From positions 62,001 to 113,339 of the forward strand of contig MU006105.1 of assembly GCA_010093705.1 (NCBI GenBank): DNA of 51,339 bases, in the 5' to 3' direction. The position numbers were made by a program, and so were the translations under genes. Below are positions 1 to 51,339 of the stretch, one piece after another. The DNA comes from Patellaria atrata CBS 101060. Lineage: Eukaryota. The number at the start of each line of letters is the position of its first letter. Position 1 is the first letter of the stretch. The notes below the pieces were generated by a model. That model did no database searches and was not told the origin of the DNA. It was given only the letters and a program-made list of their open reading frames with translations.

Positions 1-1966
1 AGTCGGTTTATCACGCTTTTAACTCTCTCTATAAACCTTATTAGCTTTATCTAACCTTTCTAACTCTTATACTTATATTATAACTTTATTATAGTACTTC
101 TAGAAGCTAATTTTATTATTATCTACGGCTTCTACTATTATTAGCCTTAAACTATCGTAGAGTCTATTATAGAGTTTCTCTTTCTATTAGTCGCGTGATA
201 ACCTAGCTTTATTAGCTAGCCGGATAAATATAAACTAGAACTTCGGAAAGTCCGCTAAATAATTTTATCTTAACTTCTTTAGTTTATCTTTAACTTTTAG
301 TCGTCTATTTAAGTCTTTATAAATTTAATTTAGGAATCTTATTAGCCTTATTAAGATTATATCGCCCTCCTCTAATTTTAAGAAAGAGTATATATATTTA
401 GCTATCTCGCTACTAATCTATATCTTAATATAGGTAATCTTTACCCTTTTATCTTAGAACTAGTCGCTATTAATATAAAGCTTATTATTTATCTTACTCT
501 TCTATTTTTTATAGATTAGCTTCTTACTATCGGTTAATTCTAATAAATCGGGGAACTTCTTTATCTTATCGTCGCCTTTACTTTTAAAGCTTCCGGTTAA
601 GTCAACTATTTTAACTCGGTCGTTATAATTATATAGTGCTAATAGTTCTTCGTTATTAAATTTATCGTCGAACCGGATACTCTTTTAATTTAGTTTAAAC
701 TATTTAGTCTATCTCTTTAAGTTATCGATCTCGTCTTAAAGGCGTTTTATAGCTTTAGCTATAAGTTAGGCGTTATCTTATTAATAAGGTTTATTATCTT
801 TCCGAGTTATATCTCTCGAGCTATAAGCTTCGCTCTCGTATAAAGATACTTTATTACGAATTAGTCTAGGTTTTTAGCTATCTATTCCTTCGCTCTATCG
901 ATTATATCGGCGTTTTAATCGTCTATAATAGCGGTATATTTAAAAGGCTTCTCTTTTTCTATTATTTCGAGGATTCCTTTTAGTAGATTCTATAAATCCG
1001 CTTCTAGAATATCGTCGGTAATTTACTAGTTAACCACTTTTAACGTTAATCTATATTAGTATATTTTTCCTTTTCCTTTTAATCCGGTGCTATTCTCTAC
1101 TTCTAGATCTATAGTTAGCTTATTACTATAATAACGTGTTATAATACTAATCCCGTATTTTCTATACTAAGTGTTTAGTTTATTTATAAAAGATCTTTAC
1201 CGGGTCGGACGCGGAAAAGATCTCTAAGCGCTGATTAGTTAAACGGAAGATAGTCGGGCCGAGGCTTAATAAGGCGGGACTATTATATACGGATATTCGG
1301 CCCACGATATTATTATTCCTTAACTTAATCTCTACACTTAGTAGTTAGTAATAGAGATAATTAAAATATAATTACTATAGCTATACTATATTATTATAAT
1401 TATCTATCTATTTTATTAAGATTATTAAAGGTTTAACTATTTTATTTAATTTACTATAATATTTACTTCTTTAAGTAATTTATATTCGTTAGTTCTAATC
1501 TCTTTTAAGTACTAGATTATCGTTATTATTAGCGTTAATACTTTTAGACACTAAATATCTTATTACTAGTAGAGCTTAGCTACTTATAGATCCCTAATTA
1601 GTTCGATAATTATTCGTTAGCTAGACTAATATTATACTCTAGTTAAAATATTATATCGCCTTTCTAGAGACTATTAAAGGTGAACTTAATCTAGTATAAT
1701 AATATAATATAGCTATAGTAATTATATTTTAACTATCTTTATTATTAACTACTAAGTATAGAGATTAAGTTAAGAAATAATAATATTATAGGCCGAATAT
1801 TTATATATAATAGTCCCGTCTTATTAAGCCTTAGCTTAACTATCTTCTATTTAATTAATTAGCGCTTAGAGATCTTTTCTACGTCCGATTCGGTAAAGAT
1901 CTCTTATAAATAAACTAAACACTTAATATAGAAAATACGGGATTAGTATTATAACACGTCGTTATA
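1..1966 (-). mobile_element. Ty3/Gypsy family A copy 1 (5' LTR 1695-1966 plus gag region; continues left of the window)
   Basis: Reverse complement matches the family A copy at 4362-6070. The 272-bp LTR at 1695-1966 abuts a partial LTR of copy 2, consistent with insertion into it. Confidence 0.88.
1127..1398 (+). mobile_element. Family A solo LTR inserted in gag of copy 1
   Basis: 272-bp LTR flanked by ATTAC (1122-1126) and ATTAT (1399-1403), a 5-bp TSD with one C>T. The flanks rejoin into the uninterrupted sequence seen near 4915-4945. Confidence 0.9.
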
Positions 1967-3543
1967 TTTATTACTAATTATTAAGTATAGAGATTAAATT
2001 AAAGAATAATAATATTATAAATCGAATATTTATATATAATAATTCTATTTTATTAAGTCTCGGCTTAATTATCTTCTATTTAATTAATTAATATTTAAAG
2101 ATCTTTTTTATATCTAATTTAATAAAAATCTCTTATAAATAAACTAAATATTTAATATAGAAAATACGAAATTAATATTATAATATATTATTATATTATC
2201 CCCTCTTTAATAGTAGAAATCGGCCCTAATTTCTATAATAATATTAGTAATATTTTATAATATAATTTATTATCTATTTATAACGTCTTAAAATTTATAT
2301 AAACCTTTTCTTTTTAACTATATTATTATTATTATATAGTTTTACTTTTATCTTAAATTTAAAGGCTTAAAGCTATTCTTTAAGTTAGATTAATAATTTA
2401 ATATTAATTAATCTTTAATCGTGGAATTCTTTAAATTTATATAATATTTTAATAAAGTTATAAACCGGATATTATATTTTATTAAAGTTATATCTAATTT
2501 AATTTACTTTATATTATAATTTATTATAAAAGATATAATTTACTAAAATCTTATCTACTTTATATTTAGACTTATCGTTTATTTCGATTAACGATAATAG
2601 TTTTAACTATTATTTAGATAATAGGTTTATCGATACTTTATAAAGTCTATTTATATAGAATATATTTAATATCTTTATATTAATAAGTAAATTAATTATA
2701 TAAAAATATCTTTTTATTTCTATTATTTTATATAAACTTATATTTTAATAGTCTAATTTAATACTCGGCCTATCTAATATCTAGTCTTTATATAAAATAA
2801 AGATATAATCTTTTAATCTAAAATCTAATTCTCTTTAATATTTATTAGTTAACTTTATCTATATTATTTATATCTTTTCTAGATTATTCCTCGCCTATTT
2901 AATAATATTATAAGTATATTTCGCGAATAATTAAACTTTCTTTTTATTTATCTTTTCTTAAACTATTTTATATATATTAAAATCTATTCACTCTTATTAA
3001 TCGAAATATATTTATAGTTAATAACTAAATTTTAATTTATAAAAGAAAATATTTATTAATTTATAGATTAATATAATCTAGATAAAATTTATTATAAATA
3101 ATAATTTTAATTAATTACTTTAATAATAATTTATAAAAAATTAAAGCTATAAATTTATATATTAATTAATAATCTTTATATCTTTATTTATTTATAAATA
3201 GTAAATTATAAATAACTTTTATTTTATTTTTATTAATTTATAAAACTTATTTATAAATATAGAAATAAATTATAAATTATAATCTAATATTATTATCTTT
3301 AATATATTATATATCCGTTATATATATTTATAGTATAGCTTTATAATTACCTTAATCGAGATATCTTTAATATAAAAAAGTGAGATTACTTTTTTTTTAG
3401 TTAATTTACTACTATAAATATTATTTTAAATTTATATATATTCTTAAAAAATAATTTAAAGTTAAAGATAATATATTACTAATATTTATCTTTAATTAAT
3501 AGTGATTTTAATAAATTAAGGATTTTATCTCTTAATATATATA
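1967..3543 (-). mobile_element. Family A copy 2, 3' fragment (partial 3' LTR 1967-2195, PPT, integrase/chromodomain region)
   Basis: Reverse complement of ~9480-11050. Polypyrimidine TTATCCCCTCTTT directly after the LTR is a PPT on the minus strand. Confidence 0.85.
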
Positions 3544-6500
3544 ATTAATAATATTAAATATATAGAAATATATATATATATATAATATTAAAATATTTAA
3601 TAAAGAATTAAGATTAAAGAATTAAAGTATAAATATTTAATAAATTAAATCTTATATATTAAATTATAAAATAATAATAATAATTTAAATAAAAGTTTTA
3701 AAATTAAAAATTAATTAAACTTAAATTTAATATTAATATAATTATTAAAAAATAATAATTAAATTTTATATTAAAAGTAAAAGATTATTTAATCTTTCGA
3801 TAAATATAATATAAAAAGAATAATTATTTATATTATAAATAATAGAAAATTATAATAAAATTTAAAAATTAAGATTTTATATATAAATATTTATTTAAAA
3901 GTAAATATTAAATAAAAGAATATAAAATCTATAAAAATAAAACGAGAATATTTAAAAAAAATTAAAAACTTAAATTATTAATAAATAATTATAAAAAGTA
4001 TAATAGTTTTAATTATATAGATAAATTTAAATATAAATAATACTATTAAATATTAATCTATATAAGATATATAATAATAATAATATAAAAAAAACTATAA
4101 ATATAATATAGATTATTAATATTATAAAAGTTTAAAGAAAAAGTTTTATAAAAAAAAATATTTTTATAAAAGATAAAAATATTTTAAAATAATAAAGAAA
4201 TATTTAAATATATTATTAAATATAATATATAAAATTTTAAATAATATATAATAAAAAATATATAGTATAATTATTATATAATATAAAAATAAAAAATAGA
4301 AATTAAAAATAATTTTAATTATAATATAATTATTAAATAAAATTATTAAGAGTTTAAATATTATAATAATATATTATAATATTAATTCTATATTTTCTAT
4401 ATTAAATATTTAGTTTATTTATAAAAGATCTTTATTAAATTAGACGCGGAAAAGTTCTTTAAACGTTAATTAATTAAATAAAAAATAATTAGGCTAAGAT
4501 TTAATAAAATAGAACTATTATATATAAATATTTAATTTATAATATTATTATTTCTTAATTTAATCTTTATATTTAGTAGTTAATAATAGAGATAATTAAA
4601 ATATAATTATTATAATTATATTATATTATTATACTAGATTAAGTTTATCTTTAACAGCCTTTAAAAAGGCGATATAATATTTTAACTAGAGCACGATATT
4701 AGTTTAGCTAATAAACGATTATCGAACTAATTAAAAATTTATAAGTAATTAAACTTTATTAATAATAAGATATTTAATATTTAAAAATATTAATATTAAT
4801 AATAATAATAATTTAATACTTAAAAGAGATTAGAATTAATAAATATAAATTACTTAAAGAAGTAAATATTATAGTAAACTAAATAAAATAGTTAAATCTT
4901 TAATAATTTTAGTAAAGTAAACGGATAATAAATTAACTATAAATTTAGAAGTAGAGAATAATATTAAATTAAAAAAAAAAGGAAAAATATATTAATATAA
5001 ATTAATATTAAAAGTAATTAACTAGTAGATTACTAATAATATTTTAGAAATAGATTTATAAAATCTACTAAAAGAAATTCTTAAAATAATAGAAAAAGAG
5101 AAACCTTTTAAATATATCGCTATTATAGATAATTAAAACGCTAATATAATCGATAAAGCGAAAAAATAAGTAACTAAAAATCTAAACTAATTTATAATAA
5201 AGTATCTTTATATAAAAGTAAAGTTTATAACTTAAAAGATATAATTTAAAAAGATAATAAATCTTATTAATAAAATAATACTTAATTTATAGTTAAAACT
5301 ATAAATATACTAAATAAATAAAGAAGCTATAAAATATCTTTAGAATAAAATTAATAACTTAAAAAGATAGATTAAATAGTCTAAACTAAACTAAAGAAGT
5401 ATCCGATTTAATAATAAATTTAATAATAAAGAATTATTAGTATTATATAATTATAATAATTAAGTTAGAATAGTTAACTTAATTAAAAGCTTTAGAAGTA
5501 AAGGCGATAATAAGATAAAGAAATTCTCTAATTTATTAAAATTAATCGATAGTAAGAAGTTAATCTATAAAAAGTAAAAAAGTAAGATAAATAATAAACT
5601 CTATATTAATAATAATTAATTCTAAAATAAAAGAGTAAAAACTACCTATATTAAGATATAAATTAGTGGTAAAATAGTTAAATATATATATCTTTTCTTA
5701 AAATTAGAGAAGGACGATATAATCTTAATAAAGCTAATAAAATTTCTAGATTAAATTTATAAAGATTTAAATAAACGACTAAAAGTTAAAGATAAATTAA
5801 AAAAGTTAAAATAAAACTATTTAATAGATTTTCTAAAGTTCTAGTCTATATTTATCTAATTAACTAATAAAGCTAGATTATTATATAATTAATAGAAAGA
5901 AGAACTTTATAATAGACTTTATAATAATTTAAAACTAATAATAATAAAAGTTATAAATAACGATAAAATTAGCTTCTAGAAGTACTATAATAAAGCTATA
6001 ATATAAATATAAAAGTTAAAAAGATTAGGTAAAGCTAATAAGGTCTATAAAAAGAGTTAAAAATATAGTAAATTAACTAGAATAACTTCCACCTTAATAA
6101 TAATAAATAGAACTTTATATTAATTAAAGAGTAAAGAAACTATCTTATTTATAATACTATAAGTAATAGAGTAAACTATAATTATTTAGAAGTTTACGGA
6201 TAACTACTTTAACTATAATAAGGCTAGATATAAAGCGTTAGAATACTAGAAACTAAAGAAAATAATTAAAGTAAAGTTAGTCTAGAAAGATAAATATTAA
6301 AGCTTAAAATTTAATTTAGAATTAAATTCGAAAAACGAGAAATTTTAAATAAAGACTCTATATTAGAGCTAATAATAGAAGTATTAATAATATTAATTAA
6401 TAATTTAGTATTAAAAAAGCTATTCACGATATTATATTAAATCTCGAAGAATAGAATTATAATATAGCTTAAAGCCTTAATTAATATTAAAGTTTAAAAG

Positions 6501-9500
6501 TATACTTTACTAAATAAAAGATAGCTACTCGCTCTAAAATAACGCCTTAAAATCGAAGTTAAAAAGATAAATTAGAAGATTAAAGTTAATATCTTTAATA
6601 ATTTAAAGATAATACTAATTAATTAAATACTCGAGATAAACCTCGTAATTAGAGGATAAAAGTGGTTAATATTAATTATAATAATAAATATAGACTATAA
6701 TAATATATTTATAAATAAGAAGTAGTTCTTTAAAACTAATAATCTATTTAATTATAGGTATTATCGGATTATTTAGCTAAAATAGATTATTATAATTAAA
6801 GACTAATAATAAGATATTATAATTTCGAAGAGCGAGCTATAAATCTAAATTAACCTATAATATTAATTTAATATAAAACGATAAGATAAAGCTATCAATA
6901 AATAAGAACGTAATTAATAGAAAATATTAGTTAATTAAAAAAGGAAACTATAACTATTTTAATAAAAGTAACTAAGTTTATAGATTAAAAATATTAGCTT
7001 TAATTTTCGAAAAATAAAATTAAAACTATCGAATTTAATAAAAAGAGAGACGTTAGAACTCTTTAAAAAGTTAAAGCTAAAGTTAAGTAAACGGGTTAAT
7101 ATTATTAGAATTTATATAAATATCTACTTAGTTAACGGAGAAAACTATTTAAGAAATATAAAGTATAAAGATATTATTATAAATATTATAAATTTATATA
7201 AGATTAACTTCTTAATATAAAATTAACTCTTAAAAGATAAAAACCCTTTAAATAAAGATAAAGATATTTATAAAGCGATAATCTATAAAAAGTTATTTAA
7301 AGAATACTATTATTTAGCTTATATATTCTTAAAATCTATATCTAATAAGCTACTACCGCTTAAAGAAAATATAGACTATAATATAGTATTAGATTAAGAT
7401 AGTATTCTTACTATTAACCTCTTATATAATATATTTATCGAATATTTATAGCTAGTAAAAGACTATCTAAAAGAGTATCTTTAAAAGAGATTTATTATTT
7501 CGAGCGAGGTATTATACATATCTCTAGTATTATTCGCTAAAAAGTTAAGAGGAGATTAGAGATTCTATATTAACTATAAAAAGCTAAATAGTATTACTAA
7601 AAAGAATAAGTATTTATTATCTTTAATCGAAGAAATATTAACGCGTCTTTAATAAATAAAGATATTTATAAAACTTAATATAAAATAAGTATTTTACTAA
7701 ATTTAGATAAAAAAAGTTAGCTAAAGATTTTACTATCTTTTAAATAAGATATAGATCGTTTAAATATAAGATATTACTCTTTAAATTATATAATAGTTTA
7801 GCCTTATTTTAATAGTTTATTAATAAGACGCTTTTCTAATATCTAAATAACTTTTATATAATATATATTAATAATATACTAATTTACTTTAAATATCTAT
7901 TAAAGTATTAAATCTATATTACGAAAATATTAAAAGTATTAGTTAAGGCTAACCTATAAGCTAATATTAAGAAAAGCGAGTTTTATATAATAAAGATAAA
8001 GTTTCTTAACTTTATTATTAATATTAATAAAATAGCGATAAATTTAGAAAAGATTAAAATAATCTAAAACTAAAAGTTATTAATAAATATAAAGAGAATC
8101 TTATTATTTAATAGATTTTATAACTTCTATTAGAAGTTTCTAGAGAAATTCGAACGAGTTATATAACTATTAATAATATAAATACGAAAAAGGGTTTAGA
8201 AACTATTTAGATAAAAAGAAAAAAAGGTATTTAAGAAAGTAAAAAAGTTAATTCTATTAAATTAAATATTAATATATTATAACTCTTTACTTAAGACGAA
8301 AATTAAGTTTAACTATAATAATAAAGTTATTATAATAGTTATATTATAGCTTTATAGATATATTTAAAGGCTAGTTACTTTCTAGACTAAGATATTATTA
8401 AAAATAAAACTAAAATATAAAATTTATAATAAAGAAATACTAATTATAATAAAAGTATTAACTAAATAGAAAAATATACTAGTAAAACTATAATAAGTTT
8501 CCTTTATTATAATTATTAACTATAAAGTACTAGAATATTTCACTATAAAATAATTATTTAATATTAAATAAATTTAATAAAGTGAAGCTCTTTTTAATTT
8601 CTATTTTTAAATTATATATTAGCCTAAAGTCTAAAATATTATAGTAAATATATTTTTCTATAAATAAGAAGATCTAAAGATAGTGAAAAATAAAGATATT
8701 ATAGTATAAATTTAAGTATTAATTAATTTAAATATAATAATAGTATCTTTTTAGCTTTTAATAAAATAATAACTACTATTTAAGAAGATATTTTAGAATA
8801 ATAAGAAATATATAATCTTTAAAAAGAGAGTAATAGAAAAGTACGCTTTAAAGTTAAGGTTTAAGACTTAGGTGACGGTAGTTAAAGTGATAATAACTAA
8901 ATTTTTATAGAAAATAAAGGGAGCTAAAACTTAAAACTAAAAGTCTATAATAATTAAAACCTTAAAAGAAAGAAATAATATATTAAAGAAATATATTAAT
9001 CTTAACTTTAGACTAAGACTTATATCTATCCACTTTATAATTCCCACTATAATTAAAAAAGAAAAGGAAGTTAAATATAAAGTAGAAAAAAGAGAAAATA
9101 TATTTATAAATTTAAAATAATATATTTAAAATAAACTTAATCGAAAATAAGAGCCGCTAATAATATATTTACTAATAAATTAAATATTAGAAGTGAATTA
9201 AAAATATAACTTTCTATTAATATACTAAAAATAAATTAAAGCTAAAGAAAGATATTAAAAATTATAGAATAATTTATTTATTAAATTTAGTAGATTTATA
9301 ATCCTAGATATAGATAATCTTAGAATATATTTAATATAAGATATATATAATACACTAATTATAGAATATCTAGAAATTAAGAAGATAAAAAAACTAATTT
9401 AAATATAATATTACTAACTTAGATTAGTAACTAATATAGATAAATATATCTAGAACTATTATATCTATTATCGGATATATATATTAAGAGATAAAATCCT

Positions 9501-11657
9501 TAGTTTACTAAAATCACTACTAATTAAAGATAAATATTAGTAATATATTATCTTCGACTTTAAATCGTTTCTTAAGAATACGCACGGATTTAAAATAACG
9601 TTTATAGTAGTAAATCGACTAGGAAAAAGAGCGATTTCACTCCTCTATATTAAAGATATCTCGGTTAAAGTAGCTATAAAACTATACTATAAATATATAT
9701 AATAGATATACGATATATTAAAGATAATAATATTAGACTATAATCTATAATTTATTTCTATATTTATAAATAAGCTTTATAAATTAACGAAAATAAAATA
9801 GAAGCTATCTATAACTTATCACGTATAGATAAATAGAGATATAAAGATTATTAACTAGTATATAAATCTATAACTTTAGCTCTTTATAAATTATTATTAA
9901 AGTAATTAATTAAAGTTATTATTTATAATAAACTTTATTTAAACTATATTAATCTATAAATTAATAGGTATTTTCCCTTATAAATTAAAATTTAGTTATT
10001 AACCACGAATATATTTCGACTAGTAAAAGCGGATAAATCTCGATATATATAAAATAGTTTAAGAAAAGATAAATAGAGAGAAAGCTTAATTATTCGCGAA
10101 ATATACCCACGACGTCGTTAAATAGACGAGGAATAATCTAGAAAAGATATAAATAATATAGATAAAATTAACTAATAAGTATTAAAGAGAATTAGATTTT
10201 AGATTAAAAGATTATATCTTTATTTTATATAAAAGCTAAATATTAGATAGGCTAAGTATTAAACTAGACTATTAGAATATAGATTTATATAAAATAATAA
10301 AAATAAAGAAGTATTTTTATATAATCAACTTACCTATTAATATAAAGATATTAAATATATTCTATATAAATAAGCTTTATAAAGTACCGATAAACTTATT
10401 ACTTAGATAATAATTAAAATCACTACCGCTAATCGAAATAGACGGTGAGCTTAAATATAAAATAGATAAAATCTTAGTAAGCTATATCTTTTATAATAAA
10501 TTATAATATAAAGTAAATTAGATTAAATATAATCTTAATAAGATATAATATCTAGCTTATAATTTTATCGAAGTACTATATAAGCTCGAAGAATTTTATA
10601 ATTAAAGACTAACTAATACTAAATTATTAGTCTAACTTAAAGAATAGCTCTAAGCCTTTAAATCTAATATAGAAGTAAAACTATATAATAATAATAATAT
10701 AGCCGAAAAGAAGAGGTTTATATAAATTTTAAGACGTTATAAATAGATAATAGATTATATTATAGAATATTACTAATATTATTATAGAAATTAGAGCCGA
10801 TTTCTACTATTAAAGAGAAAGTAATATAATAATATATTATAATACTAATTCCGTATTTTCTATATTAAGTATTTAGTTTATTTATAAAAGATTTTTATTA
10901 AGTTAAACGTGGAAAAAATCTCTAAGTGTTAATTAGTTAAATAGAAGATAGTTAAGCTAAGGCTTAATAAGATAAGACTATTATATATAGATATTTAGTC
11001 TATAATATTATTATTTCTTAATTTAATCTCTATACTTAGTAGTTAGTAATAGAGATAGTTAAAATACGATTATTATAGCTATATTATATTATTATAAATA
11101 TAAAGAATATTATAAAGACCTATATTATAATAAATATAATAGATTATATTAGATTAAATATATAAAACTTAATTATTTAATATATAATTATATAAAAAAT
11201 TACTAAATTATTTAAAATAAAAATAATCGAAAAATATAACTTTTAAATTTTTTAAAATCTTATAAAATAATAATAAAACGTTTTAAATAAATATTATTAT
11301 ATATAATAAAAGAATAATAATATTAATCGATAATAATAATAATAATTTATTTATTTTATTTTAATAAATAAAAGAGAAAAATATATTTTATATAAAATTT
11401 AAGAATTTAATCTTATTATAATTAAAAAATTATAAAAAAATAAAATATAAATAAAATTTAATTAACTTTAAAATTATATTAATAAAAGTTAATATATAAA
11501 AGAAGATAATTATTTAATATATTTTTATAATTAATTTAGAAAATATAGATATAATTTTAAAGATAAATTAATTATAAATAATAAATTTAAATATTAATTA
11601 AAAGATAAGAAATATCTAAATTAATTAAATATTTTATAAAAAAATAAAGTTAAATAA
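3544..11657 (+). mobile_element. Family B internal fragment (gag C-terminus to protease) at 3544-4361 and 11097-11657, split by family A copy 3
   Basis: Aligns, almost entirely by C>T/G>A changes, to the reverse complement of ~40780-39400 of the better-preserved family B copy. The sequence is continuous across the insertion with TSD AATAT. Confidence 0.82.
4362..11096 (+). mobile_element. Full-length RIP-inactivated Ty3/Gypsy chromovirus, family A copy 3 (6.7 kb)
   Basis: 272-bp LTRs at 4362-4633 and 10825-11096, TSD AATAT, and a PPT before the 3' LTR. De-RIP reading gives the RT motif AYIDDILIY (~7860-7890) and chromodomain YEVDKILAS...YKVSWIGYDPDETWYP (~10455-10555). Confidence 0.93.
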
Positions 11658-13548
11658 TATAATAATATAATATAACTATAGTAATTATATTTTAACTATC
11701 TTTATTACTAACTATTAAGTATAAAGATTAAATTAAGAAATAATAATATTATAGGCTAAATATTTATATATAATAGTTCTATCTTATTAAGTCTTAACTC
11801 GACTATCTTCCGTTTAATTAATTAGCGTTTAGAGATCTTTTCTATATTTAATCTAATAAAGATTTCTTATAAATAAATTAAACACTTAATATAGAAAATA
11901 TAGAATTAGTATCGTAATATATTATTATATTACCCTCTCTTTAATAATAGAAATCGACCCTAATTTCTATAGTAATATTAATAGCGTTTTATAACGCGAT
12001 TTATTATCTATTTACGACGTTTTAAAATCTATATAAGCTCTTTCTTTTTAGCTATATTATTATTATTATATAGCTTTATTTCTATCTTAGATTTAAAGGT
12101 TTAAAGCTATTCTTTAAGTTAGACTAATAGTCTAATATCGATTAATCTTTAATCGTGGAATTCTTCGAGCTTATATAATACTCCGATAAAGTTATAAGCT
12201 AAATATTATATCTCGTTAAAGTCGTATCTAATTTAACTTACTTTATACTATAACTTACCGCGAAAGATATAGCTTACTAAGATCTTATCTACTTTATATT
12301 TAGACTTACTATCTATTTTAATTAGCGGTAGTAGTTCTAACTATTATCTAGATAATAGATTTATCGATACTTTACGAAGCTTATCTATATAAAATATATT
12401 TAATATCTTTATATTAATGAATAAATTAATTATATAAGAGTGCCTCTTTATTTTTATTATTTTATATAGACCTATATTTTAATAGTTTAGTTTAATACTC
12501 GACTTATCTAATATTTAACCTTTATATAAGATAAAGACGTAATCTTCTAATCTAAAGTTTAGTTCTTTCTAATACTTATTAATTAACTTTACTTATATTA
12601 TTTATACCTTTTCTAAATTATTCCTCGCCTATTTAATAGTATTATAGATATATTTCGTGAATAGTTAAGCTTTCTTTTTATTTATTTTTTCTTAGATTAT
12701 CTTATATATATTAAGATCTATCTACTTTTATTAATTAAAATATATTTATAGTTAGTAACTAAATTCTAACTTATAAAGAAAAATATCTATCGATTTATAA
12801 ATTAATATAGCCTAAGTAAAGTCTATTATAAATAATAGTTTTAATTAATTACTTTAATAATAGTTTATAAAGAGTTAAAGTTATAGATTTATATATTAAT
12901 TAATAATCTCTATATCTTTATTTATCTATAAGTAGTAAATTATAAATAGCTTCTATTTTATTTTTATTAGTTTATAAAGCTTATTTATAAATATAAAAAT
13001 AAATTATAAATTATAGTCTAATATCGTTATCTTTAATATATTATATATCTATTATATATATTTATAGTATAGCTTTACGATTATCTTAGCCGAAATATCT
13101 TTAATATAAAAAAGTAAAATTACTCTCTTTTTTAGTTAATTTATTATTATAAATATTATTTTAAATCTATATATATCCTTAAAGAACGATTTAAAGTCGA
13201 AGATAATATATTACTAATATTTATCTTCGATTAATAATAATTTTAGTAAATTAGGGATTTTATCTCTTAATATATATATCTAACGATAAATATAATAGTT
13301 CTAGATATATCTATCTATATTAACTATTAATTTAAGCTAGTAATATTATATTTAAATTAGTTCTTTTATCTTCTTAATTTCTAGATATTCTATAATTAGT
13401 GCGTTATATATATTTTATATTAAATATATTTTAAGGTTATTTATATCTAAGATTATAAGTCTATTAAATTTAATAAGTAAACTATTCTATAATTTTTAAT
13501 ATCTCTTTTTAGCTTTAACTTATTTTTAATATATTAATAAAGAGTTAT
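11658..13548 (-). mobile_element. Family A copy 4, 3' fragment (3' LTR 11658-11929, PPT, integrase)
   Basis: Complete 272-bp LTR followed by TTACCCTCTCTTT and the reverse complement of ~9205-10824. Homology ends abruptly near 13548. Confidence 0.88.
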
Positions 13549-15916
13549 TTTTTATTAAAATTTAATTAAAATATAAATTTTATTAATATAAAATTTAATA
13601 ATATTTATTAAATTATTAATTTTATTAATTAAAAGATTAATTTAATTAAATTATTAATTATTAAAGAAATATTCTTTAATTTATATATAAATAAATATAA
13701 TTTAAAGTATTTTTTAAATATTAAAATAAAATTATTTTAATAAATTATAAATTAAATAAAAAATAAATATAATAAAAATATATATTAATTAAATAATATA
13801 AATAAAATAAAAAAGTCTATTATTTTTTATATAATTATAAAAATCTTTTTTATTAAAGAATAATTTAAAGTTAACTTTTATTATTTTTTAATTAATTTAG
13901 TAATAATAATATATAATTTTTAATTAAAATAATAACTTTTCTATTTATTTTTATTATTATTATATATAAATTTATTAAAAATATAAAAGAGAATTTTAAA
14001 AAATATTTATTAATTATTATTTATTATTAAATAAATAATAAAGTTTTTAAATTTAATAAAATATATTTCTCGATTTTAAATTAATTAATTATTAATTAAA
14101 TAAAAAAGAAAAATAAGATTTTAATAAAAAAATTTTAAAAGTTAATTAAAATAATTATTATTTTTATTAATTTATTATTAATTTTATTATTTATAAATTT
14201 ATTTATTATTTTAAAAAATAAAATTATATATAAATTAAATTTATTATATTTTATTTTTTAAATTTTAATTAATAATATTATTTTTATAAAATTATTTTAT
14301 TTTTCTTTTTAAGATTTTCTTCTAAATTTAAAGATATATAAAAAAAGTTTATTTTAAATAAATAAAAAAAAAATCTATAAATTATTAAATAATAAATATT
14401 TTTAATTATTATTAGATTTTTAATATTTTAAATAAAATATTTATAATATATAAAAGTTAAAAATATAATAAATTAAAATTAAAATTAATAATAAAATAAT
14501 AAATAATTATTTATTATTAAATATTTAATATATTTATTATTATTAAATTTATTATTTTAAATAAAATTAAAATTAATTTTATAATAATAATTAAATTTAT
14601 ATTTTTCTTTAAAAATATATATTTTATTAATTTAAAACTTTAAATATTATAGAATATTTTATAAAAAGTATTTTAATAATAAATATTCTATAATTATTAT
14701 TAAAAATAAATATATAATTTAAATATATATTATTCTTTATTAATTTAATAATAATTAAAATTAATATAAATATAATATTATTTAAATTTATATATAATAT
14801 AAAATGATTTATTTTAAATAATTAATTAATAATTAAATATATATTTTTTTAAATATATTCTTTAATATTTATATTTATATTAAAAAAAAGTATTATAAAA
14901 AAAATATTTAAAAATTAAATTTTTAATTAAATTATTAAATTTTTTAAGATAAAAAATAAATAAAATACTTTATTATAAATATTTAAAAATTATATAAATT
15001 AAATTAATATTATAATATTTTTATTAAATAGTTAAATTATAATATTAATATTAGATAATTATATTATTAAATTTTATAACTTAAAGATAAAAATAAACTT
15101 TAATATATTTAAAAATTATAAAAAATAAATTAAAATTATAATATTTTTATTAAATAATTAAATTATAATATTAATATTAAATAATTATAATATTAAACTT
15201 TAAAACTTAAAGTTAAAAATAGNNNNNNNNNNNNNNNNNNNNNNNNNNNNNNNNNNNNNNNNNNNNNNNNNNNNNNNNNNNNNNNNNNNNNNNNNNNNNN
15301 NNNNNNNNNNNNNNNNNNNNNNATTATATAATTATATTATTAAATTTTAAGATTTAAAGATAAAAATAGATTTTAATATATTTAAAAATTATATAAATTT
15401 AATTAAAATTATAATATTCTCGTTAAATAATTAAATTATAATATTAAAATTAAATAATTATATTATTAAATTTTAAAATTTAAAGATAAAAATAAATCTT
15501 AATATATTTAAAGATTATATAAATTAAATTAATATTATAATATTTTTATTAAATAATTAAATTATAATATTAAAATTATATAATTATATTATTAAATTTA
15601 AAAGTTTTAAAATAAAAATATATTAAAATATTATCTATATAAATAAAGATATTAATTATTTTATATTCTTTTTAAAAAAATTTTATTTAAATTTAAATTA
15701 AAGAAAAATTTATTTTAATTCTATTAATTTTAATTTATATTATAATAAATATATTTATTTAATTTTTTTATTTAATAAAATTAAATATATAATAATTAAA
15801 TAAAAAAATTTATTTAATTTTCTTTAAATTTTTAAATAATTATAATTAATTTTTAAAATTATCTTTTTATATTAAATTATAAATTAAATTTTATTATTTT
15901 TTTTAAATTAAAATAG
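13549..15916 (+). pseudogene. RIP-destroyed NACHT-WD40 (HET-E/NWD-like NLR) gene; N-terminus missing, internal deletion in NACHT
   Basis: Reversing only C>T/G>A gives, in order: KLPIAEGASFDS..CLPDTRVELL (13640-13740), WLNGMxGTGKSTISRTVA...GQLGASF (13786-13878), PLFIFAATVCRF, LHSVL..VRLFHLSFRDFLL, YACRYWVHHL, DAKRFIL..APLQIYSSALIFAP..W..LLQTLEGH. Then come 126-bp WD repeats and a WLPPDFR..LALGHESG C-terminus ending in TAG at 15914-15916. Confidence 0.85.
14979..15600 (+). repeat. 126-bp (42-codon) tandem repeat encoding WD40 units; assembly gap 15223-15322 inside the array
   Basis: ATTTAAAAATTATA recurs at 14981 and 15107. At least 4 units are visible; the de-RIP unit is [34 protein letters not shown]. 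Unmutated TTC TCG (FS) survives at ~15417. Confidence 0.85.
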
Positions 15917-16609
15917 TTTTTATCTTTTTTATTAACTTTCTTTTAAATTAATTTTATATTTATATTAATTTAAATAAATTAATTTAAAATTATAAAATTA
16001 TATATTAAATTTATAATTTATAAAAAATTTAAATAATTTTATATTTATTTAATTAAATAATATTAATATTAATATTATAATTTCTATAAAATTATAAAAA
16101 TAATATAATAAATAAAAATTAAATTATTAATTATAATAATTAATTTAATAATAAAATTATATAATAAGAAAAATTATAAAAAATTTAAATATTTATATAA
16201 AAAATTTTCTTTAATTATTTCTTTTTTATAAATTTATTTTATATATATTTAATATTAAATATTATTAAATATTATTATTTATTAATTATATTTTTATTTA
16301 TTTATTTATTATTTAATATTATTAAATATTTATTAATAATTATTAATTATTAATTATATTATATAATTTTTATATTAATTATTTTATTTTAATATTTTTT
16401 TTAATATAATTATTTTATTTTTATTTATTAAAGATATTATTTTTTTATTTTATAATTATAAAAATAATATATTTTATATATTTATAAATTTAATTTATCT
16501 TATAAACTATTAATTTAAAATAAATATATTTAACTTTAATATTCTTTAAATTATATAAAAAAATTTTAAATTTTAAATTTTTAATTATTAAATATAAAAA
16601 TATTAAAAA

Positions 16610-16810
16610 TAATTAAAATAATTATTTTAAAAAGCGTTTAAATATATAAAAATATATATATTATAATATTTATATTTATTAAATAATTAAAAATATATAT
16701 ATAATAATATTAATATTTATTAAATAATTATATTAAAAAAAGAATATTAATAATTAATATAAAATAATAAAAAATATATTTAATTATTTTTTTTATTAAA
16801 ATTTTTAATT
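16610..16810 (+). repeat. Dispersed RIP-degenerated repeat, second copy at ~33230-33400
   Basis: Both sites share AAATAATTATATTAAAAAAA.AATATTAATAATTAATATAAAATAAT..AAA.TATATTTAATTATTTTTT.TATTAAAA and flanking similarity. Confidence 0.55.
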
Positions 16811-17226
16811 TAATAGAAAATTAATATTTTAATATTTAAATTATCTTTAAATTATAATTTAAAAATAAATTTTTATAAAAAAAATAAGTTTAAATTTTAT
16901 TTATTAAATTTTATTATAAAATTTTATAATAAATATAAAATATTATAATAAATTAATAATATTTTATAATTTTTATAATATTATTTATCGCTTTTTTATT
17001 TAATAATTATTTTATTTAAATATATAAATTATTTTAAATATTAATATAAATTTATTTTAAATTATTTAAATAATTAAATAAATATATAATTATTTTCTTT
17101 TAATTTAATAATTAAAAGATTAAATTATTATAATTTTAAATAATTAATAAAAGCTTTAATAAAAGATTAATTAATAAATTAATATATTAAATTATTTTCT
17201 CTTTTTTAAATAAAAATAAAAATATT

Positions 17227-17322
17227 AAAAAATAATTATTTTTTATAATTATAATAATAAAAAATAATTATTTTTTATAATTATAATAATAAAAAATAAT
17301 TATTTTTTATAATTATAATAAT
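17227..17322. repeat. 3 x 32-bp tandem repeat
   Basis: AAAAAATAATTATTTTTTATAATTATAATAAT at 17227, 17259 and 17291. Confidence 0.85.
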
Positions 17323-17704
17323 AAAAAAAATTATATAAAATATTAATTTTATATAATAATTAAATATTTTTAAATAAAAGATAATATATTTTAATAAAGA
17401 TTTTAAAATATTTAAATACTAATATTATTATTTATAAAGATTTTTTATTAAAAAAAATTTAAAATAATTAAAAAAAAATTTTATATTAAAAAAAAAGATA
17501 TTATAATATTTTAAAATAATAATAATATTATATTAAATATTTTTATAATATTAAAGATATTTATATTTCTTATATATATATAAAAAGATATTAAAATTTA
17601 TTATTTATAAAGTTTTAAAAAATTAAAGTTTAAATAGAAAATATTTAATATATTAAAAAAATATTTTAATAATTTATAATTATAAAATATTTAAAATATC
17701 TTTT

Positions 17705-17756
17705 AATATAAATTTTTATTTAATAAAATATAAATTTTTATTTAATAAAATATAAA
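17705..17756. repeat. 22-bp tandem repeat running into assembly gap 17757-17886
   Basis: AATATAAATTTTTATTTAATAA twice plus a partial copy, then Ns. Confidence 0.7.
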
Positions 17757-18533
17757 NNNNNNNNNNNNNNNNNNNNNNNNNNNNNNNNNNNNNNNNNNNN
17801 NNNNNNNNNNNNNNNNNNNNNNNNNNNNNNNNNNNNNNNNNNNNNNNNNNNNNNNNNNNNNNNNNNNNNNNNNNNNNNNNNNNNNNTAATAATAATAATT
17901 TAATACTTAAAAAAGATTAAAATTAATAAATATAAATTATTTAAAAAAGTAAATATTATAGTAAATTAAATAAAATAGTTAAATTTTTAATAATTTTAAT
18001 AAAATAAATAAATAATAAACTAATTATAAATTTAAAAATAGAGAATAATATGAAATTAAAAGAAAAAGAAAAAATATATTAATATAAATTAATATTAAAA
18101 ATAATTAATTAATAAATTATTAATAATATTTTAAAAATAAATTTATAAAATTTATTAAAAGAAATTCTCGAAATAATAAAAGAAAAGAAATCTTTTAAAT
18201 ATACTATTATTATAAATAATTAAAATATTAATATAATCGATAAAATAAAAAAATAAATAACTAAAAATTTAGATTAATTTATAATAAAGTATCTTTATAT
18301 AAAAATAAAGTTTATAATTTAAAAGATATAATTTAGAAAAATAGTAAATCTTATTAATAAGATAATATTTAACTTATAATTAAAGTTATAAATATATTAA
18401 ATAAATAAAAAAGCTATAAAATACTTTTAAGATAAAATTAATAACCTAAAAAAATAAATTAAATAATTTAAATTAAATTAAAAAAATATTCGATTTAATA
18501 ATAAATTTAATAATAAAGAATTATTAATATTAT

Positions 18534-21500
18534 TATTATAATAGAAGTCTATATTTATTAAAATAAAACTAAATAAGTTTAGAAAAACGCCTAACTTTTT
18601 ATTTAATATAGTTAACTATAAAGATAGATTTAATAAAATAATAGAATATATATAATAAAGATACTTTAAGTTAACGGTATAACTTATTAACTTCTTAACT
18701 TTAGGTAATATTTATAATAAGATAAGACGTACTATATAGAAATAGTATAATAAATAAAGTTAAATTTAAAACTATAATATTTAAATTTATAGATAAGATT
18801 AATAGTAAAAATAACTATAAAGAATTTAAATATATAAGAGAAAGACTATTCTTAAATATTCTTATTCTTTATAATTAATTTAGTTATTTATATTTTTAAT
18901 TATTCTAGTCGTTCTAATTATTTAATTATTTAGTTATTTTTTATAACTAAAATATCTAAATATTTAAACGTCTAAATCACGTGACTCGTTATTACTCGTT
19001 TTATCTATAATTCTCTTAAATAGTATTCTTTTCTTCCCCTCACTTATTATTTATACGTTTCTATAATTTATAGTTATAATATTATCCTCTCTTTTTTTAA
19101 CTTTTATCTTAAGAGTTTATTTCTTTTACTTAAATATATAATAAATATATCGCCTATTTATTAAATTATACGTACCTCTTTTCTTTTTCTTTTAAAATAT
19201 TAAAAGCTAAACTCTTTCTAATCTATTATTATTATTATACTATCTATATTACTTTATATAATTATCCTATATTAATTTTTTATTTCATTTATTATCGTTC
19301 TTTTTATTTTTATATTATCGATATTCTCTTTAGTTTCTATTCTAAGTGTCTCGCTCGTGGTTTAAAATATAATCTCGTGGTAATATAAAAGGATTAAGAT
19401 AAGCTTAATACTTTAAAAGTTTAAACTTATTTTAAGTTAATCGTTATTAAAAATAATAAGGAATTTACCCTTAATTTTAAGAAATAAGTCTATATTTAAA
19501 TAAATATTTAAATAAAGATTATTTATATTTATATCTACTATTTTTATAAATAACTTTATTCTCTTAAAGAGAAAAAGTTTAAGATATTTTATTATAAGTT
19601 TAGTTCTATTAAAAAGTTTAAAATTTTAAAGTAAGTAATTAAAGAATAATAAGTTTCCTTAATTATTTCTTTTTTCTCTATTATTATATCTCTTTCTAGT
19701 TAATCTAGTTTAGATTTCTCTATTTTTAAGAGTCTAGAATTTCCTAATTTTAGTGATAAAATTATTTAAGTTTTTAATTATAATTTATTAAGTATTTAAA
19801 TAGTTTCTATATATTATTTATATATTTATAGCCTTTCTATTTCACTAAATATTTATACTAACTATTTACTTATTATAGATTTAGGATTTATTTTATCTTA
19901 TAAATATCTTCTTTTTTAAGTTTTATAAATTATATTTAAAGTTTAATATTAATATATACTTATTTTAAAAGTAATATATAGAAAATCAAATATATCTTTA
20001 TTTTTTATAGTAATTTTAATTTATAATTAACTTTTTCTTTAATCTATTTAATTTTAAAAGAGTTAATTTTCTTATAATCTAGTTTTTTATTAAGTCGTTT
20101 TATTTTAAAATTTCTTTATAATAAGTAAACTTTATTTCTTTTTTTAAAGATTAGTTCTAACGATTTATACTAATTATTATACTTTATAGCCCTTATTATC
20201 TAGAAAGCTATATCTCGTAATAATTATATATATAATTCTTTAATTTATTTAACTTTTAATATTACTTCTTATAAAATACTTTAAACTATTCTTAACTCAC
20301 GATATACTTTAAACTTAAAGCTATAGTTTATATAGAAAAGTGAAACCTTTATAATATTAGATTTCACGTTATTATATATAAATTATACTATTAATAGTAG
20401 CTTTACTTAATTATTTTACTAATAATTTATATAATTACGTAAATATTATTTTAGAGATTAATTTATTCTCTTAGTTTAACTATCTATTTATAGATAGAAG
20501 CTCGTTAATAGTTTATAATTTACCCTTAAACTCTATATAAAAGTTTACTAAAACGTTAATTTAAATAGTTTATCTTTATCTAAGATAATCTTTTTTAATA
20601 TTTAATAGTTCACTAATATTATTTTTATTATTAATATTACTATTTATAATATTATTATTATCGTCTTCGCTAGTATAAAATAGGTGAATTTTATTAGTCT
20701 TTCTATAATAATTAATATCGTGTTATATTTTACTTTTATTACTAAATCTTTAGATCCTAGTAAATTTATAATAAAATCTATTATTATTAAGTTCTATACT
20801 CGCTTTAATAGTTTAATATATTATATTTATTTATAAAATATATATTTCGCGCTTTTATTTCGTATATAATTATTATATTCCGAGATAACTTATTTTACTA
20901 TATTTCTTATCTTTAAAAAATAGTAATTTCTTAGAATTCTTTTTAAGATTTTATTAATACCTTAATAATTATATATTAGTGTTTCGTGAATTTCTCTAAT
21001 AAGAGTCTTTTATAGTATTATTAATATATATATAAGTTTATTATATAGCTATATTTCTTAAACTATTTATATTACTTTAAAATTATTATCCTTTTAGAAC
21101 TTCTTTATTATATTATCTTTTTAATAAATATCACGAATTTATTATTTCCTTATAAATTCGATTATTAATATTATAGTTAATTTTAGCTAATTATAGATAA
21201 TCGCGTTATTTTCTTTCTTTAATATTATATTATATACTAATTTCGTTTTTTTTAAATAGTTAAATCTTCTATTTATAATATTAGTTAATTTATTATCGAC
21301 TTTTAGTTTATAGAATATTTTAAAGTTAAAAGATATAAATATTTCTATTTATCTTATTTATTTTCGATTAAGTTTCTTCGTTATTAGGAAATTTATAAGA
21401 TTCTAATAATTTAATTAAATCTTTATAATAAATTTAAGTTCTTTAAAATATAATCTCTATTATTTAAATATATTAATAATTACTAATAATTTCTTATTAT

Positions 21501-24500
21501 ATATATTATAGTTTAGTTCTACTATTATAAACTTTCGTGAATAGAAGACTATTAAGTATAGTTATTCTTTTTAATTTAGTTAACTAATATATACTTTTAA
21601 TATATAATTTAATATATTAGTTTCGAGTATAATCTCTTTCTCTAGGTTAAATATAATTAAGATTAATATTATAATAAACTTTTTTTTAAGTTTATTAAAT
21701 ACTTTTTAAGTCTTTTCTATTTAAATAAAGGTATTATCCTTCTTTATTAGCTCTAATAATAGCGATATTACCTTAAAATACCCTTATATAAACTTCTTAT
21801 AATAGTTCGCGAAATTTAGAAATAATTATATATTCTTTATACTTTTTAATATAGATTATTCTACTATTATTTTTATCTTTTTTAAGTCTATTTATACTCC
21901 TTCTATAATAATAATAAAGTCTAGAAATTCTATTTTCTTAATATAAAATTTATATTTATTTAAGTATATTAAGAGCTTTTTCTTTTATAACTTCTTTAGA
22001 ACTTTTTTAATATACTCCCTATATTCTTTTAATATATTATTAGTATATATTAATATATTATCTAGATATACTATTATAAATACGTCTAAGTACTTTTTTA
22101 ATATATAATTAATCACTATTTAGAATATTATTAGAGCGTTAATTAAGTTAAAAAGTATTACTATATATTTATATAGTTTAAACTTTATTTTTATAATTAT
22201 CTTTCACTCTTTATCTTCTTTTATATAGATTTAGTAATATTCTTCTCGAATATCGAATTTTATAAACTATTTTACTTCTTATAATTTATTCTAGATTTTT
22301 AAGATTAAGGGTAATAAGTATTTATTTTTTATTATAATATTATTAAACTATTTATAATTAATATATAATTTTAATCTACTATTCTTTTTTAATATAAATA
22401 GAATTAGTGAAACTATTAACCTTTTACTAGATTATATATATCTCTTTTCTAAGTTAATATAGATATATTCTTTAAATACTATATATTATTCTTATAATAA
22501 TAGATAAATAAAATTAAATCGTAACTTTATATTCTTCTTTAATATTATTTTATAATCTCACGTTTAATAATTTAGAAATATAGTCGTTATATCTTTCTTA
22601 AATAAATCTTTAAACTTATTATACTTTTTAAATATTTTAGATTTTTTAAAAATCTTCTTAGCGTCTATTTTCTTAAACTATACTACTTTTATACTTTTAG
22701 ATTTATTTCTATAAATCTTTATTATTTTATAATATAAAATATATTTTATAAATATATTAATATTTATTTATTTAATATATTTTATTCACTTAACTTTATT
22801 TTTTTATAAGATATTTTAATTAATTTAGATATTTCTTATCTTCTAATTAATATTTAAATTTATTATTTATAATTAGTCTATTTTTAAAATTATATCTATA
22901 TCTTCTAAATTAATTATAGAGATATATTAAATAATTATTTTCTCTTATATATTAACTTCTACTAATATAGTTCTAAAATTAATTAGACCTTATTTATATT
23001 CTATTCCTTTATTATTTTCTAGTTATAATAGGACTAACTTTTTAAGTTTTATATAAAGTATACTTTTTTTTTTTACTTATTAAGATAAAATAAATAAATT
23101 AGTGGCGTTACTATTAACTAATATTATTATTCTTTTACTATATATAGTAATATCTACTTAAAGCGTTTTATCGTTACTTTATAAAGTTTTAAGAAATTTA
23201 AAAGTTATACTTCTTAATTATTTTTATCTTAAATAGCTTAGTAATTTTTTATATAGCTATATATTAAATAACTAGATTTTATATATATAGTTTAATATAA
23301 CTTATTATATTAATTATAATATAGACTTTTATAATACTCTTTATACTTTAATTCTCGACACTTTCACTTAATAATTATATTATAATTTAAGTTACTTTTA
23401 ATTTCTACTTTTTATCTCTACGCGGTATAATAATTATACTATATTCCTTTAACCGCGTATTATCTAAAGTCTATTATATTATATTTAATAATATATTTCA
23501 GTATTTTCTTATTATTTTAAAATACTTTTATCTTTTATAAAAATACTTTTCTTTTATAGAACTTTTCTTCTAAATCTTTATAATATTAATAGTCTATACT
23601 ATATTTATAATCTTTCTATATAGCTACTATATATCCCGTATAAATTAATATTTAATAATATTATTTATATTTAAGTTTATTTATATAATTAAAACTATTA
23701 TATTTTTTATAATTATCTATTAGTGGTTTAAATTCTTAGTTTTTTTTAAGTATTTTTATTTCGTTTTTATAGATTTTATACTCTTTTACTTAATACTCGC
23801 TTTTCGATAAATATATATATATAAAGTCTTAATTTTTAAACTTTATTATAGTCTTCTATTATTTATAGTATAAATAGTTATTCTTTTTATATTATATTTA
23901 TTAAAAGGTTAGATAATCTTCTACTTTTAATATAAAATTTAATTATTATTCTTTAATAATAATATTAATATTAAATTTAGGTTTAATCGATTTTTAATCT
24001 TAAAATTCTCGTTTAAGCTAATATTATTATTTTATAATTTAGTATATAAGACTTAGTTTATTAAATATTTATACTTTAATTCTTTAATCTTAATTCTATA
24101 TTAAGTATTTTAATATTATATATATACTTATATTTCTATATATCTAATATTATTAGTTATCTAAATATTATTAAAGTATTTCCTTTTTTAGCTAATTTTC
24201 TACTATTAAAAATAATATTAATAATCTATTTATCTTTATTTAATAGAGTAATAATATTTCTTTAATCTCTTTTTCTTCTAGCGATAAGACTAGTAACGAT
24301 AATATTAAATATATAACTCTAAGTTATATATATTAGTTATATCGCGAGGATAATTATATCTTTTATAGATAATCTCTTTTAAAATATCTTATTTCTTTAT
24401 ATTATAAATATATTTTATTTATAAAGTATTCTTTTTTTTCTTAAATAAATTATTATTATTTCTTTAACTTCTTTTATTTTATCTATTATAATTAATTAAA

Positions 24501-25874
24501 GTTTATTAAATCTTTTTAATCTTATTTATTTATAATTTTTATTACTTTCTTTTTATATTTAATTATAATATTCTTTTATTCTCTTCTTTTTTATTTATAT
24601 TTATATAATCTATTATCTATTTTAACTACTAAGATTACTATATTCTATATAATTATTAATCTTTTATAATAAATTTACTCGTCCTTTATTTCCTCCTTTA
24701 AATCTTAATAAAAGATTATTATTAATAGTTTATTAAATTAATCTAATATTAATATTATCTATTAAAATATAATTATATATTTCGAAATTAATTTCTTTTA
24801 TTTAAGTCTTTAAAGCTTTCTTTTAACTATTTATTACTCGTTAACTTCTCTAAAAATATTTTTAAATATTTTTTTAAACTTTAGAAATAATATAAAAATT
24901 TTATTTATTTTATCTTCTTAATCTTCCTTATTATTTTTAAGATAATCTTATATAATAGATTTAAATTATTCTAAAGCGTCTCCTTTAAGATATATTAATA
25001 TATTAAATATATATTTATTATTATCTATTAGCTCTATTTTTTTATAATAAATTCTTATTTAAATTAAGAATTCTTTTAACTCGTTCTATTTACTATTATA
25101 TAATATAGATTCTTTAATTTTCGTAGTTCACTTTTATAGTAAGAGTAATTATATAATAAATTATTTAAATTAATTCTTAAATTCTTAAATTATTCTTTTA
25201 TTTTTAAATTTATTAATATATTTATATAACGCTTAAATATATTCTTTATCCGTCTTTATATTAATTATAGCTAATAATATTATATTTAGATCTATTATAC
25301 ACTTTCTTACTATATAATAATTATAATATTATAATAGGAGTTTATATTTATTAAAATAGAATTAAATAAATCTAGAAACACGCCTAACTTTTTATTTAAT
25401 ATAGTTAACTATAAAAGTAGGTTTAATAAAGTGATAAAATATATATAATAAAAGTATTTTAAGTTAACGATATAATTTATTAACTCTTTAACTTTAGATA
25501 ATACTTATAATAAGATAAGATATATTATATAAAAATAATATAATAAGTGAAATTAAGTTTAAAACTATAATATTTAAATTTATAAGTAAGATTAATAATA
25601 AAAATAATTATAAAGAATCTAAATATATAAAGAAAAAATTATTCTTAAATATTTTTATTCTTTATAATTAATTTAATTATTTATACTTTTAATTATTCTA
25701 GTTATTCTAATTATTTAGTTATTTAATTATTTTCTACGACTAAAATATCTAAATATCTAAATATTTAAATTATATAATTTATTATTATTTATTTTATTTA
25801 TAATTCTTTTAAATAATATTTCTTTCTTTCTTTTACTTATTATCTATATATTCCTATAATTTATAGTTATAATA
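18534..25874 (-). mobile_element. Full-length RIP-inactivated Ty3/Gypsy family B copy 1 (7.3 kb)
   Basis: 548-bp LTRs at 18534-19081 and 25327-25874, TSD ATTAT, and PPT complement TTATCCTCTCTTTTTTT after 19081. Colinear with 35230-42557. Confidence 0.92.
19197..19799 (+). pseudogene. RIP-degenerated antisense Zn2Cys6/coiled-coil ORF of family B copy 1 (200 codons)
   Basis: Same position and frame as 35854-36423. The six Cys positions are TAT/TGT with x2-x6-x8-x2-x6 spacing, and the middle region is 33 nt longer in frame. Confidence 0.75.
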
Positions 25875-28800
25875 ATTATATAATTATAATAATTAAGTTA
25901 GAATAATTAATTTAACTAAAAATTTTAAAAGTAAAGATAATAATAAAATAAAAAAATTCTCTAATCTATTAAAATTAATCGATAATAAGAAATTAATCTA
26001 TAAAAAATAAAAAAGTAAAATAAATAATAAACTTTATATTAATAGTAATTAATTTTAAGATAAAAAAATAAAGACTATTTATATTAAAATATAAATTAAA
26101 GAAAAATAATATAATTTTAATAAAATTAATAAGATTTTTAAACTAAATTTATAAAGATTTAAATAGATAATTAAAAGTTAAAGATAAATTAAAAAAGTTA
26201 AAATAAGATTATTTAATAAACTTTTTAAAGTTTTAGTTTATATTTATTTAATTAACTAATAAAGTTAAATTATTATATAATTAGTAAAAAAAGAAACTTT
26301 ATAATAAATTTTATAATAATTTAAAGTTAATAATAATAGAAATTATAGATAATAATAAAATTAGCTTTTAAAAATATTATAATAAAATTATAATATAAAT
26401 ATAAGAGTTAAAAAGATTAAATAAAGTTAATAAAGTTTATAAAAAAAATTAAAAATATAATAAATTAATTAAAATAACTTTTATTTTAATAATAATAAAT
26501 AAAACTTTATATTAATTAAAAAATAAAGAAATTACTTTATCTATAATATTATAAATAATAGAAGTTTATAGATAATTACTTTAATTATAATAAGATTAAA
26601 TATAAAGTATTAAAATATTAAAGATTAAAGAAAATAATTAAAATAAAATTAATCTAGAAAAATAAATATTAAAGTTTAAAGTCTAATTTAAAGTTAAATT
26701 TAGAAAATAAGAAACTTTAAATAAAGACTTTATATTAAAGTTAATAATAAAAGTATTAATAATATTAATTAATAATTTAATATTAAAAAAGCTATTTATA
26801 ATATTATATTAAATTTTAAAAAATAAAATTATAATATAATTTAAAGTTTTAATTAATATTAAAGTTTAAAAATATACTTTATTAAATAAAAGATAATTAT
26901 CTACTTTAAAATAATATCTTAAAATTAAAATTAGAAAGATAGATTAAAAGATTAAAATTAATATCTTTAATAATTTAAAGATAATATTAATTAATTAAAT
27001 ATTTAAGATAAGCTTTATAATTAAAGAATAAAGATAATTAATATTAATTATAATAATAGATATAAACTATAATAATATATTTATAAATAAAAAGTAATTC
27101 TTTAAAACTAATAATTTATTTAATTATAAATATTATTAAATTATTTAATTAAAATAAATTATTATAATTAAAGATTAATAACGAGATATTATAATTTTAA
27201 AGAATAATTTATAAATTTAAATTAATTTATAATATTAATTTAATATAAAATAACGAGATAAAATTATTAATAAATAAGAATATAATTAATAAAAAGTATT
27301 AATTAATTAAAAAAAGAAATTATAATTATTTTAATAAAAATAACTAAGTTTATAGACTAAAAATATTAGCTTTAATCTTTAAAAGATAAAATTAAAATTA
27401 TCGAATTTAATAAAAAGAAAAATATTAAAACTTTTTAAAAAATTAAAGTTAAAGTTAAGTAAATAAATTAATATTACTAAAATTTATATAAATATTTACT
27501 TAATTAATAGAAAAAACTATTTAAAAAATATAAAATATAAAAATATTATTATAAATATTATAAATTTATATAAAATTAACTTTTTAATATAAAATTAACT
27601 TTTAAAAAATAAAAACTCTTTAAATAAAAATAAAGATATTTATAAAATAATAATCTATAAAAAGTTATTTAAAAAATACTATTATTTAATTTATATATTC
27701 TTAAAATCTATATTTAATAAATTATTATCGTTTAAAGAAAATATAAATTATAATATAATATTAGATTAAGATAATAATTTTACTATTAATTTTTTATATA
27801 ATATATTTATTAAATATTTATAATTAATAAAGAATTATTTAAAGAAATATCTTTAAAAGAGATTTATTATTTTAAACGAAATATTATATATATCTTTAAT
27901 ATTATTTATTAAAAAGTTAAAGGAAAATTAAAGATTTTATATTAATTATAAAAAGTTAAATAATATTATTAAAAAGAATAAATATCTATTATCTTTAATT
28001 AAGGAAATATTAATATATTTTTAATAAATAAAAATATTTATAAAACTCGATATAAAATAAGTATTTTATTAAATTTAGATAAAAAAATTAATTAAAAATT
28101 TTATTATTTTCTAAATAAAATATAAATTATTTAAATATAAAATATTACTTTTTAAATTATATAATAATTTAATCTTATTTTAATAGTTTATTAATAAAAT
28201 ATTCTTTTAATATTTAAATAACTTTTATATAATATATATTAATAATATATTAATTTATTTTAAATATTTATTAAAGTATTAAATCTATATTATAAAAGTA
28301 TTAAAAATACTAGTTAAAACTAATTTATAAACTAATATTAAAAAAAGTAAATTTTATATAATAAAGATAAAATTTCTTAGTTTTATTATTAATATTAATA
28401 AAATAATAATAAATTTAAAAAAGATTAAAATAGTTTAAAATTAAAAGTTATTAATAAATATAAAAAAATCTTATTATTTAATAAATTTTATAACTTTTAT
28501 CGAAAGTTTCTAGAGAAATTTAAACGAGTTATATAACTATTAATAATATAAATATAAAAAAAGGTTTAAAAATTATTTAAATAAAAAGAAGAAAAGATAT
28601 TTAAAAAAATAAAAAAGTTAATTCTATTAAATTAAATATTAATATATTATAACTTTTTATTTAAAATAAAAGTTAAATTTAATTATAATAATAAAGTTAT
28701 TATAATAATTATATTATAAAATATATTTAAAGATTAATTATCTTTTAAATTAAAATATTATCGAAAATATAATTAAAATATAAAATTTATAATAAAAAAA

Positions 28801-31800
28801 TATTAATTATAATAAAAGTATTAACTAAATAAAAAAATATATTAATAAAATTATAATAAATTTCTTTTATTATAATTATTAATTATAAAATATTAAAATA
28901 CTTTATTATAAAATAGTTATTTAATATTAAATAAACTTAATAAAGTAAAACTCTTTTTAATTTCTATTTTTAAATTATATATTAACCTAAAATTTAAAAT
29001 ATTATAGTAAATATATTTTTTTATAAATAAAAAGATTTAAAAATAATAAAAGATAAAAATATTATAATATAAACTTAAATATTAATTAATTTAAATATAA
29101 TAATAATATCTTTTTAACTTTTAATAAAATAATAATTACTATTTAAAAAGATATTTTAAAATAATAAAAAATATATAATCTTTAAAAAGAGAATAATAAA
29201 AAATATACTTTAAAATTAAGATTTAAGACTTAGATAATAATAATTAAAATAATAATAATTAAGTTTTTATAAAAAATAAAAAGAGTTAAATTTTAAAATT
29301 AAAAGTTTATAATAATTAAAATTTTAAAAGAAAGAAATAATATATTAAAAAAATATATTAATTTTAACTTTAAATTAAAGTTTATACTTATTTACTCTAT
29401 AATTCTTATTATAATTAAAAAAGAAAAGAAAGTTAAATATAAAATAAAAGAAAAAGAAAATATATTTATAAATTTAAAATAATATATTTAAAATAAATTT
29501 AATTAAAAATAAAAGCTATTAATAATATATTTATTAATAAATTAAATATTAGAAATAAATTAAAAATGTAACTTTTTATTAATATATTAAAAGTAAATTA
29601 AAATTAAAAAAAGATATTAAAAATTATAAAATAATTTATTTATTAAATTTAATAAATTTATAATTTTAAATATAGATAATCTTAAAATATATTTAATATA
29701 AGATATATATAATATATTAATTATAGAATATTTAGAAATTAAGAAGATAAAAAAACTAATTTAAATATAATATTATTAGTTTAAATTAATAGTTAATATA
29801 AATAAATATATTTAAAATTATTATATCTATTATTAAATATATATATTAAAAGATAAAACTTTTAATTTACTAAAATTATTATTAATTAAAAATAAATATT
29901 AGTAATATATTATTTTTAACTTTAAATTATTTTTTAAAGATATATATAAATTTAAAATAATATTTATAATAGTAAATTAATTAGAAAAAAAAGTAATTTT
30001 ATTTTTCTATATTAAAGATATCTTAATTAAAGTAGTTATAAAGCTATATTATAAATATATATAGTAAATATATAATATATTAAAGATAATAATATTAAAT
30101 TATAATTTATAATTTATTTTTATATTTATAAATAAACTTTATAAATTAATAAAAATAAAATAAAAGTTATTTATAATTTATTATTTATAGATAAATAAAA
30201 ATATAAAGATTATTAATTAATATATAAATTTATAGCTTTAATTCTTTATAAATTATTATTAAAGTAATTAATTAAAATTATTATTTATAATAAATTTTAT
30301 TTAAATTATATTAATTTATAAATTAATAGATATTTTCTTTTATAAATTAAAATTTAATTATTAACTATAAATATATTTTAATTAATAAAAGTAAATAAAT
30401 TTTAATATATATAAGATAATTTAAAAAAAAATAAATAAAGAGAAAATTTAACTATTTATAAAATATATTTATAATATTATTAAATAGATAAAAAATAATC
30501 TAGAAAAAATATAAATAATATAAATAAAATTAATTAATAAGTATTAAAGAAAACTAAATTTTAGATTAAAAGATTATATCTTTATTTTATATAAAGATTT
30601 AATATTAAATAAATTAAATATTAAATTAAACTTTTAAAATATAAATTTATATAAAATAATAAAAATAAAAAAGTATTTTTATATAATTAATTTATTTATT
30701 AATATAAAGATATTAAATATATTTTATATAAATAGATTTTATAAAGTATTAATAGACTTATTATTTAGATAATAGTTAAAATTATTATTATTAATCGAAA
30801 TAGATAATAAGTCTAAATATAAAATAAATAAAATTTTAATAAATTATATCTTTTATAATAAATTATAGTATAAAGTAAATTAAATTAAATATAACTTTAA
30901 TAAAATATAATATTTAATTTATAACTTTATTAAAATATTATATAAACTTAAAAAATTTTATAATTAGAAATTAATTAATATTAAACTATTAATTTAATTT
31001 AAAGAATAACTTTAAATCTTTAAATTTAAAATAAAAAATAAAACTATATAATAATAATATTATTATTAAAAGAAAGAAGTCTATATAAATTTTAAAATAT
31101 TATAAATAAATAATAAATTATATTATAAAATATTATTAATATTATTATAAAAATTAAGGCTAATTTCTACTATTAAAAAGAAGATAATATAATAATATAT
31201 TATAATATTAATTTTATATTTTTTATATTAAATATTTAATTTATTTATAAAAGATTTTTATTAAATTAAATATAAAAAAAATCTCTAAATATTAATTAAT
31301 TAAATAAAAGATAGTTAAATTAAAATTTAATAAAATAAAACTATTATATATAAATATTTAATTTATAATATTATTATTTTTTAACTTAATTTTTATACTT
31401 AATAATTAATAATAAAGATAATTAAAATATAATTATTATAATTATATTATATTATTATAATAATATTATATTATTATAATAATATATTTTTTAATTTTTA
31501 TTTAAAATTAAATTTTAATAAATAGTTTTATAATAAAAAATTATTTATAAAATAAAATTAACTATTTTAAATTAAAAAAATAGTTAAATTTAATATAATA
31601 ATAAATTTTATATTCTTTTTAAAATATAAAGAAAATAATAATTTTTAAATAAATAATTATTTTTTTTAATAAAAAATTTTATCTTTAATTATTAAATTAT
31701 TATTTATAAAATAAATATTAATTTTAAAAATATATAAAAAGTTTAAAAATAATATATATTTTATTTTTTATATTTTTTAATAATAGATTTAATCTTTATA

Positions 31801-32589
31801 ATATTAAAAAATAATTAAAAGAAAAATATAATAAAAGTTTAAAATTATATTTTATAAAATATTATAATAATATTATTTATAATATTTTATTTTTTTTCTT
31901 TTATTTTTCTCTTAATATTATAATTTTTAAATAATTTAATAGTTTTTTTAAAATATTTTTCTTTTATAAATAAATATTCTATTTAATTATTATAATTATT
32001 AATTAAATTTATAAAATAAAAAGTTTAAATTTATATATAATTATTTAATTTATTTAATAAAAAAATTAAATATTTAAAATCTTTTAAAATATTTATTAAT
32101 TTATATTATTTATAATTAATTTTATTTTATTAATTAATATTTAATTTAATTAATTTAATTAATTATTTAATTAATATATAAATAATATTAATTATATAAA
32201 TAATTTTATTCTTATTTCTATAAAATTAATATTAAAAGTTATTATTTAAATATAAAAGTAAATTATAATAAATATAAATTATATATTTTTATAAAAATTT
32301 ATTTATTTATTAATTAATTTTAAATTTTTATATATATATATAATAATTTATTAAAAATAAAATATAATAATTAAATTAATTATATAAATTATAATTTCTT
32401 TTTAATAAAACTTTAATAATAATTTTATTAATAATAATATTTTTAAAAGTAATTATTTAAAAAGAATTAAATTTAAAAATTTAATAATTATTATTTTTAA
32501 ACTTTTTAAATAAGAAATTAATAATTTTAAATAATAATATATCTTTTTTTAATTATAAATTTTAATTAAATAATAATATAATTTTTTAA

Positions 32590-33085
32590 TTTTAAATAAT
32601 ATATTATAATTTTTAAATAATATTTTATAATTTTTAAATAATATTTTATAGTTTTTAAATAATATTTTATATAAAACTATTAATTCTTTAAATATTAAAT
32701 TAATAGTTTTAAAAGAAAAAGATTAAATAATAAAATTTATTATTAAATAAATAAATATTAATTAATTTAAAATAATAATAAAAATATTAATATAAAATAT
32801 TAATTTAAAATAAAATATTAAATTATATTAAAATAAATTTTTAATAAAATATAAATTTATAATATTTTATTTATTTTATTTATTTTCTTTTTAATTTAAT
32901 ATTATTATTAATTTTTTAATATATAATTTATATTTTTTTTAATAATTATAAATTAAATAATTATATTTAATAATTTATAATTTATAATTTTATAATTTTT
33001 AAATAATATTTTATAATTTTTAAATAATATTTTATAATCTTTAAATAATATTTTATAATCTTTAAATAATATTTTATAATTTTTA
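32590..33085. repeat. Two clusters of a 21-bp tandem repeat (~32590-32670 and ~32990-33085)
   Basis: Unit TTTTTAAATAATATTTTATAA, about 4 copies per cluster. Confidence 0.7.
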
Positions 33086-34265
33086 GAAATTAAGATAAAA
33101 TCTTTTAATAATATTAAAATATTATAAAAAAAATTTTATAATCTTTTTAAATATATAGAAATATTTTTTTAAAGTTTCTTTATAAACTTTTTATAAAATT
33201 TTAAATAATTTAAATAATTATTTAATTATTTAATAATTATTTTAATAAATATTTAAATATATAAAAATAAATAAATAATAATATATATATTTAATAAATA
33301 ATATATATATTTAATAAATAATTATATTAAAAAAATAATATTAATAATTAATATAAAATAATATAAAATATATTTAATTATTTTTTCTATTAAAATTATT
33401 TATTTAATATTATTTAAAAAATTAATAGTTTTATATTTTTTATTATTAATAAATTTATTAAAATAAATAAATTAAATTATCTTTTAATTTATAAACTATA
33501 TAATAGAAAATAAATATTAAAAATATATAATATAATTTTAAATTTTCTAAATATAATAATAAATTATATAAATATTCTATTATAATAAAATATAAAAATA
33601 TTATACTTTAATTTTAATATAAATTATATATATTAGATAAAAGAAATATATTCTTTTTATTTAATATATATAAGTTAATATAAAATATTCTTATTTATTA
33701 AAAAGAAATTAATATTAAAAGTTTAAAATAAAATTCTTTCTATTAAATATATTAAAGATAAAAAATAATTTTTTATTTTTTATTAAAGAAAAATATTATA
33801 TTAAATTAAAAGTAATAATATATATATTTATTTAAAATAAAGTTAGTAAATATTAAATTATAATAAATTATAATTTATAATAATAAAAATTTAGTTTAAA
33901 GTTATAAAATAAACTAGATTTATAAATATATAAAATATATTACTTAATTTATAACTATTAAAAGAAATATAAATTATATATTAAATAGTTAATAATAATA
34001 TTAGATTAAAAAGAGAATAATTAAAATATTATAAATTTATACTTTTATTAAAGATTTATTTTAATATAATTTAATATTTTATTTTAAATTACTATTTTAT
34101 ACTATTATTTTTATCACTATTTTATACTAGTTAATATATATTTAAGGGTTTTATTTAGATTATATATAGTTTTAAAGCGTGTATAATTATTTATTAAAAT
34201 TTAATTATTAAAATATATATATTTAAAGAATAATAAGGATTACTTTTTACTTTATTACTATTAAT

Positions 34266-35229
34266 ATAACTTTAATTAAGGCTATATTTAAAAGTTTAAA
34301 GCTTTAAAATATTCTTAATATAATATAAATTATAAAAGAGTATAATTATAATTATATAATATTATCGCGGCGTTTTTATAATATCACTATTTTTTATAAA
34401 ATAATAATTAAAAACTCTAAATTAATAATTAAGATATAATTTAAAATATTTATTAAATATATTAATTAATTAATTAATTATATTTTTCCTTTTATATTTA
34501 TAATTATACGAAATTTAGTCGATTATATTATTAAAAAAAGATTTAAAAATAACTAAATTATAAAATAATATAAATATTATAAAGATTAATTTAAATTTAG
34601 TTATTTTAGTTCTATTAATTTAATTTATTATAAAATCGATTAAAGATTATTTTATAAGCTTTATTTTAAACTTCTTAAATATAAGCTCGATAAGTTTAAT
34701 ATTTTATTAGAAAATATATATAATATAGATAAAAAGAGCTTCCTTATAAATATACTTAAAAAATTATATAAGATTTATAATAAAGCTACTTTTAAAAATA
34801 GAAAAGTTAAAGAAATTATATAAAATAAAAATTAAAAGTAAATTATAATTTTAGTTACTATTTATATAGATAAAATAATTATCTCTTCTAAAATTATCTA
34901 TCCCTTAATATTAAAAGCGATATAAAATATATAATTAAAAAATTATTAATTAAAAAAGTAAAAGTATTTTTTTACTACTTTACTAATAAAATAGACTAAT
35001 AATAAGTTTAAATTAAGGTAATTAAAGACTATTTTTAACTATTCTATTAAAATTAAAGTTAATTAAGTTTAAAGACTTTTTATTATTAATAGTTATAACT
35101 TTTATATTAATATATCTTTTTTAAAGTATTATATAAATAATAAGATTATATTAGTTAATTATTCTTTTTATTTTATATATAAATTATAACTCTTTAATAT
35201 CTTCTTATTTTCTCCTCTTATTATATATT
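34266..35229 (+). pseudogene. pogo/Fot1 DDE transposase, N-terminal part (RIP-inactivated)
   Basis: De-RIP reading gives MAPIEAAL...TLSRRFRG (HTH), YNMDEKGF (~34718) and RLLIIDGHGSH...PPHSTHRLQPLDV (~35072-35200). Confidence 0.88.
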
Positions 35230-35853
35230 TATTATAACGGGAGTTTATACTTATTAAGATAGAACTAGATAAGTCTAGAAACGCGCCTAGCTTCTCACTT
35301 AACGTGGTTAACTATAAAGGTAGGTTCGGTAAAGTGATAGGATACGTATAATAAAGGCACTTTAAGTTATCGATATAACTTGCTAACTCCTTAACTTCAG
35401 GTACTACTCACAATGAGATAAGACGTACTATATAGAAATAGTGTAATAAGTGAAGTTAAGTTTAAAACCGTAATATCCAAATCTATAGGTAAGATTGATA
35501 GTAAGAATAACTACGAAGAATCTAAATATATAAGGGAAAGACCGTCCTTAAATATTCCTATCCTCTATAGTCAATTTGGGGTGCTCACACCCTTTTAGAC
35601 GTGGTGGCCGTTCTAGACGTGGATCTCCTTCTACGTCCTTTACGTCCACTACGTCTATAACCTGGACGTCCTGGACGTGGTGGACGTGGATCCCCCTTTG
35701 CGTCCTTTGCGTCCATTGCGTCCACAGTTTCTAGTCACGTGACCCCTTGTTNNNNNNNNNNNNNNNNNNNNNNNNNNNNNNNNNNNNNNNNNNNNNNNNN
35801 NNNNNNNNNNNNNNNNNNNNNNNNNNNNNNNNNNNNNNNNNNNNNNNNNNNAG

Positions 35854-36423
35854 ATGCCTCGAACTGAATCTCGCGCAGTTCGTCGTCGGCGTCTCGCAGC
35901 CCAAATTGTGTCCTCCGGTCGACTAATGCCCACTCCCTATTCAACCTGTCGCCGTCAGTCTCGCACTTGCCGTCTCGATCTCTCTTCCGGCTTCTGTTCT
36001 AAGTGTGTGGCTCGTGGTTCAAAATGCGACCTTATGGTGACACAAAAGGACTAGGACAAGCTGAACGCTTCGCGATCTGAGCTTCGTCGTAAGCTCGCTG
36101 AGGCGCGAGTTTCCCGTGACAACGCACACGCCCGGATGTTGGAGGCTTTCGCTCGTGAGGAGCGATTAATGCAGCAGCTCCAACTTCTCGATCAGAAGGA
36201 GGGCGAAATGATTCGTCGTGAGCTTGGTTCCATCGAGGAACTTGAGGCTTTGGAGCGAGCAGCCGAAGGGCAGCAAGCTTCCTCGGTCGCTCCTTCTTCC
36301 TCCGCTGTCGTGTCTCCCTCTAGTTGGTCTAGTTTGGATTTCCCTGCCCTCGAGGGTCTAGAATTCCCTGGTTTTGGCGATGAAACTGTTCAAGTTTCTG
36401 ATCGCAGTTCGTCAAGTGCTTGA
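35854..36423 (+). pseudogene. Antisense ORF of the retrotransposon: 189-aa Zn(II)2Cys6 + coiled coil + acidic/Ser tail, one RIP-type stop
   Basis: ORF-track ORFs 35854-36054 and 36136-36423 share a frame and are separated only by TAG at 36052 (from TGG). With TAT>TGT at 35938 the motif reads C-ST-C-RRQSRT-C-RLDLSSGF-C-SK-C-VARGSK-C, fitting CX2CX6CX5-12CX2CX6-8C. Confidence 0.85.
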
Positions 36424-39400
36424 GTGGTTCCCACGTGTTATCTACGTGTTCGTAGCCTTTCCATTTTACTAAATACTTGTACTGACCATTTACTCGTTGC
36501 AGGTCCAAGATTCGTTCTACCTCGTAGATATCTTCTTCCTCGAGTTCTATAGGTCGTGTTTAGAGTTTAGCATTAGCAGGTGCTAGTTCTAGGAGTGATA
36601 TATGGAAAACTAGGTGTATCTTCATTCCTTATAGTAATTCTAACTTATAATTGACTTTTCCTTTAACCTGTTTAATTCTAAAGGGGCCGATTTTCTTATA
36701 GTCTAGTTTCTTGTTAGGTCGTTTTGTTTTAAGGTTTTTCTATAACAAGTAAACTTTATCCCCCTTTTTAAAGGTCGGTTCTAGCGACCTATACTGATTA
36801 CTGTACTTCGTAGCCCTTATCGTCTAGAAAGCTATATCTCGTGATAACTATACGTGTAATTCCTTAATTTACTCTACTTTTAACGTTACTTCTTATAAAA
36901 TGCTCTAAACTGTTCTCGGCTCACGATATGCTTCCGGTTCAAAACCATAGTTCGTATAGAAGGGTGAAACCTTCGTAGTATCGGATTTCGCGCTATTATA
37001 TGCGAATTATACTATTAGTAATAGCTCTACCCAGTTATTCTACTAGTAATTTATATAATTGCGTAAGTATTACTCTAGAGATTAATTCATTCTCTTAGTT
37101 TAGCTATCCGTTTATAGGTGAAAGCTCGTTAATAGCTTATAGTTTATCTCTAGACCCTATACTAGAGTTTACTAAAACGCTAATTTAAATAGTTTATCTC
37201 TATCTAAGATAATCTCTCTCGGTATCTAGTGATTTACTAGCACTATTTTTATCACTAATACTGCTACTTATAGTGCTATCATCGTTATCTTTACTAGTAT
37301 AAAGTAGGTGAACTTTATTAGTCGTTCTACGATAACTAATATCACGTTATACTCTACTCCTATTACTAGATCTTTAGATCCTAGTAGACCTATAATAAAG
37401 TCTATCGTTATTAAGTCCTATACTCGCTTTAGTGGCTTAATATATTATATCTATCTATAAGGTGCGTGTTTAGCACTCTTATTTCGTGCGTAGTCGTTAC
37501 ACTCTAAAATGACTTACTTTACTATACCTCTTACTCCTAGGAAATAGTAATTCCTTAGGATCCTTTCTAAGGTTTTATTAATACCTTAGTGACTATATAC
37601 TAGTGCTTTATAGATCTCTTTAGTAAGAGTCTTTCGTAGTGTTATTAATATATATACGAGCCTGTCGTATAGTTATATTCCTTAAGCTATTTATATTACC
37701 CTAGAGTCGTTACCCCTTCGGAACTCCTCTATTATACTATTCTTCTAATAGATATCACGAATTTATTATTCTCTCGTGGATTCGATTATTAGCATTATAG
37801 CTAATCTTAGCTAGTTATAGGTGATCGCGTTATTTTCTTTCTTTAGTACCGCGTTATATACCGGTTTCGTTCTTTCTAGGTAGTCGGATCTTCTACTTAT
37901 AGTATCGGCTAGTTTATTTTCGACTTCTAGTCTATAGAATATCTTAAAGTTAAAAGATACGAGTGTTTCTACCTATCTTACTTATCTTCGATTTAACTTC
38001 TTTATTATAAGGAAGTTTATTAGGTTTTAATAGTCTAACTAAACTTTTACAGTGAACTTAGGTCCTTTAAGGTATAACCTCCACTATTCGAATACGTCGA
38101 CAATCGCTAATAATTCCTTATCGTGTATATCGTAGTTTAGCTCTACGGCCGTGAACTTTCGCGAATAAAAGGCTATTAGGTGTAGTCGTCCTTTCTTATC
38201 TAGCTAACTTATATATACACCTAGTATATAGTTAGATACGTTAGTTTCTAGTACTATCAATTTCTCTAGGTCGAACATAACTAGGATAGGTGCTATAGTG
38301 AACTTTTTCTTAAGTTCGTCGAATACTTCCTATACCTTCTCTATCTAAGTAAAGGTATTTTCCTTCTTTATTAATTCTGATAGCGGCGTTATCACCTTCG
38401 AGTACCCTTAGATGAACTTTCTATAGTAGTTCGCGAAGCCTAAGAACGATTATACGTCTTTTACACTTTTTAAAGTAGGCTAGTCTTTAACCGCGGCTAT
38501 TTTCTTCAGGTCTACTCGTATACCTTTAGTGGTAACGATAAAGCCTAGGAATTCCGTTTCTTTAATATAGAATTCACATTTTTCTAGGTGTACTAGGAGT
38601 CTCTTTTCTCTTAATTTCCTTAATACTTTCTTTACGTGCTCCCTATACTCTTCGAGTGTTCCGTTCGTATACACTAGTATATTATCTAGGTAAGTAGTTA
38701 TAAATACGTCTAAATACTCTTTTAGTGTATAATTGATTACTACTTAGAATGTTACTAGGGCGTTAATTAAGCCGAATAGTATTACTATATATTCGTATAG
38801 TCCGAACCTCGTTCTTATAGCTATCTTCCATTCTTCGCCTTCTTTCATTCTAATTCGATAGTAACCGTCTCGGATATCGAATTTCGTAAACCATTTTACT
38901 CCTTATAACCTATCCTAGATTTCTAAGATTAAGGGTAATAGGTATCTATTCTTGACCGTGGCATCGTTTAGCTATCTATAGTCGATATATAATCTTAGCT
39001 TACTATTCTTCTTTAGTATAAATAGAATCGGTGAAGCTATCGGGCTTTCACTAGGTCGTATATATCCCTTTTCTAAGTTAGTGCGGATATATTCTTCGAG
39101 TGCTTTATATTATTCTCTTATTAACGGGTAAATCGGACCGGGTCGTAGTTTCGCACCCTCCTTTAGCACTATTTCATGATCCCACGTCTAGTGATCCGGA
39201 AGTATAGTCGCTATATCTTCCTTAAACAAATCTTTGAACTCGCTATACTCTTCGGGTATCTTAGGTTCTTTAGAAACCTTCTTAGCGTCTATTTTCCTAA
39301 GCTATACTACTCCTACGCTCTTAGGTTTATTTCTATAGATCTTTATTATCTTATAGTGCGAAATACGTCCTACGGATATACTAGCGTCCGTCTACTTAAT

Positions 39401-39874
39401 ACGTCCTATTCGCTTAACTCTATCCTTTCGTGAGGTGTCTTAGTCAATCTAGATACTTCTCGTCTTCCAGTCAATATCTAGGTTCACTGTTTACAATTAG
39501 TCTATCCCTAGAATCATATCTACATCTCCTAGGTCGGTTATAGGGATGCGCTAAGTAGTTACCTTCCCTTATACGTTAACTTCTACCGGTATAGTCCTAA
39601 AGTTGATTAGACCTCGTCTATATCCTATTCCTTCGCCATTTCCTAGTCGCAACGGGACTGGATTTTCAAGTTTCGTGTAAGGTATACTCTTCTTTTCTAC
39701 CCATCGGGGTGAGATGAACGAATCGATGGCGCCGCTATCAACTAGCGCTGTCGTTCTTTTGCCGTGTATGGTAACATCTACCCAAAGCGTCCTATCGTTG
39801 CTTCGTAGGGTTTTGAGGAACTTAGGAGCCATACTTCTCGATCGTTCCTGTCTCGAGTGGCTTAGTAGTTTTTT
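36329..39874 (-). pseudogene. pol: pol polyprotein (PR-RT-RH-IN-chromodomain) with many RIP stops
   Basis: ALVDSGA protease motif, YLD(N<D)ILVY at ~38670-38693, and chromodomain [25 protein letters not shown] at ~36420-36530. The segments checked are in one frame. Confidence 0.92.
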
Positions 39875-41901
39875 GCGTAGCCATGTACTGGGCAACCGGA
39901 TTCCACGCACACGGTCCAGTGTAGTCTATCGTGTCGGTCGTAGTATGGACCTTTACGATATTCCTCGCATTCCAATTCTCGACATTCTCGTTTAATAACT
40001 GCGTTATGACTTGGGTTACTTTTGATTCCTGCTCTCCATCTTTGCGCGGTATAGTAATCGCACCATATCCCTCTAATAGCGCATTGCCCAAAGTCTGTCG
40101 CGTCATATCTAGTGGCTTGCTCGATAGTTTCCCTTTCGTCTCTAAGCGCTTCTATTTCCTATAGGAACACTTTTCCTTTATAGAACTCTTCTTCTAATCC
40201 TCTATAGTACTAGCAATCTATGCTATATTCGCAATCTACCCACGTTACTACTACACATTCTACGTGGATTAGCGCCTAGTAATGTCGTCTACACCTAAGT
40301 TTATCTATACAATTGAAACTGTCGTACTTCCCATAGTCGCCTACTGGTGGTTCGAGTCCTCGATTCTTTTTAAGTGTTTTCGTTTCACCTTCGTGTGTTT
40401 TGCACCCTTTTACCTGGCACTCGCTTTCAGGTAAATGTATATATATAGGGTCTCGGTCCCTGAACTTTGCTATAGCCCTCTACTATTTATAGTATAAACA
40501 GTCACCCTCTTTACATTGTATCCATCGAAAGGCTAAACAGTCTTCTACCCTTGGTGCAAGGTTCAGTTGTTGTTCTTCGCTCGCATCGGTATTGGGTTCG
40601 GGTTCGATCGGTTCCCAATCTTGAAATTCTTGTTCGAGCCGTTGTTGTTGTTCCATAATCCGGTACGTGAGGCCTAGTCCGTCAGATGTTTGTACTCTGA
40701 TTCTCTAACCTTGATTCTGTGCTGGGCATTCTAATGCTGTGTGTGTACATATGTTTCCACACGCCCAACATTGTTGGTTGTCTAAACGTTGTCGGAGTGT
40801 CTCCTCCTCCAGCCAGTTTCCTGCTGTTGGGAACGGCGTTGGTGGCCTGCTCACCCCCGTCTAGTATGGTAGCGGCATTTCCTCAATCTCTTCTTCTTCA
40901 AGCGATGAGACTGGTGATGGTGGTGTCAGGTGCATGACTCTGAGTTGCATACGTCGGTTGTGTCGCGAGGATGGTTGCGTCTTCTATGGGCAGTCTCTCT
41001 TGAAATGTCCCACTTCTCCGCATTGTAGATATGCTCTATTCGTAAAGCGCTCTTTTTCTTCTTAGGTGAACTGTCGTTGTTTCTTTGGCTTCTTTTGTTT
41101 TGTTTGTTGTAGTCGGTCGAGGTCCATCGGGTCCCCCTGATCTTGTCTATTCGTGGCCCTTGTTACCTTCTTTCTGTATCTAACCACAACATTCTTCCGT
41201 CCTCCCTTTTCCTATCTACGCTCGTATAACCTGTTATCTATTCTAACTGCTAAGGTCACTGCGTCCTGCATTGTTGTTGGTCTCTCATAATGAACCCACT
41301 CGTCCTTCACTTCCTCCTTCAAACCTTGATAGAAAGCGATCATCAGTGGTTCATCAGGCTAACCCAATGTTGATGCTGCCTGCTAGAATGTAGTCGCATA
41401 CTTCGAAGCTGACCCTTTCTGCCTGAGTCCTTGAAGCTTTCTTTCTGCTGCCTGTTGTTCGTCGACTTCCCCAAAGACGTTCTTGAGCGTCTCTTCGAAC
41501 CTTGGAAACGACTTGAAGATCTCCACTGTTTCGTCTTCCTGGTGTTCTTCACTGTTCTCAAGATAGTCTCGTGCAATGGGTTCGAACCATTCCAAAGCGT
41601 CTCCTTTAAGGTACGCTGATGCATCGAGTACACGTTCACTATCGTCCGTTAGCCCTATTCTTTTATGATAGATCCTCACCTGGGTCAAGAATCCTCTCAG
41701 CTCGTCTCGTTTACCATCGTATGGTGCGGGTTCTTTGACTTTCGCGGTTCGCTTTTGTGGTGAGAGCAACTGTACGGTAAGTTGTTCGAGCTGGTCCCTA
41801 AGTTCTTGAACTGTCCCTTCGTTTTCGAGTTCGCTGATGCGTTTGTACAACGCTTGGATATGTTCTTTATCCGTCTTCGTGTTGGCTGCGGCTGACGACA
41901 T
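39862..41901 (-). pseudogene. gag: gag, 679 codons, with a few in-frame RIP-type TAG stops
   Basis: Retrotrans-gag motifs (YDGKRDELRGFL, YLKGDALEWF, LRQKGSASKY, FYQGLKEEVKD, GDPMDLD) and CCHC knuckle (C)LQCGEVGHFKRDC. The frame is continuous to TAA at 39862-39864. Confidence 0.9.
39868..39874 (-). promoter_or_regulatory. Candidate -1 ribosomal frameshift heptamer A AAA AAC at the gag/pol junction
   Basis: gag ends GCA AAA AAC TAC TAA. The protease frame is -1 relative to gag, and the heptamer fits X XXY YYZ. Confidence 0.75.
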
Positions 41902-42314
41902 CGTGTCTAGGTCTGTTATACGCTTTCCTACTGCGTGGTAGTTATAATGTTATAACGGGAGTCTATACTTATCAAGACAGAACTGGATAAGTCTAGAAAC
42001 GCGCCTGGCTTCTCACTCAACGTGGTCAACCATAAAGGTAGGTTCGGCAAAGTGATAGGATACGTATAACAAAGGCACTTCAAGTTGTCGATACAACTTG
42101 CTGACTCCTTGACTTCAGGTACTGCTCACAATGAGACAAGACGTACTGTATAGAAACAGTGTAACAAGTGAAGTCAAGTTCAAAACCGTAACATCCAAAT
42201 CTATAGGTAAGATTGATGGTAAGAATAACTACGAAGAATCTAAATACATGAGGGAAAGACCGTCCTTAAATATTCCTATCCTCCATAGTCAATTTGGGGT
42301 GCCCACACCCTTTT

Positions 42315-42461
42315 GGACGTGATGGCCGTTCTGGACGTGGATCTCCTTCTACGTCCTTTACGTCCACTGCGTCCATAACCTGGACGTCCTGGACGTGGTG
42401 GACGTGGATCCCCCTTTGCGTCCTTTGCGTCCATTGCGTCCACAGTTTCTAGTCACGTGAC
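42315..42461. promoter_or_regulatory. LTR U3 motif array: 2 x 67-bp unit of 3 GGACG plus 3 inverted CGTCC (9-bp spacing), then palindrome GTCACGTGAC
   Basis: GGACG at 42315, 42324 (GGCCG), 42333, 42382, 42391, 42400. CGTCC at 42352, 42361, 42370, 42419, 42428, 42437. E-box palindrome at 42452-42461. The same array is in the other LTR at ~35597-35743. Confidence 0.75.
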
Positions 42462-42557
42462 CCCTTGTTACTGGTTTCATCCGTGGTTCTCCCGAGTGGT
42501 GTTCCTACTTTCCCCTCACTCGTTGTCTGCATGTTTCTACAACTTGTGGCCGTAACA

Positions 42558-43485
42558 ATATTATAATTAAAATCTTAATAACTTTTTAAGTTAATTATAA
42601 AGTATATCGAATATTATAAAATAGAACTTTTTTAAGCTATTCTAGCCTATTTACTAGAAGGCTTTTATAGAGAAAAATATCCTTAAAAGCTTTAAAAAAA
42701 TAGATATCTCTCTATATAATTCGAGTGAAATACTATAAGAATTAGTAAAGCCGAAGAGGTAACTAGTTAGTTAAATAGGCGGTAGATTAAGCTTAAGTGA
42801 ATTAGCTAAATTAGTGTTATTAGAGAAAGATTGGAAACGTATAGAGAAGAAACTAGAGACCGTTATTTCTAATGTAATACACCCTATCGTCGAAGAGCTA
42901 AAGGCGAAGTTTCAATTCCTCTCTACCTCTAATACTATCCTCCAACAACAGAACTTCGGTTTGATTAAGGCTCTTGAGGGCGAGAAGAAGCGACGTAAAC
43001 GGCAGAAGCCTCTTTTACAACGAGTAATTAGCACAGAGGATGGTGGCGCGGTGTTTTGGAGCCCTCAAAAAATTACCCAAGCGCGCGATTTCCTACGGCA
43101 AAAGGAGGAAGATGAAGCTGCAGAAAAAGCTCGTAAAGTAAATAATAAGCTTCAGCAACAGCTACGTAAAGAGGAGAAAGAAGAACAAGCTAAAGAGCGC
43201 AAGCTTCAACGACAAAAAGATAAGGAGGAGAGGGAGAGGGTAGCTGAGGCAAAAAACGCTCAGCAACAAATTACTGTAGAAGCCAAACAAGCTAAACAAA
43301 AAGCTCAAAAAACACGTAGACCCCCTCAAAAACCGAAGCAGAAGAAGCAGATTGTTATACCACCAGCCATAGAACTCTTAGATAATATTACTGAGGTAGT
43401 AGAGGTAGAAACGGTCAATCCCACGACTGGTCGGCCCCGACGGCAATCACGACTGCCACAGAGATTTCAGAGCCCTGATATATAG
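42558..43485 (+). pseudogene. pogo/Fot1 transposase, C-terminal part (open 42814-43485)
   Basis: Continues the frame broken at 35229 (de-RIP KRNFFKLFWPAYQKAFTEKNILKGFEKTGI). It contains GAVFWSP and a K/E/Q-rich coiled coil typical of fungal pogo transposase tails. Confidence 0.88.
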
Positions 43486-45154
43486 ATAGACGGAAAGTAC
43501 AGCTTCTTATTCACAACATCATGAAATTTAGTATAGATATATCAAATATGGAGCGAGTTGCATCATTTTCAAAATCACTCTATGGGGTGCGATTTTTGGG
43601 GGGCGACTGTGCACGGTCTGAAACCGTGCACGACCTGAACAAGACCCTTACCCGGTGACGAGCTTCACCATATAACAATATGCACGTAAGATTATCAAAG
43701 AGGGGAACCACAACCTATCCCCAGTGGTAGAAGACATGTTCTAGGTATCTCGAAGGACGAATCTCACGACCCGGCAGTTGAAGACTCCCAAAGGTTAGGG
43801 CCATTTTGCGAAACTTCTTTTATTATGGTTGTACATCCTCAGCGTCGTAATTGGGCTTATAATACCTGGAAGCAAGTGGAATGCTCCCAATTGTCTCCCA
43901 TCAACCATCAACTTGAGTCCGTTGACTGGACTAAAGATCCTGGTAATAACGAGGAGGACTTCTCCCAACAATATAGATCGTCTCCTTGGCCTTTTTTTTT
44001 CCCCAGGGTTAGCTAACGAATAAGGCTATAGCAGCACGGGAGTTGGTAATTACAAGGTTCAATCTCGCTAAACACTTATATTCCCCTTTCAAATCTCATA
44101 TTTTCAGATACACATGTCTCATGAACTTTGGAAGTTATATTAGTGGTTCTCCCTATTCGGAGTTTTCAATAACTGTCCTACTTACCATAAAGGGTAAGAG
44201 ACGGGAAAATTTGAGGGTAGTATGAGCACTACACCGAGGAAATAGATTTAGGATCAAGCCATATTCTTCTACGTCTTGCAGCTACCATATGACGGTGTCC
44301 AACGAATCGAATGGGCCTACATCTACCTTGCATAATTTCAAAATATGGAGGTTCAGTGACTGTAGAACAAAGAACGGAAGAACTTCAAGAAGTGAGTAAG
44401 TGGAAGACCTCCCCGGGTTGGCTTGCATGATCGGCATAGCTAAGTGTTCCCAGTACTTACAAAAGGAGGCATCTGTCTCTCATGATTCTTGATCTGTAAA
44501 CAAGGTATTCCCAGTCGAAACCTTAGTTCATTCTGACCGGTTGGAGATGAATTCGGCTCGGCCCATCCGAAACCGCGTGCAGCAGTACAGTGGAAAGCAG
44601 AGCGCCGGATGCGTCAGTTAAATGCATCGAAAACTGCATAGATACGTGTTAGGACATGTGATCACTAGGTTATCGGATATATGTCTCCCAAAGATGTATT
44701 AATAATCTAAACCTGACCCCATTGCGATGGTCTTGCGGTAACAGCGGATAGGACGAAGTTAGACAAGGGACAATCACAGGATAGATAAGAGTACCATCCC
44801 TTTTTCATATTTTACTCAGCATCGCCTGATTGGTACGGGGCATGCAAATATATGGTGCAGTATGGTAAATATATGCGGATCTTCGTTAAGCTGTAAAACG
44901 ACTGAAGGGATTTCCCTTGATACTCAGGGTTATACCCTTTCTTAACCTTTTCGAGGACTAAGTGTACAAGGCCTATACTCCTCGCCCGAGGTCTCCTTAA
45001 AGTAATCTCATATCTAGAGTGGATTATTATATAAGTTGAATGAACTCGTCGTTTTCTGCTTCAGTTGAGTGCTTTTCTCCTGATAATTTCTCCGCCTATT
45101 ATAATACTATATCTTTGAACCAAATTGTTAAGCTCTCTGACGGGCATATCATCC

Positions 45155-46927
45155 ATGACAATAGTGATGGATATATCTAGTGATATTTCTTTCATTCAGT
45201 CGCTCTCTTTTAAAGTTATTTTTACTGTAGTCGTTGCTACCTATAGTGTTTATCTGATTGGTCTTGGAATATATCGCGTCTATTTCGATTCTTTGTCCCA
45301 TTTTCCTGGCCCTAAACTCGCCGCATTCACCACATGGTATCAAGCGTATTACGATATATACTATGTTGGACAGTGGTTTAGGAAACTGGATAAACTTCAC
45401 GATCAGTATGGACCTATTATTCGTATTAATCCGCATGAGCTGCACATTTCGGATCCCAACTTTATTGATATTCTTTTTACGGGCTCAACGCAGAAACGAG
45501 ACAAGTATAAATGGTTCGGGCGATCAATTCTCTTACCAGACTCTGTTGGTGCAACTATACCTCATGATCTTCATCGGAAGCGGCGAGCGGCAATTAATCC
45601 CTTTTTCTCGAAGGGCAGAGTAGGCCACCTAGAACCTACAATCCAAGGTATCATAAGCACTCTTCTCCAACGGATGAGTGAGTATGGTGCTAATGAAGGT
45701 GTGATGCGTATGAGCCTGGCCTATAGAGCAACAACATGTGATGTGATCACTGGTTACTCATTTGGAAAGTCTACGAACTATCTAAAGCAACAGGATTTCA
45801 ATATAGCATTTTTCAGCGCTGTTGATGCTATGTTTGCATTAGCATGGCCATTAACATATATATGGTGGCTAGGCCCACTGCTAAATAGCACTCCTCCCTT
45901 AATAATGGGATATGTGAACCCTGGTTTTAAGTCCCTCCGGGGGATGCAGGTAGTAAGTGGATGACCGTCCAGGAAAAAAAGCAGTGTAACTGACAACTTC
46001 AGGAATGGATAAAACAGATTGAGGATATCAGAACATCACCGGATCTAAAATCGAACAATTCAACTATTTTTCATGGTGTGCTTAATAGTAAGTTACCACC
46101 GGAGGAGAAGTCGCCAAGTCGTCTATATCAGGATGCACAGCAGCTCGTTTTCGCGGGACAAGATACAACAGGTATGCAATACATGATCAGTTCATTTAAT
46201 TTACCCTTTCTCATTCTTATAGCATACACCTTATCTGCCATCACATTCGAGCTTCTAGCATACCCAGACAAGCTTGTGAAGCTGAAAGCGGAGCTTGCGG
46301 CCGCCTTTCCAAATCCAGATAATATTTCAGCTGCCGTATGCGAGAATCTTCCATATCTTACTGCTGTTATTCAAGAAGGTATCCGTCTCCACCCTGGCGG
46401 CCTTGTGCGTATGACCCGCGTTGCACCTCATCAAACCATGATATATTCCAACAAGAAGGAAAACCGTGAATGGACTATTAAGCCAGGAACTCCTGTTAGC
46501 ATGACCGCATGGACTGTCCAAATGAATCCTGATATCTTCCCTGCTCCTAAGAAATTTGAACCAGAACGTTGGATTGATAATCCCCACCTAGACAAGTACC
46601 TGATTGCGTTTTCTAAAGGTACTAGAATCTGTGTAGGGTAAGTTTAAGTTAACTATCTATTTTGATGTCTGGTTTTATACCTACTAAAGTTCCTCTAGTT
46701 TCCATCTCGCCTACTTGGAGCTGTACCTCGTCCTAGCGGGAGTTTTTCGCCGCTATGATATGTATGATGGAACGGGTAAGCAGAGTAACCCGACGCTGGA
46801 GCTATATGACACTATTAGAGAACGTGATATCGATCCTGTGGTGGATCATATTATACCGTATCCCGCAGCTGGAAGTCAAGGGTTGAGACTTGTGATAAGA
46901 CATGGATCCCAGGGCGTGGAACACTAG
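45155..46927 (+). CDS. Cytochrome P450, ~536 aa, 4 exons (45155-45952, 46003-46171, 46223-46637, 46699-46927); resembles CYP58/trichodiene-oxygenase-like clan
   Basis: N-terminal TM helix, FPGPKLAA, YGPIIRINPHELH, I-helix AGQDTT, K-helix EGIR, PERW and heme motif FSKGTRICVG. Three GT-AG introns (50, 51, 61 nt) restore one frame. Family assignment is from motif recall only. Confidence 0.93.
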
Positions 46928-47871
46928 TACACACCATGTCGAAACATTCCGAGATGTTAGAATATTGGTCTCAGACTGAAGATGTGAGTAGTAAAGGATA
47001 ATCAAGCATACTTCCTACCGCCTTACGCTAGTTGTTAGCACCATTCCTTTGACACAGCTGCCTGGTAGGCATAAACGCTGTTGCCTACTTGTCCTCATGT
47101 ATTTAAACGCTCGTTAGAACAGTCATTAAACAATCAAGCGATATCTCCCCATCGATTTGTGCATCACAAATCTCACACTTCTTTCTTCTTATCAGACTTG
47201 CGTATCTGCTTGCACTTATGGCAAGCTGCGACGTACTTTTCCACGTAGTCTCGTATTTAATGCCAATACCAGTGCCTAGATACGTGTTCGAACGTATAGT
47301 GTTTGCCTATATGTCCCCCTACTTTTGAGTCGTGATTCAGTCTGAGTATCCTTGCTTTAAGCATATCATCGTTTGGATGCCAGATCTTGCCCTTGTAAAC
47401 GAGCCTGTTATTTTACACTTTATAGTCGGAAAGTTCAATTTTGAACCCAGCTTTCCTTTAGTAGTTTTGTTGAAGTATGGGCCGTGGATATGTCAGCTGT
47501 CAGCCACAGAGTAGTATGGAGCACTAAAAGTCTATCTTCAAAAGTTATCTGTTTTCAGTATCTGTTTTGTCCTCAACCGACTCCACTATCTCAACAGATA
47601 TCTCAACGACTATTAGCTATATTGAGATCTGGATACGTGTTCTCTGTAACTCTTCAGTATAGATAAACGTTCCTTCAGTAGATAGATAGAAATCAAGCGA
47701 TTATCTTGATTATTCAGCACCCTCACGTCTGACATATAACTTACCCCTATTTGCCCAAATTTCGATCAAATATCTCCGTTCTTTCGACCGGTAGATGCTC
47801 GTTTTAGCCACTGCTGCCACGGATCAAGATGTCGTCTTCACAACGAACAACAAACTACACCCAGGTGATAC

Positions 47872-48350
47872 TGTTACGGCCACAGGACAACGGGAACGCA
47901 TCACCAGTGGGGTGGTAGTACCAAGTGTCGGAGCGGAACAACCAGCACGGAAGTCACGTGATGTGATCCCAGGTGATCCCATTGATCTCAGTTTTGAGAA
48001 GTGGGATCAGACGGGAGCAGTGGGAGCAACGAGGCCACGTGATGTGATCCCAGGTGATCCCATTGATCCCAGTTTCGAGAAGTGGGATCAGACGGGAGTA
48101 GTGGGAGCAACACCCAGTTATAGCTAGGAAGAAGGAATACTTAAGGACGCTCCTTTACGCATGTATTTAGATTCTTCGTAGTTATTCTTACCATTGATCT
48201 TACCCATAAGATTGGATGTTACGGTTTTAGACTTAACTCTTACTTGTCACTCTATTTCTATACAGTGTTATCTTGCCTCTCTTGTAAGCTGTGTGATTGA
48301 GTTAAGGAGTCAGTAAGTTGCATCGTTAACTTAAAGTACAAGCCTTATAC
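47872..48350 (+). mobile_element. Truncated LTR of a family-B-related element, not obviously RIP-mutated
   Basis: Starts TGTTACGGCCACA like the family B LTR. 48135-48350 aligns to the reverse complement of 42065-42277 (CATGTATTTAGATTCTTCGTAGTTATTCTTACCAT...). It is cut at the LINE poly(T). Confidence 0.88.
47955..48111 (+). repeat. 2 x 76-bp direct repeat (81-bp period) in the U3 of the LTR
   Basis: Units at 47955-48030 and 48036-48111 differ by three C/T changes. Confidence 0.92.
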
Positions 48351-48356
48351 TGTTTC

Positions 48357-49550
48357 TTTTTTTTTTTTTTTTTAATTCCGTTGTATTGTATTACCTACAA
48401 TACTGCGCATGCAGCCTTTAAGCTATGGCGCAACTCCCTATATACATAAATCCCTTTTCAGGGCCCTCATATGCTTAGTAAAGTCTTTAGTGGCTTAACC
48501 ACTGATATTTTATTTGTAAAGGAAAGTCAAGAAGTTTAAACTCTATACAAAGGAAATTGTTGAAAAACCATCTATTCTTCCTCTTTACCATCTGTTTTTT
48601 ATTCCCAGTTTTATGCCATGCATCCTGTTGTCTTCTGTAGACTCTATACTTCCACTCTATCTGCATCTCCTGCGTGCATCAGCCATCTAGCAGTAGAGAT
48701 TTGAGTTCTTGCTATATATTTAAATACCACCTGTTTGCCTAACTTTGTGCAAAAAAGCTTTGTCATTGTTAGCTTTGATCTCAGTTGTTTCCTCATTTCC
48801 TTACGCTCTTTTGAGTAGTTTGCACAATGTAAGATAAGGTGTGTTGGTGTTTGAAGTGATTGACAGTCTCTGAAGCACTTCCCGTCTTCATCTTTCCCAA
48901 TCACCTTAGAGTAAGACTTAAAGAATCCAATACCAGTCTTGAGTTGAAAATAGGCTGCTTGGATCTTTTTCTGGACATTAGATTTGGGTATACTGAGTGA
49001 GAAACGCACATGATCTCTGCAAATGCGTGTATAATGTTTGCCTTGTCTCTTGCTATTGGCCTCCCAGCTTTGTTTCCAATTAGATAAGATCTTTTCCTTG
49101 CATTTTCGTTTAATATAACTGAGTGATGTGAATGAAGTGCTTATAGGATTGTGGTCCAGTCCTTTCTTAGCCAGTTTATCTGCTATATCATTCCCAAAGA
49201 TGTTCTTATGGCCAGGAACCCAGCTAAAGGTAATTTTCATTTCCCATTCATTAGTGAGAGTATTGCATAGGTCAGTTATCAGCACACTTAGTTCTTGTCC
49301 TCCATCAAGGCTGTTCTTTTGTAGCCTCTTAAGTGCCGCTTGGCTGTCCACAAAAACCCACAGGTTTTTGGCAATGGATTGTCCTTTCTCACATTGGGTC
49401 TTTTCTCTTTCAAGTGCTTTAACGATCGCAAATAGCTCTGCATCCATAATCTCAATGCTATCTCCTAAGTTCCAGTTGCTGGCAAACAAAATGCGCTGAT
49501 TGTTTCCTATCTGGCATGCCCCTGCAGCATTTCTGTTGCCTTCTTTACTG
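48357..49550 (-). mobile_element. 5'-truncated non-LTR retrotransposon (Tad-like LINE): RNase H, CCHC, 3' UTR and poly(A)
   Basis: T17 at 48357-48373 is the poly(A) tail; a ~270-nt 3' UTR and the ORF2 C-terminus follow. Confidence 0.88.
48644..49549 (-). pseudogene. LINE ORF2 C-terminal fragment (RNase H plus zinc knuckle)
   Basis: DAELFAI, FVDSQAAL, WVPGHKNIFGNDIADKLAK and C-x3-C-x7-H-x4-C (CFRDCQSLQTPTHLILHC). Breaks just inside the first catalytic DGS motif. Confidence 0.88.
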
Positions 49551-49743
49551 TGACTTTCGAAACATCGTGAACTCTTGGCTACACCACATCATCGCACACA
49601 ACACCCCGCCAGAATCATCGCATTTTTATGTTTCTTGATGTAGCTTTACAACCAAATAACTGTTGAAGCTGAATATTATATCTATTTAAAGCCCTGAATA
49701 AACGTTATCTCGTGAACCATTCAGATTCTCTGTTGTTACAGAA

Positions 49744-51312
49744 ATGACCCCTCGCTCATCGACTAGAGTATCAAAACAGAGCGCTCGCGCCATTGAAGCT
49801 GATGAGTCTTCGTCATTAACGAGAAAGCGTGCTACATCAGGCTCAAATAGTACTTCAAATGCACCTACAAAGAAGAATAAGAAGTCAGCCTCTAAAGGGT
49901 CCAAAAAGGCGAGCTTAAAAGCGTCAAAAGATACTGAAAATCCGGAGGCTACTAACCAGGCTGCTGCCGACGCGTTGCTCGGCCTTTCTACCCAGCAATC
50001 TGTCGTAGAGGAAGACCAACTCTCATTCTCAAGTGGACGAGATGAAGTTGATGATGATGCTGTACTTTTAACTCAACAGCCTGAGTCTCAGCCTAAGCCT
50101 GAGCCTGAGCCTGAAGCTGTCAAGTTTACGTTCAGTTATAAGGCCGTAAACGGAAAGGAAAAACTCCCGGGTTCCTTTACTGCTGTTCGAGATACAGAGA
50201 CATTTTTTATTATGGAGTTAGAGCGATTACAAAGGCGAGTAGTTGAAAAGACCTACCCACGAGAATGGCTTGTTCTCAAGCTTGAGGCGACAGCTAGCTA
50301 CGAGAAGATGAGAGCGTCTGATACTCAAACTTCTGAAGTTGAAAGCGGCCCTGATCTGGAGGAACTGATGGGTTTGATAAGACTATGGCGATCCAACTGG
50401 CCAAACCGTGCCTTGACGCTTGATTTCGTCTTACACGTTGAGGAGATTGAAGATAGTAGGTCAGATTCTGAGCCTGAGCCTGAGCCCCAGCAGCAATCTG
50501 GCCGTAGTAAAACACTGCGGAAGTCAGCGACTCAGCAACAGTTAGCTAGCACCGCAGAGAAGCTGGCTGCCGAAGAGGCAGCTGGCAATTTTGTTCACGT
50601 TATAACGGACCGCTGGATTTGCGAAAACTCCCATTGCAAGAACAAAGGACATGTCTGTTGGCAAAATAAGCAATCTATAACTGCTGCTGACATTGTCGTC
50701 AACCACTATCCGTGTAGTGCAGAGATACTAAGGCGCTGGAATAGTGAGATAAAGAAAGGTTTTGCATCAGTCGAGGTGCCGTCGCAGAATATCATAGTTC
50801 AGATGGTTACTTGGAAAGAAGCCCTTGGTCGGAAACGTCAACAAATTGAGGCTTCAGTAACGCCTACAGTAGCTTCCCAGGCGTCCGTTGATTCGGGAGC
50901 CTCTAGTCAGATCAACCAGCTACTACAGGTGTTGTTAGTATCTCAAATCCGACAGATGGCACCACCTGAAGCACCACCTCCAGCACCTCTCTTCCCTCCC
51001 CAAAAGACCCAATTGTCCCACGCCCCTCCTCCCAATTCGAGCCCTATAAGTTCAGACACAGATCCAGTTAAGTTGCTCGCAGAGTTCTTTGAGTGGTTGA
51101 AGCTACAACCTGGTTTTAATACACAGCAGCAGGTGAATATATTAGAAGAGACGAAGGTTAAGATGGTGGAAGAGCAGTGGAGCTTAGATTCGTTAAAACC
51201 GAGGAAGCCAGATGAGGGAATCTCACAAATAACTTGGGAGGAATATGGTTTTAAAATAGGGTTACTTGTGCGAATAAGAGCGAAGATATCTGACTTTAAG
51301 CGCTTAAGATAA
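49744..51312 (+). CDS. Intronless 522-aa hypothetical protein with a Cys/His cluster and helical C-terminal domain
   Basis: Uninterrupted ATG-to-TAA ORF of 1569 nt. Basic disordered N-terminus, WICENSHCKNKGHVCW...HYP, Pro-rich linker and a compact C-terminal domain. Confidence 0.8.
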   Translation: MTPRSSTRVSKQSARAIEADESSSLTRKRATSGSNSTSNAPTKKNKKSASKGSKKASLKASKDTENPEATNQAAADALLGLSTQQSVVEEDQLSFSSGRDEVDDDAVLLTQQPESQPKPEPEPEAVKFTFSYKAVNGKEKLPGSFTAVRDTETFFIMELERLQRRVVEKTYPREWLVLKLEATASYEKMRASDTQTSEVESGPDLEELMGLIRLWRSNWPNRALTLDFVLHVEEIEDSRSDSEPEPEPQQQSGRSKTLRKSATQQQLASTAEKLAAEEAAGNFVHVITDRWICENSHCKNKGHVCWQNKQSITAADIVVNHYPCSAEILRRWNSEIKKGFASVEVPSQNIIVQMVTWKEALGRKRQQIEASVTPTVASQASVDSGASSQINQLLQVLLVSQIRQMAPPEAPPPAPLFPPQKTQLSHAPPPNSSPISSDTDPVKLLAEFFEWLKLQPGFNTQQQVNILEETKVKMVEEQWSLDSLKPRKPDEGISQITWEEYGFKIGLLVRIRAKISDFKRLR

Positions 51313-51339
51313 TAGATAGATACTCTCTTTACTCTTCTA

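Follow-up and report, generated by a model that had tools for sequence, protein, structure and literature searches.

An antisense Zn2Cys6-type ORF in chromoviruses of Patellaria atrata and its pairing with inverted half-site arrays in the LTR

Introduction

[quoted passage not shown] For plant ORFs of this type (Grande gene23, RIRE2, Retand TRP28), DNA binding and a regulatory role have been proposed, and gene23 of Grande was shown to have its own promoter and a nuclear location (excerpts of PMC7264820, PMC11963269). The ORF described here has the same position and orientation, whereas the plant proteins, as described in these excerpts, contain other domains, and the plant elements carry tandem arrays in the internal region instead of inverted half-site arrays in U3. 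In fungi, Boty-like elements from Botrytis cinerea and from Sclerotinia sclerotiorum (Zhao et al. 2011) carry brtn, an antisense extra gene between pol and the 3′ LTR (excerpts of PMC7264820, PMC4227169, PMC8365987). Both genes are antisense and occupy the pol-to-3′-LTR interval of a fungal chromodomain-bearing Gypsy element. However, the excerpted citing papers describe no domain, target or LTR array for brtn; the likeness is one of description, and our protein searches for relatives returned no BRTN-named sequence among the matches. BRTN may well be a member of the same family, in which case the gene would be known, and its fold, target and cassette would be new as far as open-licence papers go.

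The system closest in logic is VANC of the Arabidopsis VANDAL transposons, whose variants go with element-specific tandem target motifs and for which anti-silencing has been shown (excerpts of PMC5735166). This is a functional analogy only: VANC is likewise element-encoded, with variants paired with element-specific motifs, but it belongs to a plant DNA transposon and the protein is, as far as known, unrelated. Regulators acting on their own LTR are also found in vertebrate retroviruses. Foamy virus Tas binds U3 and an internal promoter, and HBZ of HTLV-1, a coiled-coil factor, comes from the 3′ LTR as a spliced antisense product. Here too the analogy with Tas and Tax/HBZ is one of logic, since the folds are unrelated. 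In open-licence papers and preprints (subscription journals were outside the scope), we found no Zn2Cys6 protein of a fungal LTR element and no such arrays; the excerpts of PMC3248453, PMC10799480 and PMC3145791 contain no mention of such a domain. The locus described here has a probable DNA-binding fold and, within the element itself, a candidate target; alleles and these candidate targets also occur in natural pairs, which makes the question of function directly testable.

Two chromovirus copies share an antisense ORF

The window, i.e. the whole stretch of 51,339 nt that was analysed, is RIP-shaped DNA of the fungus Patellaria atrata CBS 101060. It contains two copies of a fungal chromovirus (Ty3/Gypsy LTR retrotransposon) with all defining features of the class (Table 1): LTR ends TG..CA, a 5-nt target duplication, a polypurine tract (PPT) and a C-terminal chromodomain, with Retrotrans_gag, RT_RNaseH, Integrase_H2C2, SH3_Tf2-1 and Chromo scoring above the Pfam cut-offs. 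The antisense ORF starts 112–113 nt inside the 3′ LTR (112 nt in copy 1), and its 3′ part runs into the end of pol.

Table 1. Features of the window discussed in the text; domain rows refer to the ORF of copy 1.
Feature	Position in window	Strand	Remarks
Chromovirus copy 1	18522-25879	-	LTRs, PPT, gag-pol
3′ LTR, copy 1	18522..19085	-	564 nt; polypurine tract directly inside
U3 half-site array, copy 1	18895..18985	.	GGTCG/CGWCC class, RIP-eroded; closed by E-box-like TCACGTGA at 18977
TATA-like box (putative promoter)	19134..19147	+	about 55 nt upstream of ORF start; common to the two main allele groups
Antisense accessory ORF, copy 1	19197..19799	+	603 nt, 201 codons, 200-residue allele
Zn2Cys6-type cluster	19281..19370	+	C-x2-C-x6-C-x8-C-x2-C-x6-C, codons 29-58
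Long helix / coiled coil	19386..19661	+	first part allele-specific, then conserved RRELxSIEE
RRELxSIEE motif	about 19590-19616	+	codons 132-140
Acidic, Ser/Pro- and Trp/Phe-rich tail	19662..19796	+	activation-domain-like by composition; overlaps end of pol chromodomain
gag-pol, copy 1	19699..25118	-	gag, RT-RNase H, integrase, SH3, chromodomain; RIP-inactivated
5′ LTR, copy 1	25315..25879	-	same array as 3′ LTR, about 25690-25770
Chromovirus copy 2	35230-42557	-	LTRs, PPT, gag-pol
Target-site duplication, copy 2	35225-35229 and 42558-42562		5 nt
Antisense ORF, copy 2	35854..36423	+	570 nt, 190 codons, 189-residue allele; different zinc-cluster allele
5′ LTR, copy 2	41948..42557	-	610 nt
U3 array, copy 2	42315..42441	.	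two units, each with three GGACG followed by three CGTCC half-sites at a 9-nt period; forward and reverse sites 37 nt apart
Cytochrome P450 exons	45119-46641	+	
Solo LTR, same lineage	47872..48337	opposite to copies 1 and 2	third array type
Solo-LTR array	about 47965-48112	.	GCTCCC/GATCCC and GGGATC; distance 38 nt
RNase H-like frame	48647-49588	-	non-LTR type element
536-codon frame	49702-51312	+	no Pfam match

RIP-type mutation has inactivated the ORF of copy 1 (12 stops, start codon lost, 16% G+C); damage to the ORF of copy 2 consists of one stop and one altered Cys codon. The preliminary description, made from the window alone, claimed that both copies carry the same ORF with six Cys codons at equal spacing. 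In copy 1 these positions (codons 29, 32, 39, 48, 51 and 58) read TAT, TAT, TAT, TAT, TGT and TAT, spaced as in copy 2. Taken alone, this pattern is weak evidence because of the 16% G+C, the 12 stops and a background in which 8 of 49 neighbouring codons are also TAY/TGY. The claim was settled in its favour by genome searches, which yielded 36 ORF copies with both ends, namely, a main set of 31 and five further, older copies that had been selected by pol alone. All 186 Cys positions of the 31 copies are TGY/TAY, compared with 119 of 1519 neighbouring codons (7.8%), and little-mutated copies of copy 1's length class (L011, L017) have six true Cys. The reading frame is kept in 30 of the 31. The five older copies all have the ORF, four of them in frame (one 4-nt and one 3-nt insertion were found), with TGY/TAY at 16 of 18 directly scorable Cys positions. 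The ORF is present in 36/36 copies examined, in each case antisense in the aORF-3R position. Uninterrupted frames have lengths of 182, 189 and 198 residues, and lengths of 200 and 211 were seen with one stop. One little-mutated copy is a 100% match to an annotated protein of Patellaria atrata CBS 101060. Public gene models of broken copies (P0007, P0008, P0009 and P0010) skip the stop codons through apparent false introns and are labelled as Zn(2)-C6 or uncharacterised host proteins.

Domain organization and predicted dimer

Zn2Cys6 (Gal4-type) clusters follow the pattern C-x2-C-x6-C-x5..12-C-x2-C-x6..8-C. The spacing 2-6-8-2-6 of the ORF fits this pattern and is found in all uninterrupted copies and, exactly, in 77 of 151 homologues (the best 148 family members plus three own sequences; median length 182). 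The gathering score of Pfam Zn_clus is not reached (20.0 bits versus 21 for an uninterrupted copy), and 19 of 105 homologues reach E ≤ 0.01 with this profile. The AlphaFold2 model, built from 105 sequences and with a pLDDT of 87.9, consists of an N-terminal helix, the cluster, one 81-residue helix and a loose tail. Zn2Cys6 DNA-binding domains occupy the 16 best rows of the Foldseek listing, and the cluster can be superimposed on them with rmsd of 1.2–1.9 Å over 32–35 residues, but all matches are weak and none is significant (E ≥ 0.3, Z ≤ 3.1). Sequence search of solved structures returned generic coiled coils only (E 0.06–0.6).

The protein resembles Gal4, Put3, Hap1, Ppr1 and Pho7 in its six-Cys cluster, whose local fold is predicted to match theirs, and in what comes after it, a putative dimerisation helix and then an acidic tail. 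Unlike these proteins, it is encoded by a retroelement, is about 180–210 residues long, has almost no linker and lacks the middle regulatory region. Gal4-type dimers are parallel, whereas the 80-residue helix is predicted to pair antiparallel; the first loop of the cluster is variable, and the candidate half-sites lie 27–39 bp apart and do not contain CGG. The first loop of Gal4 carries basic CGG-contacting residues. Positions 1–3 of this loop are often R/K in the family, but in most of 76 sequences the Gal4-type basic residue is absent from the fourth position (G in 32, N in 11, S in 10, K in 6). The N-terminal arm is basic; the tail is net acidic in 90 of 94 homologues and contains at least two W/F residues in 92 of them.

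The homodimer model scored 0.52, the best control 0.00, with contacts agreeing in at least 93% and pLDDT of at least 80; this two-copy model was made without an alignment, and coiled-coil dimers are a class that the predictor may pass by memorisation. Of the solved pairs used as reference, 21 of 30 attained the dimer mark, compared with 0 of 23 single chains (17/29 and 0/30 for eukaryotes). Predicted contacts are antiparallel, with residues 27, 30 and 59–62 meeting 112–119 and almost no linker, and the RRELxSIEE region of one chain is packed against the end of the other chain's cluster. Such packing would explain both the conservation of this motif and the helical-step changes of the coil in between. 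Judging from the model, the most likely dimer form is an antiparallel rod with a zinc cluster at each end, and the distance between heads is estimated at about 83–126 Å (1.48 Å per residue). In the Patellaria genome, the sixth Cys and RRELxSIEE are separated by 56, 63, 74 or 85 residues, i.e. by steps of 7 and 11. Among homologues the distance is 56 residues in 26 of 68; for the other 42, the difference from this value is a multiple of 7 in 30 cases and can be composed of 7s and 11s in 37, counted on the 68 of 149 that could be scored (81 were dropped) and on related, thus not independent, sequences.

Divergent alleles on a homogenised backbone

Transversions per site that distinguish the window copies from each other amount to 0.121 in codons 1–66, 0.222 in the coil, 0.005 in codons 129–200 and 0.015 in gag-pol. 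Thus, the surroundings of the zinc cluster differ by changes that RIP cannot produce and the C-termini match, as had been described. The same applies to the coil, which differs in sequence and is 11 codons longer in copy 1: the net difference of 33 nt (603 versus 570 nt), split by the aligner as 11+22 nt, falls inside it. Comparison of the 189 and 182 alleles gives a similar picture: transversions number 22/198 for codons 1–66, 38/132 for the coil, 1/141 for the tail and 3/1122 for the 3′ portion of pol. In the divergent part of the ORF, synonymous sites are near saturation (pS 0.5–0.8) and the edges are sharp. Since synonymous sites have diverged as well and the boundaries are sharp, we conclude that old alleles were exchanged on a homogenised backbone, with no acceleration of the protein rate. 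The suggestion that the ORF diversifies faster than pol is therefore correct as a contrast in divergence but not as a rate of protein change.

Divergence is not confined to the ORF. The 189/182 pair differs in two islands, one comprising the 5′ two thirds of the ORF and the other a stretch of U3 about 190–400 nt upstream of its start. Between and around the islands the sequences are near-identical, with 0–2 transversions in the 190 nt separating array and gene. In the alleles of L058 and L094, each represented by one eroded copy, divergence is continuous between U3 and about codon 160, and near-identity is seen again in the LTR core and at the end of the ORF. In recombinant copies, the commoner head is combined with a coil that resembles the one of the 189 allele but is 7 residues shorter. 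These sequence comparisons show that the U3 array, the putative promoter and the 5′ part of the gene form one cassette that is swapped between subfamilies, with pol and the LTR core being homogenised.

U3 half-site arrays and their pairing with zinc-cluster alleles

Each array unit consists of two to four forward half-sites, a reverse block and an E-box-like site, and adjoins the conserved TATA-like block of the LTR. In the LTR of copy 2, one pentamer occurs 13 times, a count reached in 0 of 300 shuffles; in the same test the figure is 1/300 for L068 and 11/300 for L017, which has a single-unit array. Where spacings are irregular, the forward and the reverse block show them in identical order (9,7; 9,8,8; 9,8; 9,10), so that the distance between any forward site and its reverse counterpart is constant. 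This order appears to match neither an origin as a hairpin, expected to give mirror order, nor simple duplication, expected to give interleaved sites. The forward-to-reverse distance is either 27–28 or 36–39 nt, the two classes being about one DNA turn apart.

Each of the four zinc-cluster alleles is paired with its own inverted half-site array in U3, a relationship that goes beyond the preliminary description. The type of array matches the allele in all 23 scorable copies out of 30, recombinants included: 6/6 copies of one allele have GGACG, 15/15 of the second have the GGTCG class, and two single-copy alleles have another array each. The alleles behind this concordance belong to four lineages, of which two are represented by one eroded copy each; array class was assigned by whole-array scoring, as RIP-tolerant motif counts overlap between the two half-site types. 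A fifth type, GCGAT, is found in two near-identical metagenome loci. The distance class also goes with coil length: 56 residues with 28 nt, 63 with 37–38, 74 with 37 and 85 with 39. Thus short coils have 28 nt and long coils 37–39 nt, including the unrelated L067/L068 (63 residues, 38 nt). Misfits are L017, which combines a 74-residue coil with a 28-nt array, and L058, whose distance may be taken as 27 or 36; arrays with a regular 9-nt period are compatible with 28 as well as with 37. A linear rule, by which distance would be proportional to coil length, was rejected since the values do not fit it.

The LTR core is common to many solo LTRs of this lineage (window 47872–48337 and L073–L082), but their U3 arrays vary; genomic matches number at least 50. 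No ORF was found near the ten solo-LTR loci examined, and no ORF allele was found for the TGGNCA-type array of solo LTRs. The E-box-like TCACGTGA, a candidate host bHLH site, closes nearly every array (window 18977, 35735, 42453 and 47954) and is also found upstream of the gene in metagenome loci L065 and L069. The terminal repeats of the other repeat family in the window, too eroded to count as a control, contain no CG-pentamer array.

A candidate LTR-binding transactivator

Considering fold, cassette and allele pairing together, we find it fairly likely that the ORF encodes an LTR-binding transactivator with its own U3 array as candidate target. The antisense gene would be read from its own promoter just inside the 3′ LTR, as suggested by the TATA-like box and by an intron in relatives. 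We infer that it is expressed and that its product binds zinc and DNA; this would be a minimal transcription factor made of a basic N-terminal helix, a divergent Zn2Cys6 cluster, a coiled coil and an acidic-aromatic tail, and its predicted antiparallel dimer would bind the inverted half-site array in U3 of its own LTR. This array lies upstream of the putative sense promoter in the 5′ LTR and upstream of the putative promoter of the antisense gene in the 3′ LTR. The factor would switch on, or keep unsilenced, transcription of the genomic RNA at the 5′ LTR and that of its own mRNA at the 3′ LTR, and the cassette of regulator and array would pass between subfamilies by recombination. If this is true, these fungal elements would be ‘complex’ in the retroviral sense, and self-activation would bear on their persistence under RIP and silencing.

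A tentative extension based on the dimer model, possible rather than probable, is that the protein acts as a molecular caliper and is encoded by a widespread clade of fungal chromoviruses. The antiparallel dimer would hold two Zn2Cys6 heads 80–125 Å apart and read staggered inverted half-site pairs about 28 or 38 bp apart in U3, with the head setting the half-site and the coil length the distance class; swapping of cassettes would then create orthogonal switches within one genome. A two-headed Zn2Cys6 rod contacting half-sites that are separated by three to four DNA turns would represent a new binding geometry and could provide small orthogonal activators.

A rather unlikely alternative is that the protein is functional without reading the array, acting on proteins, RNA or the integration complex, or as a dominant-negative decoy for host Zn2Cys6 factors, and that the arrays are common U3 enhancers for host factors, quick to change and hitch-hiking with the allele next to them. 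Array and gene are only about 200 nt apart, and linkage alone also predicts their concordance. Besides, the first loop is divergent, the pairing of L017 is a mismatch, an E-box-like host-factor site closes the arrays, and arrays change without change of the cluster: they vary more than the cluster does, pure and hybrid arrays being accompanied by nearly identical clusters (pN 0–0.02). However, at least four unrelated half-site types within one lineage and one host are hard to assign to one host factor. The islands have also stayed coupled even though the 190 nt between them were homogenised (0–2 transversions), and the constant long forward-reverse distances fit a two-headed rod.

It is also unlikely, although the array would still be the target, that the protein acts as an anti-silencing factor or as a repressor or copy-number limiter, in the manner of VANC or HBZ, and not as a plain activator. 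This is in line with the copies being located in RIP-hit AT-rich DNA with most half-sites containing CG, and with the antisense position being shared with HBZ. An antisense promoter of HTLV is mentioned in the excerpts of PMC7264820, and the sequence-specific targets of VANC are tandem repeats that differ between related elements (excerpts of PMC5735166). By contrast, almost every homologue has a tail composed like an acidic activation domain, a TATA-like block is found with the array immediately upstream of it, and similarity searches of the protein found no chromatin enzyme; these points speak against this alternative.

Selection on the antisense frame

That the frame is a by-product of the pol read-through frame or of an antisense RNA function, with no protein selected, is very improbable and largely refuted: the pol frame is open in little-mutated copies, so in-frame indels could be selected on the pol strand, but over the ORF pN exceeds pS in the pol frame and pS far exceeds pN in the antisense frame, the six Cys are kept across hundreds of clusters, and heptad-sized indels and an intron are found in antisense orientation. 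This opposite behaviour of the two frames demonstrates amino-acid selection on the antisense frame. The third positions of this frame hold 16/19, 15/17 and 20/21 of the differences. For codons 1–66, dN/dS is 0.15–0.32 between the two main alleles and 0.01–0.06 within the commoner allele group, as obtained by simple counting on short alignments of nine little-mutated copies. The earlier proposal of selection on the protein is thus supported by the frame being kept in 34 of 36 copies, by dN/dS below 1, by the third-position bias and by length steps of 7 and 11. Positive selection on the protein was ruled out, since dN/dS is below 1.

Conservation confined to the overlap with pol had been put forward as a possible argument against such selection. 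This comparison proved unworkable, because the pol frame of little-mutated copies stays open over the full length of the ORF. It has 0 stops in L008, L015, L016 and L017, where 4.6–7.2 are expected (P of 0.003 or less), and one frame antisense to the gene is stop-free in 5/6 metagenome loci. In these four copies and in metagenome loci L064 and L067–L070, the pol frame runs past the chromodomain through the antisense gene, in L017 as far as a stop inside U3. The read-through frame is under no amino-acid constraint and may limit the length of the genomic RNA's 3′ untranslated part.

Relatives in other ascomycetes

Profile search detected 825 clusters at E ≤ 0.001 and 238 at 1e-10. Named members of the family are from Patellaria, Aureobasidium, Watsoniomyces, Pyricularia, Gaeumannomyces and Coniochaeta, and neighbours in the ESM Atlas are ascomycete clusters without name. 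On sequence grounds, the ORF is likely to be a conserved accessory gene of a clade of ascomycete chromoviruses, although the genomic setting is known for few of the 825 clusters. Out of eight metagenome loci, four have chromodomain-pol directly downstream on the opposite strand. Two others stop short of pol, one of these having gag upstream on the opposite strand; the last two are a locus cut off inside the gene and a false bacterial match. A match in a prokaryote genome (same stretch as L071) was rejected as a false coiled-coil match, and the viral contigs searched contained no relative. Members of this large family currently receive the label of host ‘Zn(2)-C6’ proteins, by which counts of fungal transcription factors are inflated.

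Three metagenome loci from two lineages have a GT-AG intron with a branch motif, located in the Trp codon after the last Cys. Its removal gives Cys6-to-RRELxSIEE distances of 63 and 84, i.e. mode+7 and mode+28. L066/L070 have GC at the donor position, and no frame-restoring acceptor was found in them. Survival of an intron in antisense orientation through reverse transcription would imply a separate, spliced antisense mRNA.

Other features of the elements and the window

Past the zinc knuckle, gag continues for several hundred codons with Cys/His-rich repeats before the protease (L060:717–2609; window 39900–41000). Of the 81 gag-pol transversions between the window copies, 43 fall in 1 kb of pol (window 21500–22499), which, judging from this clustering, is a second mosaic segment, the element being mosaic outside the cassette too. 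The regions 1–14500 and 25900–31500 contain other repeats that are nested and heavily RIP-mutated, with terminal repeats of about 275 nt. In copy 2, G+C is 55% in the ORF (35854–36423) versus 31–34% in pol (36500–39000); allele divergence may have sheltered this antisense ORF from RIP.

Follow-up and report, generated by a model that had tools for sequence, protein, structure and literature searches.

A Patellaria atrata chromovirus with an antisense gene whose small zinc-cluster, coiled-coil product is a possible regulator of the element

Results

The host element and its second copy

The window, i.e., the whole 51,339-nucleotide stretch of Patellaria atrata CBS 101060 DNA that was analysed, carries on its minus strand a complete Ty3/gypsy chromovirus (copy A, 35230-42557) with LTRs of 610 bp and a target duplication ATATT. 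On the strand opposite gag, protease, RT, RNase H and chromodomain, an additional open reading frame (ORF) occupies the interval from pol to the 3' LTR. The parts of the element are as follows.

35225-35229, no strand: target-site duplication ATATT, low side; the five bases recur identically at 42558-42562, flush outside the other LTR
35230-35751, minus strand: 3' LTR, of which 522 of about 610 bp can be seen, with a higher RIP load than the 5' LTR
35752-35851, no strand: assembly gap of 100 N, ending two bases short of the ATG of the ORF
35854-36423, plus strand: accessory ORF of 189 codons, antisense to gag-pol, inactivated by TAG at 36052-36054 and TAT at 35938-35940
36329-36559, minus strand: C-terminal end of pol, chromodomain and stop (Pfam Chromo, 66 bits, E 2.8e-18)
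38207-38329, minus strand: RNase H piece of pol (Pfam RT_RNaseH_2, E 7.9e-07)
38483-38902, minus strand: reverse transcriptase pieces of pol (Pfam RVT_1, E 8e-11 and 9.8e-05)
39572-39925, minus strand: aspartic protease (Pfam gag-asp_proteas / Asp_protease_2, E about 2e-07)
41386-41949, minus strand: gag (Pfam Retrotrans_gag, E 1.3e-07; Ty3_capsid, E 5.3e-05)
41948-42557, minus strand: 5' LTR, 610 bp, beginning with TG and ending with CA on the plus strand
42558-42562, no strand: target-site duplication ATATT, high side

The feature set of a chromovirus (LTRs, target-site duplication, gag, protease, RT, RNase H and a C-terminal chromodomain, here at 36559-36332 on the minus strand and followed by the pol stop codon at 36329-36331) is present with the exception of the integrase. 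RIP-fragmented pieces at 36889-37972 gave no Pfam match, but one of them (37271-37417) matches the corresponding part of a related metagenome locus, L002. The two LTRs are 93.7% identical over 520 bp (the 35230-35751 region vs. 41950-42469), and of the 34 positions at which they differ, 33 show C>T or G>A toward the 3' LTR, 31 of these 33 in CpA/TpG context; RIP in copy A is demonstrable. Judged from the 5' LTR and from the second copy of the element, the 100-N gap conceals the terminal 88 bp or so of the LTR together with the polypurine tract and some 115 bp of sequence upstream of the ORF, which places the inner boundary of the 3' LTR at about 35839, partly within the gap. The gap was not mentioned in the preliminary description of this DNA.

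The second copy (copy B) was recovered from the same window by the following matches.

18534-18881 and 25327-25674: LTR pieces of copy B (blastn of the element vs. the window)
19296-19784, plus strand: relic of the same antisense ORF (tblastn with the P. atrata paralog P0004, 31.6% identity over 158 aa, E 5e-13)
19829-23076: pol of copy B (blastn of the element vs. the window)

Copy B is heavily degraded by RIP and repeats the ORF and LTR layout of copy A. It is free of gaps across the stretch hidden in copy A, where it displays the LTR end, a pyrimidine tract, about 115 bp and the equivalent of the ATG. Both window copies of the element are dead. Transversions between the copies, counted by codon position (22/15/25), are not significant and give no signal of selection in an alignment that the RIP-wrecked copy makes unreliable.

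Layout of the antisense ORF

The ORF begins with ATG at 35854, ends with TGA at 36421-36423 and is interrupted by a single internal stop, the TAG at 36052-36054. Its last 95 bases, from 36329 onward, run antisense across the end of pol. The antisense position between the pol chromodomain and the 3' LTR, as proposed in the preliminary description, is borne out by the Pfam Chromo match, the LTR pair and the target-site duplication. Four segments can be distinguished in the product.

35854-35925, plus strand: basic, NLS-like N-terminal extension MPRTESRAVRRRRLAAQIVSSGRL, with the pattern MP(K/R)...RRxRLA, which is conserved among most of the 30 aligned relatives with an N-terminus
35938-36027, plus strand: six-Cys cluster C-x2-C-x6-C-x8-C-x2-C-x6-C, the first Cys being Tyr in the window copy
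36043-36285, plus strand: long helix or coiled coil with the conserved motif RRELxSIEELExLE, an AlphaFold2 helix in the P. atrata paralog P0002
36286-36420, plus strand: Ser/Ala-rich linker and acidic-hydrophobic tail (pLDDT about 60), overlapping pol from 36329

The window copy retains five cysteines of the cluster (C32, C39, C48, C51 and C58), codon 29 being the TAT at 35938-35940. The acidic-hydrophobic tail is encoded by the part of the ORF that overlaps pol, an arrangement absent from the earlier account. The NCBI gene model for the locus (P0003) follows the ORF frame from Met25 and omits 15 codons around the TAG; its 45-nt intron, which bypasses a stop made by RIP, is invented.

Other readings of the region were considered. 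One in which pol itself reads on through the ORF region was rejected, the minus frame after the pol stop being open for 95 codons without a match in the related metagenome locus L001. In L001 the minus frame is likewise open across the whole ORF and does not match the minus frame of the window, and the plus frame of the window scores 61.6 and 58.5 bits against L001, vs. 47.4 and 39.3 bits for the mirror minus frame. On both counts the minus frames are taken to be shadow frames. A chance ORF, and a host gene lying beside a truncated element, were both rejected on the target-site duplication, the second window copy and the two outside loci.

Repair of the two lesions from relatives

The preliminary description had joined the ORF by reading TAG as a former TGG and had completed the cluster by reading TAT as a former Cys codon, and relatives agree with both repairs. 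Trp occupies the position of the stop in all five relatives that cover the codon, and Cys is found in seven of the eight relatives that cover the column of codon 29, the exception being the gene model of the locus itself. All six cysteines are carried by P0002 and six other relatives, so that the first Cys is not lacking from the family. The further claim that both changes bear the TpG>TpA signature of RIP stands in part: the copy is damaged by RIP, but the TAG taken by itself could equally derive, through RIP, from CAG. An origin from TGG is preferred because the paralogs carry Trp, and it is the paralogs alone that decide this. Elsewhere in the family, Tyr in the Cys columns (14 cells) corresponds to the RIP-type change TGY>TAY.

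A widespread family of small proteins

The read-through protein matched seven P. atrata proteins at 56-94% identity (best E 1.4e-91, at 94% identity), an agreement that, by sequence comparison, is far in excess of chance. A profile search retrieved 905 representative clusters at E<=1e-3, 267 of them at E<=1e-10. Intact relatives encode products of about 165-200 aa. Named members belong to the Dothideomycetes (Patellaria, Zopfia and Paraphaeosphaeria) and to the Lichinomycetes (Watsoniomyces); neighbours in the protein atlas are unnamed clusters from Ascomycota, annotated as 'hypothetical protein' and without a Pfam family, and a scan of viral contigs yielded no relatives. Cysteine occupies each of the six Cys columns in 156-163 of 169 family proteins, the remainder being only Tyr or gaps, and a regular expression for the six-Cys spacing fits 144 of 170. 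The variants listed for the part of the ORF outside the pol overlap, three synonymous and three non-synonymous, are few and selected.

Genomic contexts of the gene

Four genomic contexts were read, i.e., copies A and B and the metagenome loci L001 and L002, and in all four the ORF lies inside or beside an LTR element (present in two of two window copies and two of two related loci, a small sample). In L002, LTRs at 9312-9725 and 15586-15999 (86.7% identity) enclose integrase, RT and gag pieces on the minus strand, and the ORF adjoins the lower LTR on the plus strand. The order in L001 is gag on the minus strand, one LTR of the form TG..CA, a pyrimidine tract, 105 bp and, on the plus strand, the ORF. 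Here an in-frame TAA precedes the equivalent ATG by 12 nt, and the ORF is frameshifted. Its single LTR may reflect assembly collapse or a tandem or circular form. Homologues had been expected to lie antisense next to an LTR; L002 and copy B show the same position, and L001 is compatible with it.

Copy A and L001 share 44% identity in the ORF and 25-47% in gag pieces, and copy A and L002 share 29% in the ORF, 29% in gag and 36-46% in RT. On these alignments, conservation of the ORF between elements is about equal to that of gag-pol. The ORF is the relic of a real, conserved, multi-copy, element-borne gene.

Zinc cluster, fold and dimer

The cysteine spacing that defines the Zn(II)2Cys6 class (C-x2-C-x6-C-x5-12-C-x2-C-x6-8-C) is found in the relatives, and five of its six cysteines in the window copy. 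Pfam Zn_clus scores of the window copy (13.4 bits, E 0.083) fall below the gathering cut-off of 21 bits. The nine closest relatives scored 22.0, 21.9, 20.9, 20.3, 18.0 and 14.4 bits, three having no match; among 55 relatives, four gave E<=1e-3 and two reached the cut-off. Membership in the Zn2Cys6 family is borderline.

AlphaFold2 modelled P0002 with a pLDDT of 84.5, placing two short helices in the cluster and a long helix at residues 40-120 (pLDDT 93-99). The model upholds the order proposed earlier, i.e., a basic run, a six-Cys cluster, a long helix and an acidic-hydrophobic tail. Foldseek matches to this model were weak, and all 27 at E<=10 are Zn2Cys6 proteins (including Put3, Leu3, Gal4, Hap1, Pho7, AlcR, Ppr1, Lac9 and Cep3/CBF3), with a local rmsd of 1.2-2.4 A over 30-35 columns for entries that comprise only the cluster. 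A search of PDB sequences with the family profile returned generic coiled coils only.

For a homodimer, ESMFold2 gave a score of 0.59 vs. 0.02 for the best control, with a partner pLDDT of at least 72 and at least 70% of contacts shared between runs; the mark applied here was reached by 21 of 30 proteins solved as homodimers and by none of 23 solved single-chain proteins. Among eukaryotic proteins without an older solved relative only one of seven reached it, so that a pass may reflect memorisation by the model. The modelled dimer is antiparallel, with contacts such as residue 46 with 92 and 57 with 81. In Gal4 the coil is short and parallel; the antiparallel dimer differs in this respect, and its two clusters would therefore be far apart. 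The dimerisation helix expected of the Gal4-type class is thus present in the models, in an orientation unlike that of Gal4. We consider it somewhat probable that the protein is a DNA-binding zinc-cluster dimer. From its domain order, it would be expected to be nuclear, zinc-dependent and sequence-specific.

Repeat arrays in the LTRs

Both LTRs of copy A contain a dense repeat array, best preserved in the 5' LTR.

42315-42441, no strand: repeat array in U3 of the 5' LTR, made up of 13 RCGTCC hexamers that occur in either orientation and are spaced by 9 bp

The 13 hexamers fall within 127 bp of U3, and nine persist in the 3' LTR at 35633-35723. Across the window, RCGTCC occurs 30 times vs. 4.3 expected, a count reached in none of 100 shuffles. 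The LTR of L001 holds seven exact GCGATCAC octamers in 131 bp, at a distance from the LTR end similar to that of the RCGTCC array (eight matches in L001 with at most one mismatch, vs. 2.0 expected). The two arrays are possible targets of the ORF protein, and they could equally be enhancers bound by host factors. Sites of Zn2Cys6 proteins typically contain a CGG triplet, from which the cores of both arrays differ.

Discussion

That the element carries a real protein gene is very probable. Taken as a whole, the best explanation for the locus, which we hold to be plausible if finely balanced, is an accessory gene of an Ascomycota Ty3/gypsy chromovirus lineage that may have acted as an autoregulator and was killed by RIP. 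The gene starts about 115 bp inside the polypurine tract, and its 3' end reaches 95 bases into pol. The encoded protein comprises a basic, NLS-like N-terminus, a cluster of six cysteines in Gal4 spacing, a helix of about 80 residues that probably pairs into a homodimer, and a disordered acidic-hydrophobic tail. The most speculative step is the mechanism that we prefer, in which an antisense promoter within or adjoining the 3' LTR would drive transcription of the gene. The protein would then act in trans on the dense, lineage-specific repeat array with CG core in U3 of its own LTRs and so set transcription of the element, closing an autoregulatory circuit with a logic comparable to that of HBZ of HTLV-1. 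An LTR-side transcript and a role in regulation are both proposals, and action of the protein on its own LTR is a tentative one. A similarly tentative, wider version is an entire Ascomycota chromovirus lineage with its own transcription factor, expressed antisense from the 3' LTR, binding the U3 array and co-evolving with it in each element.

The gene might instead restrain the element that bears it, its product (as an LTR repressor) or its antisense RNA (as dsRNA formed with the 3' end of pol RNA) providing copy-number control or a trigger for silencing. We regard this as unlikely, while noting that the final 95 bases of pol are covered by the ORF on the opposite strand, that the modelled antiparallel dimer is unlike a classical Gal4-type activator, and that passages of a plant review on antisense extra ORFs raise regulation based on dsRNA (PMC7264820). 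The acidic-hydrophobic tail, however, resembles activation regions in composition, which would fit an activator better, and invariant Cys columns together with the 905 clusters speak against restraint through RNA only. Such strong constraint at the protein level implies that the protein matters, and not the RNA alone.

An autoregulatory gene must further be distinguished from a passive passenger, i.e., part of a host gene for a Zn2Cys6 transcription factor, picked up in a single transduction event and without function for the element. LTR elements are known to capture genes, as parts of the same review describe (PMC7264820), and Zn_clus is the top Pfam match in several paralogs. However, the ORF has been kept across elements whose gag proteins are only 25-29% identical, and the conserved start, the six invariant Cys columns and the conserved coil motif extend over 169 proteins. 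The best 150 of the 905 profile matches measure 79-388 aa, and none has the 600-1000 aa of a host factor; the suspicion that the homologues are ordinary host genes is not sustained among these matches. Given the retention across diverged elements, any capture would have to be ancient and long retained, which amounts to function, and we consider passive carriage improbable.

We give equally little credence to the view that the proteins are mainly a host gene family, perhaps domesticated, of which the element copies are a minority met by chance. Most relatives are indeed represented only by proteins from short metagenome contigs that offer no context, and scaffolds of 0.4-2.3 Mb carry some of the P. 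atrata paralogs. Such short contigs, about 1 kb long, are, however, the usual outcome when repeats are assembled, and all four readable contexts lie inside or beside LTR elements. The multiple copies also fit a repeat, with seven paralogs in one genome and, in one Watsoniomyces metagenome-assembled genome, three members of a single 90% identity cluster, each on a different contig. There is likewise little to recommend reading the six-Cys domain as another zinc or disulfide module with a structural role (for instance as a particle component, or in import into the nucleus or anchoring of the pre-integration complex), as its spacing is exactly Gal4-type, all Foldseek matches are Zn2Cys6 proteins, and basic residues surround the first two cysteines, as they flank the first Cys pair in DNA-contacting clusters.

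The layout with an antisense extra gene already has precedent in brtn of Boty and in antisense extra ORFs of plants. The preliminary statement that fungal chromoviruses encode only gag and pol is overstated, since Boty-like chromoviruses of Botrytis and Sclerotinia are reported, in passages of PMC7264820 and PMC8365987, to have the antisense gene brtn at the corresponding position. Papers citing the original study (Zhao et al. 2011, Virology 417:248; cited in PMC7264820, PMC8365987, PMC4227169 and PMC5987419) relate that a Monilinia transcript matches truncated Pol and BRTN, which would fit an overlap with the end of pol like that of the window ORF. Shared with Boty, as described there, are the fungal Ty3/gypsy background, the chromodomain and, in the interval from pol to the 3' LTR, an additional gene in antisense orientation; unlike the window family, with its six cysteines and long coil, brtn is given no domain or function in the citing passages, and the comparison is one of position and description rather than of sequence. 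No protein named BRTN was found among the homology-search matches or the 20 cluster representatives examined, and the supplements of PMC8365987 yielded no mention of brtn, GAL4, 'additional ORF' or zinc.

In plants, the corresponding aORF-3R genes include gene23 of maize Grande and those of rice RIRE2, Silene Retand and Phaseolus PvRetro13, according to passages of PMC7264820. As described there, they have the position and orientation of the window ORF, are found in the majority of copies within a family and show about the same conservation as other proteins of the element; some of their products localise to the nucleus, and a function in regulation is suspected (PMC7264820). They differ in belonging mostly to non-chromovirus lineages with long internal regions, and their products have, in the same account, no clear similarity to known proteins (PMC7264820), whereas the window product is predicted to resemble a known DNA-binding fold; the two groups are likened by layout rather than by sequence.

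With Gal4-type factors (PF00172; solved structures include Gal4 1d66/3coq, Put3 1zme, Leu3 2er8, Hap1 1hwt and Pho7 6e33) the window family shares the six-Cys spacing, a predicted two-helix cluster, a chain-pairing helix after the cluster and an acidic C-terminus. Unlike them, its members measure 165-200 aa, are without the fungal-specific middle homology region, are encoded by mobile elements, mostly score below the Pfam cut-off and have a coil of about 80 residues that is antiparallel in the model. Among retroviruses, HBZ is an antisense bZIP factor of HTLV-1 that is transcribed from the 3' LTR. It is likewise a dimeric, transcription-factor-like protein encoded antisense at the 3' end of a retroelement, by the 3' LTR, but it is of the bZIP class and from a vertebrate retrovirus, so that the analogy is one of layout and implies no homology. 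The HTLV 3' LTR contains an antisense promoter, as noted in passages of PMC7264820. No description of a Zn2Cys6-type gene in a fungal LTR element was found in the limited literature collection that was searched.

LTR retrotransposons are usually seen as gag-pol machines that rely on transcription factors of the host. If the elements described here encode a conserved DNA-binding protein, some fungal elements would regulate themselves, with consequences for the onset and end of transposition bursts and for the coexistence of elements with RIP and heterochromatin. For annotation, the finding means that hundreds of small proteins from genomes and metagenomes of fungi labelled 'Zn(2)-C6 domain' or 'hypothetical' are probably transposon genes and not host regulators. 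Should the protein be a regulator, the long-known antisense extra ORFs of plant and Botrytis elements would gain their first member with a recognisable and testable biochemical activity. The small zinc-cluster, coiled-coil protein may be the element's own regulator; if so, each element family would possess a private on-switch or copy-number brake that is independent of host factors, a retrotransposon counterpart of the transactivators of complex retroviruses, and the 905 or more clusters would rank among the largest unrecognised fungal families of regulators encoded by mobile elements.

Host element and reading frame

The left part of the window (1–35000) is an extremely AT-rich isochore of RIP type (GC 2–19%), and the right part carries genes. 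The retrotransposon listed below is a Ty3/gypsy chromovirus, as indicated by its LTR pair (93.7% identity over 520 bp, 35232–35751 vs. 41950–42469), its target-site duplication and its Pfam domains, including a chromodomain.

Features of the chromovirus, its accessory open reading frame (ORF) and copy B, a further, dead copy of this element
35230–42557, minus strand, complete LTR retrotransposon
41948–42557, minus strand, 5′ LTR of 610 bp (plus-strand ends TG at the start, CA at the finish)
35225–35229 and 42558–42562, target-site duplication ATATT (identical five bases on both outer flanks)
41949–41386, minus strand, gag (Pfam)
39925–39572, minus strand, aspartic protease (Pfam)
38902–38483, minus strand, reverse transcriptase (Pfam)
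38329–38207, minus strand, RNase H (Pfam)
36559–36332, minus strand, C-terminal chromodomain (Pfam, 66 bits)
35854 (ATG) to 36421–36423 (TGA), plus strand, accessory ORF of 189 codons with a single internal stop, TAG at 36052–36054
35752–35851, assembly gap of 100 N, ending two bases before the accessory-ORF ATG
18534–18881 and 25327–25674, LTR pieces of copy B, and 19829–23076, its pol; heavily RIP-degraded

The reading frames of the chromovirus are interrupted by many stops. The RIP signature invoked in the preliminary description is present: of 34 differences between the LTRs, 33 are C>T or G>A with the changed base in the 3′ LTR, 31 of these in CpA/TpG context. The assembly gap was absent from that description; since the target-site duplications match, its two flanks belong to one element. 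The hidden stretch is spanned by copy B, which shows, in order, the LTR end, a pyrimidine tract (the minus-strand polypurine tract), ~115 bp and the ATG equivalent; its ORF relic still aligns with the protein of a paralog (31.6% over 158 aa, E 5e-13). Further gaps occur in the left part at 15223–15322 (100 N) and 17757–17886 (130 N).

Lying between the 3′ LTR and the pol stop (36329–36331), the accessory ORF shares its final 95 bases with the pol tail, in antisense. Its codon 29 is TAT (35938–35940); Cys at this position would give C-x2-C-x6-C-x8-C-x2-C-x6-C. The preliminary description had reported this 189-codon antisense frame and proposed two repairs, TAG to TGG and TAT to TGT, and natural paralog sequences bear out both repairs. 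With X placed at the stop, the translated frame matched nine proteins at E ≤ 0.01, seven of them from Patellaria atrata CBS 101060 and most named 'Zn(2)-C6 fungal-type domain-containing protein' in UniRef; the best relative, P0002, is 94% identical (E 1.4e-91). In the alignment, the stop column holds Trp in all five natural relatives covering the position, and the Tyr column holds Cys in seven of eight, the exception being P0003. This protein equals the window frame letter for letter from the internal Met25, minus exactly 15 codons around the stop (36037–36081); it is evidently what the public annotation predicts at this locus, where a spurious 'intron' removes the RIP-made stop. Through this annotation artefact, a pseudogene takes on an intact appearance. 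On sequence grounds, the accessory ORF is a real gene, and it is dead in the window. A sequencing run listed under another organism and another study contains a contig with one difference over 36054–36317 at a depth of ~4; adjacent pol pieces in the same run diverge 5–12% from the window.

Minus-strand coding was weighed as well, as the pol frame, beyond two TAGs, continues for 95 open codons, and L001, a metagenome locus encoding a relative, has a minus frame without a stop over the entire ORF. When all frames of the window and L001 were compared, the plus frame gave 61.6 and 58.5 bits (split by an L001 frameshift) vs. 47.4 and 39.3 bits for the mirror minus frame, and the pol continuation gave no match. 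The minus frames were therefore rejected as shadows, and pol ends at 36329.

Several other features flank the element. In the gene-bearing part, a partial LTR of this family (48124–48337, ~80% identity over 208–218 bp) lies in the opposite orientation and probably represents a truncated copy or a solo LTR. A 314-aa open frame at 48644–49588 on the minus strand (Pfam RNase_H, E 3e-09; RVT_3, E 3.5e-04) probably belongs to another retroelement, possibly of non-LTR type. On the plus strand are a cytochrome P450 gene of at least two exons ~2.5 kb from the 5′ LTR (45119–46641; Pfam p450, E 3.4e-07 and 1.1e-26), a 536-aa open frame without Pfam match (49702–51312) and, immediately outside the 5′ LTR, a 236-aa Lys/Glu-rich frame with no Pfam match reaching the cut-off (42775–43485).

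Protein family

When 1.84 billion representative proteins were searched with a profile built from eight relatives, 905 matched at E ≤ 1e-3, of which 267 reach E ≤ 1e-10 and nine E ≤ 1e-30; all of the best 150 of the 905 are 79–388 aa long. Named members come from Patellaria atrata, Zopfia rhizophila and Paraphaeosphaeria minitans (all Dothideomycetes) and from a Watsoniomyces obsoletus MAG (Lichinomycetes; three in one 90% identity cluster, on separate contigs). The remainder derive mostly from metagenomes, on contigs of ~1 kb, and Atlas neighbours are unnamed Ascomycota clusters of 62–122 members each. Thirty aligned members share an N-terminus that opens with MP(K/R) and runs into basic residues (RRxRLA). 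Next comes the cluster MPxPC-x2-C-x6-C-x8-C-x2-C-x6-CDL, with Trp or Phe a few positions past it, and then a long helical segment bearing the motif RLRKQL...RELxSIEELExLE; the C-terminal tail is variable, Ser/Ala-rich and acidic-hydrophobic.

Among 169 family proteins, a set picked by profile and hence not unbiased, each of the six Cys columns holds Cys in 156–163, and the sole other residue is Tyr (14 cells in total), i.e., TGY>TAY, the change made by RIP. This is the pattern of a putative functional metal-binding site with occasional RIP-killed copies. The Met directly before the cluster (M-P-x-P-C; Met25 in the window, 35926–35928) is kept in 140 of the 169, and the conserved start lies ~24 codons upstream of this column; Met25 might serve as a second start yielding a form without the basic N-terminus. 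Overall, our data show a conserved, multi-copy, element-borne protein gene.

Predicted structure

The AlphaFold2 model of P0002, built with 30 aligned relatives, has a mean pLDDT of 84.5, with two short helices in the cluster (6–10 and 25–30, pLDDT 81–90), one continuous helix at 40–120 (pLDDT 93–99) and a low-confidence tail. Foldseek against the PDB gave 27 matches at E ≤ 10 and none at E ≤ 0.001; the matches listed are all Zn2Cys6 proteins (Put3, Leu3, Gal4, Hap1, Pho7, AlcR, Ppr1, Lac9, and Cep3/CBF3), with local rmsd of 1.2–2.4 Å over 30–35 columns for cluster-only entries. A sequence profile against PDB chains retrieved generic coiled coils only. With Pfam Zn_clus (cut-off 21 bits), the window copy scores 13.4 bits and six of the nine closest relatives 14.4–22.0 bits; of 55 relatives, only 4 reach E ≤ 1e-3. 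Because these sub-cut-off scores and the coiled-coil profile weigh against a firm assignment, we call the domain Zn2Cys6-like, a borderline case in which the spacing fits, the predicted fold appears to fit and scores for curated sequence membership mostly fall short. Of the earlier interpretation, the element-borne, antisense, RIP-damaged gene and its domain order hold; the Gal4-family label is only borderline, and the regulatory role would be a putative one.

A homodimer model (ESMFold2, four Zn included) scored 0.59 vs. 0.02 for the best control, a mark reached by 21 of 30 solved one-chain pairs and 0 of 23 solved single chains, although eukaryotic proteins without an older solved relative pass in 1 of 7 cases and a pass may reflect memory. 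Contact agreement between runs was at least 70% and partner pLDDT at least 72. Modelled contacts (46 with 92, 57 with 81, 43 with 95) describe an antiparallel coil, whereas that of Gal4 is short and parallel; if true, this arrangement would hold the two clusters far apart.

Association with LTR elements

A metagenome scan with the pattern IEELE[AK]LE matched 595 stretches, two of which, L001 and L002, encode a relative. [quoted passage not shown]

~9990–10432, plus strand, ORF adjoining the lower LTR
11372–11292, minus strand, piece matching the window integrase region
12980–12367, minus strand, reverse transcriptase piece matching the window
15440–15090, minus strand, gag piece matching the window

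In L001 (2.5 kb), gag (1436–3, minus strand) is followed by one TG..CA LTR (~1444–1899), a pyrimidine tract, 105 bp and the plus-strand ORF ATG, with an in-frame TAA 12 nt upstream of the latter. This single LTR would result from a tandem pair, from a circle with one LTR or from two LTRs collapsed in assembly, and under each of these the ORF adjoins the 3′ LTR side. All four readable contexts (L001, L002 and the two window copies) agree on the link between the ORF and an LTR element. Identity to the window is 44% for the ORF and 25–47% for gag pieces in L001, and 29% (ORF), 29% (gag) and 36–46% (reverse transcriptase) in L002, so that the ORF is about as conserved between elements as gag and pol.

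The antisense layout is already known, and by analogy the accessory ORF belongs with the antisense accessory genes of Ty3/gypsy elements. One of them, brtn of a Botrytis element, was reportedly described by Zhao et al. in 2011; we compared it with the present family by description only. Where citing papers mention brtn, the passages give no domain (PMC8365987, PMC4227169, PMC5987419). According to a review, the plant elements Grande, RIRE2, Retand, and PvRetro13 carry extra ORFs in antisense, located between pol and the 3′ LTR; these are of unknown function and conserved like other element proteins, some products are nuclear, and none clearly resembles a known protein. [quoted passage not shown] In the literature searched, we came across no account of a fungal LTR element with a zinc-cluster gene. 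What stands out here is the recognisable, predicted DNA-binding-type fold and the very large family of related sequences.

LTR repeat arrays and proposed function

From the domain order, we infer that the product would be a nuclear, zinc-dependent DNA-binding dimer. The accessory-ORF ATG lies only ~105–115 bp inside the polypurine tract, which would place its promoter within this spacer or in the reverse reading of the 3′ LTR, in line with the preliminary description. Within 127 bp of U3 (42315–42441; 3′ LTR counterpart 35633–35723) there are 13 RCGTCC hexamers in both orientations, spaced 9 bp apart; the window holds 30 vs. 4.3 expected, and 0 of 100 shuffles reached 30. The array is ~45 bp upstream of TATTTAA on the element sense strand and ~230 bp upstream of the antisense ATG, and therefore lies between two divergent transcription units. 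The LTR of L001 has another motif at a similar distance from its end, seven exact GCGATCAC octamers within 131 bp (1704–1834; eight matches with at most one mismatch in L001 vs. 2.0 expected), and that of L002 has 9-bp repeats at the corresponding place (9559–9610). In each LTR, a dense short-motif array (CG core, 9–10 bp spacing) is found 65–250 bp from the PPT-proximal end, and the motif varies by lineage.

The U3 array of the element's own LTR is a candidate target of the accessory-ORF protein. The arrays could equally be enhancers for host factors, and their core differs from the CGG triplet usual in Zn2Cys6-class target sites, which counts against the array as the protein's target. The presence of lineage-specific arrays beside a lineage-specific putative DNA-binding protein suggests a possible private regulatory circuit.

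Follow-up and report, generated by a model that had tools for sequence, protein, structure and literature searches.

Subfamily-specific word arrays of common layout in the U3 regions of a fungal chromovirus family with a candidate Zn2Cys6 antisense gene

The LTRs of a Ty3/gypsy chromovirus family in Patellaria atrata CBS 101060 carry arrays of short words, and our comparison supports the conclusion that these arrays are subfamily-specific while their layout holds. We show here the anatomy of the arrays, the protein family encoded antisense beside them, the boundaries of a divergent cassette that contains parts of both, and the recurrence of the layout in relatives. Our best reading, which we put forward tentatively, is that the arrays form a bidirectional activating module of U3 that would be bound by the element's own protein. 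The window referred to throughout is the whole stretch of DNA analyzed, 51,339 nucleotides of contig MU006105.1.

One of the two full elements in the window, copy 2 (35232-42555, minus strand), is a Ty3/gypsy chromovirus with paired LTRs around gag (41383-41949; Retrotrans_gag, E 1.3e-7), protease (39569-39925; aspartyl protease, E 1.7e-7), RT (38480-38743; RVT_1, E 8e-11) and a C-terminal chromodomain (36329-36559; Chromo, E 2.8e-18), all on the minus strand and all Pfam matches within a RIP-broken gag-pol (36329-41949). Its 606-bp 5' LTR (41950-42555, minus strand) was delimited by a direct repeat with 35232-35531 and is identical to the 3' LTR over 520 bp in a transition-blind alphabet. The visible part of the 3' LTR spans 35232-35751 (minus strand), and a run of N (35752-35851) hides the 5' end of its U3 and the polypurine tract. 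Plus-strand gypsy remnants at 3463-11760 and 27444-29070 were rejected as members of the same family, since window scans found no related LTR or ORF with them.

The array of the copy 2 5' LTR (42314-42442), here called A type, consists of two 67-bp units (TRF, 82% matches), each with (T)GGACG three times and then CGTCC three times at 9-bp spacing. On the plus strand GGACG starts at 42315, 42333, 42382, 42391 and 42400, a GGCCG variant at 42324 fills one GGACG slot, and phased CGTCC starts at 42352, 42361, 42370, 42419, 42428 and 42437, so that 11 of the 12 phased words are exact. The 3' LTR repeats the array at 35596-35724 with RIP-type changes. Word positions and TRF thus confirm, in both LTRs, the pattern of three GGACG and three CGTCC, twice over, that the preliminary description had reported. 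TGGACG matches the window 17 times, 15 of them inside the two copy 2 arrays, against 1.75 expected, and none of 100 shuffles reached 17. Between the tandem units, 1 of 30 phased core positions differs, versus 14 of 37 other positions (Fisher p = 0.0008). The left-arm 8-mer reads TGGACGCA on the sense strand. The array occupies LTR positions ~110-255, and ~30 bp downstream of it in the sense direction lies the TATA-like TATTTAAGG of the sense promoter (42264-42272, minus strand; LTR position 284), which is kept in all LTR copies.

A third LTR type, identified by LTR alignments, is represented by a solo, un-RIPed LTR at 47872-48465 (plus strand, 3' end approximate). It is flanked by a P450 gene and a non-LTR RNase H ORF, with no element-internal sequence on either side, and is without a protein partner in the window. 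Its B-type array (47963-48111) is built of two 81-bp units (47944-48105; TRF, 96% matches), each containing CACGTGA, then TGATC(C/T)CA three times (plus-strand starts 47964, 47974, 47983, 48045, 48055 and 48064) and GGGA(T/G)(C/T)A three times (48003, 48013, 48022, 48084, 48094 and 48103), with spacings of 10 and 9 and then again 10 and 9. The reported layout of three plus three words at 9- to 10-bp spacing, twice, therefore holds, as TGATCCCA three times followed by GGGA(T/G)CA three times; TGATCCCA is the left-arm 8-mer on the sense strand. The array covers LTR positions ~92-240, and the TATA-like TACTTAAGG (48138-48146, plus strand) stands at position 267. In both LTR types the array ends ~30 bp before the TATA-like box. 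The arrays lie between this box and the start of U3, and in the full elements the antisense ORF described below adjoins the U3 start. The TATA-proximal and R/U5 half of the solo LTR aligns with that of the other LTRs (86% alike over 336 columns in a transition-blind alphabet), and it is for this half that the rest of the LTR is alignable, as had been claimed.

Copy 1 has a heavily RIPed 3' LTR (18534-19079, minus strand; array unit ~18897-18974) and a 5' LTR at 25329-25872 (minus strand; array ~25690-25767), each ~62 bp shorter and with a single array unit. We read its words from a RIP-aware merge of the two LTRs, which gives on the sense strand TAGACG, TAGATA, TAGATA and TAGTCG, followed by five CGACCA-compatible words, at spacings of 8, 8 and 9 and then 8, 8, 9 and 9. 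This is a third word mix, of GGACG-like, GGTCG and CGACC words. The right-arm words have A as their centre base and, because RIP cannot turn T into this A, the unit represents a different word mix and not a RIPed copy 2 array. A RIPed copy 2 origin is excluded by these transversions at the word centres and also by an un-RIPed TGGTCG array of 9-bp spacing in contigs of another organism's run (loose end 42297). The preliminary description was right to see one RIP-damaged unit with differing words in copy 1; the unit is a mix of one-base variants, however, and not an unrelated motif. Beside arrays of all three LTR types stands the palindromic box TCACGTGA, which in copy 2 lies on the U3-5' side of the array (42453-42460; 35735-35742 in the 3' LTR) and in the copy 1 3' LTR at 18977-18984. 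A window motif count found it four times (18977, 35735, 42453 and 47954), each time next to an array, with 0.04 expected, and the earlier observation that all three LTR types keep an adjacent box is borne out. That the box is common to three Patellaria LTR types suggests a host-factor input as well.

Relatives of the family were found at at least two metagenome loci (L001 and L002); a scan of viral contigs gave none. Their proteins are merely 28 to 40% identical, and they share the array layout. In L001 the array (1705-1833) lies 170 to 300 bp upstream of the antisense ATG at 2005, a box resembling TATTTAAGG is also present, and the left-arm 8-mer on the sense strand is TGATCGCA; the 8-mers TGGACGCA, TGATCCCA and TGATCGCA are one or two bases apart. 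The L002 array is palindromic, with a 9-bp period and yet other words. TCACGTGA is absent from both loci. Across the gene-bearing elements covered, the layout is present wherever the gene is found, in four element types, and it occurs in one solo LTR besides. A strict grammar of three plus three words in every relative is contradicted by L001, which has four direct copies and scattered inverted ones. The repeated words are not CGG/CCG half-sites: by eye, CCG occurs once in the 143-bp A array and once in the L001 array, and CGG once in each B unit.

The gene in question is an antisense ORF between pol and the 3' LTR, found in both full window copies and in L001 and L002. In copy 2 it is an accessory ORF of 189 codons just inside the 3' LTR (35854-36423, plus strand), and it comprises a basic N-terminal extension, a Zn2Cys6 cluster followed by a long helix, and a tail of acidic/hydrophobic character. 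It is a dead copy, with TAT at 35938-35940 in place of the first cysteine codon, a RIP-type G>A change that puts tyrosine there, and TAG at 36052-36054 where relatives have tryptophan. Copy 1 retains a remnant at 19197-19790 (plus strand), in which the methionine of the MPTP motif would be at 19269. Its N-terminal residues are compatible with a B-type paralogue (P0008) at 44 of 45 positions, versus 37 of 45 with the A type (P0002); as a RIPed sequence the remnant is compatible with the former and not with the latter, and its zinc cluster differs from that of copy 2 at 6 of the first 31 residues. A RIP-aware six-frame scan of the window found no third copy (next-best z 5.2, versus 10-13 for the real copies). 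Judged by its sequence, the product is a member of a large family of small six-cysteine, coiled-coil proteins, with 811 sequence clusters (E <= 0.001), which span Dothideomycetes, lichen fungi and Xylariales; genomes with family members include those of Zopfia, Lasallia, Periconia and Botryosphaeria. The pattern C-x2-C-x6-C-x5-12-C-x2-C-x6-8-C occurs in 147 of 187 collected proteins, 97 of them with x2-x6-x8-x2-x6 spacing, and the six cysteine columns of the family alignment are invariant or nearly so. This ORF can be identified with the encoded Zn2Cys6 protein of the preliminary description, and its intact relatives keep both the six cysteines and the coiled coil.

Pfam Zn_clus (PF00172) matched 6 of the 10 members of one family alignment (best E 1.8e-4), and a PDB profile search gave weak matches to PUT3 (E 0.02) and LAC9 (E 0.025). 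The profile matches of the family are weak overall, and the window's own ORF had no Zn_clus match at E 0.1. An AF2 model (mean pLDDT 83) predicts short helices at residues 6-11 and 25-30 and a long helix at 40-119; Foldseek ranks 1 to 25 for it are all Zn2Cys6 DNA-binding domains, at weak E values of 0.1 to 3, and a structural alignment with LAC9 has an rmsd of 1.7 A over 32 residues. A homodimer model scored 0.58 (best of three controls, 0.00). In calibration, 21 of 30 proteins solved as one-chain pairs attained this mark and 0 of 23 solved as single chains did (17 of 29 versus 0 of 30 on eukaryotes); dimeric Zn2Cys6 structures have already been solved, so the pass may just mirror likeness to them. 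The runs share at least 95% of contacts, with partner pLDDT of at least 86. Across the family the loop between the second and third cysteines is highly variable (2.6 to 3.4 bits per position) and the scaffold positions are conserved; in Gal4-type proteins it is this loop that reads DNA.

Comparison of copies 1 and 2 placed array and zinc cluster within one block of divergence. A cassette at 35532-36231 differs between the copies by 10 to 21 transversions per 100 bp plus indels, and contains the U3 array, the 5' part of U3 and codons 1 to ~125 of the ORF (N-extension, cluster, linker and most of the helix). The next 300 bp beyond it hold 0 transversions. In the 5' LTR the matching U3 block is likewise divergent (42332-42531), and outside these two blocks the copies are near-identical save for RIP-type transitions. 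A second, milder mosaic block at 38132-39131 indicates that recombination is common in these elements. Copy 2 combines an A-type protein with GGACG/CGTCC, and copy 1 a P0008-like protein with the GGTCG/CGACC mix. This joint difference of word and protein between subfamilies is suggestive, though not proof, of a private pairing of regulator and site. The preliminary description had gone further and proposed a lock and key, in which each subfamily's regulator co-evolves with its own array. Array and cluster types do differ together in the one comparable pair; the comparison is confounded by the single contiguous block, and GGACG-like words are common to copies 1 and 2 despite their differing clusters. 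Because array and cluster adjoin on the genomic RNA, a single recombination event can explain their joint divergence, and the evenness of that divergence, 10 to 21% in every bin, points to import from a diverged lineage rather than to focused selection.

We infer from these data that the arrays act as protein sites, that the antisense protein is their ligand and that it activates. In this tentatively preferred account, the arrays would be the upstream activating module of U3 in this chromovirus family, each a dense cluster of one word, direct and then inverted, at a spacing of about one helical turn. An array between the sense TATA-like box and the antisense gene is placed like a shared activating sequence of divergent promoters, and the array of the 3' LTR sits a few hundred bp upstream of the element's antisense gene. 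As ligand, the protein encoded by that gene, a putative small acidic-tailed homodimer with a Zn2Cys6 cluster and a coiled coil, is the likeliest candidate; by binding the clustered words in double-stranded DNA it would activate transcription of the genomic RNA as well as of its own gene. The arrays and the DNA-binding and dimerizing half of the gene would form one cassette on the genomic RNA, which recombination would swap between otherwise near-identical elements; because the cassette would be exchanged whole, each subfamily would carry a matched set. In favor of this reading are the position of the arrays, the features of the protein family, the constancy of the layout under changing words, the conservation of core words over spacers, the confinement of the divergence between copies 1 and 2, and the variable loop of the cluster. 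The non-CGG words, the weak profile matches, the irregular layout of L001, the GGACG-like words shared by copies 1 and 2 and the sufficiency of a single recombination tract count against it.

The main rival, to which we assign somewhat less than an even chance and rather about one in three, is that the arrays are an ordinary enhancer, U3 repeats for host transcription factors, with the differences among subfamilies due to fast U3 turnover and recombination and the Zn2Cys6 gene serving, for example, host genes, integration or silencing. ACGT-core and TCACGTGA-class sequences are read by bZIP/bHLH factors, and the A-type words hold such cores (CCACGTCC, GGACGTCC) beside the kept TCACGTGA box. 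The lack of CGG half-sites among the array words also favors host factors, as does the fact that linkage by itself accounts for the joint divergence of array and cluster. Precedents exist among plant elements: the U3 motifs of Tnt1/Retrolyc1 are targets of host factors, these elements not being known to encode a DNA-binding protein, and for the Sirevirus motifs we know of no cognate element-encoded factor. Tnt1 and Retrolyc1, which unlike the elements here are plant Ty1/copia, are described as highly homologous elements whose subfamilies differ in a U3 stretch with repeated cis-acting motifs (PMC2829016). Sirevirus RM boxes are described as clusters of short dyad-symmetric words in U3 just upstream of a conserved TATA box, and Sireviruses are not reported to encode a factor that matches these palindromic motifs (Bousios et al. 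2010, PMC2829016). Tandem short motifs upstream of a TATA-like box are what we found in the A and B types as well. In Sireviruses, however, the words, with their CGG-CCG signature, are shared by highly divergent elements (PMC2829016), whereas the elements here show the opposite, a turnover of words. A host-factor enhancer would moreover need, at every change of word, a new factor that used the same direct-then-inverted layout at 9- to 10-bp spacing; the words, far from being unrelated motifs, are graded, with one or two bases changed at each step, and the layout accompanies the gene throughout the gene-bearing elements covered.

It is improbable that the arrays are instead structural palindromes, RNA hairpins at the 3' end of the genomic RNA or in the antisense transcript, or DNA cruciforms, rather than protein sites; roles in 3'-end formation, packaging, template switching or small-RNA production would be the suggested ones, and improbable to the same degree. 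Every array folds much more stably than shuffled sequence (A type, -76.2 kcal/mol, z -10.4 on the plus strand and -60.1, z -6.3 on the minus strand; B type, -66.2/-55.3; L001, -74.4/-73.8; L002, -46.7/-40.3 kcal/mol), and the A-type spacers also pair on the plus strand through G-U pairs. Any inverted array, however, folds well by construction, and pairing is not kept on one consistent strand across the variants: in A and L002 the ORF strand folds more stably (by 16 and 6 kcal/mol, respectively), in B the sense strand does (by 11 kcal/mol), and L001 favors neither strand. The arms of copy 1 are non-complementary, its GGACG-type and CGACC words both being purine-centred beyond what RIP could cause, the core words are conserved over the spacers, and Rfam had 0 matches in 35000-48600. 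Still less credible is a neutral origin by slippage or template-switch expansion of an unstable, functionless U3 stretch, for although unit number varies (one in copy 1, two in copy 2 and the solo LTR) and same-organism DNA contigs skip or replace the array in other copies (joints 42297>42486 and 47890>48124), the layout recurs in relatives with proteins 28 to 40% identical, its position is fixed relative to the TATA-like box, and here too conservation of core words over spacers argues against it.

Among known proteins, the putative ligand most resembles Gal4, Ppr1, Put3, Hap1 and Leu3 in having a six-cysteine cluster, a linker and a dimerizing helix, and these factors use short half-sites, paired or clustered and direct or inverted, in UAS. 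It differs in having just ~165-190 residues, with no middle homology region seen, and its repeated words are without CGG. Gal4 has Lys18 at a loop position that in this family is mostly G, N or S. The helices of Gal4-type dimers are not antiparallel, whereas those of the homodimer model are predicted to be, and this modeled pairing counts against binding of the arrays by the antisense protein. The inverted half-sites of Ppr1 lie 6 bp apart, which is 9 bp centre to centre, and zinc-cluster factors are known to use densely packed short half-sites and to gain activity as the number of sites increases (PMC10250231).

LTR retrotransposon transcription is thought to depend on host factors, and transactivators encoded by the element itself are typical of complex retroviruses. 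Two of these, foamy virus Tas and HTLV-1 Tax, are products of extra regulatory genes that act through repeated U3 elements (three 21-bp repeats in the case of Tax), and HTLV-1 HBZ is an antisense gene driven from the 3' LTR; these, however, belong to vertebrate retroviruses, and the proteins are unrelated to the family here. No LTR retrotransposon is known to us to encode a sequence-specific DNA-binding activator of its own, and among the papers listed by our literature search none dealt with a zinc-cluster gene carried by such an element. Closer in position is brtn, reportedly an additional antisense gene of Boty-like Ty3/gypsy chromoviruses in Botrytis cinerea and Sclerotinia. Like the ORF here, brtn is described as a further gene that sits between pol and the 3' LTR of a fungal chromodomain element and runs antisense to gag-pol, a likeness in gene position; the descriptions consulted mention neither a zinc cluster nor matching LTR arrays (PMC8365987, PMC7264820, PMC4227169, PMC5987419). 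According to one of them, what such antisense ORFs do is not known (PMC7264820). Our 52 family matches included no Botrytis or Sclerotinia protein.

If these elements do pair a small zinc-cluster dimer with a matching U3 array, the family would offer a natural library of orthogonal factor-and-site pairs, a simple system for joint change of DNA-binding specificity and sites, and a new reason for the coexistence of transposon subfamilies. A stronger version, which we regard as doubtful, is that private Zn2Cys6 activator and own U3 array form a self-contained, swappable cassette that makes co-resident subfamilies mutually orthogonal regulatory groups, much like the immunity groups of phages. Single- or double-base changes in the word would give rise to new specificities, accompanied by matching changes in the cluster loop and helix, and changes in the dimerizing helix would also prevent cross-dimerization. 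On this version the element would be the first LTR retrotransposon known to have its own sequence-specific transactivator, a fungal counterpart of foamy virus Tas. According to the model, an antiparallel dimer would hold its two clusters ~80-100 A apart, or ~24-30 bp (an estimate at 1.5 A per helical residue); from arm to arm the arrays measure 19-55 bp, a span that includes this estimate.

Copy 2, on the minus strand, is a Ty3/gypsy chromovirus with a 5' LTR at 41950-42555, a 3' LTR at 35232-35751 that runs on into an N run (35752-35851), and an interior that encodes gag, protease, RT and a chromodomain on the same strand (Pfam). Its LTRs are 100% identical over 520 bp once transitions are ignored (collapsed alphabet; C>T, G>A). 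The window is fungal DNA that shows extreme RIP, with GC as low as 2-3% at 14-18 kb and 31-34 kb. Copy 1, also on the minus strand (3' LTR, 18534-19079; interior, 19080-25328; 5' LTR, 25329-25872), is the same element under far heavier RIP; in the collapsed alphabet the two copies are 97% identical across 6583 columns. A third LTR, un-RIPed and on the plus strand (47872 to about 48465), is read as a solo LTR because it is flanked by a cytochrome P450 gene that introns split over several frames (45119-46927, plus strand) and by an RNase H ORF from an element of non-LTR type (48644-49588, minus strand). The preliminary description held that the LTRs are alignable outside their arrays of short words; this is so for the TATA-proximal and R/U5 half (86% over 336 columns), and the likeness of the solo LTR stops there.

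The arrays follow one layout in different words, as had been described. Both copy 2 LTRs carry two 67-bp units, each with three (T)GGACG words followed by three CGTCC words at 9-bp spacing (A-type array); one of the 12 words reads GGCCG. TGGACG is concentrated there, with 15 of its 17 matches in the window inside copy 2 arrays and 1.75 expected by chance. The solo LTR (B-type array) has two 81-bp units, each composed of CACGTGA, three TGATC(C/T)CA and three GGGA(T/G)(C/T)A, spaced 10, 9 and then 10, 9. Copy 1 LTRs, said to hold one RIP-damaged unit of yet another motif, do have a single unit and are about 62 bp shorter. A RIP-aware merge of the two gives three GGACG-compatible sense-strand words, one TAGTCG and five CGACCA-compatible words, and this is a real variant because the purine at the centre of the right arm cannot be derived from T by RIP. 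Un-RIPed TGGTCG at a 9-bp period is found in a contig from another organism's DNA run, which matches the copy 2 LTR up to 42297 and continues beyond; CGACC-type words also occur in loose ends of the window organism's own DNA runs. The TCACGTGA box, reported beside the array in all three LTR types, occurs four times in the window, each time adjoining an array. When the tandem units of copy 2 are compared, 1 of 30 core positions differs versus 14 of 37 others (p = 0.0008), indicating tighter constraint on the words than on the spacers. In contigs from the window organism's DNA runs, other copies lack the entire array region, or have it substituted, between conserved LTR flanks (42297-42486 and 47890-48124), and chimeric joints connect A-type and solo LTRs (42004>48128 and 42116>48193).

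Read in the sense direction, U3 opens with 13 conserved nt, followed by subfamily-specific sequence (about 70-95 nt), the CACGTGA box and then the array, which spans 100-150 nt; roughly 30 nt beyond the array comes a TATA-like box, at LTR position 284 in the A type and 267 in the B type. An antisense ORF starts near the U3 end of the 3' LTR; the gap between them measures about 117 nt in copy 1 and, in the metagenome locus L001, 106 nt. The array therefore lies between the sense TATA-like box and the antisense ORF, placed like an activating sequence for two divergent promoters, and by position it is a putative element common to both. In copy 2, the gap from LTR to ATG would be only about 16 nt if the N run at 35752-35851 were true to length. 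That run, which conceals the 5' end of U3 and the polypurine tract of the 3' LTR, probably stands for a longer stretch than its 100 bases. Further N runs lie at 15223-15322 (100 bases) and 17757-17886 (130 bases).

The copy 2 antisense ORF (189 codons; 35854-36423, plus strand) lies just inside the 3' LTR, and its last 90 nt or so overlap the end of pol in a tail-to-tail arrangement. Relatives have Trp at the position of its one in-frame TAG, and their first Cys is replaced in it by Tyr; to judge from the sequence, both are RIP-type changes. Public-database proteins of Patellaria atrata CBS 101060 are 91-94% identical to it. The public Patellaria protein P0003 is identical to it minus the stretch around the TAG, and the gene model seems to have been spliced round the RIP-made stop. 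When 1.84 billion cluster representatives were searched with a profile, 811 relatives passed E <= 0.001 and 216 of these passed E <= 1e-10; all are small proteins, and those with names come from Dothideomycetes, Lasallia, Watsoniomyces and one Xylariales species. That the element encodes a Zn2Cys6 protein is borne out by a six-Cys pattern in 147 of the 187 family proteins compared (spacing x2-x6-x8-x2-x6 in 97) and by weak Zn_clus matches in 6 of 10 family members (Pfam; best E, 1.8e-4); Pfam gave no Zn_clus match for the copy 2 ORF itself. Most relatives, like the copy 2 ORF, begin with a basic extension (MPK...RRxRLA). Since this is conserved upstream of the annotated Patellaria starts at MPTP, those starts are probably too short.

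An AF2 model of a family protein (mean pLDDT, 83) has a helix over residues 40-119, and Foldseek ranks 1-25 are all Zn2Cys6 DNA-binding domains, at E values of 0.1-3 only. The homodimer model scored 0.58, compared with 0.00 for the best control, with at least 95% contact agreement between runs and a partner pLDDT of at least 86. In calibration, the mark was reached by 21 of 30 solved one-chain pairs and 0 of 23 solved single chains (17 of 29 and 0 of 30, respectively, for eukaryotes). The pass may reflect mere likeness to already solved Zn2Cys6 dimers. Contacts sum to about 138 (i + j), so the long helices are antiparallel in the model. In this model, which is of the Patellaria paralogue P0002 (residues 38-109), the arrangement would set the two zinc clusters at opposite ends; Gal4-type dimers, in contrast, are parallel.

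Patellaria paralogues of the protein form two types over the N-terminal 100 residues and have a near-identical C-terminal tail. The copy 2 ORF is of the A type, with 45 of 45 N-terminal residues RIP-compatible with P0002 (A type) and 38 of 45 with P0008 (B type). The copy 1 ORF is of the B type (P0008, 44 of 45; P0002, 37 of 45), and the 11-codon insertion seen in P0008 is present in it too. Thus the window's two full elements pair different proteins with different arrays. Transversions between the copies reach 10-21 per 100 bp, plus indels, at 35532-36231, and 8 to 11 per bin, plus 56 gap columns, in the matching U3 block of the 5' LTR (42332-42531); there are none in the 300 bp past 36231, and most other bins have 0-2. 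One limit of the divergent block is the TATA-proximal edge of the array; from there it extends via the start of U3 to about ORF codon 125, ending just before an invariant RRELGSIEELE motif, and it is one contiguous piece of genomic RNA. At the sequence level, this shows a cassette that holds together the array and the predicted DNA-binding and dimerizing half of the protein. One recombination with a diverged lineage would yield exactly the same block without any functional link, and the evenness of divergence across it argues for import rather than focused selection. Recombination between subfamilies also extends beyond the cassette, as a second, milder mosaic block is present in the RT region (38132-39131; 1-8 transversions per 100 bp, mostly 3-8). 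Of the proposed co-evolution of regulator and array, then, the pairing in two elements stands, but a single recombination can account for it.

A metagenome scan with the antisense ORF protein found at least two loci. L001 has an intact ORF (40% identity to the query), then an LTR (about 1445-1898), and gag on the far side. Of the 11 TGCGATCA matches in the locus as a whole (1.7 expected), eight fall in its U3, at 1705-1833: four direct copies with a 10-bp period, and four dispersed copies in both orientations. L002, a RIPed element (28% identity) whose minus strand holds pieces of RNase H and RT, has a palindromic array of different words at a 9-bp period (2590-2715). Neither locus keeps the CACGTG box. 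The sense-strand left-arm 8-mers, TGGACGCA (A type), TGATCGCA (L001) and TGATCCCA (B type), differ by 1-2 bases, so the words grade into one another by small steps and are not unrelated motifs. In L001 (1-2537), a 3' interior with the antisense ORF, one LTR and a gag of the same orientation are joined, which indicates a tandem pair with a common LTR, a one-LTR circle or an assembly collapse of two LTRs. An apparent short intron (2201-2258; gt...ag, about 57 nt) directly follows its zinc cluster, and three database relatives (P0026, P0027 and P0029) have an insertion at this site with the look of an intron left unspliced. Introns can survive in an antisense gene of a retroelement because the genomic RNA is the other strand.

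The arrays are quite possibly bound by the element's own Zn2Cys6 protein, a reasonable and testable hypothesis that the window supports circumstantially. A fixed layout with a changing word is expected of a fixed protein architecture with changing reading residues, and, across the family, six positions in the C2-C3 loop of the cluster vary strongly (2.6-3.4 bits each) while scaffold positions are conserved. Binding by the element's protein also fits known zinc-cluster factors, which, in passages of PMC10250231, act via dense clusters of short half-sites, with Ppr1 using inverted half-sites at a 9-bp centre-to-centre distance. However, the words lack CGG, the family matches Zn_clus weakly, and GGACG-like words are common to copies 1 and 2 despite their different clusters. 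In addition, all three of the Patellaria LTR types retain TCACGTGA, which resembles a host-factor site. That the arrays are enhancers read by host factors is only somewhat less likely than binding by the element's protein. It is unlikely that they act as hairpins: every array folds far better than shuffles (z, -4.2 to -10.4), but any inverted array folds well, the strand that folds better is not the same in every array type, the two arms in copy 1 lack complementarity, conservation is greater in the words than in the spacers, and Rfam gave no match across 35000-48600. We consider it very improbable that the arrays are a neutral by-product without function.

Our literature search found no paper that pairs a zinc-cluster gene with LTR arrays. 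Boty-like chromoviruses carry an antisense gene, brtn, between pol and the 3' LTR (Zhao et al. 2011, as described in citing papers), and in that described position it is like the antisense ORF. In the portion of PMC2829016 consulted, U3 regions differ between subfamilies of Tnt1/Retrolyc1, and Sireviruses have palindromic repeats upstream of the LTR TATA box.

An additional LTR fragment of the copy 1 and copy 2 family (16093-16451, minus strand), RIPed to about 2% GC, has TTATATAA as its CACGTGA box and a 7-nt period (ATAATTA three times) in its array region, with no clean fit to the other array types. Scans of the window found no related LTR or antisense ORF for the plus-strand gypsy-type remnants at 3463-5195, 7072-8853, 11037-11760 and 27444-29070, which show 75-93% likeness to copy 2 pol in a transition-blind alphabet. 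Two plus-strand ORFs without a Pfam match complete the setting, one Lys/Glu-rich with 236 codons (42775-43485) and one with 536 codons (49702-51312).
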